Shown here: one piece after another, positions 1 through 64,000 of the stretch
Layout: the number at the start of each line of letters is the position of its first letter
Position numbering within the stretch: position 1 is the stretch's first letter
Assembly: GCA_040954595.2 (NCBI GenBank)
Contig: CM082577.2
Location: 1,550,001 to 1,614,000 of the forward strand
Direction: 5' to 3'
Length of the DNA stretch: 64,000 nt
From: Balanoglossus misakiensis
Lineage: Eukaryota; Animalia; Hemichordata
Notes under the pieces: model-generated
The model's input: only the letters and a program-made list of their open reading frames with translations
Database searches by the model: none
Told to the model about the DNA's origin: nothing
Translations under genes and position numbers: made by a program

Positions 1-1326
1 AATTACTCTGTACTAGACTATATATCTTTACATCAATTAATATCTACATTTCAAAACTCTCTCTTGAGATAAACGTTTGCCCCACTCTCCGTTGTGTGTG
101 CATCTCTGTCATGCCAGTTACCTCTGCTGAGGTCAGATTTTCTGTGCCCCAAAACTTTCCCATGCCTGACTTTTCCCCACTCAATACTCAAACTACAGAC
201 TTGCCCTACTAAACGTCGACTGCCATCAAAATCACACTCCAAATGGAGCAGAATTTTTCAAGGACTCCCCTACTTTTGAGGCAAAAAATCACCACCATTT
301 AAAGAATGATACAGGGACATGGCTGTTGGGTAGTAAAAACATCTCACTGATAAAAAAAACTCTCACTGTTTGCCTTCACAAATGTCAGTAAACATTAAAT
401 ACAGTGAAATGGTAATGTCCAAGCCAGAATAATATCAGTGATCAGTAAACATACAGTGTGCATCTGTGCTGTTCATTTGTCACCCATGGCCATAAGGTTA
501 ATAGTACAAGATGTACAGTGTATTGTACATTGTAAAACCGTTGCAATCAGCTCACAATTGAGTCCATAACTTGTCATGGAGTGTGTGGGCTCAATGATCA
601 CACAGCCTGAGTGTCAAAAACCATCGGTACATTTGTACTTTGGAAGATGTCATTGGGGATCATTCAATGCAGTGGACTTTGTCTTGGAAGAGCCTGCCCT
701 TCATACTTTGGTTCAATGTTTCAGAATAAAACTGACATGTCAGTACTGAACTGGGTCTGTATTGACAAGTTTTGTTGAACTGTGTGGTTGAGAACTCTCC
801 AGTAGCACCAAGATATGGCTGCCAAGTGTTATTTCACAAACATTCTCACCAGTAGGGAATGGCTTTCGTTTTGATTGTTTGATTTGCAATGAATAGTCGC
901 CGGGACAACAGCAACTCTATTGTAACAAATTCCAAAGAGTTCAAGAATCAAGAGGTGGCATTAAAATTAGAATGAACTTTGACTCCGTGTAGACTTTGAC
1001 GTACACATACTTCCCTTTCAAGGGACAAAACACAGTATCCCATGATGTCGTATGCATGAAAATCCTGAAGAAATAGGAAAACGCGACACCACATCACCTA
1101 AGAGGTGTTACTCTGGGTTTAAATTTTTAACCATACCTGGTAAAACCACTGTTATAGAAAGTTAAAATTTGGTCACTGTGAGAAGACCGTATACTTTAAA
1201 ACATATCTTACACACAGTCTGCTTACACATGAAAAATTGCACTTACAGTATATGAACATTGGTGTAAACACAGGTACATGTTGCCTCTTTGGATATCGCG
1301 AAAATTTCCTCTTGAGAAAAAATTAA

Positions 1327-2299
<973 letters not shown>

Positions 2300-3891
2300 T
2301 GAGGTCACGGAAAAGCAATTTACAATGACGGAATCCGAATGGGATTCTGTGGCATATCAATGGTAGTTTTCAGGAATTGGCGTAGCCATGTTCCATGCTA
2401 GGTCATGTCACAAGCTTTAACAGATGCTTAAAATCAGTGCAATTTCTTTTGTAACAAACAGCCAAAAAATTCTTATTGGTCGAAGCAATGCAAGTGGAAT
2501 ATTCTCTTTGTGCAGTCTGTTAACACATATGGGATGGAACTGAAAGTCATAATTTCAGTTGCTGTTCGTGAACATCGCAAAAGCGTGTGATGAGAGACAG
2601 TTTGGGATAGGAAAGGTATTCATGATAATGTTATGGTAGTGTTACCTTACAGCAATAATCGAGTTTGTACTGGTGAATTTTTATAATTCAGCTGAGGTTT
2701 TTTAAAAGGCAGTTTTGGAACTGCTGTTTTTATGCTGTTAACTTTTCATCCCTGTTCCAGTGTTTTTGCATGTCGTATACAATTTACTGTTAATCACTTT
2801 GTGATATTGGTGTCTTCGAAGGGACAAGTTGCTGGCTTTTGAAAATTCTTCATTTGAGAAATTACTTGCTTTGTTCCGTTGTATTAAATTTTGGCATGGC
2901 AAATTGTCAGTTTAAACTGTATTTAATTATTAGCCTGCTTTGAAATATACATACTAAATTGATGTAATTTGAACTACATGTTTTACGTAATATTTTATCT
3001 GGACTGTGGGATTACTCTGTTTATACAAAATTTGCAAGCAACAGTGCACGCCTTGTCTGTCATACACTTGAAATGGATTCCATAAAAGTCATATACAATT
3101 GTACATGTACATAGCTTGTTAAATCGAACCAACTTCATTTTACGTTAAACAAAAAAGACTTTATCATTGTTCATTTTATTGAACATGTGAAAATTTGATG
3201 TATATTTATTGTGTGCCATGCACACCTTTTGAAACTTAAAATTGTCAGTATTGTTAACTGCACCCTGATTTTACAGAGTTTGTAGCAAAAAAATTCCACG
3301 GTGAAAAACAATTGTCTAATGTACTGAAATGTGCAATTCACTTTAATTCATTGACACACAATTTAGCCTGATGCGGCACATATTAAATGAAATTTAAATA
3401 GAACGTGTATTAACTCAATAATGGTTCTTGTACGAGGTGAACATTTCCCAATTAGATACAGTATTCTGAATTCTACATGTATACAACATTGGGGGTTGAC
3501 TTCAAAATCTGAACGGCTGTCAGCCGACATACAACTACAATGAATTTCCGTCTTGAAGTTGTGATTCTGTACAAATTCTGGTAGTCGGCCATTTTCATGA
3601 CCATTACTACGAGTCCTGCTAAATGTAACATTTTGTCACTATTAAATATGAACACTGGGGAGTTATGGTGAATATGGCTGGCTCTTGTGGAGTCTTCAAA
3701 CGGGTGGATGCATACAATGTACCAATGAATATCATGACATGACATGTAAGGTCATGCTGGGGTCATGAAAATGGCCTGTTTGTAAATACTAATTGATGTG
3801 TATTTAAATGTATAATATATTCAAATGTTCAGCTTCCTGTACTGTTAATAGTTGGAAAATGTGTTTCACTATTAATTTAATTCACCGAGAA

Positions 3892-3897
3892 AATAAA
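3892..3897 (+). terminator. Candidate polyadenylation signal of PCYT2
   Basis: AATAAA followed about 20 nt later by a GT-rich stretch (tcttgtggtgtg), after an AT-rich 3'UTR-like region. Confidence 0.45.
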
Positions 3898-4360
3898 GAT
3901 CGATTTAAAATGCAATTTCTTGTGGTGTGAACTTTGACAGAAGGTACAGCCAGTGCTGTTGTGCAGTGTTGGAAACTGTCGAAAAATCTTGGTGGTGTTG
4001 AGACAAACTGGATAACGTTGGTTCTCACGCAAGAAGTTACTCTTGCTGAATGATCAACACATTTGCATCACAGTGCATTGGTGTTTCATCTGGACAGGGG
4101 ATTGGGTGATTCACCCTCTGTTGACACCTAGCAATTTGTCAAGGCCCCTAAAATGATCACTCAAACATTGGGAGATATTGCAGTTTGAAATACACATTCA
4201 TGTATACACAGAATCATACCAGACACAATACAAAGAGTTTGCAACTAATCATCTGAAACTGTTTTCAATATCACTATAACTTTCTTGATGTTGGACTTAC
4301 CTTAGAAATCTTGACCTCACCAAAGAGCAACAGGGTAATATTCAAAATGGAGGATGGAAT

Positions 4361-4568
4361 CCAGGGGTACACCTACTGAAGACCTGAGTGCCGTCTGAGT
4401 GGGTCCAATATTCACATAAGATTTACTTAGAAATGGGTCATATTCAACTCTGTATTCCTGCACTTGTGGGAAATTGTCAACCAGAGATTAATAAGTGGGC
4501 ATTGTTAAATTTCAGTCAGATGGTCACCCATACCCCAGACCAAAACTGATTCAAGTAGCACCCCCTGG
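4361..4568. mobile_element. Short non-autonomous TIR element (MITE), family unassigned
   Basis: Termini CCAGGGG...CCCCTGG flanked by the direct repeat ATGGAAT (4354-4360 and 4569-4575). Confidence 0.45.
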
Positions 4569-5084
4569 ATGGAATTGGAAAGGGGATTATGGGAAAACAG
4601 GACCGAAAAAATATATTCATCACACTAACACAAGAGTTAACTCAGAAAATTGTATTTATATTCAAACATATCCCCCTTTGGCCCTCCAAATGCAACAATT
4701 AATGCTTAATACACGCTTGTGAGATTGCATGTACATGCACCCTGTAACTTATAAGGTCATAGTTGTACTGCCCGTACTGGGTGATGTTTTTTATAGGAAA
4801 TCTTGGATCTATGAATTCCTGTATGTAGCATTTTGTGAAGCAAGCAGTTTGTAAATTTGTGGTTACATCATGCGCTCATGATTTTTTAACTGGAGTATAC
4901 ATAAATCAAGGCTTCCTTTAGGAAAAAATACAAAGCATGAGATACAGTATTTCTGGTTTCTTTTCTTTCAAATGACAATAATAAGACTTTAAGTTTAAGG
5001 ACACCATGATTAACCAGTATACACTTCCACAGAAAATCCTGTTCAACATGTTGCTCCCAGTGCTTCAAAGATATAGTCACCTAA

Positions 5085-6530
5085 TTATGCAAATTTAATC
5101 ACAGTTACAATGGAAAATAGAAATCCAACCAATCACAGATGTTCACCTGCAAATTGGGCGGCAACATATCACAATGTTATCAGAAGCATGCCCTTTTAAC
5201 CATATATGGGCATATGTAAATTACAAATGATTGTACTCCTTTAATCTCATATATCAAACACAGCTGCTGGTTACAAAAGACACTCAAGTATTTCTTTAAC
5301 CCTTCACCAATACTTCACATGAAAAAATCGTACACCTTCTCAAAGTGTATAGTATAACAAAATACGTGGAAAGTTGATTCTTGGATGACGTATTACTACT
5401 AGTAATTGCACAGCTGTGGGAGTGTGCAAATGATTCAACAGTGAAAAATTTTGCATCTTTAACATGATAATGTCTGTAACATCATACACTACCTATAATG
5501 AGTTTCTTGAGCAGACATTGTTGCAAGTAACAATATCAAATCCTCATGATAAGAAAGGATGGTTAAATCAGATCCTGATTATTCCCCAGAGATGTGTAGA
5601 CACGTAGGAAAATGCAATCATTCTATACCTACCTCCTTAGTCACACCCTCGATTAAGACCAGCTACTTTTCATTGAAATTCACAAACATGATCAGTGGTT
5701 ACATGAATACACATCTATTGCTGAATCACTAACTCACTGGTTACTTGAGATGTACGCAATATTACATAAGCACATCAAAAAAAAACCTTTGAAATGTAAA
5801 TATCAGTTCTGATTAGATAAGTGTGTATGCCGACACCAAGTAGGTATGAAAGTGAAATCTTATTCATTAATTTCCATGACGATTGATAAGTTTTCAATTT
5901 TTTAGTACTGCAGAATATACGACAGTCTTGAGTAATATTATTTGGACAAACAAAGAATAATTCTGTGAGCAAAACTACCAAAAAGTACTAGCCAATTGCG
6001 ACAGATTTTCACTTGGGCGACCATGCAATAAAGTGTGCCACCACATGGTCGTTACCAATTAAAGGTGATTGTATTCCTTAAGTAAATGGTCGGAAGTATT
6101 CACTTCCTGGATGTAGTGATATCAACTGCAAGACTGTGGCAAACCAATTGTCACTTCTTGCTTCTAATACCTGGCAGACTCCATGCGCTGATATTTGACA
6201 AGGACAGACCACGTCCACCAGCAATGTTTCACCAGTATATCCTCAGGTAGGGTTTCTATGTTGGCGATCTCATCGTGGTCATTGAAATCTATGTAAGCCA
6301 TAAGAACGTCTCTGAGACTGAAAAGGATAAAAAAAGACAGATTTAAGCCACTGACTGTGATACTGAAGATCAATAGAACAGCTACCTTGTTATATGTTTT
6401 CGCTGTGAAGTGATTTGCGGCATATAGTCACATATGCAAATTTAGCTATGGTTACTATGGAAAGCAGAGATCTAGCCAATAACAGATTTCACTGGGTAGC
6501 CACCCAAAAAAGTGCACCACCACATGGTCA
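5085..6530 (+). repeat. Three diverged copies of a dispersed repeat (~5085-5165, ~5989-6050, ~6433-6530)
   Basis: Shared string atgcaaattt...gttacHatggaaa...(a/g)ccaat..acagat..tcac; the last two copies also share aaagtg..ccaccacatggtc. Confidence 0.55.
6164..6316 (-). CDS. RNF213: RNF213 terminal coding exon
   Basis: LRDVLMAYIDFNDHDEIANIETLPEDILVKHCWWTWSVLVKYQRMESARY*, preceded by a pyrimidine tract and AG. Confidence 0.85.
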   Translation of the reverse strand, partial: LRDVLMAYIDFNDHDEIANIETLPEDILVKHCWWTWSVLVKYQRMESARY

Positions 6531-9500
6531 TTCGAAGACTTTTGAACCATACAAGTAATCTTAACCCTTACACCACCATTGTTTTGTGCATTTGGTCCAA
6601 ATCCATTGTTTTCTATGGCAAAATTGGACCTCAAAAGAAGGAAATGGGGGTGAAAGGGTTAATCTAGTACCTCCAATTAGCAACATCTTCTTCTGCATTT
6701 TTCTCTTTTCTCAGTTCAATGGCAATGTAATGATGTAACTCATTGATCAATGAATCTACGTCTATATATCGTAATGCAGTCAGTAGATTTTGTTCTTGTT
6801 CTGGGTTCAGTTCCTCTCTGAAGTCATACAGGCTATCAAAAGGATCCTACGAAAAAAAAATCACAATTTACATGTGCATGAGGATAAATGCACAGTACAT
6901 GTATGTGTACTGTGCATATTCCCATTCTCTGTATTTGTCAGTTACATACACAACCCAATAGACTGTAGCACTGGCATTTGGGGGTAGGTTGAGAAAATTT
7001 GCCAATTTTGTTCTACATTTGAACTAACTTGGATAAAAAAAAACATAGACACCTGAACATTGAAACAATCAGCATTCTACACGTAGGTCACATAATGATT
7101 TCAACTTTAAAGGAAAGACTGCAGTTATGTTTGAAATTAGGGTTTGATTATATGAAACTTACCTGTGAGTTGAGTGAAAGCCTTCTTGCTCTCTCTACAG
7201 CTAACAGTTGCCACAGAGGTAAGATGTGTTTTAACTGGCATGGGTATCTCACCTAGAGGTAAAAATTAAAGCAATTGGTCTTTCAGGAGTACTGTACTCT
7301 GAGCCTTATTACGACAGAATATTCCAACTGCACAATACACTTGCTGCATTTAATTATGTAAATCAAACATGTTTTGTTTCAATATTATTTAAACGCTGTA
7401 ACCTTAAAGTGAGGATAGGCCGGCCTTTCATGGTGCAGCATGCACTGCCCCAATAACCCCTATAAAAATCTGTGTTTACAATACCTTCATCTCCTCTCTT
7501 TCCATCTTGAGAATGTTGCACAAATACTTGATGATTGGCATGTCTGGTTTCCCACCAGACGAAGCCAAGAAACCAATGGCAATGTCCAGACAAGCCAAGG
7601 AATCAGAGACTTCAGGTAGTGACCGCAACTCAGATAGGATCTGGTGTTGTATCACTTTGGACAATGGTTCCTGAAATCAAGAACATGTAAACGTATATGT
7701 CACACTTCCCATCTCTTGAGTGTTACTGCTTAGAGAATTGTTATTTCAGATGGTGCAGGCAATCTCAACATGAACACATTGTTTTGTGTATAAGATATTC
7801 TCAAAGTGGACTTCAAAATGGATGATGAATTTTTTTTATGAACTTAAAAGAAACACTGCAGGCACAGAAATTTACAGATGAACTGAAAACAAGTCCATGC
7901 TTTCCACAATGAAAAACAGAAATAAGTCTCGATGGTTATCGAGTTTTACATTTCATACCTGTGGGATTTTACTTTTCAATGTCTCAAACACTGCAGCGTC
8001 CCGGGAGTCTTGACGGAACACCAGCTGCTCAATTTTCCTGTGGATCTTTGCCTTGCTGCGTATGAATCTCTCTTCCAGTTGTCTCTCCAAGGACATCAGG
8101 TCATACTCCACAAGAGTGCCACGTCCGACTTCCAGGGAATAGTTGCAGTGAGACAGCACCATTGGGAGGAGATCCTTTTCTGGGTCATAGGCGATCAGAT
8201 CGGCTGGAGTCAGCTCACTGGGTTTGATCTCCTTATCACTAAAACATGAGTAAAGTTATACGCTGTTGAAGAGCTGTTGCTGCTTGGTCTACGCATGTTT
8301 GGTGATCCAAATTAATTTTAAACCCGAATGCAACAATCATGCATTCTTCAATCAGATGTGAAACTACTGATGATTGAACTTAAAGACAACATTCAATAAT
8401 CAACAACCCAGGATTGACAATTGTTGGTGAATATGAAGAATGAAAGAATAAAAAAAATACAAGGGGGAATGATGTACCTGATGGAACGCTTGGTTATGGC
8501 TTTGTATGTGTCCAGGAACTGATTCTGTGTGATGATCAGGAAGTCTACAAGAGCAGTTGAACAGACGCCGTCACCTTTCCTGGTGGGAAGTATGGTAGCC
8601 AGACTGGTGTTCCTAGTTATGGTTTGGTCACACAACTCTTTAGGGACAAACAAGCCACCTGTAGGTGAAGAGAGGTTACGGAGTTACACAGTTGTAGTTT
8701 ATGGAACAAGATTTTAACCTGCCATACTGATACAGTACTTTGATCATAGCCACATGGAAAATTAGACTAAGTCTAATGCTTTTAGTTCAAAGGTGGTTTT
8801 AAAAACTGTCAGTGAAACTTAACGATCTCTGATTATTTTGTTGAGAAAGTGTACTTTCAACTGTTAGAGAATCCATGTTTCGTTAAAATGACAATTGCCT
8901 ACGTGGGCAAGTTACACTTTTTCAAGTACACTTTCCTAAATCTGTCCTTTTAGTATTATTCTCTCACCACTGAATAAAAACAAACATCATTAACATACAT
9001 TTACTGTTTCTTTAATAATTTTGACTCACCATAGTTGAATACATCCTGTCTGACCAGATTCCACACTGTTGCAAAACTATTCATCAGCCGACAGTATTTG
9101 TCTCTGATGTGACCTGTGCATTAAAAAATGGATGAAGCAGAGTTTACACACCTGACTCACAATTCAAATATTCTCCACGATTCTACAAGAAGAAGTATTT
9201 GAGATCATTTTTTTTCCAGAGTGGATAGGCAGTAATTGTGTGCCACATGCTTGCAAAAAATTGAGTTATGCATATACGACAGCATGAAAGGATACATATG
9301 CAGTGAATTTCATTTTTCCAGGACTTGTCACGATTTTCCTGATTATTACACAGAACCCTGATGAACAGTGTCATTCCTAATATCAACACGTCATACAGTA
9401 GGAAAGCAAAAAAGAAGGATGTGCAAGATAGTAACATATACAGTATCGGTGACATTGGAATTGTACAATGATTCACAAAGACTCGATCGGCTATTACAGT

Positions 9501-12500
9501 TTTGTTCTGTCACTAATCCTCTAAAACCAGCACTTCTCACCTCTGGGCAGTCCATCCAGGAACTTCCCTATCTTCAAATTTGTAGCTTCGTGGAGGTCAA
9601 TATTTCTGTGGAATCGGTCTATCAAAAGTTGCTGTAATTGGATGATGTCTGGCAAGTACTTCAAGGCACGTAGAGTGTGTTCCTGCAGGAAAGATATTTT
9701 GCAATCAAAATCACCGTCTAATCAAAATCATTGTTAGTGATTACAATGCGAGAGGAGATCAGTGCTTCAGCTACTCAATATACATACATGTAGATGTGCA
9801 CAGACACTTCACTGTGCATCAGTGTAATGTGCCCTTCTCATTTACATACTTATTGTACAATACATACGGAAATATCTTGGATGATAGAGCTACAGGTTAC
9901 AACAGATGCATACATGTAACAGTAATATGTCTCGTCTCTACTACTGAAATATATTATTACAAGACATCAAAGAATCTGCTGTACAGATGATTCTCATTCT
10001 TTGTTTTCAGGGTGTGTTACTTGAAGACTGGACAAGTTGGAATTTACCCTGTTGAGGAACTCCTGCAGTATTCTACATTTCTTCTTGTTTTTCTTGGCAG
10101 CCATACTCTCTTGCAGAGCATGCGTCAGATGTTCAATAGTAACTCTCGATCTGTATCTCCACACTGTCGGGATGTTGTACAAAGAGTCCAAGGCCAGGTC
10201 TTGGGATGGAGGATCGACTTCATGCAGCAATTTCAGCAAAGGGTTGTTTCCAAGTCTCTTGTCATCATGCACCAGCTTGTTGGCTGTCTGAAGTTCTGGA
10301 GTGGCATTCTGTGACAAAAGCATTGTGTAAAAAAGATTTGATCATATTATCATTACTCTCAATTTTTTTATGAAATGGCACCAAAACTTCCAGTTTACCA
10401 ACCTGAATGATGGGATTGATGAAGTTCCTTGTGAATGTGTCCTCCCACTGATGTCTGCATTTCTTTGAAGTAAGCAGTGGGTTGAACTGCTCATGGCCTG
10501 TTGTGCAAATGACAAATTTAAATGTTAGATAGTTATTCTAGCTCAACACATGCTGTTATGGACAAAATTTGTCTGACAGAAGTCTATGATTTCAGATCAT
10601 ATTTGCATCAGCAAATTTTTGGTAATATTAGAAAATGGCAAGAAAATAAATATTTGATTGACAACTACATTTTAAAGGTCCAAACCTCACAGAAACCTGT
10701 GTTTATTTCAATGCCCTGATTTGATTAAGAAGACTTCTGTAAAAAAAGCCTTTCCCAAACGATACTGACTGAGTATTATGGCAAACACCTACCTTGCGGT
10801 TTGGTCGTCAACATTCTATGGAGAACCATGTGAATGAGCAGGGCCGAATCATCTACGCTCTTGCCACTTGCACGGGACAAGAGTTGAAGATCAAACTCCA
10901 GATGTTGCCATAGAAATTGCGGAATACCATTGGCATTCACCGTTGGGTGAATAACACCAACCAGATTCTACAAAGAGGAAATGTACTGATTTCAGTCCAT
11001 ATAATGTTTTTACATGAAAGTGATAAAAACTTAGTATTTCTATTATGTCCGGGAACTGTATTTTCTCTCTTTATAGTGAACACGGGTAATTATACATTAA
11101 CTTTCAGGAAAAAAACAAGCAAAATAAATCATGGAAAATTCTTAACAACTGGTGCGTCGTGGTATGAAAATTTGAACAGGTAATTGGGGTGAAAGTGTCG
11201 AGTAAATTTTAAAGACACACTAATTTTATCAGATGCCAACCTTTGGTGTTTTGGTCGCAGCTCCAATCATGGATGCATGCATCAACATCCTGACAATAGC
11301 AACAGCAACTGGAGACATCTGTCTCTCCGGGACAGGAATCTCGTTGTGTCGTCTTTCAGGAGCACCAAGTATGTGTCCAGTCTGTGTTGTGTCATGCCTA
11401 TAAATAGGGAGAAAAATACGTGAACATTTCATTCAAAATGGAAATGTCTGGATTCATGATAGATTCAACAGAAATGGAATGGCTGATATGGCTCTAACTT
11501 ACATGTTTGTTTGGTATCCTGCTATGTGGATTTTTCAAAGAAAGAGCTTAAAACAGCTACATGTAGGAGAATGAGTTATCAATATTGAAAACAGGGTCAT
11601 GTTTCAGCATGCCCTAAAACCAATAAATTTTGGAGAAAAAAATACTGTCAGTACGACTTTTTCCACTGAACCACAGTCAAAAGGTTTCCCTCCCCACTCA
11701 GACAATTTAATTTATGATTCATCTGTAGCCAAATCATCACGCCATACTACGAGAAAGATCTAAAACGGGTCCACTTTCTCTTTTAGCCGACATGGTTGAA
11801 TCTCCACCATCAGTATCCCATTTCTGTTTTTTACTTACGTTCTGGCCAATCTATTGCCCTTAGCAGCTTGATTGTAACGAACGCCTCCGATTTCTGCACC
11901 GCAATCCTTACACTGTCCAAGACCATTTGGTCTGCCACACTACAGCAACAACACAGAAAGCAGTGGTGAAAAAAAGAGTAATTTTTTCCACAAAAAATGC
12001 TATACTTACGTTCTAGCGATTTTATTGCCAGCAGCTGGTGTGTGGCTTTGTCCACCAATTTGTTGACCACAATCTTTGCACACACCGAGGCCATATGGAC
12101 GACCACACTGACAACGAGATCAAAGTAACGAAGAGTGATGCTAGGTGATTTTGAATTAACTCTGCATACTATTCTTGCTACAAATACAATGCGACTAGCA
12201 GACTCTATTGAGAATGCATGGTTAGCAGACTCATAGCCATCATTCATACACTCCTCATGTAACGTGACACAACATTTGATGATGGTCATCTGATATTAAG
12301 AGTCCCCAAGTCAATCATATGCTTTGCCCATTTTGGTCTGCTTAATATAATATTCTACCAGACATACATACTTGATTACCAGTGCTATGACATGAAATAT
12401 GTATATAAACCCATTCTCAAACACTATTGCAACACTGACAATCTTAAAGTACTTACATCTCCAATTGTGTAGGGGTGACCATTCGGACATTCTGAAAAGT

Positions 12501-15500
12501 AAAAAGAAAACAAATGAACTCAGAGTGGTGAATGTGAATTGGCCAGACAGACAGTACATGTACAGTGTAGTTTCAAACTTACCATACCACTGGACAGTCT
12601 CTTGAAGTGCTGCTTTAGCTTCTAACAGTAAATCTTCATGCATAGTTGGGAAGAAAGAATTCTGCAACAAAAAAGAGAAAATAACAACCTCTTTGTGATT
12701 AAAATTAAAAAATCTCCAATGATGAAAACAGGAGTAAGTTCAAAGTCAGCTTTGGTTTATAAGTTGAACTTTGTCTCCATGATTAACACAAAATCCATGC
12801 TGCTGTAAAGAATATTGCTTTTACTATTGCATATACCGTGAATGAACCTCATACAGATTCTTTCTTCATCCCTCACAAAGCATGATAAGCCTAAAGATGA
12901 CATGAGCGCACAAGTTAAAGTTCAAAAATCTAACAACACAACAAAGTAACACCAGCTAATGACATTGATGGGGTAACTAAGAGTAGCCTAACAACCGAAC
13001 TTACAGCCATGTTTTGTGGATTCTCCATCATGGTGATCAATGGTTGAACGGCATGATATCGACTGCAGCACCGCAACACAACCATAGTGTGAATCACCAG
13101 GGCTGCTACTGTACGACACAGGGGGCGCTGATCTGGTGTCACGGTCAATGTACTGCATTTACCACCTTGTCTGTTGAAGATGAGCTCTTCAGCAAAATCC
13201 TAGAAAAACATACACAAAATGTTCTTATGAGCAAATCATACTGAGATATGAAATTAGTTACATCTCAACTTTCCATGATAACTGGTTGACTTTGCACAGA
13301 TGATCGCATACTTCAATACAAATTTTGTTTAAGTAGGATCATATTACTTTGTTGTAACTTGGAGCAAAAAATACATTGTAGTATGGAATGACGACTGATC
13401 AGTTCAACGTTGACCTAATCTTTTGATATGAAATTCCGGGGATGAGAAGAACATGTACTAAATTTGATTTGCTTGTAATACTTACCCCTTGAGTAACAAA
13501 ATGGGACGACTTGATGTAAGTTACAAGCTTTTGAACAACCTGCCAAGACAATACACACAGTGGATTATATATCAGGAATTATGTAAAATTCAAAGTAAAA
13601 GCACCAGTACCTACTTGGATTTTGGCTATTTAATAAACATATTTGTTGTGTGTGAATGTCAAATGCAGTTTCTGGTTCGAATTCTTTGAGCATGATGCTA
13701 TACCCAGTATTTTTCATGGAGTAATTTCATTCGTCATGACATATCAGAACTTGCTTGTGTATGAACCCTTAACCAATTCTCAGGTGACACCATTAACTTG
13801 TTCTCAAACCCTAATGTTTTACAAACCAATACTTACATGGGCATCTGCTGGTGTCTGTTGTGAGCCATCAGCATACTTGTTTGCATGACACATGGTCATC
13901 TCCCTGTATATTGTCAGCAGTAACAGGTACTGCTTTTCATCATTGGATTTTATCCGATTCTACAAAGGCAAAAGAAAAGAGTGTGTCTTGCTACATGAGA
14001 AATTGATTTATATCTTGCAATTGTAACAAGTATCTCAGGTTCTTACCCTCAATATCTTGTCCACTTTCTTGAAGTCAGCACTAATCAGTGTTTCTGCCAT
14101 TGCTTCTCTGAGCTCCGGGTAAACATTCCCACACGTGACAAATCTGTCTGGTACAAAGGTGACCTTCAAAATGTACAGATGGCATCACGATTAATATTTG
14201 TATATTTGCAGTGCGTTCCAGTGACTGCATGCATTCAAGTTTTCTACTTGAACAGCTGCACATGCGTTTAACAATGTAACACTGGGGGGGAGATGTGATG
14301 AAATAGTCTGCATGGGAGTGTGTGTGTGTGTTTCATGAAAAGTATGATAGTAAAGTTAACAGTGAATTGCAATGGTCAGTAACACTGTCAATCTATCAAT
14401 GGTCTTGTTTCATTACTCTAAAGGGTTCAGACAGCATGCATAAATTGCCTACTGGTGCACTTACAACAAAATATACAGAGATCACTGTACACACAAATGT
14501 ATGATAATCAAAACATGTGTGTCTCCTTGATCTACAGCAAATGCCAAATACTAACAACTCACCTGTACATTTCCTTCAGGAGGCATAATCCAATCCAAGC
14601 GGGGATGTCTCACAACGGATTGCAGAGAGTCAGTCCCGTATCTCCGACACAGCTGCTTCACCAGGAATATTTTGGGCCACTTGGATCGGATGCTCTCACA
14701 GAACCTCCGTGTCATGTCCAGCAGTTTCCTGGCCTCTTTGAACAATTCCGGATGATCCTGTTGCTGTGTTGCATTCTGCTGGTCCGAACCCCCGAAGAAG
14801 AGATAGATCTGCTCGGCAGCTACAACCAGCCCAAACCTAGCGCCGGCGACCGAATCCAACTGTGACACGTTGAGGCCTGCCTGTTCTTGTTCGGGCTCAT
14901 GGATCTCAGGGTCCAATCTTTCTGTGGCACCCATCATCAAGGCCAGCTTGGCATCAGCTCCAGTCTGGATCAGGTGATTGTGGTGGGAATCCTGCAGTGA
15001 TTTAGAGACAGTTTAGGAATGGTCAATGCTTTCTCATCACACCTTTTGTGTGCTCTATGACTTTGCTTAAACAGACATGGGAGATATATTTAATTATTGT
15101 TGGTAACATCAGATTTTTATCAATAATTAGTTTGGCAAAAAAATCTACTTCCAGCAGTGCGATTATAAACATAAGAGAGACAAACTCACCTCTATGCACT
15201 GTATGCAAAGTAAGCACAGTTCAAGTACTTCCGCATCGGTCCTCATAAAGGTACGTGCTTCATCAAGGTAGATCTGAAGATGTTCAAAGACCTGTTCAAC
15301 GCTGAGGAAAAGAAATGAAACACATTGTTACCAGTTCCATGGTAACTTAAACTACAGTTTTTACTCTTTCAGAACTTTCATTATTTTATTTGGCTCAATA
15401 GATGTTAGATCTGGTGGGTGAATATAACACTAGGTTTATTGAAATCCCACTTTGTTATTGCTTGGTCTGATAGTGCACTGAAACACCCTGCTGTGCATTT

Positions 15501-18500
15501 TTAATTTCATGTAAAACTTTTCTTTTTGGGGGGCAAAAGTAGTGGTGTTTTCACAGTCATCATCTCACCTGGACCGCAGCAGCAGCTGTAACAAGAATGA
15601 TCTGACAACTGGGTTTGGATCAATGCAGTCTTCTTGGAACGGTGTGAATCCTCTGGTTTGGCGTTCTTTCTTTTCAGCATGTCTGGTCACATAACCCATC
15701 AGCATGGTGATCAGTTCGGGTTCCGGTGGCTCCCCTTCTGCAAAGCAGTATCTGGATACGAGCTCCATGAAGAAAGCGTTGCACCGACGACGGAAAGCAT
15801 TGTGAGATTCCACTGCCTCTCTGTAACATTCAATACACACATTTATTATCAGTCTCTGAAGGAACGAATGTATCACAGACCCAGAAAGAAAGTGTTGTTG
15901 TTTAAATCTTGGCAACTAAAATTATACACATCATAGATTGTTGTGGGACGTCATTCCAGTGCTCATGTACCGGTAGATACAGCTGAACAATACAATACAA
16001 TACAAATTACATGCATCTGCACCTTTTCAATGAACTGATTTCATCTGAGCAACAGGGTTTGTCAAACACGAATAAATACATGTTCATAGGAATATGCCTA
16101 TTTCTTAGGTCAGTGTTCATGCATGGTGCTTTAGAATTCTATGTTTCACCAATTGTACCGGTAGTGTATGTACACATACCTTGACTTTTGCGAACTCTGA
16201 ACTCTGAAATTGCGATCAACTGGGTCTTTGCATTTTGGACATATCCTCTCTCGTACTTTAAACCACTCCTTGATGCAGTTAAGGCAGAACACATGTTCAC
16301 ATGGCAACGCAACTGGTTCTTTGATGGCTTCTTGACATACCTCACATTCATGGATACCATATCTAGAAAAAAAAAAAAAACATTTGACTATGGTTACCCC
16401 TAGGAACCTGCAAACCAAATTTCAAAGCAATGGCACTAGTAGTTCCAGAGAAGATTTAGTTTTGACCCCAAAAATAGCAAAATTGCCCAAAACATGCAAA
16501 TATGTACATTTCACTACACTTTAATAAATTTTACTTACGGTAGGTCACCACCAGGAACCTGTATATTACCAGTCTACTTTGCTCACTCTTGCCTATACAA
16601 CATTGTAGATATTCAGTGTTCTGAGTTCAGTACTTACCTGAAGTGTTGTCTACTTGCAGTTTCATTACAATTCTTCAAGACTTTCTCAATGACTTTCATG
16701 TGCTTCACGCATTTCAAGTTAACATGTTCACCAAGAGCCTGAAACAAAATCACAGTTTATGTTAGAGCAGCGTCACTGACGCTTACATCATCAAACCAAA
16801 TATGTTACAATCAAATCACATCTGAAGCATTCACTATCACTATTCACTATCTGGTTTTTAGAGAAAATGATTGCCTTGAGAAAAATATATGAGAAAAAGT
16901 TTCAGACTTTCACTTTCAAGACATATACGACTATGCAAATGATCTAATGGTGACCAGGACACTCACCAAGCTGAGCTGATTGGTCTTCTTGATAATCTCC
17001 TCACCAACTTTACTGTCTGGGGGACATACATGGTCAACAAACAGCTTCAACATACATATACGTATCCACAGTGGTCTACAGCAAAACAAACAAAAGAAGG
17101 AAATTCATAATGACTGAGATTTGACAAGACTTTCTTTTTACTAGTACTGTAATGCATTGAGGACTTGTCGTAGGTTAATTAGAACAGCATCCCGGACAAC
17201 TTCCAGTTTGCTTTTTCACCATCAATGCATTCTGTTTCATGGACAGTGAGTAACATCAGCAATGTGAAGTAATGCTTTTAGAACATATTTCATCGTTCTT
17301 TAACGCAGCTAAAATAGTTGATGCAGTGCACCGTGGAATAACCAGTAGCAGATTTATTTAGCACTTAGATATTACACATACTTTTGCCAGGGCTATGCAC
17401 TTCTGTGTGCAAGGCTTTCAACGAGAGTAATATTCCCATACTGCTTACGCAAGTGACTACAACTTACCTACATTGCTGGATGTAAACACTACTTATGTCA
17501 CCATACACTTTTCCATCAGTATCTTGCTTCTCAGCATCTAGAATCCTTTCAACTATTGGTCTGGCATCTTGTACTCTCTTCAGCCACATCACCCTATCAT
17601 TGACGTCATTCAACTGGTCTCTTTGAGGTGTTAGAGTTTCCAGAAGAGCCCTGAGAGCCTTGGCATCCAAGACCTATGTGAATGAGGGAGTTGAACAAAG
17701 TGTGTTGAGTCAGTTTCTTGTGTGTGTTCAGTGACTAAAATGAAAGGCGATAATATTGTACAAATCTTTGACAAATGCTTTCAAAATATGGCAGAAAATA
17801 AAGCAAAACAAAAGTTTCAGGTCAGTTTTGTTCAATGAAGGTTATGAAGCCGGTCATGCCATCACTAATTTCAGTAAGCTTTAGCATTGCTGGAGAAAAA
17901 TCGTCTTGGGAGCATTTCAATGAATATTCTTAGCTAATGGTCAGGATGGAGATCTTCGCTCGACAATTTTTTTACAAACACATACAGACACAAAATGCAT
18001 GTAATAATGTGTGCTTGCCAAAGGAAAGCCACTACACCAAACAGAACTGAACTATTTTAGAACCTTTTTTCTTTCACAGCTGCTGTAAAATGATACTTGC
18101 CATTTGCTGTTCTTGCTCAGCTTCCCAGACCTTCACGTGTGGAGGCAACAGTCTGACAATCTGTGAGTAGCCATCAAGGCGTCCGTGTATACGGTGGTAC
18201 GATACATGAATACCGGGAATGTCTAAGCTGAATTGAGCAGGGTCATAATCCTCTGCAATATGTTGTTCAAGGGATGCTGTCTCTATCGCTCGACAGACAA
18301 CCTGCAAGAATTACATTTTTGAAAGTGACCAATATTACATAATGGGTTTAAAAACAGCCTTTTTAAAGATGAAGTCCAGTCCAGCTGATTTGTACATAAT
18401 TTGGTAGCTTTAAGGTCACTCTTTCAGCAAAAAATAACATTTTCGCCATGTAGAAGTCCAGCTATTTTTTACAAAAAAGAAGGAATGTTGGCAGAATTTC

Positions 18501-21500
18501 CAATATGGCGTTTACTGTAATCTGAATCATGGGGAAAAAGACGCCGGGACCAACTTGGTGTGGAGAGCCAAGGGAACCTATGTATCAGATTTCACTGAAG
18601 GCTCTCTGTATTTCCAGCAGTTGGTTAAGCATCACATCCACGAACAGGAGCATGGCAAAATGTTTCCATTGCTGGCTCATTTCTATCGGTGTACTACATA
18701 TTTTGGATACACCCATAATTTTGATACAAGCTTTATAAACCTATAAAAATTACTTGTATAATACCTGATGCTCTTCTTCATCACGTGCTCTATACACCAT
18801 TCTCACAAAGTCACTCAAGTAGCACCGCATGAAATCCTCCAACTCTCGCGGTTCCATCTGGCTAAGCAGAGTCCGGGAAAGTTCTGACTCAACAAGCAGT
18901 CTTTCCAAGGTCATCTTGACAGAACCTACGAAAACATGAAGCAGGGACTCTGGTTAAAATCTGTATCCAAAATGACAGTCACTTCAACAGTACACGTCAG
19001 CTTTTGGTGGCCTTTGTTATTTAATTACACTGTAATAGGATGAAGAGAATTACCAAACAAAATTGCTTCACATATTTTTTTCTGAACAAAAGACAGTTAT
19101 ACCTTTCATACTCAATGCACTTTCCATTATGTCATTCACATAGTTTTTGATGACACTAGAGAATGGACAGAGGCACTTGAAGTGGCTGTTGTTGACACCA
19201 GTGGAGTTGACTGGAACAGCGTCCCTTGGTGTATTCTTGACTGGAGACAGGAAGGATTCATATCTCAACACTGATAAGTTGGGGTTTCTGAGCAAGTCCA
19301 GCCACAGTCTGTACACCCAGCTGTTAGGAGGCGAGTTTTTGATCAAGTCCAAGTTATCATTTCTGTCCGAGAAGGCAATTACTTCCGCCAGTAGTGGTGT
19401 CACTGTGCCAACCAGACTCTGCCAAATGGCTCGTCTGTGAAAAGACATACATGTTAGGTTAAATCTCAAGGCAATGACTTCCTAAGAGAAACAGACAGCT
19501 AAAATTGCTGTACAAAATTGCTAGCACATGAGACCTGTTACAATTTGAAATGTCATGTGAAACACACACAAAAAACTTCTTGATTTGACTCGACTGAGAA
19601 ATGTCTTGTAGAAAAAGGAAATTAACTTTCTGGAAAAGGCTGATTTCAGATTGCTTTTAATACATTCTGTAAGTAGTAGTTTGTTATCTTAGCAAGTACT
19701 ATCTTTATTTCTATGATGCTCTTGTATAGGTTCATCAAAGTGCTTAAATGCTTTCCTACCGAATCACGAAATCACCCAGCATCAAGTTTACCTGAATGTG
19801 CCATGCACTTGAACCCGTTCTCCAGTTACAGCTTCTCTGCTCAGCCAAGTGGAGGCCATGTCACCTGCCCTCTCATCCTTCTCCTTGAGTAGCTGACAGA
19901 TGCGTTCTTTCAATACACTCACAAATGTTGTATCTGGGAAGAACATGAACAGATGGTAAATTTTTAGGTGAGCAGGACATTTGACAAAACACTGACTATG
20001 TGTATTTCCAGTTCATTGTAGGCTAATCATCAGTGGCTATATACCGGTACAGGAGTTCAATTAAGCTTCACTTCACAACTATTTCACATTGAAAGAATAC
20101 ATGTATCTGGGCTAATGCAACCCTTGTACTTACCCTGAGAGGGATCAGTCTGTTTGAACAACTCCAACACAATTTCAATCCTCTCAGTAGATCTTTGTGT
20201 CCTGTCCTCATCATCTTCCAGCATAGCAGTGGCAGCGTGAATACAGTTTTTCAGCAGAGCACTGGTGTTCAGAAGAGCAGCCCTGTTAGGTACATCGTCT
20301 GCATCTTTCCCTTCTGTGACAACACTCCTGGTGCAACTTGGCACTTCTTGGGCTCGACCACCCACATTCAGTGTTTCCAGGAGCCTCTGAGTCTCAAGCA
20401 TCTGAGAATCTTTGCATGGGAGTACCTCTGCAGCTTCATTTCCCTCTGCTTCTCGGGGTTCTTCTAAGTCCATTGCATTCTCTGCATTAGCATCAAAATT
20501 ACAGAATTTTAATTTATTTTCATGCTTCTCTGTGTTCTTCAAAGTTCTTTGCATTCTCTTTATCAATATTGCAATTATAGAATTCATTCTTAGAATGCCA
20601 AAACCATGCTCAAATAAATAAATCTTGGAGTTATACACCTGTACATACGTATATCCAAGGTTTTGATTGGACAAATCTGATTCGGTTCTTGAAATGCAGT
20701 CTCGCACATTTTTCTCTGTGACATGGCTTTTGATTTCCAACAATCTACACCTCTTTCAAATATTGTAGGTGTATACAATTATAACGAGAGTAGATTGGTA
20801 CATGAATATCTTAGCAGGACTCAAACCTAACTCACTCTTTTCATCTCCGCCTATTTCTTCCATATGAATATCCTCCAATACTAATCCAGATGCCCCACCT
20901 TCAGCCAACTCCATATCTTCCACTTGATCCAATGGCTCACGAACATCTGGGCGGACATCCACCATCTCGTCCTTTCTGTCTGTTGTAATGTCACTCTCAA
21001 AGAGAACACTGACTTTCTGGTTTTGTAGGGCAGTGATCTGCGGCAGGTTGGCATGCGGAGGTCGAAGTTCATCAATGTGAACAGACAGCCATTTCCCACC
21101 TGGGCACAAGTTAAAATTTTGATAAAACAATTATGTTGGTTGTAAAAATGGAAAATTACATGAAAAAAATGTTAAAACGTCATAATTATTAATGGAGCAG
21201 GCAATTAAAAAGAATGTAGCTTTGTGGAACTTCATAGTTTGGTGAAAGATGGAATTCACATGCACCACAGCATAAACACTATATCATGTGAAAAGCAACA
21301 AAAGAAACACACATTTTCCTATGTATGCACGCACCGTACCAACATGCATGTACATGTACAAGTACAGCTCTCACATGATTTCTTCAACATCTCTGGGATT
21401 GTGAGTGACAATTTTCACTGATATCAAACAAAACATAAGGGGAAAACAACTCACCTTGCAGCCCATCAAAACAGCCTCCAGCGACTCTGGGAAGTTGAAT

Positions 21501-24500
21501 AATGAACACTACATGAGCAGGTTGCCATTCTTCTTTCACTGCTTGCTTTTTAGCTTGCGCTCTCTCATCTTGGACAATGTACCTGGAGCATGCGATCAGG
21601 TTGGTGTTCTCATTGCCAGCATCACACTGAACTAACAGGAGCCTCTCCATCTGATTCAGGTTGGAATCATGGAAGAATTCTCTGCAGGAAGAGATACATA
21701 AAGGTATGGATGTAGACCGCTACATGTTTTCATGTTATAAATTTTTTGCATAGGGAATCAAATATGCCATTTCTATATGAATTTCAGTACCTACACGAAA
21801 TACAGTATACTCAATGATGCTTGTGAAGGTGAGTCACTTCCAAGAAAAAAGAAACAATTCATTACACTTCACCTTTAGGTGTATACATTGAAATTTTGCA
21901 ATACATATTGGAATGTGCTTATTTTCAAGTGCACATACATTGGGCTGTACCTGGATTAAAATACCATTGTACCACCATTGTTAGAAAGTAAATACCGAAC
22001 ACAGGGCAGTATTATGATCCTGCCATGCATTAAGACTTTACCTGACTTTCCTGGTGAACTGTTGTTCGGTTTGGAACTCCTGCAAGAACACGCTGTTCTT
22101 CACCAGGACTCTTGGTGCAAAGCCCAGACAGGCAGCCAAATCCTGCTGATCATATCTGGAGAGTAGTCTGGAGTGAGTTGTCACCTACATGTACAAGTAA
22201 ATGTGCAGAGGGTAAGATGAATGCAAGCTGGATGCTGAGGTACAAGTGCTGTTAAGGTGTGTTACATGTGGAGCTTCAAGACCCAACAATGCATCCGTGT
22301 ACACTGCACTGTATTTTTAATGTAGTGCAGTGTCTCTGCTGTGTATACAGACCTGTGTCACAGATCTTTGCCATCCTTGCTGACAAAAACTTATTTCAGA
22401 GATTTGTGACAGGGCCTACACAGGGACAAAGGTGAATGTTCTTCGAAAATCAAAGTCTTCAACCTTTTCTCACATTTGAATAAGGTAAAATTGTCTCAAT
22501 ATTGAAATTCAAAATGGCTTTCCATAAGTTCTGGAAACAAACAAACAAACAAACAAACAAAAATAATATGGCACACATTTGTTTTTAAATTATACATTAC
22601 CTGAGCAAGAACACCAGTCATCTTTGCCTTCTGCTTGGCCAGGTTGATTTGGTGTTCAAGATACCCAGCTAAAGAGTCATGCTTCTGTTCAGCGTTGTAC
22701 TTTTGCCACAGTCTCTCAGCTTCATTGCCAAGTCCAGATTGTGAGAGACGAGCGACTGCATCGGGTGTGGCACACTGCAGCAACAGATCTTGTGACCGTT
22801 GGAACACCTGCAAGAAAAACAGAGGTTCATGGAAACATGCAAGCAAGGTGTAGACTGAACGTACATGTTTTACAGATATTTTTGTACATCTCTGTGGTCT
22901 TTATAAATTTCAATTAACAATTTTTCTGTCATGCATTAATTAAAAGCTAATTATTATGTGCAACCTGATGCTTTCTCTCACTGCTTAGTGATTAAAGGAG
23001 TACGATCACTTCTTATTTACATATGCCCATATATGGTTAAGTGGGCTTAGCTAAGTCTTTGAACAATCATGTCATGGAGGACTTCTTCATGTGGCCACAC
23101 AAGTGAATATATCTATGGATCATGGTAGCTCTTAATAAATTTGCATAGATGACCATAGACATGTACTTTTAACTCTGGTAACATTAATAATTTTTCTGAC
23201 CAATGAAGACTTCGACCCACCTTTTGGCGCCAATCTTCATCTGCTTCATGCTGGTTCATCTCAGAGCAGACTTGCAGAACAATAGATGCTATTGTGTCGT
23301 TGTTGAAACCAATGAAAGCATCCTCTACCTTAAATTTATTTGATGGTCTGTAAAAGTTACCAAGTATGAAAATTGGAACTTTAGAACTTGACTAAATATT
23401 GCTCTCTGACCAATGTAAGTGTACTAATTTTGGGAAGTTTATCATATTTTTAAGGCAGTCACATTTCTGCAAAATGAGGTGCTGGCCCTTATTCGCTTTG
23501 CAAAAATACATGGCAACATGCACTTATTTTCTTGAGCAATATGTTTATGTACTTTCATTACCGGGTGTTGACTTTCTAATATTTCTTAAATTTTAACTTG
23601 ATAGCATTGTCAAATAGAGAGAATTACTGCACCAAATTTGACGAAATCATCTACACCTTTAAACAAATCCCAAAAAAGAAAAGACTTCTTTGCAAATGTT
23701 TTGCTTTTCTCAACAATACTGTACTGCAACATACCTTTGTCTCTGTTGTAACAAGCCCTGGTGAATGGTGGCAAATCTTTCTACCCACTTGGCTAATTCT
23801 TCAACAACTTTCAGTTCATCTGGTGTCAACATGGTGGTCATGGCGAGGAAGTGCTTCTCCAGGCGATTGATGAGTGGTATGGGAAATCTCTCGTACACAA
23901 CTTCCTTGTCTGCTACCACAATCAACCTATCATATGGAAAATTGTAGTTGTTTATTTCTGTACAAAGTATTTATGAAAAGTTGTTTATCTTATTGGAAAG
24001 TTCACATATCTCTTTCACCAGTTTTATTATGTATATTTGTGTGTGTGTTAATGAAGTACATTTGTGTGTGTTAATGCCAAGATACAAAGCATAATAACAT
24101 ACCTGAAATCACTGTGGACTCTGCACTTGACTCTGTGAGTTCCGAGACCCAAGTCAACGTATCGCTGACCGCCAAAGAACACATAATACTGATTCAGTGC
24201 GTCGTACAAGCTCTCGTACAGGTTTTCAAGATTCAGCAACACTACAGTACGCCCTGTTTCCATACACACTTTGATGCGGTTGATGTTGCGACACACCTAA
24301 ATGCACAAAATTGAACGAATTAATACACCATTTTCTATGGTGAACTTTCTAGGAAGAGTAAGAAGTGCTATGCACAATCTATCAAATATATGCAACCAAA
24401 AGCACGATTACACTGCTAAAAGTTTTTTATTAAGATTTCAAGTACATTTTCATGTAAAATTACTCTCAAAGCCCTGGGGCTTATATTTTTCTCAATAATA

Positions 24501-27500
24501 GCAGTTGTAGATTTGGCATCCAGACCCTATTTTATTATAGCACAGAACTTTTTAGACAATTTTGAAATCAAACAAAATTACAGGTTTTCATTGGGTGACG
24601 GGACGAAAAAGTGCACCACCGTATGTCAATTAGAGGTGACCGTATATTTTAAGTGCCCTCTGAAGAAAATTTTCTACCTACCTGTGTGTATTCCTGGTCT
24701 TTGGGAAAGCTACTTCCAAATATAATCACAGTATCCTCCATGCTCAGCAACTGCTGCTGCAGTATTCCCAGAGCTGCATAGTTCTCAGTCAGAACCAACA
24801 AATATCGGCTTTCACTATTTTAGAAACACACACACACACACATCAAAAAAATTTAAAGGCACATAAGCTGCAACTGGATAAAAAATTAAAGTTTTAAATA
24901 ATCTCATATAAGCTTTTAATTATGTCCATTAAATGCTATTTCATGATAATATATCAAGCTCAACACTTATTTATGACAAAATGGCCAAAAATTAAAGAAA
25001 AACGAAAATTCCTGCAATTTTTAAAAAAGTGCAATATTGCAATGAAAAATGAAAATCTGATGTCTCAGTGGTGTACATTTACTTCCATGAGCTCAAGTGG
25101 ATGAGATCATGTTTTGTTTATGAAGTTTCGCAACCGGAAATGCGACATTTTCATTGTTTCTTGCATTTTCCCACGGTGGCGGCCATAATCGCTTGCGGCA
25201 AAGCTTTATTATTTATCTGGTTAAAACTTGCATATGCACTCATATTTAGGGTTTATAATGCTTGTCTATTGTTCACTGCCTTCATCTGCATGGACTAATG
25301 GTAGTGCAGTTTTAAACAAAAAATATGAAAATTATCCCAAAAGTTACAGCTTACGTGCCTTTAATAAAAGTCTGTATAAGTGGGTATTCTGTTATCTTTC
25401 CTTTCATTACAAAAATGACATATATCATAATGGGTATTACACGTTGTTTGTTCATACAATCCAAACAAGTACTTTTCAGCAAACATATGAATAAATGCAA
25501 TGCTTGTGAGACACTTTCTGTTGTCCTACATGTATATGCATGATATGCTCATACACACACACACACACACACACTGACCTGTCCATATCAAGAATCTCCT
25601 TGTCAAGTCCTTGAAGACTGGCTCGGATGAGAGCAGCTGCACTGCACTCAGGATCATTTGGTCGCTGAAAAGAACATAAGGTCATGTTACATTAGGCACA
25701 AACAGTTAAACACACGATTCTCTACCAAAGGATGAAACAATTACTGAAATAGCAAAGACATATTTACTTTATCACTGACCATAATACCAAAAGAAGGTAC
25801 ACATAAAGGGTGCTATGTTCATGTTGAATTATAAATACAGGAGGTTGACGACTGTATATGTGTATGTAAGTGTGTGATGCTATATACTCAGAAGACTGGC
25901 CCAGATGAAGACACTTACTCTTTGAACGTCTCTGGTCACATGGTTCTGAAGTCTGTCAAATCTTCTGACAGGGTCAATCTGATCGTCCAGGCCCCCGAAA
26001 TTGCGCCTGATGGCATGTTCTAGCTGGGGCCATGACGGTGGCTCATCAGATGCCTTGGAGAATCCATACACCATCTTGACAAGGCTGTCGTTTTCAATCA
26101 TAAGAATGTTGTCATTTTGGAGGAAATTTTTCTCTTACTGGTTTAAATGGTAAGTATTCACGTGGTTGAGGCAGCCATGCATATTGAAATGATGGAATTT
26201 CAAGAGATTGTCACGGTTCACATTGATTTAGCAGTAAACTGGTGTATGTAGACAGTTTTTGATAATTTCCTTCAGATTTGCAAATATGGTTTAATGTAAA
26301 GCAACACACACATGAATTGTCATACAGTGATACTAAAATATCTCAATCAATGCTAAACTAGAAAATACTGTGTTTTAAACTTCATATGTGCCATCAGTAC
26401 ATACCTGTAAAAATCTCTCAAACCAAAGAATTCCTTCTTTTGATCTTTGTAAAGCTGCAAGTAGCCCTTTGCTAGAGCAGGGATCATGGGATCAATGCGA
26501 CTCAAGACAATTTCATCTGTTGAGCAAATGCCTCTGCAAAAGAAAACCACATTTTGATTTCATTTTTGTTCTAAACATGATGGCTTTTCTTTGCTCTCAG
26601 AATTGGAGAGAAGTGTTCATATTAAAGACAAATGGAAATTCACAAGTACAGACCACTAAGGAAAGTATGGGCATATGCCCATGTGACTAAAACACAAAGT
26701 AAACACAATGCAAAGATCCAAATAATGATGTACAGCAAAGGATAGTCAACTAACATGGCACTGTCCTTCAGTTCTTCTATGTCAGGCACTCCTCTGGATA
26801 CCAGTATTCCTCTGTTCATCTTGGCTGGATCCAACGCCCAGTTGGAAATGCCAATGAAGGCCACTTTCTTATGTGGTGGCGGATTGTCATCATCATCGCA
26901 GCCATATTCCAGCAGTGGATGCAATGTCTGGAAGACAATTGATCAACATGACTACACTGTCTCTTTGGTATGAAATAATTCTGATTAAAAGAATGATATA
27001 AAAGTTCATAATTCCTACCTTCAGCGGCATCTTTGGTGAGTCTTCCGCTAAGCCAACTTCATCCAAAACCACAACAGAAACAAAGCGATCAAGATCTTTG
27101 CCTTCTTGGAAACGACTGCATTGTCGGAATGTGCCCACAATGCCCTCTGGTGTTGACAGTGGACTACACTGGTATGACACCATGTGCACCTGTAATTACA
27201 AATTATATTTTCGTTAATGAAAATATCATGAATATTTTCCATTATACAATTACAGGTCTTCAGTTTGAGGACTTTATCGCTATCAGTATGCCAAATATCA
27301 ATGTACTTCAGACACTTACACCATACATATACTGACTTAGGCTTGAAATTTTTAGCTGTGTGTTAGAGACCTCACCTGCTTAAACTGTCTGAACAGATCA
27401 CTAGCAGCAGCGTCTCCTTGCATGGCATCAGCAACAATGGTCTTGGCCAGGGACTTAGAGCTGCCAGGTTTACCAACCAAAAACAGAGGTATTCTCAGCT

Positions 27501-27854
27501 CTATGCACACCACCATCATGAACACATTCTCCTTCAAAGCGGCATTTCTGGCAATATTATTTCCAAGACGAAGCTGATCAAGAAAAACATCTTGGCATCT
27601 GGAGGATGAATTACCAAATGAAATCAAATGAAATTTACAGTGAATACAAAATACAACTGTTTGTACTGGTTACATTACAAATTCCCTGCCCAGGAGTAAT
27701 ATAAAATCATAAGTACATCATAGAGCTTGAATGTTAGTCAACCTGGCCTGTACATTGAATTTACTACCATTGAGAATTTCATGGTATAGGTATTAGTAAC
27801 ACCCTGAATGAGTGAATGAATAAATGAATGAATAAATGAATGAATAAATGAATG

Positions 27855-27889
<35 letters not shown>

Positions 27890-30800
27890 GGTCTCCAACT
27901 TAACTGACCTTGTTATTTCTTCCAGGATCTGGTCTGCACCACCAGGGACATCACATGGTTCTTTGAAGTAGATTTCAATTTGCTCCCTATAATTTTCTCT
28001 CTCCTCTTGCAAGCAAGCATGATAACAGACTCCAAGCGCCAGAACTAAGGCTAAGGTCAGATTATCCAGTGGCTGTAAGGATAGAAGGACAGGCATAAAC
28101 AAAATTGAGCAAGAATAATAAGTATGGAACACCTACATGTACATACTGCATGCTCTTCAAGATATAAAAATAAATACTGGCAAATAGTATATACACATAT
28201 TGATTGGCCATGAGGGTGACAGCATACATTTGCGTCCCCTCAGTACTGTGAGTCACCCAATACAGTCTGTTTCCCTCGGCCTTGCGTAGTGTTCCGCAAT
28301 GAAAATATGAAAGCATTATGTGTGATGGCTTGGATTTATAGCTAAATGGAAATTAAGAATCATAAAAACATGGATGATAATTCTACTTGCGGTACCTCAT
28401 ATGTCTCATCCTCCTCGTCATCGTCCTCATGCTCTTCTTTTGCCGCTTCTTCCATCAATTCAAAGATTTGCTCATGGTTCAAAAACCAGACCAATACATT
28501 CATTGTTCTCTCCACGTCACGCAAGCTGACAAAACTGCATTCGTTCTAGATGATAGATTAGACAAGTGAGGTAGGGTCAGTCCAGCTTACCATGACTTAA
28601 ATATTCAGATCTTTAGATTATCCAGGTACATACATGTACTGGTACATGTAGGATGTCTTACTTTGAATTGTCTTAAATGTCATGACATATACCATGAATA
28701 ACTTTGATGTATACAATTTTAACTCTAAACAATGCACCAAAACTGAACAGTGTGAAAATGTTCGTGGTCAGTAACACCTGGTAAGATAGTCATCAAAATA
28801 TACCTGAATTGTTCTCACTTGAAATGATTTATGAATAACTGTTTTACCTTCCTGTCTCTCATGAATCTCTGTGACGCTGCTAACACAGAGCTTATGACTT
28901 CTTCCCTTCCTGCTGGGATCTTCTCTGAGTTCACCTGTAACACATGATATGATATAACATGTATGTACCGGGTATGTATCGTATATATGTGTACACAATG
29001 TACCAGTATGTGTGCACATGCATGAACACAATGTGTGTTGCAAATTTACAATATGCCATTTGGATTACTTTTGTGTGTAGAAATATTAGTGTTCATCTCT
29101 TGATTATCACCATGTCAATTTTTTCACAGGTGAACTCACATATCTTGCCACAATCTGTTTGATGTAGAGTTCTTCAATTTCACTGCTGAGCTGACCAAAA
29201 TCCCAAACCAATGGTAACATACTTGGTGGTAAGGCTTGTACTCTGTACACCAACTGTCTCAGAGGTATACGGCCTGTGTGAAAAGCAAAACATCAGCAAT
29301 CTAAAACGCATGTTCCACTAGATAATATGAATTTGTCGAGGTGTAACCAGTTGGTGTTATTGATAGGTTGAATGTAATTATAAAATCAAAGCTCAATACA
29401 TAATAAAGCAGAAATTCTGAAGTATACAGTACTGCTACTGTACTATAATTCAGCATGCTTTAAATACATGCACACTTACCAAGTTTATCATCTGTTTGTT
29501 CAGCCTTGATGTGGTAACCCAAACCAGCTTTCTCAAGATGGTCTATCATTTCATCTGTATGTCTACAATAAAAACAAAATTTGTTTGTCTACAATAAAAC
29601 TAAATCCATCCTGGGTTTTTTTAAGTATATCTCTAGGTCTGATTAATTTGCATAACAATTCTTTGAATTATTCCTGTCACAAGTTAAAGTAACATGCAGG
29701 TTTGTACCCACCTTCTGTAGGGATTACAGGCTGCAACAATTTTCAGTGCATTTGTTCCATGGTGCAATGGTTTACCATTCATGCGTCTGTCACACATGAT
29801 TTCTTTGATAAGACCAATGGCTTCTGTGGTGTTTGCTTCGTCAAAGAACAGAACTGTGTCCACCTTGTGTTTCTCCTTGTTCAACTTGGCCAGCCTCTCA
29901 GCTTCGTTGACTTTCTTGACAATGTCGCTGGCAGTTGTACCACCGTGGACCTTTGATGGGCAATCAGAATTACTGTTGAGCATTCATAGAAGTCCGTGGA
30001 ACACAAACTGTCTATTTTCTGATGTATCTGAATTCTCGCGACAAGAGGTACATGGTACCTGTATTTTCAGATTTTAACAGGTGACTGTATACCTTGGAAT
30101 TAAAATCAACATTGGTACTGTGTAACTGACCAAAACAGACTTATTAAGTACAGGTATGAAGTGATAATCTGCCAGCAAAAAACTGTTAATTAAATCTTTA
30201 ATGTGTGAACCAATGCAAATATACATATGTTAATCACCAACAATGTTCTATACAATGTGCATGTACATGTAAGATTTCAGAAAGTATACCTCACCTTCAT
30301 TAATATCATATTTTTAGGTCCATCTGCAGCAGCTATACCAGCCTGCAACTGACACATAAATCTGACCAGTCTTGTTTTGCCACATCCTGTCTCTCCCATG
30401 ACAATCACTGGGATACCACACCTGTGCAAAAATAACATTATTCCATGATATATCCTTTCTGTGAAAGTCTGCCCAAGTTAGGCAATTAATACTTCAACAA
30501 CGCCCCGAGATAAAATGAACCTCACTTCGCACTGCAGGATCACTTAAGCACTTACGCCAAATACCGTGCTTGTGTGAAATTATTTATCACTGACTGTCTC
30601 AGATTAGAACACCATATCTTGACCCAATGCACATTTGCACCAGTGTAAAGATGTAGACCATTCTGTAAACTGAGGAAAGACCTACCGGAATCTCATGTGT
30701 ATGGCCAGTATCTTTTTGACATTGTCAGTGGTGAGTTCATAGGTATCATCAGGATCGTGTGCCCACTCAATCCCCATCACCTGGCATAACTGTCCAATCT

Positions 30801-33800
30801 TCCGTTCTCTGTTGGGAATGCAACATGAATGCATTAAGCCTTTAAGTTCAACACAACATCAAGAAATATGAACATGCAGTGAAACCTGTCTATTAAGGAT
30901 ACCTCTGGGATAGCAAACTCTGTCCTTAATAGAGAGGTGTCCTTAATACACAGGTACTTTTCTATTCAGTGACTTTTGTCTTGAAAAATCTGTCCCTAAT
31001 AGAGAGGTGTCCTGATTAGAGGTGTCCATAATAACAGGTTTCACTGTATTCTCAATGCAAATAAATTAATACACTACATGTACATGTACATATTGGAAAA
31101 ACAATTTCAGAATAATTTTGATATATACAGTACATGTATGTAACTTGTGGCTGCACTTACCTAGGCTGTGCGTCGAAGTCTTCTCTCAGATTCACTCGTT
31201 GAATTTCAAGTCCCCTTTTCAGTTGGCGTGTCATCACACTTTTCTCGATGACAAGGTTAGTTGTTGGGTCAACTAGATTACCGTTGTTGTCAATGTAGAA
31301 ACCGAGGAATGTCATGGAATTGTGATCATGGTTGAAGAATATGTAAGGATGGGGGCTACAGAAGGAAAGGCAAATAAAAAGATGACCATGGTTGTAACAA
31401 ATCATAGTCTCTTTGGTTGATATCAGTAAAGCTCACCTGCAATTTACATATGTCCATAAATGGCAAAAAGTGTCTTTCTGAGTGAAAAGAACATATGGTG
31501 GCGCTGTGTTTTTTTTTTTGTTTTTTTTGTGTGTACCATCTACTGAAAATCTGAATAACACTGTGCATTTCATGAGTCAACATCTCACCTGTTTTCCCAT
31601 CGTCTTCGCAACTGGTAAGCTGCGATGTCATCCCCGTCAGTGGGTTCTTCTTCTTCTCCAGCATCTTCCTCCTCTGTGTCTGCCCGAGGCTTGAATGTAC
31701 TTTCATCCGACATGTTCAGTGAGGGAGTAGCAAAGTCCTGATACATGTACAAACAGCAGAGGGAGTAAAGTCAGAGACAACTCGGGGATAAAGTGCTTTC
31801 ATAAAATCTTTTGTCTTAAAAAAGTGAAAGTCCCTAAACACTTGTTCTTTCCCTTGTTCTTGGTGAATTCGGTGTTAATCCTTCGTTTTGTTCAGATACA
31901 GACCATTCAGACAGATCTGAAACATTCTATGTTAGAATCCCATTTAGAGAAACATTCCGTGTCAGAAAATGTCATAAAAAATTTTGTGAGAACAGTTCAT
32001 TATATCATGATCTGAAAAGGCTTAGATTTGTACGCCAGCGTGCGGATCAACTTTTATGCACAATGATGTGTGTCAGAAGTAATAGGTTAAATCTAGGAGC
32101 AAAGTGACAAAATAATGGAGTAAATGACTGCAGTATATCAAGTCTAAATACACTAAATTTCATGGCTGACCTTTGACATCTGCATCATGAATCTGACCAC
32201 AAAGTTGAGGAATCCATTCAGACTGGTATCTTCTAAATGACTGTGATCACAGAACACAGAGTGTTCACAGTCTTTGAGTTGCTCATTAAGGAACCACACA
32301 AAATGTCTCAGTTCAGCCCAGGATGGGTCAGCTATACCACAATGTCTGAAAGTAAAATAATTAAAATATTGTACATTTAAATCCCAATTCATATAAAGTT
32401 AAGAACTGAAACAAAGAAATGTCCACATTTTAATTTTCTCTTTCCCACATATGATTTAACCACACAGGATACAACAACATACACATAAATTATCTTTTTT
32501 AATACACTCTCATCCACAACACAGATGGAAGAAGAGTTCTGTGGTGCCATGTACAAGTATGAAGTTGTACCTACCTCAGAAGGACCTCCAGGCACTGGAC
32601 ATGGTCTCCTTCATGACTGCCTTCTTCAAAATCAAAGTAATCTAAGTTGGCACCTTTGGCTTTCCTCACGAGATACTGGTAAGCTCTCTGGAAGGCGGCA
32701 CTTCTGAACTCCTGATTGTCCATCAGTGGGTCATTTTCAAACGTTTCTGAAAGGATATCACAAATAGTGTAATCTAGTGGCTAAATAATGACCTAAAATG
32801 ATCTTTCTTTATAATGTTGAACTTTAACAAACTTGCAAGCAAAGTGAAGATCTTGTCCTTGATGGTTTTAGCTGACAGGTCATCATTACTATTAAACAAA
32901 TGGCCATAATGAATGGCTACTATCATAATCTACATTCATAAAAATCGTAAAAAATATTGTTTTGGATTAATATATCAAGTGCCAACTTTGAATGATTTAT
33001 TTGCAACCTTTTACATACATACCGGTAAATATATCTGTGAACTTTTTTTTAATATAATGAACATCGTCAGAATTGAAGTAACTCTGTATGACAAAAAAAC
33101 CATACATTTTTAATCTTCTCAATTTGTAATTCTCCAGGTACTTACGATCCAGTTCATTATTGGCCTTGACAACTTCTAAGTCTTTGGTTTCTTTTGGTGA
33201 TCTGCATGTAACCGTTGGTAACACAGTGAAGAAAGGTTTGGAACCAGCAGAAACTCTCTTGACCTGTAAAGATACCAAAACAAATCAGCACATGTTCAGA
33301 AATGGATTTTGGGTTCTGCCAAGTTGATGTACATTAGAATACATGTAGCTTGTGCATGGGGGTTTTGAGCTCCATACACTGAGACAAAAACAAGAAACTA
33401 AATGAGGGTATAAAAAGATAAATTATTTACTGTACAATTTGAAGCTATAAACACATAATTTGAGAGAAATTTAAAAACACCAGTTAATTTTTTTAATGTC
33501 ATAATACTAAAAGTATTTTGGAAATACATACACATCGAGCCGATAAATTTAAATTTTCTGATTATACCTTTGCATCTGTTTTTTCTGCAGCTGACTGCGA
33601 GTCAGTCTTCTCCACTTGAGATGCTGATGTAATCTCTATGACATACAAATCCCATGCATTACGTCTCCAGATATGTCCATGTACGTTACTTATGCCTCCA
33701 AGAACCAGCATGTTGAACAGGAAGTCATCAACACCTCTTTGAACCTAAAGATCAGATGCAAATAGTAAAAGTTTTGTTATACATTGTACTCTGAGAGCAA

Positions 33801-36800
33801 AATCAACAATTTGATAATAAAAATATACAGAGTCGGATATTCACTGAAGTTGTGTTGTTCTGTAGATAATGACTAACCATGGTAGTCAGAATGCAATATT
33901 AAAATTTGAGGTACACAAAACAAGAATAATTTGTTTTGGTATGTCTGAATGATGACCATAAACTTATGGACTTACAGCAGGTGTTATGTCAAAATGGAAT
34001 ATCCTGGGTATTGGGTTGGTCGGCTCAGTGATGAAGTCTGTCAGTTTCGACACAATGGCATTCTGATCAACTTTTTTCTCGGCCAATGGTACTGTGACAC
34101 ACACACCATTTCTCCGTCCTGTTGTGAGTTGTAATTGTTCTGCAAGTCTTGTGACTACCAGTGATTTGCCGACACCAGCTCTGGTAGAAGTTACGACCTG
34201 CACACAACATCTGTGGAGAAATAAACAAACAATTCAAATGTTCTCCTTGGGAATGAGAAAAGTGGACAATAAGGATAAAAGTAAGGTAAACATTTCAGTC
34301 TACATGTATCATTTCTCACAATGTAAAGTGTTCAGTAAACTATGTTTCAGCAATTAACATTTTCATATTGAAAAGAAATTCACTTCTGAAGTCTTGAGAA
34401 GAGGTCCGGAGAACATGTTAAAGTCCAAGTAGCAGCCACTTTTAGTTTTATTTAATCAATAAAATTGCAGCTATTGTAGCTTTAAGTACTGTGTCTTACT
34501 TGTCATGGGTCAGGCTGGCAGCAGTCTGCACTGACTTCACATCAGCTGCCTGCTGGATGAATCGTTCTTTCAGGTAAGTCTGCATTTCTTCAATTGATGG
34601 CAGACTGGGTGAATCTATTCTGTAGATATCTAGAGCTGTCACCATGTGAGAATGGTCTTCCCTCTCACGACTGCATAGAACAACCAACCTGTACTCTGTA
34701 AAGTTGGGGGAAAAACATGAGATTGACTACACATGAAGTTGTATCATCAGGAGGCTAGGGACCTCCTAAGATGGCCAAACACAAATCCATGGTTTAAGTT
34801 TTCCTAGTTAAAATGCCTTGACATCTTTCTCCATCACCATATAACATATATTGATGAATACCATTCTGACAATAATTGGGGGAAAATTAACTACCTGGGT
34901 ACATTTCTATGCGTTATTCATCATGTACACTCTCTCACACTCCCTCTCCCTCCCATGTTCAAGATTTGCACTGTACCGTTTGTGATATTTCGTTCTTTTG
35001 CAAGGCTGATTCTCTTTTCCTCAGCTTTTGTGCTGACTTCATAGTCCAGCTGATCAGCATTCACCAAGCAGTAGATTCTACCACTGGTATCATACATTGC
35101 ACGTCGCCACAACAGTACGATCTATGAGAGAAATGTAAAGAAATGTTGTAATTTTTTTACAATTGTAAGGGTGTACAGTATCTGACTGACTAATTGACTG
35201 CTTATTACTTACATGTACTTCCTTATTACTTATTTACTTGCCTAATTACATGTACATGCTTACTTTTACTTATGGTACCAGTACTTACCGGTACTTACTT
35301 ACTTATAAATGTACTCACTTACTTATTACTTACTTTTACTTACTAACTTAAAAAAGTAAACACAATACTTACTTCTTCCAAGGTGGTGTTTGGAGTGCAT
35401 ATCAGTACTTCATCATATGATGGCAGCTGAACCTGTGGCCCATACATGTAGATGGATAAGGCAGTGCCCAGAATCTCACCTGTAGAGTGAGGGGAAAGTG
35501 TATGACATCAAAACTATTGTAACAATAACCTTTACACAACTACCAGGTCTATGAAACAATCCATAAAGCCAGTCACTGAAATTGCACAGGACAGGTAAAG
35601 ACAATATTAAATATATGTGTATGCAGGTACACTATGTCAGCATCTGAAGGGTATTAGCATAGCTTACTTAATTGTCTGACCATTAAATTTGGTCTTCCAG
35701 GATTTAAGTAGGATGGAAATGGGCGGTCCAAGATCTGTGGATCTAAAAAAAACAATCAAAACAGTAATTATTGGGAATTAAATCAAATAGCATTTCGTGT
35801 CAAAATATTAAACAGTCTATGTCAAAAAGTAGATTCTTTTCTCCTGTCTCACAATAATGATGATTGAAATGTTTATGGCCAATGAATTTTGGTAATATTG
35901 ATAAAACATGCAAAGTGCTTCTTGTCACTTACAAAAATGAATATTTTATACTTCTCGAGAAAATTAATACTAATGTAACACTGGCAGACTGAGAGAATAT
36001 CTATTTTTCCTTACCTTTGGTTGCTAAATACCGTAAGGTATAGCCAAGATGCTCCAGGCTTAGATAATCTTCTACACTTTTTGCAGTGAGCGAGCTTTGG
36101 TACTCCTTCCAAAGGTCTTTCAGTTTTCTAATCAAATCCCTAAAGAAACAATTGCAAACACAATAGCTCAGTCTTGTATCCCTTGAACTACATTTGCATG
36201 GCTGTGTTGATGAAACAGCACACATGGCCATAATGCTTTAGAATGGTGATGGACAGATATGAATTGATACGTGAAGCATCCAAGAAACATCAGCTGTGCT
36301 TGGTCTATAAACGTAACTACATGTTCAATGATAGATGCAGCCCCCCTTTCACCCCTATTTTCTTGAACAGAGTTCCAACTTTACCATAGAAAACAATGGA
36401 TTTGGATTTGCCACTCACCCTTTTGATGACCTCAGTCCAGACAACAATGATGTAGTAATGGATCTGAGCGACGACACATCACTTGATTGGACAGTAGCAG
36501 CCGATGTGCTTTCAGTCACACTCATGACACACGTCTCATCCTCTATTTGCATGGATCTCACAGTGGACGTTGGCACAGATGGTGCAGCCTCTTGTGTTTC
36601 ATTTGCTAGCATGCTTTCCAAGTCTTCGTCGAGTTCTTCGCTCAAGAACTTGACAAGTTCTTTATCATCCATGTTCTGGTAACACCAGGCCATGGCCTTG
36701 TCGATATCTGCCTCATAGCTCAGGTATTTCAAAGAGGCTTTTGCCAGATCTTCACCCATTCCCTGATCATACATTTGGGAGATGAATTGCTCAATGGAGG

Positions 36801-39800
36801 CTATGTCAAATTTAGACTTCTGCATCTGTTCTGGTTCTCCCGCTTCACCCTCGAGTGGTGCTTCTAATGTATCATTTGCGCCGAGATTTCCTCCTTGCAA
36901 GAGTTCATCAGTTTCCATCATTTCGTGACCACCAGCGTCGTTTGCGTCATCCCCTGGCGCCAATTCTTCTTTTGCGCTGCCAACTCCTGTGAATGGTGCG
37001 TTGAGGGCTTCTTGCACATCCCCTTCCTTGCAATTGGGCTTCAAGGAGTCAAGCAGCGAGTATACACCTGGTGACACCTGGCGAGGATTGGTCATCATCT
37101 TGGCCAGCTCTTGTCTGAGAATCACAAGTTGCTCTGTGGTGTAGTGATTCAGTTGGTAGAAGTCTGAACGCTTATCCTCTACATACTCTAACCATTCCTG
37201 TAGACAGTCTTCCATGAAGTTGCACAACTTCTGAAGCTGGATATAGACTGGGTCAAATCCTGACAGGGTACTGTCACCAATACCAACACCAAAGTCCACA
37301 ATAACGGATACTTTCCTATCTGGCTTGCAGTAGATAACTGCTGTCCATTTGGAAAACAGGACATTCCCTGCTGCACAGAGTTTGATGTATGCTGCAGCTA
37401 GCCTGGTCACACCTGAGAGAATCTGATATTACCATAAAAACAATTATAATAGTATATGCCTACAAACAGTATCAGCAATTTTTATTTATTTTACATGACA
37501 GCTATTCACTACATCATACATGCCCTTGAACTTCCATGACAGTAACGAAAACGTTCTATTCCCAAGTCACAATGTTGAATCACTTTTCTAATACATTTAT
37601 TTCAAAGATCCACAGTGACAATCTACACGAAAATAACATGAAAAGTGTCACTGATGTACTTTAATTAATAAATAAATATTAACAAGCGTCAGAAATTTGA
37701 ATGCATACAGCAGTACTCATTACAAAAGAGACCAACAACATTATAAGCTACCAATCATGCCCAGGAGAAGAATATAACATTTGAAAACAAAAGCAAACAT
37801 ACTCAACACCACAATGATCAATGTATATTTAAAGTTCTATTACCCACCTCTGTAAATCTTTCAACCTCCCCTCTACCTTGTCCAGCCTTTCCGGCGACCA
37901 ACATGAGTTTACTTTGTAAATCCTTCACCATATCCAGAGTGTAAATCTTGTCACCATTCAGCTTGTCATCATCTTCATCTTCATCTTCTTCTACTCCTTT
38001 TTCCCCAACACTCTGCACCATCAACTTGATGACACTTTCAATGGTGTCCTGAGGAGACAAGATCACATTACAACATGACTTAACATGTCAATTTGACTAA
38101 CAATGTTTTAGCATAGTGTACATGTACATGTATACTTCATTGCTTGTCGTTATGGTAAATAGACATCAGGTGCATCATAATTATTTTGTCATGTGTCAGA
38201 TCCTGAATAATTTATACATTTTATATCAAAGAAATTGCAAGAAGTCATATCAGTTCAGATATAGTTGTAATAATAATTAGTTTATCCAACAAGTAAAATA
38301 CAATATATACACAATTGTTTTAACCCTTAACTGTCCTCGAAACACATTTGCTGATTATACGCTTTCTTTTACCTGGGAATTGCAGTCTTTCATATATCCT
38401 ACGGTGTACACACCACAGAAGTTGATGGCTTCAGCTTGACTCAGTGATGAGGTTTCCACTGACCCATGCGACTCTTTGACACCCTTCAGCCATTCAAAAT
38501 GATGACCAATGTCTCTCTGTAAAATGGTAAAATGAAACAATTATAATCGTAGAATACATGTACCATTTTTCACCATGTAAGAATTTGCATGTCATGCCAA
38601 CAACAGTCAATTGCAAGCTCAACTCAGTGTAGCAATCTCAGCAGCTGAAAAAAAAAACATTTTGCTACACAATACCAGGGGGACATCAGTGTACAGCCAA
38701 AAACCTGACCACTATAGCAAACTAACAGATTTAACTTTTTTCATCCCTCTTTCCCTCTGATCTGGTCCAACTTTACCATATAGTGGTACAGGAAAGGGTT
38801 ATGGGTATTGCTATAATTATATATTAACTTGTTTAGTTCTCAGCTGGCAGACAAAAATCAAATGATCTAAAATGAATATTTAAAGTACAGAAGTTGTACA
38901 GAATTAAGGAAGGATCTATGCAAATGTGGCTATGTATGGAAGATTAAAGTTCTGTGCGGAACACACGGCTACATGTAGTATCTACATACTTTGTTTACAT
39001 ACATGTAATTTGCACATTTTATTTTTATAATTTACACACAACTCACCAACTTCTTTGGCAGAGTCCCATCATTTCTCAGAGCATTCCACAGTGACTCACA
39101 GGCATTCATCAATTCTGTAAAGCCAGCTTCTTTTTCCAGGTCAAAGATTATGGATGAATATCCGGTGGTGGCTTGGTGAAGACATTTCACACGATCCACT
39201 TCCAGGTCTGTCTCGCCAGCTGATATCATGGCCAGGTCTACAAACACTTTCAGCTGCTGGACAGCTGCAATGTATTGGGGAATAACATCAATGCCTTCAT
39301 TTTCATACCACAAATTCTTTCAACATGGTTCTCCACAGGGCAGATTAGTAATATAGGTTGTGACAGTATTATTTATTATATTATATCAGCACAAAAGGGC
39401 CACAAGCTTTAATTTATGGAAGCCATGGTTCAATAGAGCATAGTGAAAGTAAAACAAACAAACAATGGGATCAGGGATTTTTTTCTGACACTTAAAAATA
39501 AAATTTGTGTGATGATGAGACTTATTGTAGTGATACTGCGAATGTCTTTGTTTCATGCAAACAACCTTCCCCAAAGTATTTGAGTGCAGCCCTTTCTTAT
39601 TTTTAATGCCTAAAAAGTAGTTAACATATTAGCAACTATCTCCAACCATATAATTTCAATTTACTTTTGATTTCTTCTCTGAGCCATTCTACAAGCACTC
39701 TTCGTTGGACTAATTCTTTCAGACTCTGAATTCGTTCTTGCGATAACTTTGCCAAGACTTTGCCTGCATGTACCACTTCTTCATTGATAGAATCAAGCTT

Positions 39801-42800
39801 CCTGTCTTTGAAGTCATCACTTCTCTATGGAAAAATAAAGACCAGAGAGAGTAAGTCAATGGACTCTTGACTGGTAATTAAAAATGCTTTCTTTTACAAT
39901 GTTTATTTTACAGCAACAAGGCTGAATTACAAAATATTGTGTTCAAAGCAAGACCCCAAAGTTCAAAAGTGATGACACATTATAAAAGGCATAAAATGAA
40001 CACAGATTAATAAATTTGTGAAAACGATGCCTGTAAAAGAGCAACTTACAACAGATGACAGGACATCAACTGCCTCAAAGTTTCCAGTTAGACCAAAGGC
40101 CTTTCGCACTTCTAACACAATGTCAACTGCGTCCAGTCTTCGTTCCAGTGTGTGATACTGTTCGATCTGTTGTATTCTCTTTCTAATCCACTCAGATCCT
40201 GGTTTGCTGCCATGAAGCAACAGTAGCTCCTTCTCGATTCTTTCATACTTGCCACTAAATTTGCCAAATAAGATGTCAACTTTCCTCAGAGTGATACTAC
40301 CATTCTGAGTGTTGGTCAGTAGTTCAGTGATGCCGACCTGTGAACTCTTCCAGACAAATTTCGCGATTTCATCCACAGTGAGTACATCTGTCCCTTCTTG
40401 ATTCTTCTTGTCTCTGCGAACCTCTCTGGCTCTTGTCACCCAAAGTTCTTGGAAGAGAATGCTGGTATGCACTCCCTGTAATGGCTCAAGCATTTCTTTC
40501 ACTTGTTGTGGTAATTTAAAGAAGGTGATGTTTGGTGTAGTACAGTTGTTTTCTAGTGTTATGGGATCACACAGACATTTCAACTCCTGAGTCTCAATCT
40601 CAGTGTCAACCTTCATTTGTAAATCTTTGGTGTCCACTGGAAGACAAAAATTCGCAGTGACATCTGTAAGATTCTTTGTGAAGTTAATGCCACAATAATT
40701 TTCTGGTAAAAGTAAAAATATATTTCCATCGGCACATCCTCTATATATGGTATGCCACTGACTCACAAAATTCATATTATTAAACTCAAAACATACCCTT
40801 TTTTTTTAATTTCAGATACGTACATGTAATGACACAGGGCTGATTTGAACAGAAATGGTGTTATGACCCAAAGGTTTCAAAACTCTAGTTATTCGTTTTA
40901 CATATATTGAAATGTTGACCTATGACATCATCCTGAAGTTTTCTTCCAAGCTGGGTTCAAAAGATTAATTTCAATCAAATTTCGTAAACAATATTGACAA
41001 TACAGCAATCCCAAAAAGGTCACTGGTAATATTAACTGTAAGATTGTAAAGTTAAATTAAGATCATACCAGGTTGGATTTTATCGCACACTCCAAGGAAA
41101 GCAGAAACAAGAGACCTCTCTCTTTCAAAGGCAACAAGTTCCTTCTTTCTACCATCTAGTATCTTGATGAGATGTTGACTTGATACGTGATCTCCTGCTG
41201 TTGCAGCACTCTCCTTTGACTTGTTGGTTCCTTCCGCTGCACACACTTTGTGCAGATCAACAAAGTGAGTAGCGTTGTCAATGATAAGCCTCAGTTCATA
41301 CACCAGTATGGAGCCATCAAGTACTTTTTGAACCAAACTTTCCACCAATGACTTGGCCCTGACAACATAGTTTTGTGCTTGCTCATGCAGAATACACCCA
41401 AGTCCTTTCTTTGAACCTAGAACAAACAAGAACAAGGTATATGACGCCACACCAGTTTTCACAAGCATGATTTCTCATGGAGGTGGAGATTTGGCTGTTT
41501 TGTGAGTTACATGTAACCTCCTTTCGACATGAACTGGTTAAGTACCTATTCTAAATTCAAATCCGGTAGAATACAAGTTTATTATGTTAAATAGCTAAGA
41601 TTGCAATTATAGTAAAAATGTTTGCAGCGCTGCTATTCATTTTCACTCACTCTCATAGAATTCGCATCTTACATTAATTTCTGTGGAATATGGATGAAGA
41701 AAATATTCATAACTGCTATTTTCGCATGAATTATTGTCTAATCTCTAACATGACAAAACCAGATTTCTTGATGAATCTTACAATCTTCACAGTCATATTC
41801 ATTAAGTTTCATAACGTCATGAATTTGAACTAATAAAGTTGACCTACATACCTGCCATTTTGAAGAAACCTGCGAATGGGGTCCAGGTCATAACATGGCA
41901 CAGAATTTGGTAATCAGTATCATCTCTGCCGCGAACAGGGTGTGGCCATGACTTCTCCAAAAGACGTGAAAGAAGACCACCATATTCCCTTGCTTCTCTT
42001 TCTTCATGTGCATATAATGACTTCAACAAATCTTCAGATTCTGTCTTGTGCTGTAAATTTCAAATAAATGTTCAGAATATGAATAGAACTTTATAAAGGA
42101 AACTGAAACAAGGAGTTAACGTATACTCTCTCTTGTTTTATTCTCTGTTTTCAGTCCAACAAAACATAAAAAATGAATTCTGTGCCTGTTTGTTTGTAGC
42201 ATTAACCTCGGGTATTTAAGAGTGTCAAAAATACAAGAGTGATGGGCCAAAGTGCAGGACACGCAGAGTGCAATATATGGAACTCACTCTGCGGGAGCCT
42301 TCAGCCTCGGGAAACAGTCTGTTTTTGTTTGTTGTTGTTGTTCTGTTTTGTGTTTGTTTGTTTTTTTTGGGGGGGGGGGGACTCACAGTCTCTCGGGTTA
42401 CAGACGTATGATGTTGCCCTCATGGCCAGTCAACATGTGTATACTGTAACCTCAATGTAAATGCAACAACAGTTATTATACCTTGGCTATTGCTTCCACT
42501 GCACCAAAGGCTGCATCACTCAATGCTTGCTGGACAGTAGCGTTGTAGCCTTGAACATCTTTGTGGCAGTACAGTTCTACTTTCTGAATGTTTGTCAGCT
42601 GTCAGTGAAAATAATATTTTGAAAATTACTTGGAGCCCAGATCAGCCCAATTATCAATTGCAGTTTCCAGACCACTTACATGTACAGTAGCTCTGCAAAA
42701 TTCCATTAATATGTAGTGGAGGTAACAATTTTCTCATGTCATACCTATCATTTGGTTCAGTATTTTTTTAAGATATTGGTTGAATAAATTTGTCCATGGA

Positions 42801-45800
42801 CCCCAGTGTTTTGTCACTAGGTGTCCAAAAAAAGAAACAGCCCTTGGGAAAAGGTATACAAGATCATGACTTATAGAAATTACTCTTCAGATCTTGATTG
42901 GGAACAAATTCTTCTTATTCTTGATGATTGATTTATTCGTATTCTTTATTATTATTCTCATCTTAGTCTTTATAAACTTGTAATAACATTTGAAGACAAC
43001 AAAAACTTTCCATATATCACTCACTTACCTGTCTGATTCTGTCTCTCAGAATTTGCAAAAATTCCTGATTCCACATTGTGACAGCTGATTCATCGACTAA
43101 ATTTATGGAGAACAGCTGATGCCAGATCTGTATCATTATGAAAACAGGTATTAATAAAAAGATTAATTAACACTAATGGGTGAAATAAAACCCAACAGTT
43201 CAATTCTGCATGTTGAAGCATTGACTCTCTTAATCCCATTGCTGAAGCCTGAGTTTTACTTTAATTTACTTTTTATGATACACCAAAGTGAAACTACACT
43301 TATTTCTATGGAAACCATGTGAGTGTTGCTAAACCTACCATAAACATACACACCAAGGCTTTATTGTTAAAGGTGTTATTAAGCAAGAGTTCTTACCCTT
43401 AGTTCATTACAATTACTGGAATAAACAGCTGTCAATTTGTAAGGCAAGTTTAAGTTCAGCCAATGACTTGCTCTGGTGAGAACATTTCTCAGTGTCAACA
43501 CAAGTTTCTCCAGGTTCTCAAGCTGTACTCCTGTTCCAAGTCTTGTCTTAGCTGACTGCGATAAGGTCACAGCAAGACCATAGCAAGCTCCATATATACT
43601 GCATGCACTGGTAATGACCTCATATTCTGAGAGATAGCCCGATCTGGAAATAGCTGCGTGAAAAAGGGCAGAAGCTGCATGCACTGTATCAACAGCTTCT
43701 TCCAGTCTTGTCTTATCAAATGGAACTCTAAAAAAATAAAATGAAATGGATGTTATTTTTCTTTTCATAGTGTATTAACCTGATTTTGCCCTTTCATTTC
43801 TTATCAAAGTAATATGTTAGTAGCGGACAAAGCTGGAAGTTGTCCTCAATATTAAAACATCATATAAACCACAACCAATGATTCTGAACCTCTAAAGTGG
43901 ACCATTACAGCAAATTTAAACTTTCAGATTACAATAGGGATTTCAAAAATTGCAATATTCCAATGAATATTCACTTTTTATGGAGCTAGCAGCATACTGG
44001 GAGTTGAAAATACAACCAGAAGTGATGTACATGTAGATGACTTGTGCTGTGTATACATTGGAAATCGGTATATAGTACTTTCATACTCACTCTCCACTTC
44101 CTGAGGCCAAGGACTTAATATTTGATGTCGTTCTTTGCATTATATATTTCACTGACTTCATTTCCTATGAGAAATAAATCGAAAATTCTCCAAAAGTGAG
44201 CAACATATACCAAATCTGTTTATACTATACCATAGAACATAATGAATGATAGGGGCTCACTGTCAGAGGAATGTGGGTTCAAGACGAGGAAGTTGTGCCC
44301 TTGAGCAAGGCATTTTACTTCTCATTGCTTCTCCCGGCCTTACCCAGGAGTGGTGGGTACCTCATCGTCCTGTATTTGAGATCTCGCCCGTTGGATGACG
44401 GATAAAATAAAAACAATATGCAAAAAGGGAGCTACTAAAAGTTGAGTACATGTGGAAACGACTGAAACTGTTCGTAAGAAAAATTTGAATGAAATTGGCA
44501 TTAGTTATCCACAGTGAATGTTTTACTGACAAAAATTCCACAAACAACCATTGAGAAGGATACAAGCAACTATTGGCAAATATACACTAAATGCAAATTA
44601 TAACATATATGTATAAACATTCCTATCTTTTAAGAGTGGCAATTTAAAAACAATTCTATATAACATCACTGTATACATACGTCAGTTGATAGTCTTGACA
44701 AACTTGTGTTCGTCCAAAATTGATAGCCAAGCCGATAGCAGACCTCGAAAGTGGGTATATGGTCTCCTTCCACAACTTTGCATACTTCTGATAAAGGCAA
44801 TGCCATTATGCTACTTCTGGCAAGCATTTTGTCAACCATAAATAATGGTTTTAACTGCTGAATCATGGGCATCAAGTCATATCTGTTGTAATTGAAAGAG
44901 AAAAAAATTATGAAAGTTTCACAGCTAAAAAGACAGTGTGGCATGTCTGTTACATTTGGACTTATAATTACCACTTTCTAACATGAGCACAACAAAGCTC
45001 GAAGGGACATTATATGTATCTGTTGGCTTTTAATATTTCCTGTATTTTTGCTCTGTGTATAAACAAATGCAATTTCTCGTTCTACTCCATGCTAACATAC
45101 CCAGCACTCCGCTTGTCAACATACGGTAGTCTGACATTGTGTAACTGCCATTGTTATTGTTGACAAATGAATTCTAGTCCCTACTTGAATTCAAATTTTG
45201 CACAATAACAATGCTGAATATATATATCAGTTGTGTTATAAGCTGGATACTGGGTATGCCATCATGTTTTAGGAACTTGAACAAGAAATCTCAGAAGATA
45301 CACAAACATACTGAAAACATGAAGCTTCAACAACGATTTTACACACTACATTGTATATACTTATGCATCATTAACCATGAACTGGGTACGTGATTCACAT
45401 GCAATTCATGTTGATATGATGCACAAATATTAATACTGGCTTTCTGCACAGGGAAACTTCAAAACGATGCCAGTTATACCTCACCAGTTCATAACAACAT
45501 CAACAACAAAAACAAAAGCACATAAAGAAAATGGTACACGGTTTTGAAGGATACATGAATTTCAACCAGAAATCATGCAGTGTTTTTGTTAACCTACTAT
45601 TCTGTGGAACAATTGGTAAACCACAGAAACCTGTGCAAAACATCCCACTTACAATTGAACTTCTCCATTATAAAGTGAGCAAAATGTCAGGGCTAATTTT
45701 TAAATCATCACTTGAAAATATGAGCGTTCTTGTCTTAAAGCCACAGTATTTCTCGTAGGGGCAAAATTTTGTTTGAAACGGCATCTATAATTTCTAAAAG

Positions 45801-48800
45801 TAGATGATAATTGATACTGAATCGAACAGTCATCATCCCCAGCTCTGCTGATAAACTCATACAATTTACAATATAACGAGTGAAGAATGACTTTCTGTCC
45901 GGACAGAAAGTCATGTGAGTCAGGCTAATGTTGACACACGTGACTAGTGCGCATGCGCACTCAAATGTGAATCTACGCAGAAGAGGTTTGGTCGCCCCAA
46001 ATCAAGCGACTCAGCGAAGAAATGCGCACTAATTCGGCGAAAATTTGGGAAGATAACTTTATGGGAGAAATCAGTCGATGGAACCAGATCAAATCCGAAA
46101 ATGGTCTGACCATCAAAATGTCAAAGTGGCACGTTTGCTGATCGACATGTACAACATTTCCGTTGTAAACAAACCCACGCATCATTTCAAGTGTTACGGG
46201 CGATATTTTCGGCTTGCATGTAGCTACAATTGCCCAAACCTTTCTTACATCTTCATTATATAGTATTCCATGATGGATGTACTGGAAAAACGGGCTTTTT
46301 TCGATGATGAAAAATGGATGCACACGAGAAATACTGGGGCTTTAATATCATTACCTGACCCCATTTCTGAAATCTCCAATTTGCAAGGATTCCAATCCCC
46401 ACCACTTCAATGATGTTTTCCTTTCTTGGCTGTTCACTGGCATAAAGGGAACAGAATCTCCTCTCAGAAAATGCAGGATTGGTAAGCACAGGAGAAATCT
46501 TGGGTCGATCAGCTGTGTTCCTTCAAATGTTCTATTGCACAAGGCAACTAAGGCATCTACCAGGGACCTTTAATGTTTAAAAATATAAATGAGTAAACCT
46601 GAAACAAAATTAAACTACGACTATGGAAGAATTAATCCTTATATAGACATGAAGGTGAGGAAAATGGAAAAGCAGTAAAGCACTATACTGACACCCACTT
46701 TAAGATAAACTCTTGTCCTGTTATCTCACATGTGTGACATGAGTTCTCAAAATGTAGCTTGGTAAAAAATAAATATGGCTGTGTTGAATACAAAAACAGC
46801 ATGCTTGAATTCTTTGGTATTCTTTGGTATAATGCATAGATACACAAAAAAACATCGGAAATTTTTTCTTAAAAACTAGATATCAATGTTATGTGGATAG
46901 TTGATGTTTAACAGTTCACTATACAATCAAAATAATAATACTATTACAGGTACCGGTATAGCAATCACCTTTTATCTTGGTCTGAAGGGAAATGATGCTG
47001 CAGTCGTTCGAAGTCAGAACAGACACCTTTGTCAACATCCGGTCTAATGAGTAAAGCTTCAAAAAGGTCTCCAATTTGAATATACTGCAATGACTTCAAC
47101 ATGTCATAACTGTGTAGGATATGCAGTATTGAGAGTGCTGCTACAAGTACAGTATGAGCTTCTTCTGCAGGTGGTGGTTGAATTTTCAGTAACTTGAAAG
47201 ACTCTAGTTTTGGTTCAAGATACTCATATAGTACCTACAAGACAGACAGTTTAACAGTTAATATCAACATAGCTGCCTACGTCTTGACATCGAGAGACAA
47301 CACACTTCTGGCTGTCTGGTACATGTAGTTTTCATCTGTTGGAGAGCACTCTTACAACCATGCAAAGTAAACTACAAATCAGGCAAGCTATTTTTAAACA
47401 AAAGCGGAAAACTGCCTACCCCAAAAGAGGATTTGGATATTTTATCCACAATTTTAATGCATAACAATGCAAACCATGACCCGTCCACCCCCACCCTGGC
47501 CACATATGTCACCCAATAATTCAAAGTTCAATGTGAATGGATTGCATAGTCAGTAGTCCATACTCTGGAGTGGAATTCACTAGATAAAACTATAAAGTAA
47601 AGCTGAATACTCCACAACACCAATTAATTACTACTGTACAGGGTTCTTTTACCAGTACTATTGTCAAGAAGCAATTTAGACAAACTTTACATGAAAAAAC
47701 ATTCTACACAAACATGCACAGTAATGAAAGCATGGACTTTGATCAAGCAGAGCTATTGGCTCACATGGTGTTCTCTCCAACACTTTATTCATCTTTAGCT
47801 CACAAGACCTCCGGCCCCTCCCAGAACAAGGGTTCTCTTACCTTTTTCATCTCAAAACCATGTGGTTTCCAATGGCCTTGAACAGCAAGAGCCACCTGTT
47901 CAACCTTCATTATTTCATCAAAGGCTAAACCTTTTGATGCGTTTTGGCCAACACAAAACCCTTCCCATGATGGTAGCATCTGCTTTGTAACGGCAATTTT
48001 ATTTTCCAGAGCATTTGTTTCAGTTGAAGATCTATCCCAAATTTTTTTAAAGCCACTTTTCAATTTTTCCTTCCAACCACTTGGATTTTGTTCTTCAGGA
48101 TATAGCACATCATCGTAGCGATTCCAAACACCTGCAAACACATTATAAAACACTACAATCAATGACTTGTAACCACTTAGTTACAGCTGCTGATGACAGT
48201 AATAAACATAGCATCAAGGACACTGTGGTCCTATTTGGTATACATCAGAATAAAATTTACGGGTGAGATTGGCAAAAAGATATGACCTTACCATATATAA
48301 ATATGGGAATGTAAAAAGAAATGTAAGTAGGAACATGCCCAATCAAGTGAATGAAATCCCATCTACAGCCTGGCATGCATCTGCCCACCAAATATCTACA
48401 TTAAGGAGATACACCCAGTGGTATCACCTAGTTTTTGATGTGGACGGACGTACATCCACACATACATGTACATACAGTCGCAACACAAGCGTTCCAGCAC
48501 CGATGTTTCCTCTTTAAGTGCCTTGCCGAAGGACACAACACCACAGCCATGCCAGGCCTGGAACCCACGATCCTCCGATCATGAGTCCACTGCTCTAACC
48601 AATGGACTATGAATTGATGCCGCCATACAGTACCCATAGATGGACAAAGCTCAATCCACTAGTCCCTCCTCCTCAGATTTCATCCCCAGGAACTAACACT
48701 TCATGCACCATATTTTACATGCACCATATTTTACATGCGGAAAGGATGAACTGAAGTCATATTTACCACCATTAGTGAGATGGTCCTGTGGCACCCGCAT

Positions 48801-51800
48801 CTTCCTGTTTTCTGGTGCACTGGTATAAGATGGAATGTACTCCCAGAGAAAGTTACCATCCGGAGCAACAACTTGGTACTTGTACTCCATTGTACTACTT
48901 CGCAAATCATTAAGCCGTGCATTCAAAGTGCCCTTAATCTGAACCATTTCATTGCACACTGTCCTGTACACATCAATGAGAAAAGCCAGTATTTCACCAC
49001 ATAGCATGTAAGTGAAACAAGTCAGACATTTACACAATCATGTAGTCTTCACTCGTGATCAACTTTCACAGACATACATGTCTAACTATTTTTTACATTT
49101 TGGTAATCGCAAAAGTATAAATGCAGCTGATTATACAAATTGATTCCTCATATAAGTCATGGAAGTACATTGCAAATAATAACTATATGATCAATGGTGT
49201 CAAGAACATACAGGCTCGAACATAAGCACATAGTATTTCCCAAAGTGCTACAGAAGGCAATACATTGAACATATGTTTAAATGCACAGTTCATACATTTT
49301 AACCCTATTTCAAAATACATGTACCTCAGAGTTCCTTTGTACCCTGGTAATAAAATAAATGCTTTCTGTGCCTAGAAATGCCTACATGTACCGGTATGTA
49401 GGCACTGTGCTTTTACACTTTGCAAGAATTATTAAAAGCAACAAGGTTTATTGTTCTATGGTCCCATGAACACATTAGTGACAGAGAAGAAAAGTACTGA
49501 TTATTAAGCGAACCAAAGACCCTGGAGCGAATGGGACAAACGACTGCAGCTTTTCCTTTGAAGTAGTGGCTGTTGTAACCCCCCTAATCCGTCATAAACA
49601 TGATAAGCATCACCAGAGAGCTCCCCCCATCCCAATCGTTTATCATAGTTTCACATAATTTCCGAGATGTGACTGCAAATTATCATGAAACCTGGTAAAA
49701 TACGATATGTGACATTGTCAGACTGTTCACGCATGCTAATTTTGTTCATACGGATACCGGATGGGACATAAAATGTTCACAGAGTTTCCGTAGGGTAAAT
49801 CACTTATTAGTTTTCCATACATGTATACCTGTACATCTTTAAAATTTAGTGGATACAACTGACAAAATTCACTTACCCTGTTGGCTTCAGAATCACACAT
49901 GGGTGCTCCCATCCTCCAAAAGCTGGAATATCACATTTTATCATCACTTTGTCTTTCTTTGAATCATACCCAAAGGTCGGTGAAAGCCATGCATAGAAAT
50001 TTATATTCACAGTCTTCTCTCCAGGCCGGGGTAGATCTTGATAAAGTTCAAGGGATGTACTCTGTTTCTTACTATCCTTCCTTTGATCCTTCTTTCTGTT
50101 TTTATCTTGATTTTCACTTTTGCTGTCAGTACAGAAATGATGATACATGTATTAGGAGGCACAGCATATATCTGACTATTGACACAGCTTATACACAAAT
50201 TTATAGAGAAAACATCGTCATGGACACTGTACTCATACTTGAATGGCACAGGTTCATTTTCAGTGTGAAATACACGTACATGTAGCTTATCAGTCATTTT
50301 TATTTTTTATATAAATTTTCTTTCTTATTCTCATTCTCATTACAAATTATTTTACATGTCATAAGGAGGACATCATTGCACGCAAATTACAAATGCCACT
50401 GGTGAAGACGTTTCAAAGAAATGGAGGTTTTTTGCCAAAATTTGCCTTAAAATTCAAGACCAACAATGAACATTTTATTGATAATTTTGGCACACATTAA
50501 TGAGGCCATTCCTAGGACCAAACAAACTAAATTTCAAAGCAACTAAATGAAAGTTTGACAAACAACAAAAAATGTCAAAAACACAATATTTTCACAAATC
50601 TGACTGAAACCAATCTTATATATACATAAAACATCACAATAAATTTAAGAGCATGATGTTTTGACCCAAAATGAGGAAAATCACAAAAACATAGCTAAAA
50701 ATAGAAAATTCCTAATATCGGCATAAACTGAGCAAATCTATAACTGCTATACTTGAGATATAAAATGCAAAACACTTTTTTAAAATGAAACATGGCATTT
50801 TAAAACTGTTAATGTGGAATGTCTTACCCTTTCTTATCTTTGTTCTTTATCTTAATTGTCTTCTTCCCTACTGTTTCTCCAGTTTCACCCCCAGCTTCAT
50901 TTTCTTTCTTGTTATGCCAGTAACCTTCTTTGGATGTCTGTGATGGTAAAGTGATAAAGATATGCCGGGATGAGTAAACTACTTTAATTCTAGGACGTCC
51001 ACAGGACCAGTAAGGTACGTCATGCAAACAAGTGCAGTTACAATCCACTCATGGAGGTTGCTGCCATCACTGACCATTTAGTTACATGTGTACTGTTGCA
51101 TGTGACCACATGTACTAGTATTTGGCAAGTAAAATTTGTATACGTAATAGACCACTTTAAAAATTATTCCCCTCTTTTGCTCTTGTCCATATAAAAAAGA
51201 AATTGTCATCTCTATTCCATCATATATTATTAACACAACTTACCTCATCTTTATTCCCTTTCTGACTCTTCTGTTCACTTTTACCTTGGTCAATATTTTC
51301 TTCTTTACCTTTCCCTTCATTTCCATTTGATTCAAGACTAGCATCCTGTCTAACTGATGCAGAAAGAACTGTGGTGGATACTTGTGTTTCTACTTTTGCC
51401 ATACTTTCACCAGTGGCTGTTTCTTCTTTACGTTTCCAGATTGAAGCAGCTGCCATTCCATTTAATGTGGCTACTGCTTGGTACCCTCTAAACAGCCCCC
51501 TCTCTTCTGCAATCCATACATGATATTCTACTAATGTATATGCAAATGGACACATGCCTGGGTTTTCACACAGTTGATCTGTTCCAATTTCTTCACAGAA
51601 ATATGGTTGGACATGCTTTGGCTTTGGTCTGATCACTGTCCATGCCCCATTTTTGCGGTCATTGAAACGACAACAAAGGATTGTCTTCTTGCAGCCTTTA
51701 CTCCAGTGGCTTTTTGTTCCAGTCATTTTGTAATCATTTACTCCACGTCCCTGTTTGGCTACACACATATCACAAACAAGTTTAAACTGGAATATTTGAT

Positions 51801-51997
51801 CAAAACTTTTTCCCGGCGGAAATTCTACTTCAGGTATTAGTAGTCTTCCTTTCACTGGAGCAGATGATAGGGGAACTTCAACTTCAACTTTGTATGTAGT
51901 AGGTTGCTGTCTGTTCTGTGAAACCACTTCTAGCTTCTTGGTGCCTTGATCTTCTGGCACAGTTGACCTGTTTTGAACTACTTCATGCTCCTGTTGT

Positions 51998-52029
<32 letters not shown>

Positions 52030-52326
52030 TTCTTGCAGTGAAGGCATCTCTTTCGTCACTGATGCACCACTTGCCAGTCTTTCCATTTCATCCTCATCAC
52101 CATCCCTTTCACCAGAATCAGAAATAGACATCCTTTCTCCTTCATCTTCTTTTTCTTTTTCTGATGTTGCTTCTTGGTCTGTGACAGCTGAAGCTTCTAG
52201 ATGCCCTTGGGTGCCATCTTTATTTGTTGCCAGCTCTCCTGATTGGACAGTCTCATCTGGTTCCTTACTTGCTTGTGTGACTTTAGGTGATGATGGTGTA
52301 TTGCCTGATACACTGTTAAGCTGAAG

Positions 52327-52392
<66 letters not shown>

Positions 52393-54411
52393 TGGTGAAA
52401 TCTCTTGCTTTGGTTTGGAAGGCTGTGTCCTAAGACTATGTATCTTAATCCCATCGCTAGAACCTGAACAACTTTCTTCAATTTGTCCTTGTGTAGGCAT
52501 TTGACCAAAGACCTTTGTATATTTGGTCTGCTCATTCTGCAGCACTGTTGTTGGTTCTGCTGACTCTCGTTTCAGTGACTTCACAGGCTGAGCACCGTTC
52601 TTCTCTTTTGCAGTGGTCTGTCCGAACTGTACAGGAGGGACTTCTTCCTGCTTTACATGCACTGGTTTTGACTCTTCATCCCTCTTCTTTTGTGTTGTCA
52701 TCTCTTTGGCATTCACAGTCTGTGGCACTTTTTGTTCTTGATTTTCTGATTGTTGACCTCTGTCTTTCCCTGCAATAACTGGCTGTTGTTGTAGTTTCTG
52801 TTGCTGCAATTCGTCACTAGCTGCATGTTGAAAATCAGGCCCTTGTCCCTCCATCTTTCCATCAACAGGTTCTTTTGACTGAGATTGAACACTGTGTTTC
52901 TGTGGGTGTCCACTTTGCTGCTGTTGAAGTTCTTGATGCTCTGTTCCTTGCAGATGAACTGGTCCAGTTGACTGTCTGACTACAGTCTCTTCGGTGATAC
53001 CTTCTTTCCGTTCAATTTTCTGAGGAGATGATTCTGTCTGTGGTACTACTTGACTCTCTGCAGGTATTGGCTGAATTTCTGGTGTTTGCTGGCTTTGTGT
53101 CTTCTCACCTGCCTGAATGAGAGGTGGTTGCTGTGCATCAACAGTCTGTAACTGGGTGCTCTGTGTCTGTCGCTGTTCTGGTTCTACACCACTCTGATCA
53201 CTTGAAGCTTGCTGAGTTTCCATAGACGGCAACTGGGTGTTCTGTGATGGCTGCTGTACTGTGTTTACACCAGTCTGGTCAAGAGATGGAGGCTGTGACA
53301 CCATACTTGTGGGTTGAGAAGTCTGTGGTTGTTGCTGTTGCTGCTGTAACTCAGAACGCGGCTCTTGTGTCTGATGACTAGGTTGCTGCGTTTCTACAAT
53401 TTGTTGTGGTTGAGCATTCGGCGGTGACTGCAGGCCTTGGTTTATGCCCCTCTGCACCTCATCAAGGGACGGTGGTTGTCCAGCCATACTTTGAGGTGGG
53501 GTAGTTTGTGGCTGCTGATATTGCTGCTGTTGCTGCCATGACTGTTGTTGGGAACCTGGCATGAAACTCTGCTGAGGCTGCTGAAACCCTGGTTGCGGCA
53601 TTTGTCCTCCCGGCACCTGTCCAATCTGGCCAGCCATGGACTGCATGAACTGCATGAACATAGCTTGAAGTTGTTCCGCAGGCATTTGCTGAAACATGCT
53701 CATCATGGGCTGCCCAAGCAAACTTGGATCTGGAACTCCTTGCCCAGGGTTTGGCTGAGGAGTATGATAAGGGGGATTATTACCGTCTCCTTGTCCATAT
53801 TGCGGGGCTGCTGGTACATTCTGGTTGATATTGGTAACACCTGGAGTTGGACCCGATGGACAAAATTTTAATAAATATGATATGTTCATTCTAAATTTGA
53901 AAATATTGAAGAATACGTATTCACACCAATTAATGCCTGAATGCAACGCACATGAACCCAACAATGGCTATTTTTGTGCAAAGAGCAGCTTCGGCAATTT
54001 GATATTAAAATCTAGTAAATAAATTTGTGTTCTTTCACTATAAATTAAATAATATTAACAATGTGACTACAAGAACAAAGAAATTGATTGTGTTTGTCAA
54101 TTTTTATTTTTATGTGACAACAGTAATAATAACAACAACATCAACATCCTATACCCTGATCAATAGGATTTCTCTGTTCCCTTGTGCATACACTTATACA
54201 ACATGCAAACAAGATTGTTCTTTTTCCAGGCACTCATAGAACATACAATTAAATCACAAGTCCTACCTATCAGTGGACCAGGGCCATGAGTTTCCTCAGC
54301 TCCTTGTGACTGTAATTTTCGCAGTTTGTGTCCACAATGGGGACAAAACATAGGATTTGCTTCAATAATTGGGTTTTTGCATTGGTCACAAACCAGATGT
54401 GAACCCTCCAT
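6164..54411 (-). CDS. RNF213: RNF213/mysterin-like giant AAA+ ATPase and E3 ubiquitin ligase, about 85 coding exons
   Basis: Minus-strand exons give, in order: N-terminal zinc ribbon (CDQC..PMFCPHCGHKL); CBM20-like segment (VNINFYAWLSPTF..GGWE); Walker motifs VVTSTRAGVGKS, GETGCGKT/VLFFDEANT and GKPGSSKS/VVVLDEVGLAE; ISNWALDPAKMNRG; LLNLENLYESLYDALNQYY..VDLGLGTHRVKCRVH; FPIPLINRLEKH; C3HC4 RING; RZ finger (WYECPNGHPY..CGRP); and C-terminal LIAYDPEKDLLPMVLSHCNYSLEVG, with the stop at 6164-6166. Splice sites and phases are compatible where checked. Confidence 0.96.
6565..6658. mobile_element. TTAA-flanked piggyBac-type MITE; related fragments at ~36344-36410 and ~38745-38800
   Basis: TTAA|CCCTTACACCACCATT ... 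AATGGGGGTGAAAGGG|TTAA. Its internal tccaaatccattgttttctatgg recurs reverse-complemented near 36385. Confidence 0.6.
11839..11939 (-). CDS. RNF213: RNF213 RZ-finger exon variant B (alternative; Tyr at the His position)
   Basis: ctgtag|TGT GGC AGA...GCC AGA AC|gtaagt; 101 nt, phase 0/2; CGRPNGLGQCKDCGAEIGGVRYNQAAKGNRLAR. Confidence 0.8.
12010..12107 (-). CDS. RNF213: RNF213 RZ-finger exon variant A (canonical His)
   Basis: ttgtcag|TGT GGT CGT...GCT AGA AC|gtaagt; 98 nt, phase 0/2; CGRPYGLGVCKDCGQQIGGQSHTPAAGNKIAR. Confidence 0.9.
12457..12491 (-). CDS. RNF213: RNF213 35-nt micro-exon encoding the first half of the RZ finger
   Basis: ttttcag|AA TGT CCG AAT GGT CAC CCC TAC ACA ATT GGA GAT|gtaagt = (E)CPNGHPYTIGD; joins the upstream exon ending ..ETVQWY. 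Confidence 0.9.
16180..16362 (-). CDS. RNF213: RNF213 RING (C3HC4) exon
   Basis: CEVCQEAIKEPVALPCEHVFCLNCIKEWFKVRERICPKC, with all eight ligands present. Confidence 0.92.
26755..34210 (-). CDS. RNF213: RNF213 AAA+ core exons (Walker A/B motifs)
   Basis: Exons ~33976-34210 (TSTRAGVGKS), ~30296-30421 (IPVIVMGETGCGKTRL), ~29712-29950 (VLFFDEANTTEAIG), ~27377-27598 (LFLVGKPGSSKSLAK), ~27019-27189 (VVVLDEVGLAEDSP) and ~26755-26927 (ISNWALDPAKMNRG). Confidence 0.92.
27806..27888. repeat. Compound (GAAT/AAAT)n-(CAAT)n microsatellite
   Basis: tgaatgagtgaatgaataaatgaatg... followed by caatcaatcaat... Confidence 0.9.
30877..31046. mobile_element. Tc1/mariner-pogo type MITE
   Basis: 13-bp TIR CAGTGAAACCTGT / ACAGGTTTCACTG; TA on the right flank (TG on the left); internal repeats of taatagagaggtgtcc. 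Confidence 0.8.
35180..35350. repeat. Degenerate (TACT)n low-complexity intronic repeat
   Basis: Repeated tactt/actt units. Confidence 0.75.
44255..44362 (+). mobile_element. tRNA-derived SINE fragment
   Basis: B-box-like gggttcaagac followed by gtgcccttgagcaaggcatttt..ttgcttc..acccagg..tgggtacc, a core typical of widespread metazoan SINE2 families. Confidence 0.6.
45739..46341. mobile_element. Non-autonomous Kolobok-like DNA transposon (603 bp)
   Basis: TTAA on both flanks; TIR AGCCACAGTATTTCTCGT vs AGCCCCAGTATTTCTCGT (17/18); RR...YY termini; CpG-richer than the flanks. Confidence 0.8.
48400..48620 (-). mobile_element. tRNA-derived SINE
   Basis: Minus strand reads tagtccattggttagagcagtggactcatgatcggaggatcgtgggttccaggcc (A/B boxes, tRNA-like head), then gtgtccttcggcaaggcactt. 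The 3' boundary is approximate. Confidence 0.7.
51244..53840 (-). CDS. RNF213: RNF213 giant N-terminal exon (2597 nt): Q/P-rich, polyQ tracts, zinc module
   Basis: The acceptor ctccag|GT (phase 1) matches the donor of exon 54267-54411. The donor GAG|gtaagt (phase 0) matches exon 50828-50937. Lies within the 914-aa ORF. Confidence 0.8.
52327..52389 (-). repeat. Pure (CAA)21 coding microsatellite (polyQ21); second Q13 tract at ~51991-52029
   Basis: Uninterrupted ttg x21 on the + strand, in frame in the giant exon. Confidence 0.95.
54267..54411 (-). CDS. RNF213: RNF213 first coding exon (zinc ribbon); exon acceptor at 54436
   Basis: MEGSHLVCDQCKNPIIEANPMFCPHCGHKL resembles the vertebrate RNF213 N-terminus CxxC...FCxxCGxxL. 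Good Kozak context (acaATGG). An AG acceptor 25 nt upstream implies a non-coding upstream exon. Confidence 0.85.
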
Positions 54412-54990
54412 TGTCTTCCCTGGCAGTGGTAGTCACCTGCAATTCTGAATAATAAATCAAATCGAACTCAGGAGTCAGGCTGAATTATCTTCAATTATTA
54501 AAATATATGGATGGTTAGATATATATACTTGTAGTGTGACAATGAAAACTGACTATCTACTTGTGACAAAGTGCTATATGGTATGCATGGTACGTGTGAA
54601 ATTTACCTTTACAGTGGACAAATCTGTCACATGAACATTTCTACATGTACATGCACTGCGTCATGAGTCCAAAGTACAACTCTAGGCTCTTCATAAAATA
54701 CATAGAATGCCTGTTCATTCTGAACCCCAATTATGTTGAATTTTTATTCCGTTTTATACAAAGGCTGGGCGGGACCTGGCACAGACCCTCCCAAGTAAAT
54801 TACCTATTACCCAGAAATGCACAGCATAAGCATTGTCTTTTGACATTGAGTACCAGGAAACAAATCTAGGTGAAAAGGTTACAGTGAGTGGGCGTAGTGT
54901 TTGAGAGGTGTTCACTGGAAATGTTGATCAATTCCTACTCAACTTTATTCATGTACATGTACCTATGCAAAATTAATTTAATGTTCGAAT

Positions 54991-55956
54991 CAGGGATCGC
55001 GTTAACGCAGAATTCCGCGTCCGGGACGCAAGCTTTTTTGCTGGGACGCGGGTTCACTTTGATGTCTGCGTCCGGGGAACCCCAGCTGAGCGCACACTGC
55101 AATAATTAATGATCGTCTTGTAATTTTAATTTGTTTATTCAAAAACGCTTTTACGGCTTGCTAATCCAGAAGATTGACACTTGTAAACAAAAACAAAGTG
55201 TGAAATAATCATTTGACTAAAGCATGTTAGAGTTTTCCTGACAACAAAAGAAAAACTGGCTTCGTTTTTTCTTTGGCAGGTCCGCCAATTGCCTTGTCAA
55301 CAAGTTGTGAACGATGTGTCATTAATTAGGGGCCGATGTCGAGAGCGGGTGGTCGCGCGCGATCGCGGGACGTACCCATGCAGCCGGCCGACTGCATCGA
55401 GCGGTGGACCCGATGTACCGCGCACGGTCAATCGAACGCGCGCGACCTTGTTTTCGACAGTTCAGCGGGTGTCTTTGTTGACTCTCTCGTTCTATGTGTT
55501 TGATTTCCGCAAAAAAGAGAACATTTCTCGCTATGGGGGCAAAACTCGTCAACGATCAGAACACTCTGACAACGATAGCTATGCATCGCTTCCTCACTGT
55601 GGTTCAGGGGGCTCTCCCTCCGCGATTTTATTGTTTGTTTGTTTGTTGTTGTTGTTGTTGTTGTTGTTGTTATTGATTGGCAAAATCTTTTTCTCAAGCT
55701 ATGTCAAACTTCAATGAACAGAAAGCCAGAAGGAAATTACTTTATAATAAAAAATGAAACGTTCATAGAAAATGAAAATAAATGTGGAAATACACTTAAA
55801 GTGTGATGTTGACTTCGCCAGTAAGTGTGTGGCGAGTACGTATGTGTTATAATATATTGAAAAAATGGGGACCCACAAAAATATTTAGGGACCCCTGATT
55901 TTCACAAGGAAGGGGTCCCAGGGACCCCAAGATTTTGAGGCCTAGCGCAATCCCTG
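54991..55956. mobile_element. Non-autonomous hAT transposon (966 bp)
   Basis: Perfect 8-bp TSD GTTCGAAT (54983-54990, 55957-55964); TIR CAGGGATCGCGTTA vs CAGGGATTGCGCTA; subterminal GGGAC(G/C)C repeats; CpG-rich; no transposase. Confidence 0.9.
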
Positions 55957-58076
55957 GTTCGAATATCAAAAAACAACTTTGCCCTCATTATTTCACCAAC
56001 GCATTAACTTCTGCATCATCCATGTATGTGTTCCACATTGAGACATAACAAATTTCACTCAGTATATGTGTATACTTTCATTTTGCTTGCTACATGTACA
56101 TAAGCAAAACATGCATGTCTGTATAATGTGTCCTTAACATGATGATTTTGGAAATTTGATTTAATTTGAAAAAAATCATACATTGCTTGTTTTGTGCCAA
56201 CCCTGTCAAACTACAAGTGTGGGCTGCCACCTTTTGCATTTTTTTCATGATTTAACTTTCAAACTAAGATTGGTCCATTTATTACTGATGGGTATTATAT
56301 ATTATAAATTATCAATTTCTGATTGTGGCTATGCATTCATTTAATAAATGTGAACATTTTAAATAAATAATTTCATTGTGCTACACAAGCTCTTTCAGCC
56401 TCCTGTTGCAAGTGAGAATTTGCAGTGCTAACATGCACATCAGAAATAATCTTCACGAATTCAAAATTGTCTTCTGTCGGCAAGGGATAAGACGAAAATT
56501 TAAGTTATGCTATAATTGGCACAGACATTTAAACCAGAGTTTCATTTTGGTTTAGCAGGAACACTGTACACGAATTCTAAAAGTAACACGTCACCCATAC
56601 AGTACTTATACACTCAGTCAGTCAACAACAGATACCTGGGGTACTAAGCAACGTATAGGCTATTCAATTTTGCAATTTTCATATAAAACACCATGCATGT
56701 AGTACTGTTCGAAAACACTGAAATGTGACATGTTCACTGTCTGTGTACTGGGTTTTTCAACATGGGTGCTTAAGACTGAGACAAGAACAAGAAAGTTTAG
56801 CTGATAAAGAGACAAATACTCTGAAAATAAATTGGGGGTAAAGGTTATATACATCACTGCTGAATGGCGGTTGCACTGACATTGTACAGTTCATGGCAAA
56901 CACCCAGACCCTGAAGTCTGTTCCAGACTGACTGGCAAAATTGGCAATTCTAATACATGATATGTGATAATTTAGGAATAAATGTGAAACTATGGAGTTG
57001 GTGTCACGCAACATGTTTATTTGAAGTCCTAAGACAAAAGGAAATAGAATACTTCAGTCTCAGATCAATGTGCCTAATTTTTGCACAGCTTGTGCAGATG
57101 ACTACTGGAACTTAGTAGTTTTCCTTTAAATTTTCATTCAAACAAAAATCATGAATATACTGGTTACACTACAGCCAAACAGTACACCCAAAAATTCCAT
57201 TTTCACTGAAAATTTAACTACATGTATTTAGTTTAGTTTCGCTTTGATTTTATTTTCGCTTTCTCTTGCCAATATGCACTTATGTGTGTGCCTGTCAAGA
57301 ATTAGTCTAGTATCTAGCCGTATTTTGTCTAGACTAGTTCAGAATGGGAAATTGCAATACCAGTACTAAGTATTCTCTGGCTCACATTTATTGGTGTGGG
57401 CATTTCTATAGATATAACACTAGACCTAATTTGTCTGTGCAGGGAACTGTTTATTGGGGAACAAAGAGGCAGCTATGCATAACATAACATTTGCCCCTTT
57501 CAACAGAACAGTCAGTTCAGGGGAAATACATTCAAAATGAAACTAAGTATTCCACATTAGGGTATGTCTACTGTAATTGCATAAAAGCTATATCTCAAAT
57601 ACATGTATAGTTTTGTGGCAACAGGATAAAATACTTAGATCTGTGATAATCAGTAATATAATAATATTAATAAACTTTATTAAAAACTCTTTGCCAAGTT
57701 GTTTACACTAGCTTGAAGTTGCAGATTCTTGCAGCAAACCATGTTTATTGAATTTGAAAGTCATTCTGCAGTTGTCACACAAATACATTTGGAACGGTAC
57801 TAAAAATGATGCATTCAAATGTGAACATGAAGAAATGTGCATGGTATTGGCAGCAGTACTGCACTGCAGCTCATCTCGCGGTTTTGCCCCGGCCCGGTCG
57901 GTCGTCGCGCGCACGGTAATAGTGTTGTCGCGGGATTCACTGCGCTAAACCACGAACAACAAGCAAAACGGAACCTAAAGCCAAGTTTATAGATGAACTA
58001 TTACGAAACAGGCTAATGGCACAAGCATATACAGCTTCCTGTTGGCAATGTCTACAGCCCCGCAGGCCGCCAATTC

Positions 58077-58348
58077 CACAGGCGCGTGAATAGATGCTAT
58101 TTCAGTTTTTTAATGATAAATCAGTAGCTTAGACGATCCCCCGAATTTGCGTCAAACGAGCGCTCTCGCTATGTTCGGGCCTAGGCCTATACCCCACTGA
58201 CACACACAGAAATTTCTGTGTGTGTCAGTGGGGTATAGGCCTAGGCCCGAACATAGCGAGAGCGCTCGTTTGACGCAAATTCGGGGGATCGTCTAAGCTA
58301 CTGATTTATCATTAAAAAACTGAAATAGCATCTATTCACGCGCCTGTG
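58077..58348. mobile_element. Perfect spacerless palindromic (foldback) MITE, 272 bp
   Basis: Two 136-bp arms with no mismatch seen, centre at 58212/58213; 8-bp TSD GCCAATTC (58069-58076, 58349-58356); termini CACAGG...CCTGTG. Confidence 0.88.
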
Positions 58349-58694
58349 GCCAATTCCGGCCGGGCAGGCGACAATTTCCCCCCACGCGCACACATGTAGG
58401 CCATTTCAATGTCAAGTCATGGCCCGTCGTCGTCCGTGGTCAAGTGCTGAATATTCAAATAAATATATTCAAATGCAAATTTCTAGAGTATTCATAGATT
58501 TCTGTAAGAACTTAGGACAATTCAGAGTCCCCAACAGTTTTGTCTGTGCTCAGGCGCGGGATTCACGCGCCATTTTATGGCAGAGCTGATGTTTATTTGA
58601 CACCAAATCTGAGTTCTTGCACGGGCCGCCCGCAGGTCGTTCTGTGAAGTGAGCAGACGACTGTAAATTTGTGTTGAAAGTTGAACTTATTTAC

Positions 58695-58850
58695 CTGGAT
58701 CAATCGACGATTCTCTCACTCAAGTCGGTGAACCATTTCAAGTCAACAGCGGAGCAGCACTAGAAAGCAAAACTCTATCTGTATTATGTTAGATATAATG
58801 CAAACTGCACGCAGCCGACATTGAGAGCCGACCGACTATGTATAGGTCTA
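58695..58850 (-). other. Putative non-coding first exon of RNF213 (5' end uncertain)
   Basis: Donor CAG|GTAAAT at 58695/58694 in a CpG-enriched region directly downstream (on -) of the motif cluster. The first coding exon has an acceptor. Confidence 0.45.
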
Positions 58851-58872
58851 TAAAGTATGGGTCTTAATAGCT

Positions 58873-58946
58873 GGGTTTATCCCTGTGACGTCACAATTTC
58901 CGGGAATTTCCTTAACCCGAATCTGAAGTGAAATAAAAGTGAAACC
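58873..58946. promoter_or_regulatory. Composite CRE + GAS + NF-kB + IRF element cluster (putative RNF213 promoter)
   Basis: TGACGTCA 58886-58893; TTCCGGGAA 58898-58906; GGGAATTTCC 58902-58911; GAAGTGAAATAAAAGTGAAACC 58925-58946; Rel-like GGGTTTATCCC 58873-58883. Confidence 0.7.
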
Positions 58947-60221
58947 TTGTCATTTGTGGAGGAATACATCACGATTTTGGATTAATGTTATAGTATTACG
59001 GCAAAGGAAAGTCATGCCTGATTTGATAGGGGATTTTGAAGTGTTTTAAAATGGTTTGTTTTCTTTTAAGTCTGACCTGATGCGCCCTCTACAGTCAAAT
59101 GTATTACAGTCTGTAACAACAAGTGTCACATGCATGCACGTCTCCGTATCGATATTTGATAAAGAAATCATTGAGAAAAAGAAACTTTTCTTGCTCACAG
59201 ATAGATAAATGAAGGTTAATCTGAAAGATATACTCAATAATTTCACTCTACGTTACTATTGTCACTTTCATTTTATGTTCATTGCCTCCATTTAAAAACG
59301 AAAGTAAACAATTTCCTTGAACCACAAAAGGTGACATGACACGGTCCAATGATTCAAACAGAATTTTTACTGATTCACAAAAAACGATGTGTCAGCGTTG
59401 TGCGGTAAAGTTGAATCCATCCATTCATGTGATAAATTAAAGCAGTTTCCTTGGTAACTATCAGCCCGTGCCATGCAGAAAATCAATATTTGCCCGCAGT
59501 CTGCTTGTCAGTCACCTTGCAACATATGTACATGTATATACATTTCCCCACCTCTTAAAATTCCAGACAGGTCTCAAAAGAAATTTTTTTGCCACTGTGA
59601 CGTTGGTAATCAATATCTGTCACTTCTGAAACAATGGTATTTCCAGTTTTTAATTGCAGCTGCCCACTCACCTGCTGGTCATTTTCTGGTCAAGGACGAA
59701 TTTTGGCAGTGTCAGCGCTTAGTCTTATAAAAAAAATATTTCAAGTCCATTTGGTGATCCCATGTAATTTTCCACAATGTATAATACATATATATATATC
59801 AACTACAAACAAGCTGACTGAGGAAACAATGATCATGACTTTGGCAAAAGAATAACTCGCAGACAGAAGATAGGGTCAATGTACACATTTTATTTTCATT
59901 TAACTGTATACAAAAGAAACAAAGCAACCTGCAAAGGAACACACAGCCCTACATCAAAAAATCTGTTGAAAGTTAAATCTGCACTACCTGCAGAATCATT
60001 TCCATTTACTGTCTACCTTTCAGTCACAGAAAGTGCAAAAACACTGATATTTCTTTACAGAGTACAGAGCATTTCTTGCAAAACTGCAGTCAACAGGTCA
60101 TAAAAAATTACAAAAAACTGAGCACCACTATTTGATGAATGATTTTGCCCATAACAAAAACTCAACAATCCATTGTATGATTAGCCATGATCCATCCATC
60201 ACTGGTGTGAGTTCATGGTGT

Positions 60222-62331
60222 TTATATCCTTTCCGCAACCCATATGGCTCCCTTACATCCAAGTTTTATAGCGTTAGTGAGGGCTGCATACATAGGTGCC
60301 TGAAATGGAAAATAAGATGGTGAAATGGAAGATCCCCTGCAGATTGAAATTTCATGAAATACTTATTTCTTGTAAATGTAACATTTTGTTTAAAAATCTT
60401 TATTAAATTACAATTATTTATGTAGATTTATCAACAATATCGAAAGTCCACTGAAAAACACACACTTCACTGGCTTTTAAAGAAATGTTGTTGGTAAACT
60501 TTGACACAAAACAGTCGTTTAGGTCTTCATAAAATATGAATAGGTGCTTCGTAACTCCATGACCTTCTAAGGATGAAATCACTATACCTGCTGAGCATCA
60601 TGCTGTAATCCCGTGTCTAAATGCCCAAGTTCATCATCTCGGAACTTTTTGATTACATCCAACAGTTCTTTGTGTTTCTCTGGATCATCCTTGTACAGCG
60701 CCCTCAGTTGACTGTGAGAAGAAATGCATCAAATTAGCAACACCAACCTGATTGGCTAATGGGATTGAGTATTGCACCTTTCAAAGTCCGAATCTTGTGC
60801 AAATTTGTCACATGCATGACAGACTTTGGCGGCCGGAAGTCTTGAACTGTTTTGGAAAAGAGCTGTAAAATATATCTACCCACAGTTTCTCCACATGGGG
60901 ACTGTGATCCACCCTATTTAATCTTGTACTAGTGATACAATAGATTGTTCCTTAAATTTTTAAAACACAAAACCTGACCTTGTTATGTACATAAGTTAAA
61001 TTGTTTTCTATTTGAATTTGCTATATCATTCATAGTACCATACCATACCATACCCTACCCTACCATACCATACAAGATCAAATTCTTGTAGCCCTGAACC
61101 CCTTACACATGTTACATAAAAGTTTGTAAGATGTGAGAAATTCCGACCGGATGCAGAAATCACATTCAAAAACCTGATACCTGTCATAATGGTCGCCGAT
61201 AACTTCCTCCACAGCTACAGTGCATGCCATGGCTGCCTCTTTGCCCAACAGAGCTGACCCAGCTCCTGTGAAGACAGAAATGCAAATCACATCAATTGAA
61301 AGTTGCTGTCAATCACCACCTCTGATCAAGTATACCCTCAAGACAATATGTGAGTATACAGTTGCATATCACCCTTCATTTTATTCACTGTTTAGGATGT
61401 ACACGTACCGACCTATCGAAAAATCCAGCTACACATTCCACATGTACCAACCTAAAGCAAATCCGGCTACATTCCAGAATGGGAGGAGGAATGTCGGCCG
61501 CACTCGGTGCTCCGGAATCAATTCTTCAAACTTCTGCAGGTGTTCCTTCTCTTCATCCCACATTTCCTGTAAATTTCAACACACTTGACTGTCACTCACA
61601 TGACCTGCCTCAGCGTTGATGTAATCAACAATTTCTTTTCTCCAAAATCAGGAGCTATATATAAGGGCTCCAACTGGGAATATGGCCAGCATAATTAGTT
61701 TATTGTAAAATTCAATCAAAAGGAAAGTACAGATAATTGATACTCTGGAGAAAAATAAATTTTGGCAGGGTTTACTGTTAAGGCACGAGTTCCATAATGC
61801 CCCCACATCTAAATATTTTTGGCTGCCTAAAATTTTAGGCAAGATCTACCCTTCACACCCATACCTAACTAGGATCAACATAAACAGTATAACCCTGGTT
61901 ACCACACTGATGCTGTTCTCTGAACAAAACCTTACATCCAACCAGTAGGATCACATGATTTTGCAAACTGTCTTCACAATAACAACAACACAGAAGTACA
62001 GAAAAGAACCGTGTTTAGGCCCATTAGTATATCCCTCTCTCTTTCTGATAGGTCACTAGGTGATGAACAAGTTTCTCACCTGTATGACAGAACCTACAGA
62101 CGTGTTGCCCAGAACTGCCATCTGCCCTGCATATATTCGGTCAGCTCCTAGTTCACCTGCATGATCCACTCGTATAAACCTGTCAATCATATCTTTGGCT
62201 TCTTCGTCAGTATTTTCTGAGCCGAAGCATCTGTCAGGAGTTAGTCTCTGACTTCCACCATGGTTGACATGTAATCTATTTCTCACATGCCTACACAGCA
62301 TTGACGGTGTTCCATACAGCAGTCTCGCCAT
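60222..62331 (-). CDS. COQ7: 5-demethoxyubiquinone hydroxylase COQ7, complete, 217 aa (exons 62080-62331, 61452-61566, 61181-61265, 60588-60711, 60222-60299)
   Basis: Spliced in frame (654 nt): [103 protein letters not shown]. Di-iron ExxH motifs present; basic N-terminal targeting-like peptide. Confidence 0.97.
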
Positions 62332-62903
62332 TGTGATTTCAGTATTATTTTATTATTTGTTGGACAATATGGGCCGTATGGGATTCCTAACCACAGTTTG
62401 AGTTACAAATCCTTTTCCCCGCTGGGGGCGCCAGTCAACAAATTCCTAGTACCCTTCAAAATTAATCCCTTGACCCAAAATTTGAGTGATCGGAGTGAAT
62501 CTCTTCAACGTTCTCTATCTTTTTGATCGTCGGTACCAGCTGAAAGTAAATGTAAAATATTGTGAACATAGTTATGACTTCAACTTTACGCACGTTAAAA
62601 AAAATGTTTCGAACCACCCGCCCTCGTGTATTTATGCGTGAAAGAGAAAGCCGACTGCCCCGGAGAATTCCAATGCAACTACACCATCTGACAAAACAAT
62701 CATGGCCATACCGTTAACACAGCAGTGTCAGCCGAGTAGGAGTACCGGTTAACACGCGAGCAGCTCAGGTCAGCTCAGTGCTGTTTTCATAAGTTTGTCA
62801 TCATGGACGCAGCCATATTGGAAATCCGCATTGAATGATGGGAACTGGCGTTACTTACATTTATGCGCTTTGACATTGGTTCCTCAAACGCTAGCTGTTT
62901 GTA
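62332..62903. promoter_or_regulatory. Putative bidirectional promoter, COQ7 / HAP40
   Basis: Divergent start codons 572 bp apart; CpG-enriched; YY1-like GCAGCCATATT at ~62809-62819. Confidence 0.6.
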
Positions 62904-63967
62904 ATGGAGAGGGACGTAGATTTCCTTGGCAGATACCGTGCAGTTTCGAGCAAATTGAAAAAGTAAGTACATTTCCTGTTCTCTGACGGCTCATCCATTA
63001 AAAATGTGTTTTAATGTACCCCCACTGCCCCAGTCCCTTCGCACCCATCATCCTGCAAAATCATATATCCGGGGGAGGGGCCACGGTTAAAATCGTTTTA
63101 CGTGCCGGTGATTTTTGACCTCCAAAAGTTGTAGAGAATCAGTGAAAGAACTAGAACTAGAATAACTTTCAACACCATGAACCCAGTATATGTTGCTACA
63201 ATATTTGAATGTACTACTGCTATTAACATGTTGTTACTTCTCGCTTTGTGTTACTAGGAGATTTCTGAGGAAGCCAAATGTAGCTGAAGCTAGTGGACAG
63301 TTCGGTGAGTTCAAGTTCACTGTTTTCTCAACACACCAGCATGAAGAAAATATCTTTACATCCCAGGCTTTTGCAAATGAAAATGGCCCATTCTCAGCCA
63401 TTGGATATTCAAAATGGCTAGTGGTTTTGTAACAGTATTTGTGCTCTCTCCAATGAGATCATTCTTTGTACTCTCATTAGGCACATTAGCCAGAACACTA
63501 GAAAATCAAGAGTGTGCACAGTATGCTGGTCTATGCTGTTTGGCCCAAGCAAGGTTTGTACAACACAGCTTGGAATTAACTTTGAAACCAATGCCTTGAT
63601 AACCTCACAAATTACATTATAGCCTCTGAGGGCACACATTGAGGAGTTAGATTGGCAGACGCTGTTCTTACTTTGTAGTAACACAAGGTATCAAGAAACT
63701 GATCAAACCATAGACTCTGGGCACAGAGTCTATGATCCCGCTTAACTAAGGCCAAGGGGGGATCTCTATAAGCTGTAATCTGTTGTGATTTCACATGTCA
63801 ATTCCAGATGTGAGCAGACGTTGGCCAACTACCCTGGAGAGGCGCACGCCATCACAGAGGCAGCACGGTTGTTCATACAAGCATCAGAAGCCGACAGGTC
63901 ACTGCAGTGTACGCACTTTGATGAACATCTCAATGCGGCCATCAACTGCTACAACCACGCTATAAGG
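62904..63967 (+). CDS. F8A1: Huntingtin-associated protein 40 (HAP40/F8A), 5' part (exons 62904-62962, 63258-63304, 63481-63553, 63808-63967; continues beyond the window)
   Basis: Splices to [85 protein letters not shown]..., matching the HAP40 N-terminal motif [26 protein letters not shown]. Confidence 0.93.
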
Positions 63968-64000
63968 GTACGTGCACATAGCCCCAGTGGCCTCAATCAC

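Follow-up and report, generated by a model that had tools for sequence, protein, structure and literature searches.

The analysed window, a stretch of 64,000 nt of Balanoglossus misakiensis DNA, contained a multi-exon gene for RNF213 (mysterin) on the minus strand (6164..54400), the 5' end of which is approximate and was set from open reading frames only. Full-length RNF213 proteins of an oyster and a bird gave collinear tblastn matches from about 44,880 down to 6,185, which covered 3393 of 5638 and 3231 of 5182 residues, respectively. One Walker A motif and two Walker B motifs were located by pattern at 30396, 29854 and 27075, and a RING-finger exon of the C3HC4 type was found at 16180..16362 on the minus strand (Pfam PF00097, E=2.5e-11), with boundaries taken from the gene model. 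This model comprised 31 exons and encoded the C-terminal 1666 residues free of stops; the product was 78.5% identical (1312 of 1671 columns) to the RNF213-like protein X2 of Ptychodera flava. The nearest relatives of the gene were found in P. flava and Saccoglossus. The marks of RNF213 were all observed, namely a giant protein with a dynein-like AAA core, a RING followed by an RZ finger, and an intact C-terminal region. The gene model also picked a GC-AG intron at approximately 18101-17673 on the minus strand. Farther upstream, a 915-codon frame rich in Gln, Pro and Asn (51223-53967, minus strand) probably forms the N-terminus of this RNF213; two CxxC motifs occur in the frame that comes before it (54163-54432, minus strand). 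A similar stretch of about 60 nt was present twice in opposite orientation (36344-36406 and 6596-6658) and is probably a small dispersed repeat. Exon fragments of the adjacent gene, at 61081-62349 on the minus strand, bear a putative resemblance to COQ7/clk-1.

The RZ finger of this RNF213 is distributed over several short exons, all on the minus strand. A 79-nt exon (12583..12661) encodes the N-terminal helix of the domain, and a 35-nt micro-exon (12491-12457) provides the first and second zinc ligands in the motif CPNGH; both are likely common to all isoforms. They are followed by two homologous exons in tandem, exon A (12107-12010, 98 nt) and exon B (11939-11839, 101 nt), separated by an intron of only 70 nt (11940..12009); the 30 introns of the C-terminal model are all longer (87-612 nt). 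The catalytic Cys is the first codon of both exons (12107-12105 in A, 11939-11937 in B) and aligns to the RNF213 Cys; both exons further supply the CxxC ligands. At the residue 21 positions after this Cys (+21), exon A encodes His (12044-12042) and exon B encodes Tyr (11876-11874), and exon B is longer by one residue. Each exon lies between an AG acceptor and a GTAAGT donor, ends in AC, and is entered in phase 0 and left in phase 2, and the first base of the next exon, a G, completes the split codon. This downstream exon (11241..11397, 157 nt) is likely common to both isoforms as well. In-silico splicing gave an open frame for the micro-exon joined to A or to B and the next exon, and inclusion of both exons or of neither led to a frameshift with stops in the next exon. 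The coordinates, translations, splice-site ends and phases given for the two exons in the preliminary description proved exact, and the frameshift that it expected from double inclusion was reproduced.

The zinc-ligand set CxxxH...CxxC was complete with either exon, with CxxxH contributed by the micro-exon and CxxC by A or B. Against the ZnF_RZ-type profile PF20173, exon A alone scored 36.2 bits and exon B alone 31.1 bits, both above the Pfam gathering score of 27. A profile scan in six frames found no third copy of the exon in the window, and self-comparison of the stop-free minus-strand segments between 6,000 and 55,000 identified A/B as the sole tandem coding duplicate of the gene. The pair shows the features of mutually exclusive exons: homology in tandem, equal phase, canonical splice sites and a frameshift on double inclusion. 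It was also observed that reading through the donor of A (12009-12006) or of B (11838-11835) on the minus strand meets TAA at once; retention of either intron would terminate the protein just after the RZ finger, which may be a by-product of the phase-2 GTAAGT donor.

The peptide segments encoded by the two exons are identical at 21 of 33 aligned residues and differ at the remaining 12. Within the first 19 codons, 15 residues were identical and 11 of these were specified by different codons, which, like the length of the 70-nt spacer, was as counted before. Over the 32 aligned codons, synonymous differences clearly exceeded nonsynonymous ones (pS 0.59 and pN 0.24; dS ~1.15 and dN ~0.28; Fisher p=0.0025). 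This contrast indicated an old duplication under protein constraint, as had been proposed from the codon pattern, and not a haplotype or assembly duplicate. Duplication in the assembly or between haplotypes was ruled out as the source of the pair by the dS of ~1.15 together with the occurrence of both exon types in P. flava.

In P. flava, two RefSeq predicted isoforms, X1 (XP_070580813.1, 1671 aa) and X2 (XP_070580814.1, 1670 aa), differ in this exon only. The two have in common a prefix of 979 residues, the last of which is the catalytic Cys, and a suffix of 659 residues. X2 has His and is of the A type; X1 has Tyr and the extra residue and is of the B type. The variable segment closes with Met in X2 and with Thr in X1, and both codons end in G, which fits the same phase-2 junction. 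X1 and X2 are automatic XP models, and the annotation of the P. flava gene is fragmented; alternative isoforms in RefSeq normally need transcript support. The exon identities were 28/32 for A and X2, 25/33 for B and X1, 24/33 for B and X2, and 20/33 for A and X1. The orthology of B and X1 is marked by the common Tyr-Asn, the extra residue and an Arg in the exon tail, with a thin margin of identity over B and X2. Exon B diverged faster than A around the loop, and its identity to P. flava (76%) was within what the remaining exons showed (59-95%, median 80%). The Tyr was kept between the two B exons though four of its six nearest neighbours differ. In a neutral simulation of 20,000 runs, B remained this intact in 9%, 0.6% and 0.005% of runs at 0.15, 0.25 and 0.5 set substitutions per site, respectively, so neutral retention of B is improbable beyond about 0.25 substitutions per site. 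Both exon types occur in P. flava, whose protein is otherwise 78.5% identical, and the two must therefore be old and conserved. The homology of the exons, their incompatible frames and the presence of one P. flava isoform for each exon bear out the earlier idea of a mutually exclusive type of pair; absence or disruption of B in close relatives had been named as grounds for refutation, and the B type is present in P. flava as annotated isoform X1. We consider it highly likely that both exons A and B are used.

The choice between the exons may have a steric basis. Two branch-point-like motifs were predicted in the A-B intron, with their A at 11979 and 11967, which places them 31 and 43 nt downstream of the exon A donor, and a distance below 50 nt from donor to branch point is the steric criterion for mutually exclusive exons given in the available text of PMC5740500. 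Double inclusion is likely blocked by this short distance, and transcripts that escape the block would be removed through the frameshift. A hairpin in the A-B intron was marginal (z=-2.2, with 6 of 200 shuffles folding as well). Control of exon choice by RNA structure was rejected, since the 401-nt region folds no better than shuffled sequence (z=-0.44), and inverted repeats considered as an exon-choice device look like chance.

In human RNF213, zinc is bound by C4505, H4509, C4525 and C4528, and C4516 and H4537 are the proposed nucleophile and general base (PMC11549300, as far as its available text goes); the numbering C4516/H4537, which the preliminary description had given, agrees with this source. 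From the catalytic Cys to +21, exons A and B both aligned without gaps to mouse and human RNF213, and the position of the mammalian catalytic His was occupied by His in exon A and by Tyr in exon B. The claim that the Tyr of B stands at the conserved His position was therefore upheld by an ungapped alignment. The general-base His of the RZ finger is present in exon A and replaced in exon B, and exon B is, judged from its residues, a variant of the canonical Cys/His RZ site. The accessible part of PMC12075652 calls the His of RNF213 a highly conserved general base and reports that autoubiquitination of the mouse His4483Ala mutant was 'lower (< 10x)' but not abolished, in contrast to mutants of the Cys or the ligands, which abolish it. 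For ZNFX1, the portions available report that His1881Asn abolishes the transthiolation route (10.1101/2025.09.05.674436) and that the N-terminal helix of the RZ finger is predicted to bind ubiquitin (10.1101/2025.10.14.682297). The RZ fold consists of a helix and a small beta sandwich; a structure model of the P. flava Tyr form showed a helix and four strands at low confidence (mean pLDDT 62.9), with no PDB match at E<=0.001.

The Tyr at +21 is not peculiar to this gene, as could have been supposed from the preliminary description. In a pooled and de-duplicated set of 243 parsed RZ motifs, +21 was His in 196, Tyr in 40 and another residue in 7, with no Arg or Gln, and the rows of the search profile (3 Tyr, 2 His and 1 Ser) may inflate the share of Tyr. 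The upstream CxxxH was present in all 40 Tyr motifs. A word-index search gave 124 RZ matches (His 92, Tyr 22, other 5, unparsed 5), and the best 150 of 1903 matches in a 50%-identity library comprised 112 His, 18 Tyr, 4 other and 16 unparsed rows, the latter resolved by eye into 9 His and 7 Tyr. The carriers of Tyr included Saccoglossus, Glandiceps, Branchiostoma, Pinctada, Pecten, Potamilus, Mytilus and Dendronephthya, together with a helicase-type protein of Cetraspora, a barbet and many birds of the tyrannid group. Full-length bird proteins of the Tyr type had 5182 and 5475 aa, and Empidonax and Pitangus were among the full-length carriers. Among the matches retrieved, Tyr thus appears as a recurrent second state of RZ fingers and as the dominant alternative to His. 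No further isoform-level His/Tyr pair was found among the members listed for 20 further clusters, three of which had 15 members listed out of 17-23. A metagenome scan was set aside, as it returned two loci from 69 candidates, both 38% matches that look unrelated. Other hemichordate RNF213 copies carried Ser (P0007), Tyr (P0008/P0010, Saccoglossus), Ala (P0013, a P. flava paralogue) and Tyr (P0014, Glandiceps) at +21. The Saccoglossus exons share the tail Arg with B, and the Tyr type may be ancestral with A derived, or an A exon may be unannotated there. An unnamed RNF213-like protein (P0024, with cluster members P0201-P0207) was observed without the loop that bears +21 but with the Cys and the zinc ligands kept.

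FastTree trees were built from the sequence downstream of the RZ finger, using rows with at least 250 residues there, and required at least 11 His/Tyr changes among 94 rows and at least 14 among 119 rows, on trees whose deep branches are long and uncertain. Tyr was involved in 11 of 14 changes at +21 and in 7 of 135 changes at 15 control columns with a His majority. Two of these control columns were also two-state (His/Gln), and a two-state column alone is therefore no proof of two chemistries. A possible correlate was found at the RZ +4 residue, which is Tyr in exon A (12095-12093) and Asn in exon B (11927-11925). By raw counts, Met occurred at +4 in 113 of 196 His-type motifs and in 1 of 40 Tyr-type motifs. 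After correction on the trees, the covariation amounted to 7 pairs versus 1 (median p=0.07) under a grouping made post hoc, and to p=0.63 for Met alone. It is suggestive that a bulky +4 residue goes with His and a smaller one with Tyr.

Collectively, we favour the reading that the two tandem, frame-equivalent exons are likely spliced one or the other and yield two likely active ligases, which are predicted to differ in the final hand-off of ubiquitin; we give it a probability of about one half. Both forms keep the four zinc ligands and the Cys, and both should accept ubiquitin from the E2. Any difference should sit in the second step of the reaction. There the His form would behave as mammalian RNF213 does, its His being a general base able to activate amines and also weak hydroxyls (lipid A, sugars). 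Tyrosine is a far weaker base at neutral pH, and the form that carries it would react more slowly with hydroxyls and favour lysine or self-ubiquitination. Such a shift of acceptor is expected because of the precedent of HOIL-1, in which His510 is dispensable for loading and needed for hydroxyl acceptors, and in which His510Ala loses O-linked and gains Lys-linked activity (PMC11962058, in the text available). In that case, the exon chosen in splicing would set which output an innate-immune ligase delivers. Among the points against this explanation, the ZNFX1 His1881Asn result (10.1101/2025.09.05.674436, partial text) indicates that loss of the His can inactivate an RZ finger; moreover, with 12 of 33 positions unlike between A and B, selection may have acted on a difference other than His/Tyr. 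The earlier statement that the isoforms differ only in the E3 active site consequently stands in part: the catalytic His is replaced by Tyr, and the other differences extend beyond it. In its widest form, the idea would be that RZ ligases have two catalytic states, Cys/His and Cys/Tyr, which set hydroxyl (bacterial LPS) versus lysine acceptors, that RNF213 switched between the states on at least 14 occasions (in molluscs, soft corals, amphioxus, hemichordates and birds), and that acorn worms hold both as a splice switch; we regard this generalization as possible but doubtful.

The rival readings divide over what the Tyr does. Tyr might merely substitute for His, being aromatic and having a hydrogen-bonding atom, in which case both exons would be used and the isoforms would matter through other residues of the loop, which might for example touch the substrate or evade an inhibitor made by a pathogen, or would be nearly equivalent. 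The change from His to Tyr takes one base, Tyr is kept with all ligands intact in many tyrannid-group birds and in scattered lineages, and the faster divergence of B around the loop would fit such a role, as would the positive selection on mammalian RNF213 reported in the available text of PMC11549300. Equivalence of the two residues nevertheless fits poorly with the experimental importance of the His in mouse RNF213 and ZNFX1. Tyrosine is a poor base at neutral pH, the Tyr of B was kept while most of its neighbours changed, and non-equivalence of the two states is suggested by their being kept side by side in a single gene of two species. We consider this reading somewhat unlikely. Alternatively, B could be an attenuated or trapping isoform in which the Cys is loaded and discharge is poor; it would then serve as a brake, or as a scaffold of weak ligase activity that can nonetheless coat pathogens. 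The strong loss of activity without the His in mouse RNF213, its abolition in the ZNFX1 RZ route, and the finding that RZ-dead human RNF213 still coats Toxoplasma vacuoles (PMC11549300, available part) speak for it. An attenuated form has no need of Tyr specifically, yet Tyr dominated the changes at +21 and Arg and Gln were absent among the 243 motifs, and full-length bird RNF213, whatever its copy number, carries Tyr. The recurrence of Tyr, including in these full-length bird proteins, favours a working second state over a dead decoy, and the attenuated form suggested in the preliminary description is accordingly less likely than a working variant and, overall, unlikely.

The remaining two readings fare worse. 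If B were a relic that is never spliced in, or a frameshifting poison exon, the P. flava X1 model would be a by-product of annotation; the premature stop on inclusion of A and B and the lower conservation of B are compatible with this. The frame, the splice sites, the three cysteines and 76% identity are, however, kept between species whose proteins differ by 21%, and neutral retention is improbable as simulated above, which makes this reading very unlikely. It has also been considered that Tyr acts as a second nucleophile, with ubiquitin passing from a thioester on the Cys to an ester on the Tyr before it reaches the substrate. A Tyr in the position of the His would adjoin the catalytic Cys (PMC12075652, in the text available), and the strong preference for Tyr over other residues would be explained. 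Against the relay, the accessible text of a review gives no known tyrosine-ubiquitin oxyesters as of 2022 (PMC9527308), and we regard it as highly improbable. The preferred reading remains that of two working ligases with different acceptor preferences.

The A/B pair is a real, conserved feature, which extends two known kinds, RNF213 and mutually exclusive exons. The RZ finger of mammalian RNF213 (mouse C4462/H4483; PDB 7OIK, 8S24, 9JW1) has the same domain order (AAA core, RING, RZ) and the same ligand spacing, whereas in the present gene the catalytic half exists in two tandem exon copies, one of which has Tyr in place of His. The P. flava X1/X2 isoforms contain the orthologous exon pair in an automatic annotation without functional comment. 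HOIL-1, an RBR ligase, has like the RZ finger a transthiolating Cys/His site, and without its His it modifies lysine instead of hydroxyl acceptors (PMC11962058, available text); its fold is unrelated and its substitution an engineered Ala, in contrast to the natural, probably splice-dependent Tyr described here. The ZNFX1 RZ finger (C1860/H1881) shares the Pfam domain and the Cys/His pair but resides in a helicase, the RZ route reportedly depends on its His, and no splice variants appear in the parts of that literature available. The human catalogue of mutually exclusive exons (PMC5740500) and OGDH 4a/4b (PMC7969005), in their available portions, likewise present tandem paralogous exons with lengths that are not multiples of three and short donor-to-branch distances; unlike those, the exons here contain the nucleophilic residue of an immune E3 ligase and exchange the residue that works with it. 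In the literature searched, mostly open-access, no description was found of the RNF213 exon pair or of Tyr-type RZ fingers, and no biochemical work on the latter turned up; the published alignments in PMC12075652 (Supplementary Fig. 11a) and 10.1101/2021.05.10.443411 (Fig. 3c) might show Tyr variants. About one-sixth of the RZ fingers retrieved have Tyr, including those of a large bird clade, which the literature, in its available parts, was not found to mention.

This pair bears on how RNF213 chooses between O-linked (lipid A) and N-linked (lysine) acceptors. Natural isoforms that are alike except in the 32-33 residues around the Cys and the residue paired with it allow a direct test of what +21 does. 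If the preferred reading is true, alternative splicing swaps the active site of an innate-immune enzyme, and the two isoforms form an isogenic natural pair for the choice of RNF213 between lipid and protein. The same contrast was observed between paralogues in Pecten maximus, in which two similar RNF213 genes of one scallop cluster carry Tyr (P0037) and His (P0152). The RNF213 of the tyrannid group, with Tyr at the general-base position and Val at +4 (P0176, P0179, P0075, P0082, P0114, P0121, P0174, P0175, P0178, P0180 and P0215), provides an easy vertebrate test object, and Cephalopterus, which is nested in this group, has His with Met at +4.
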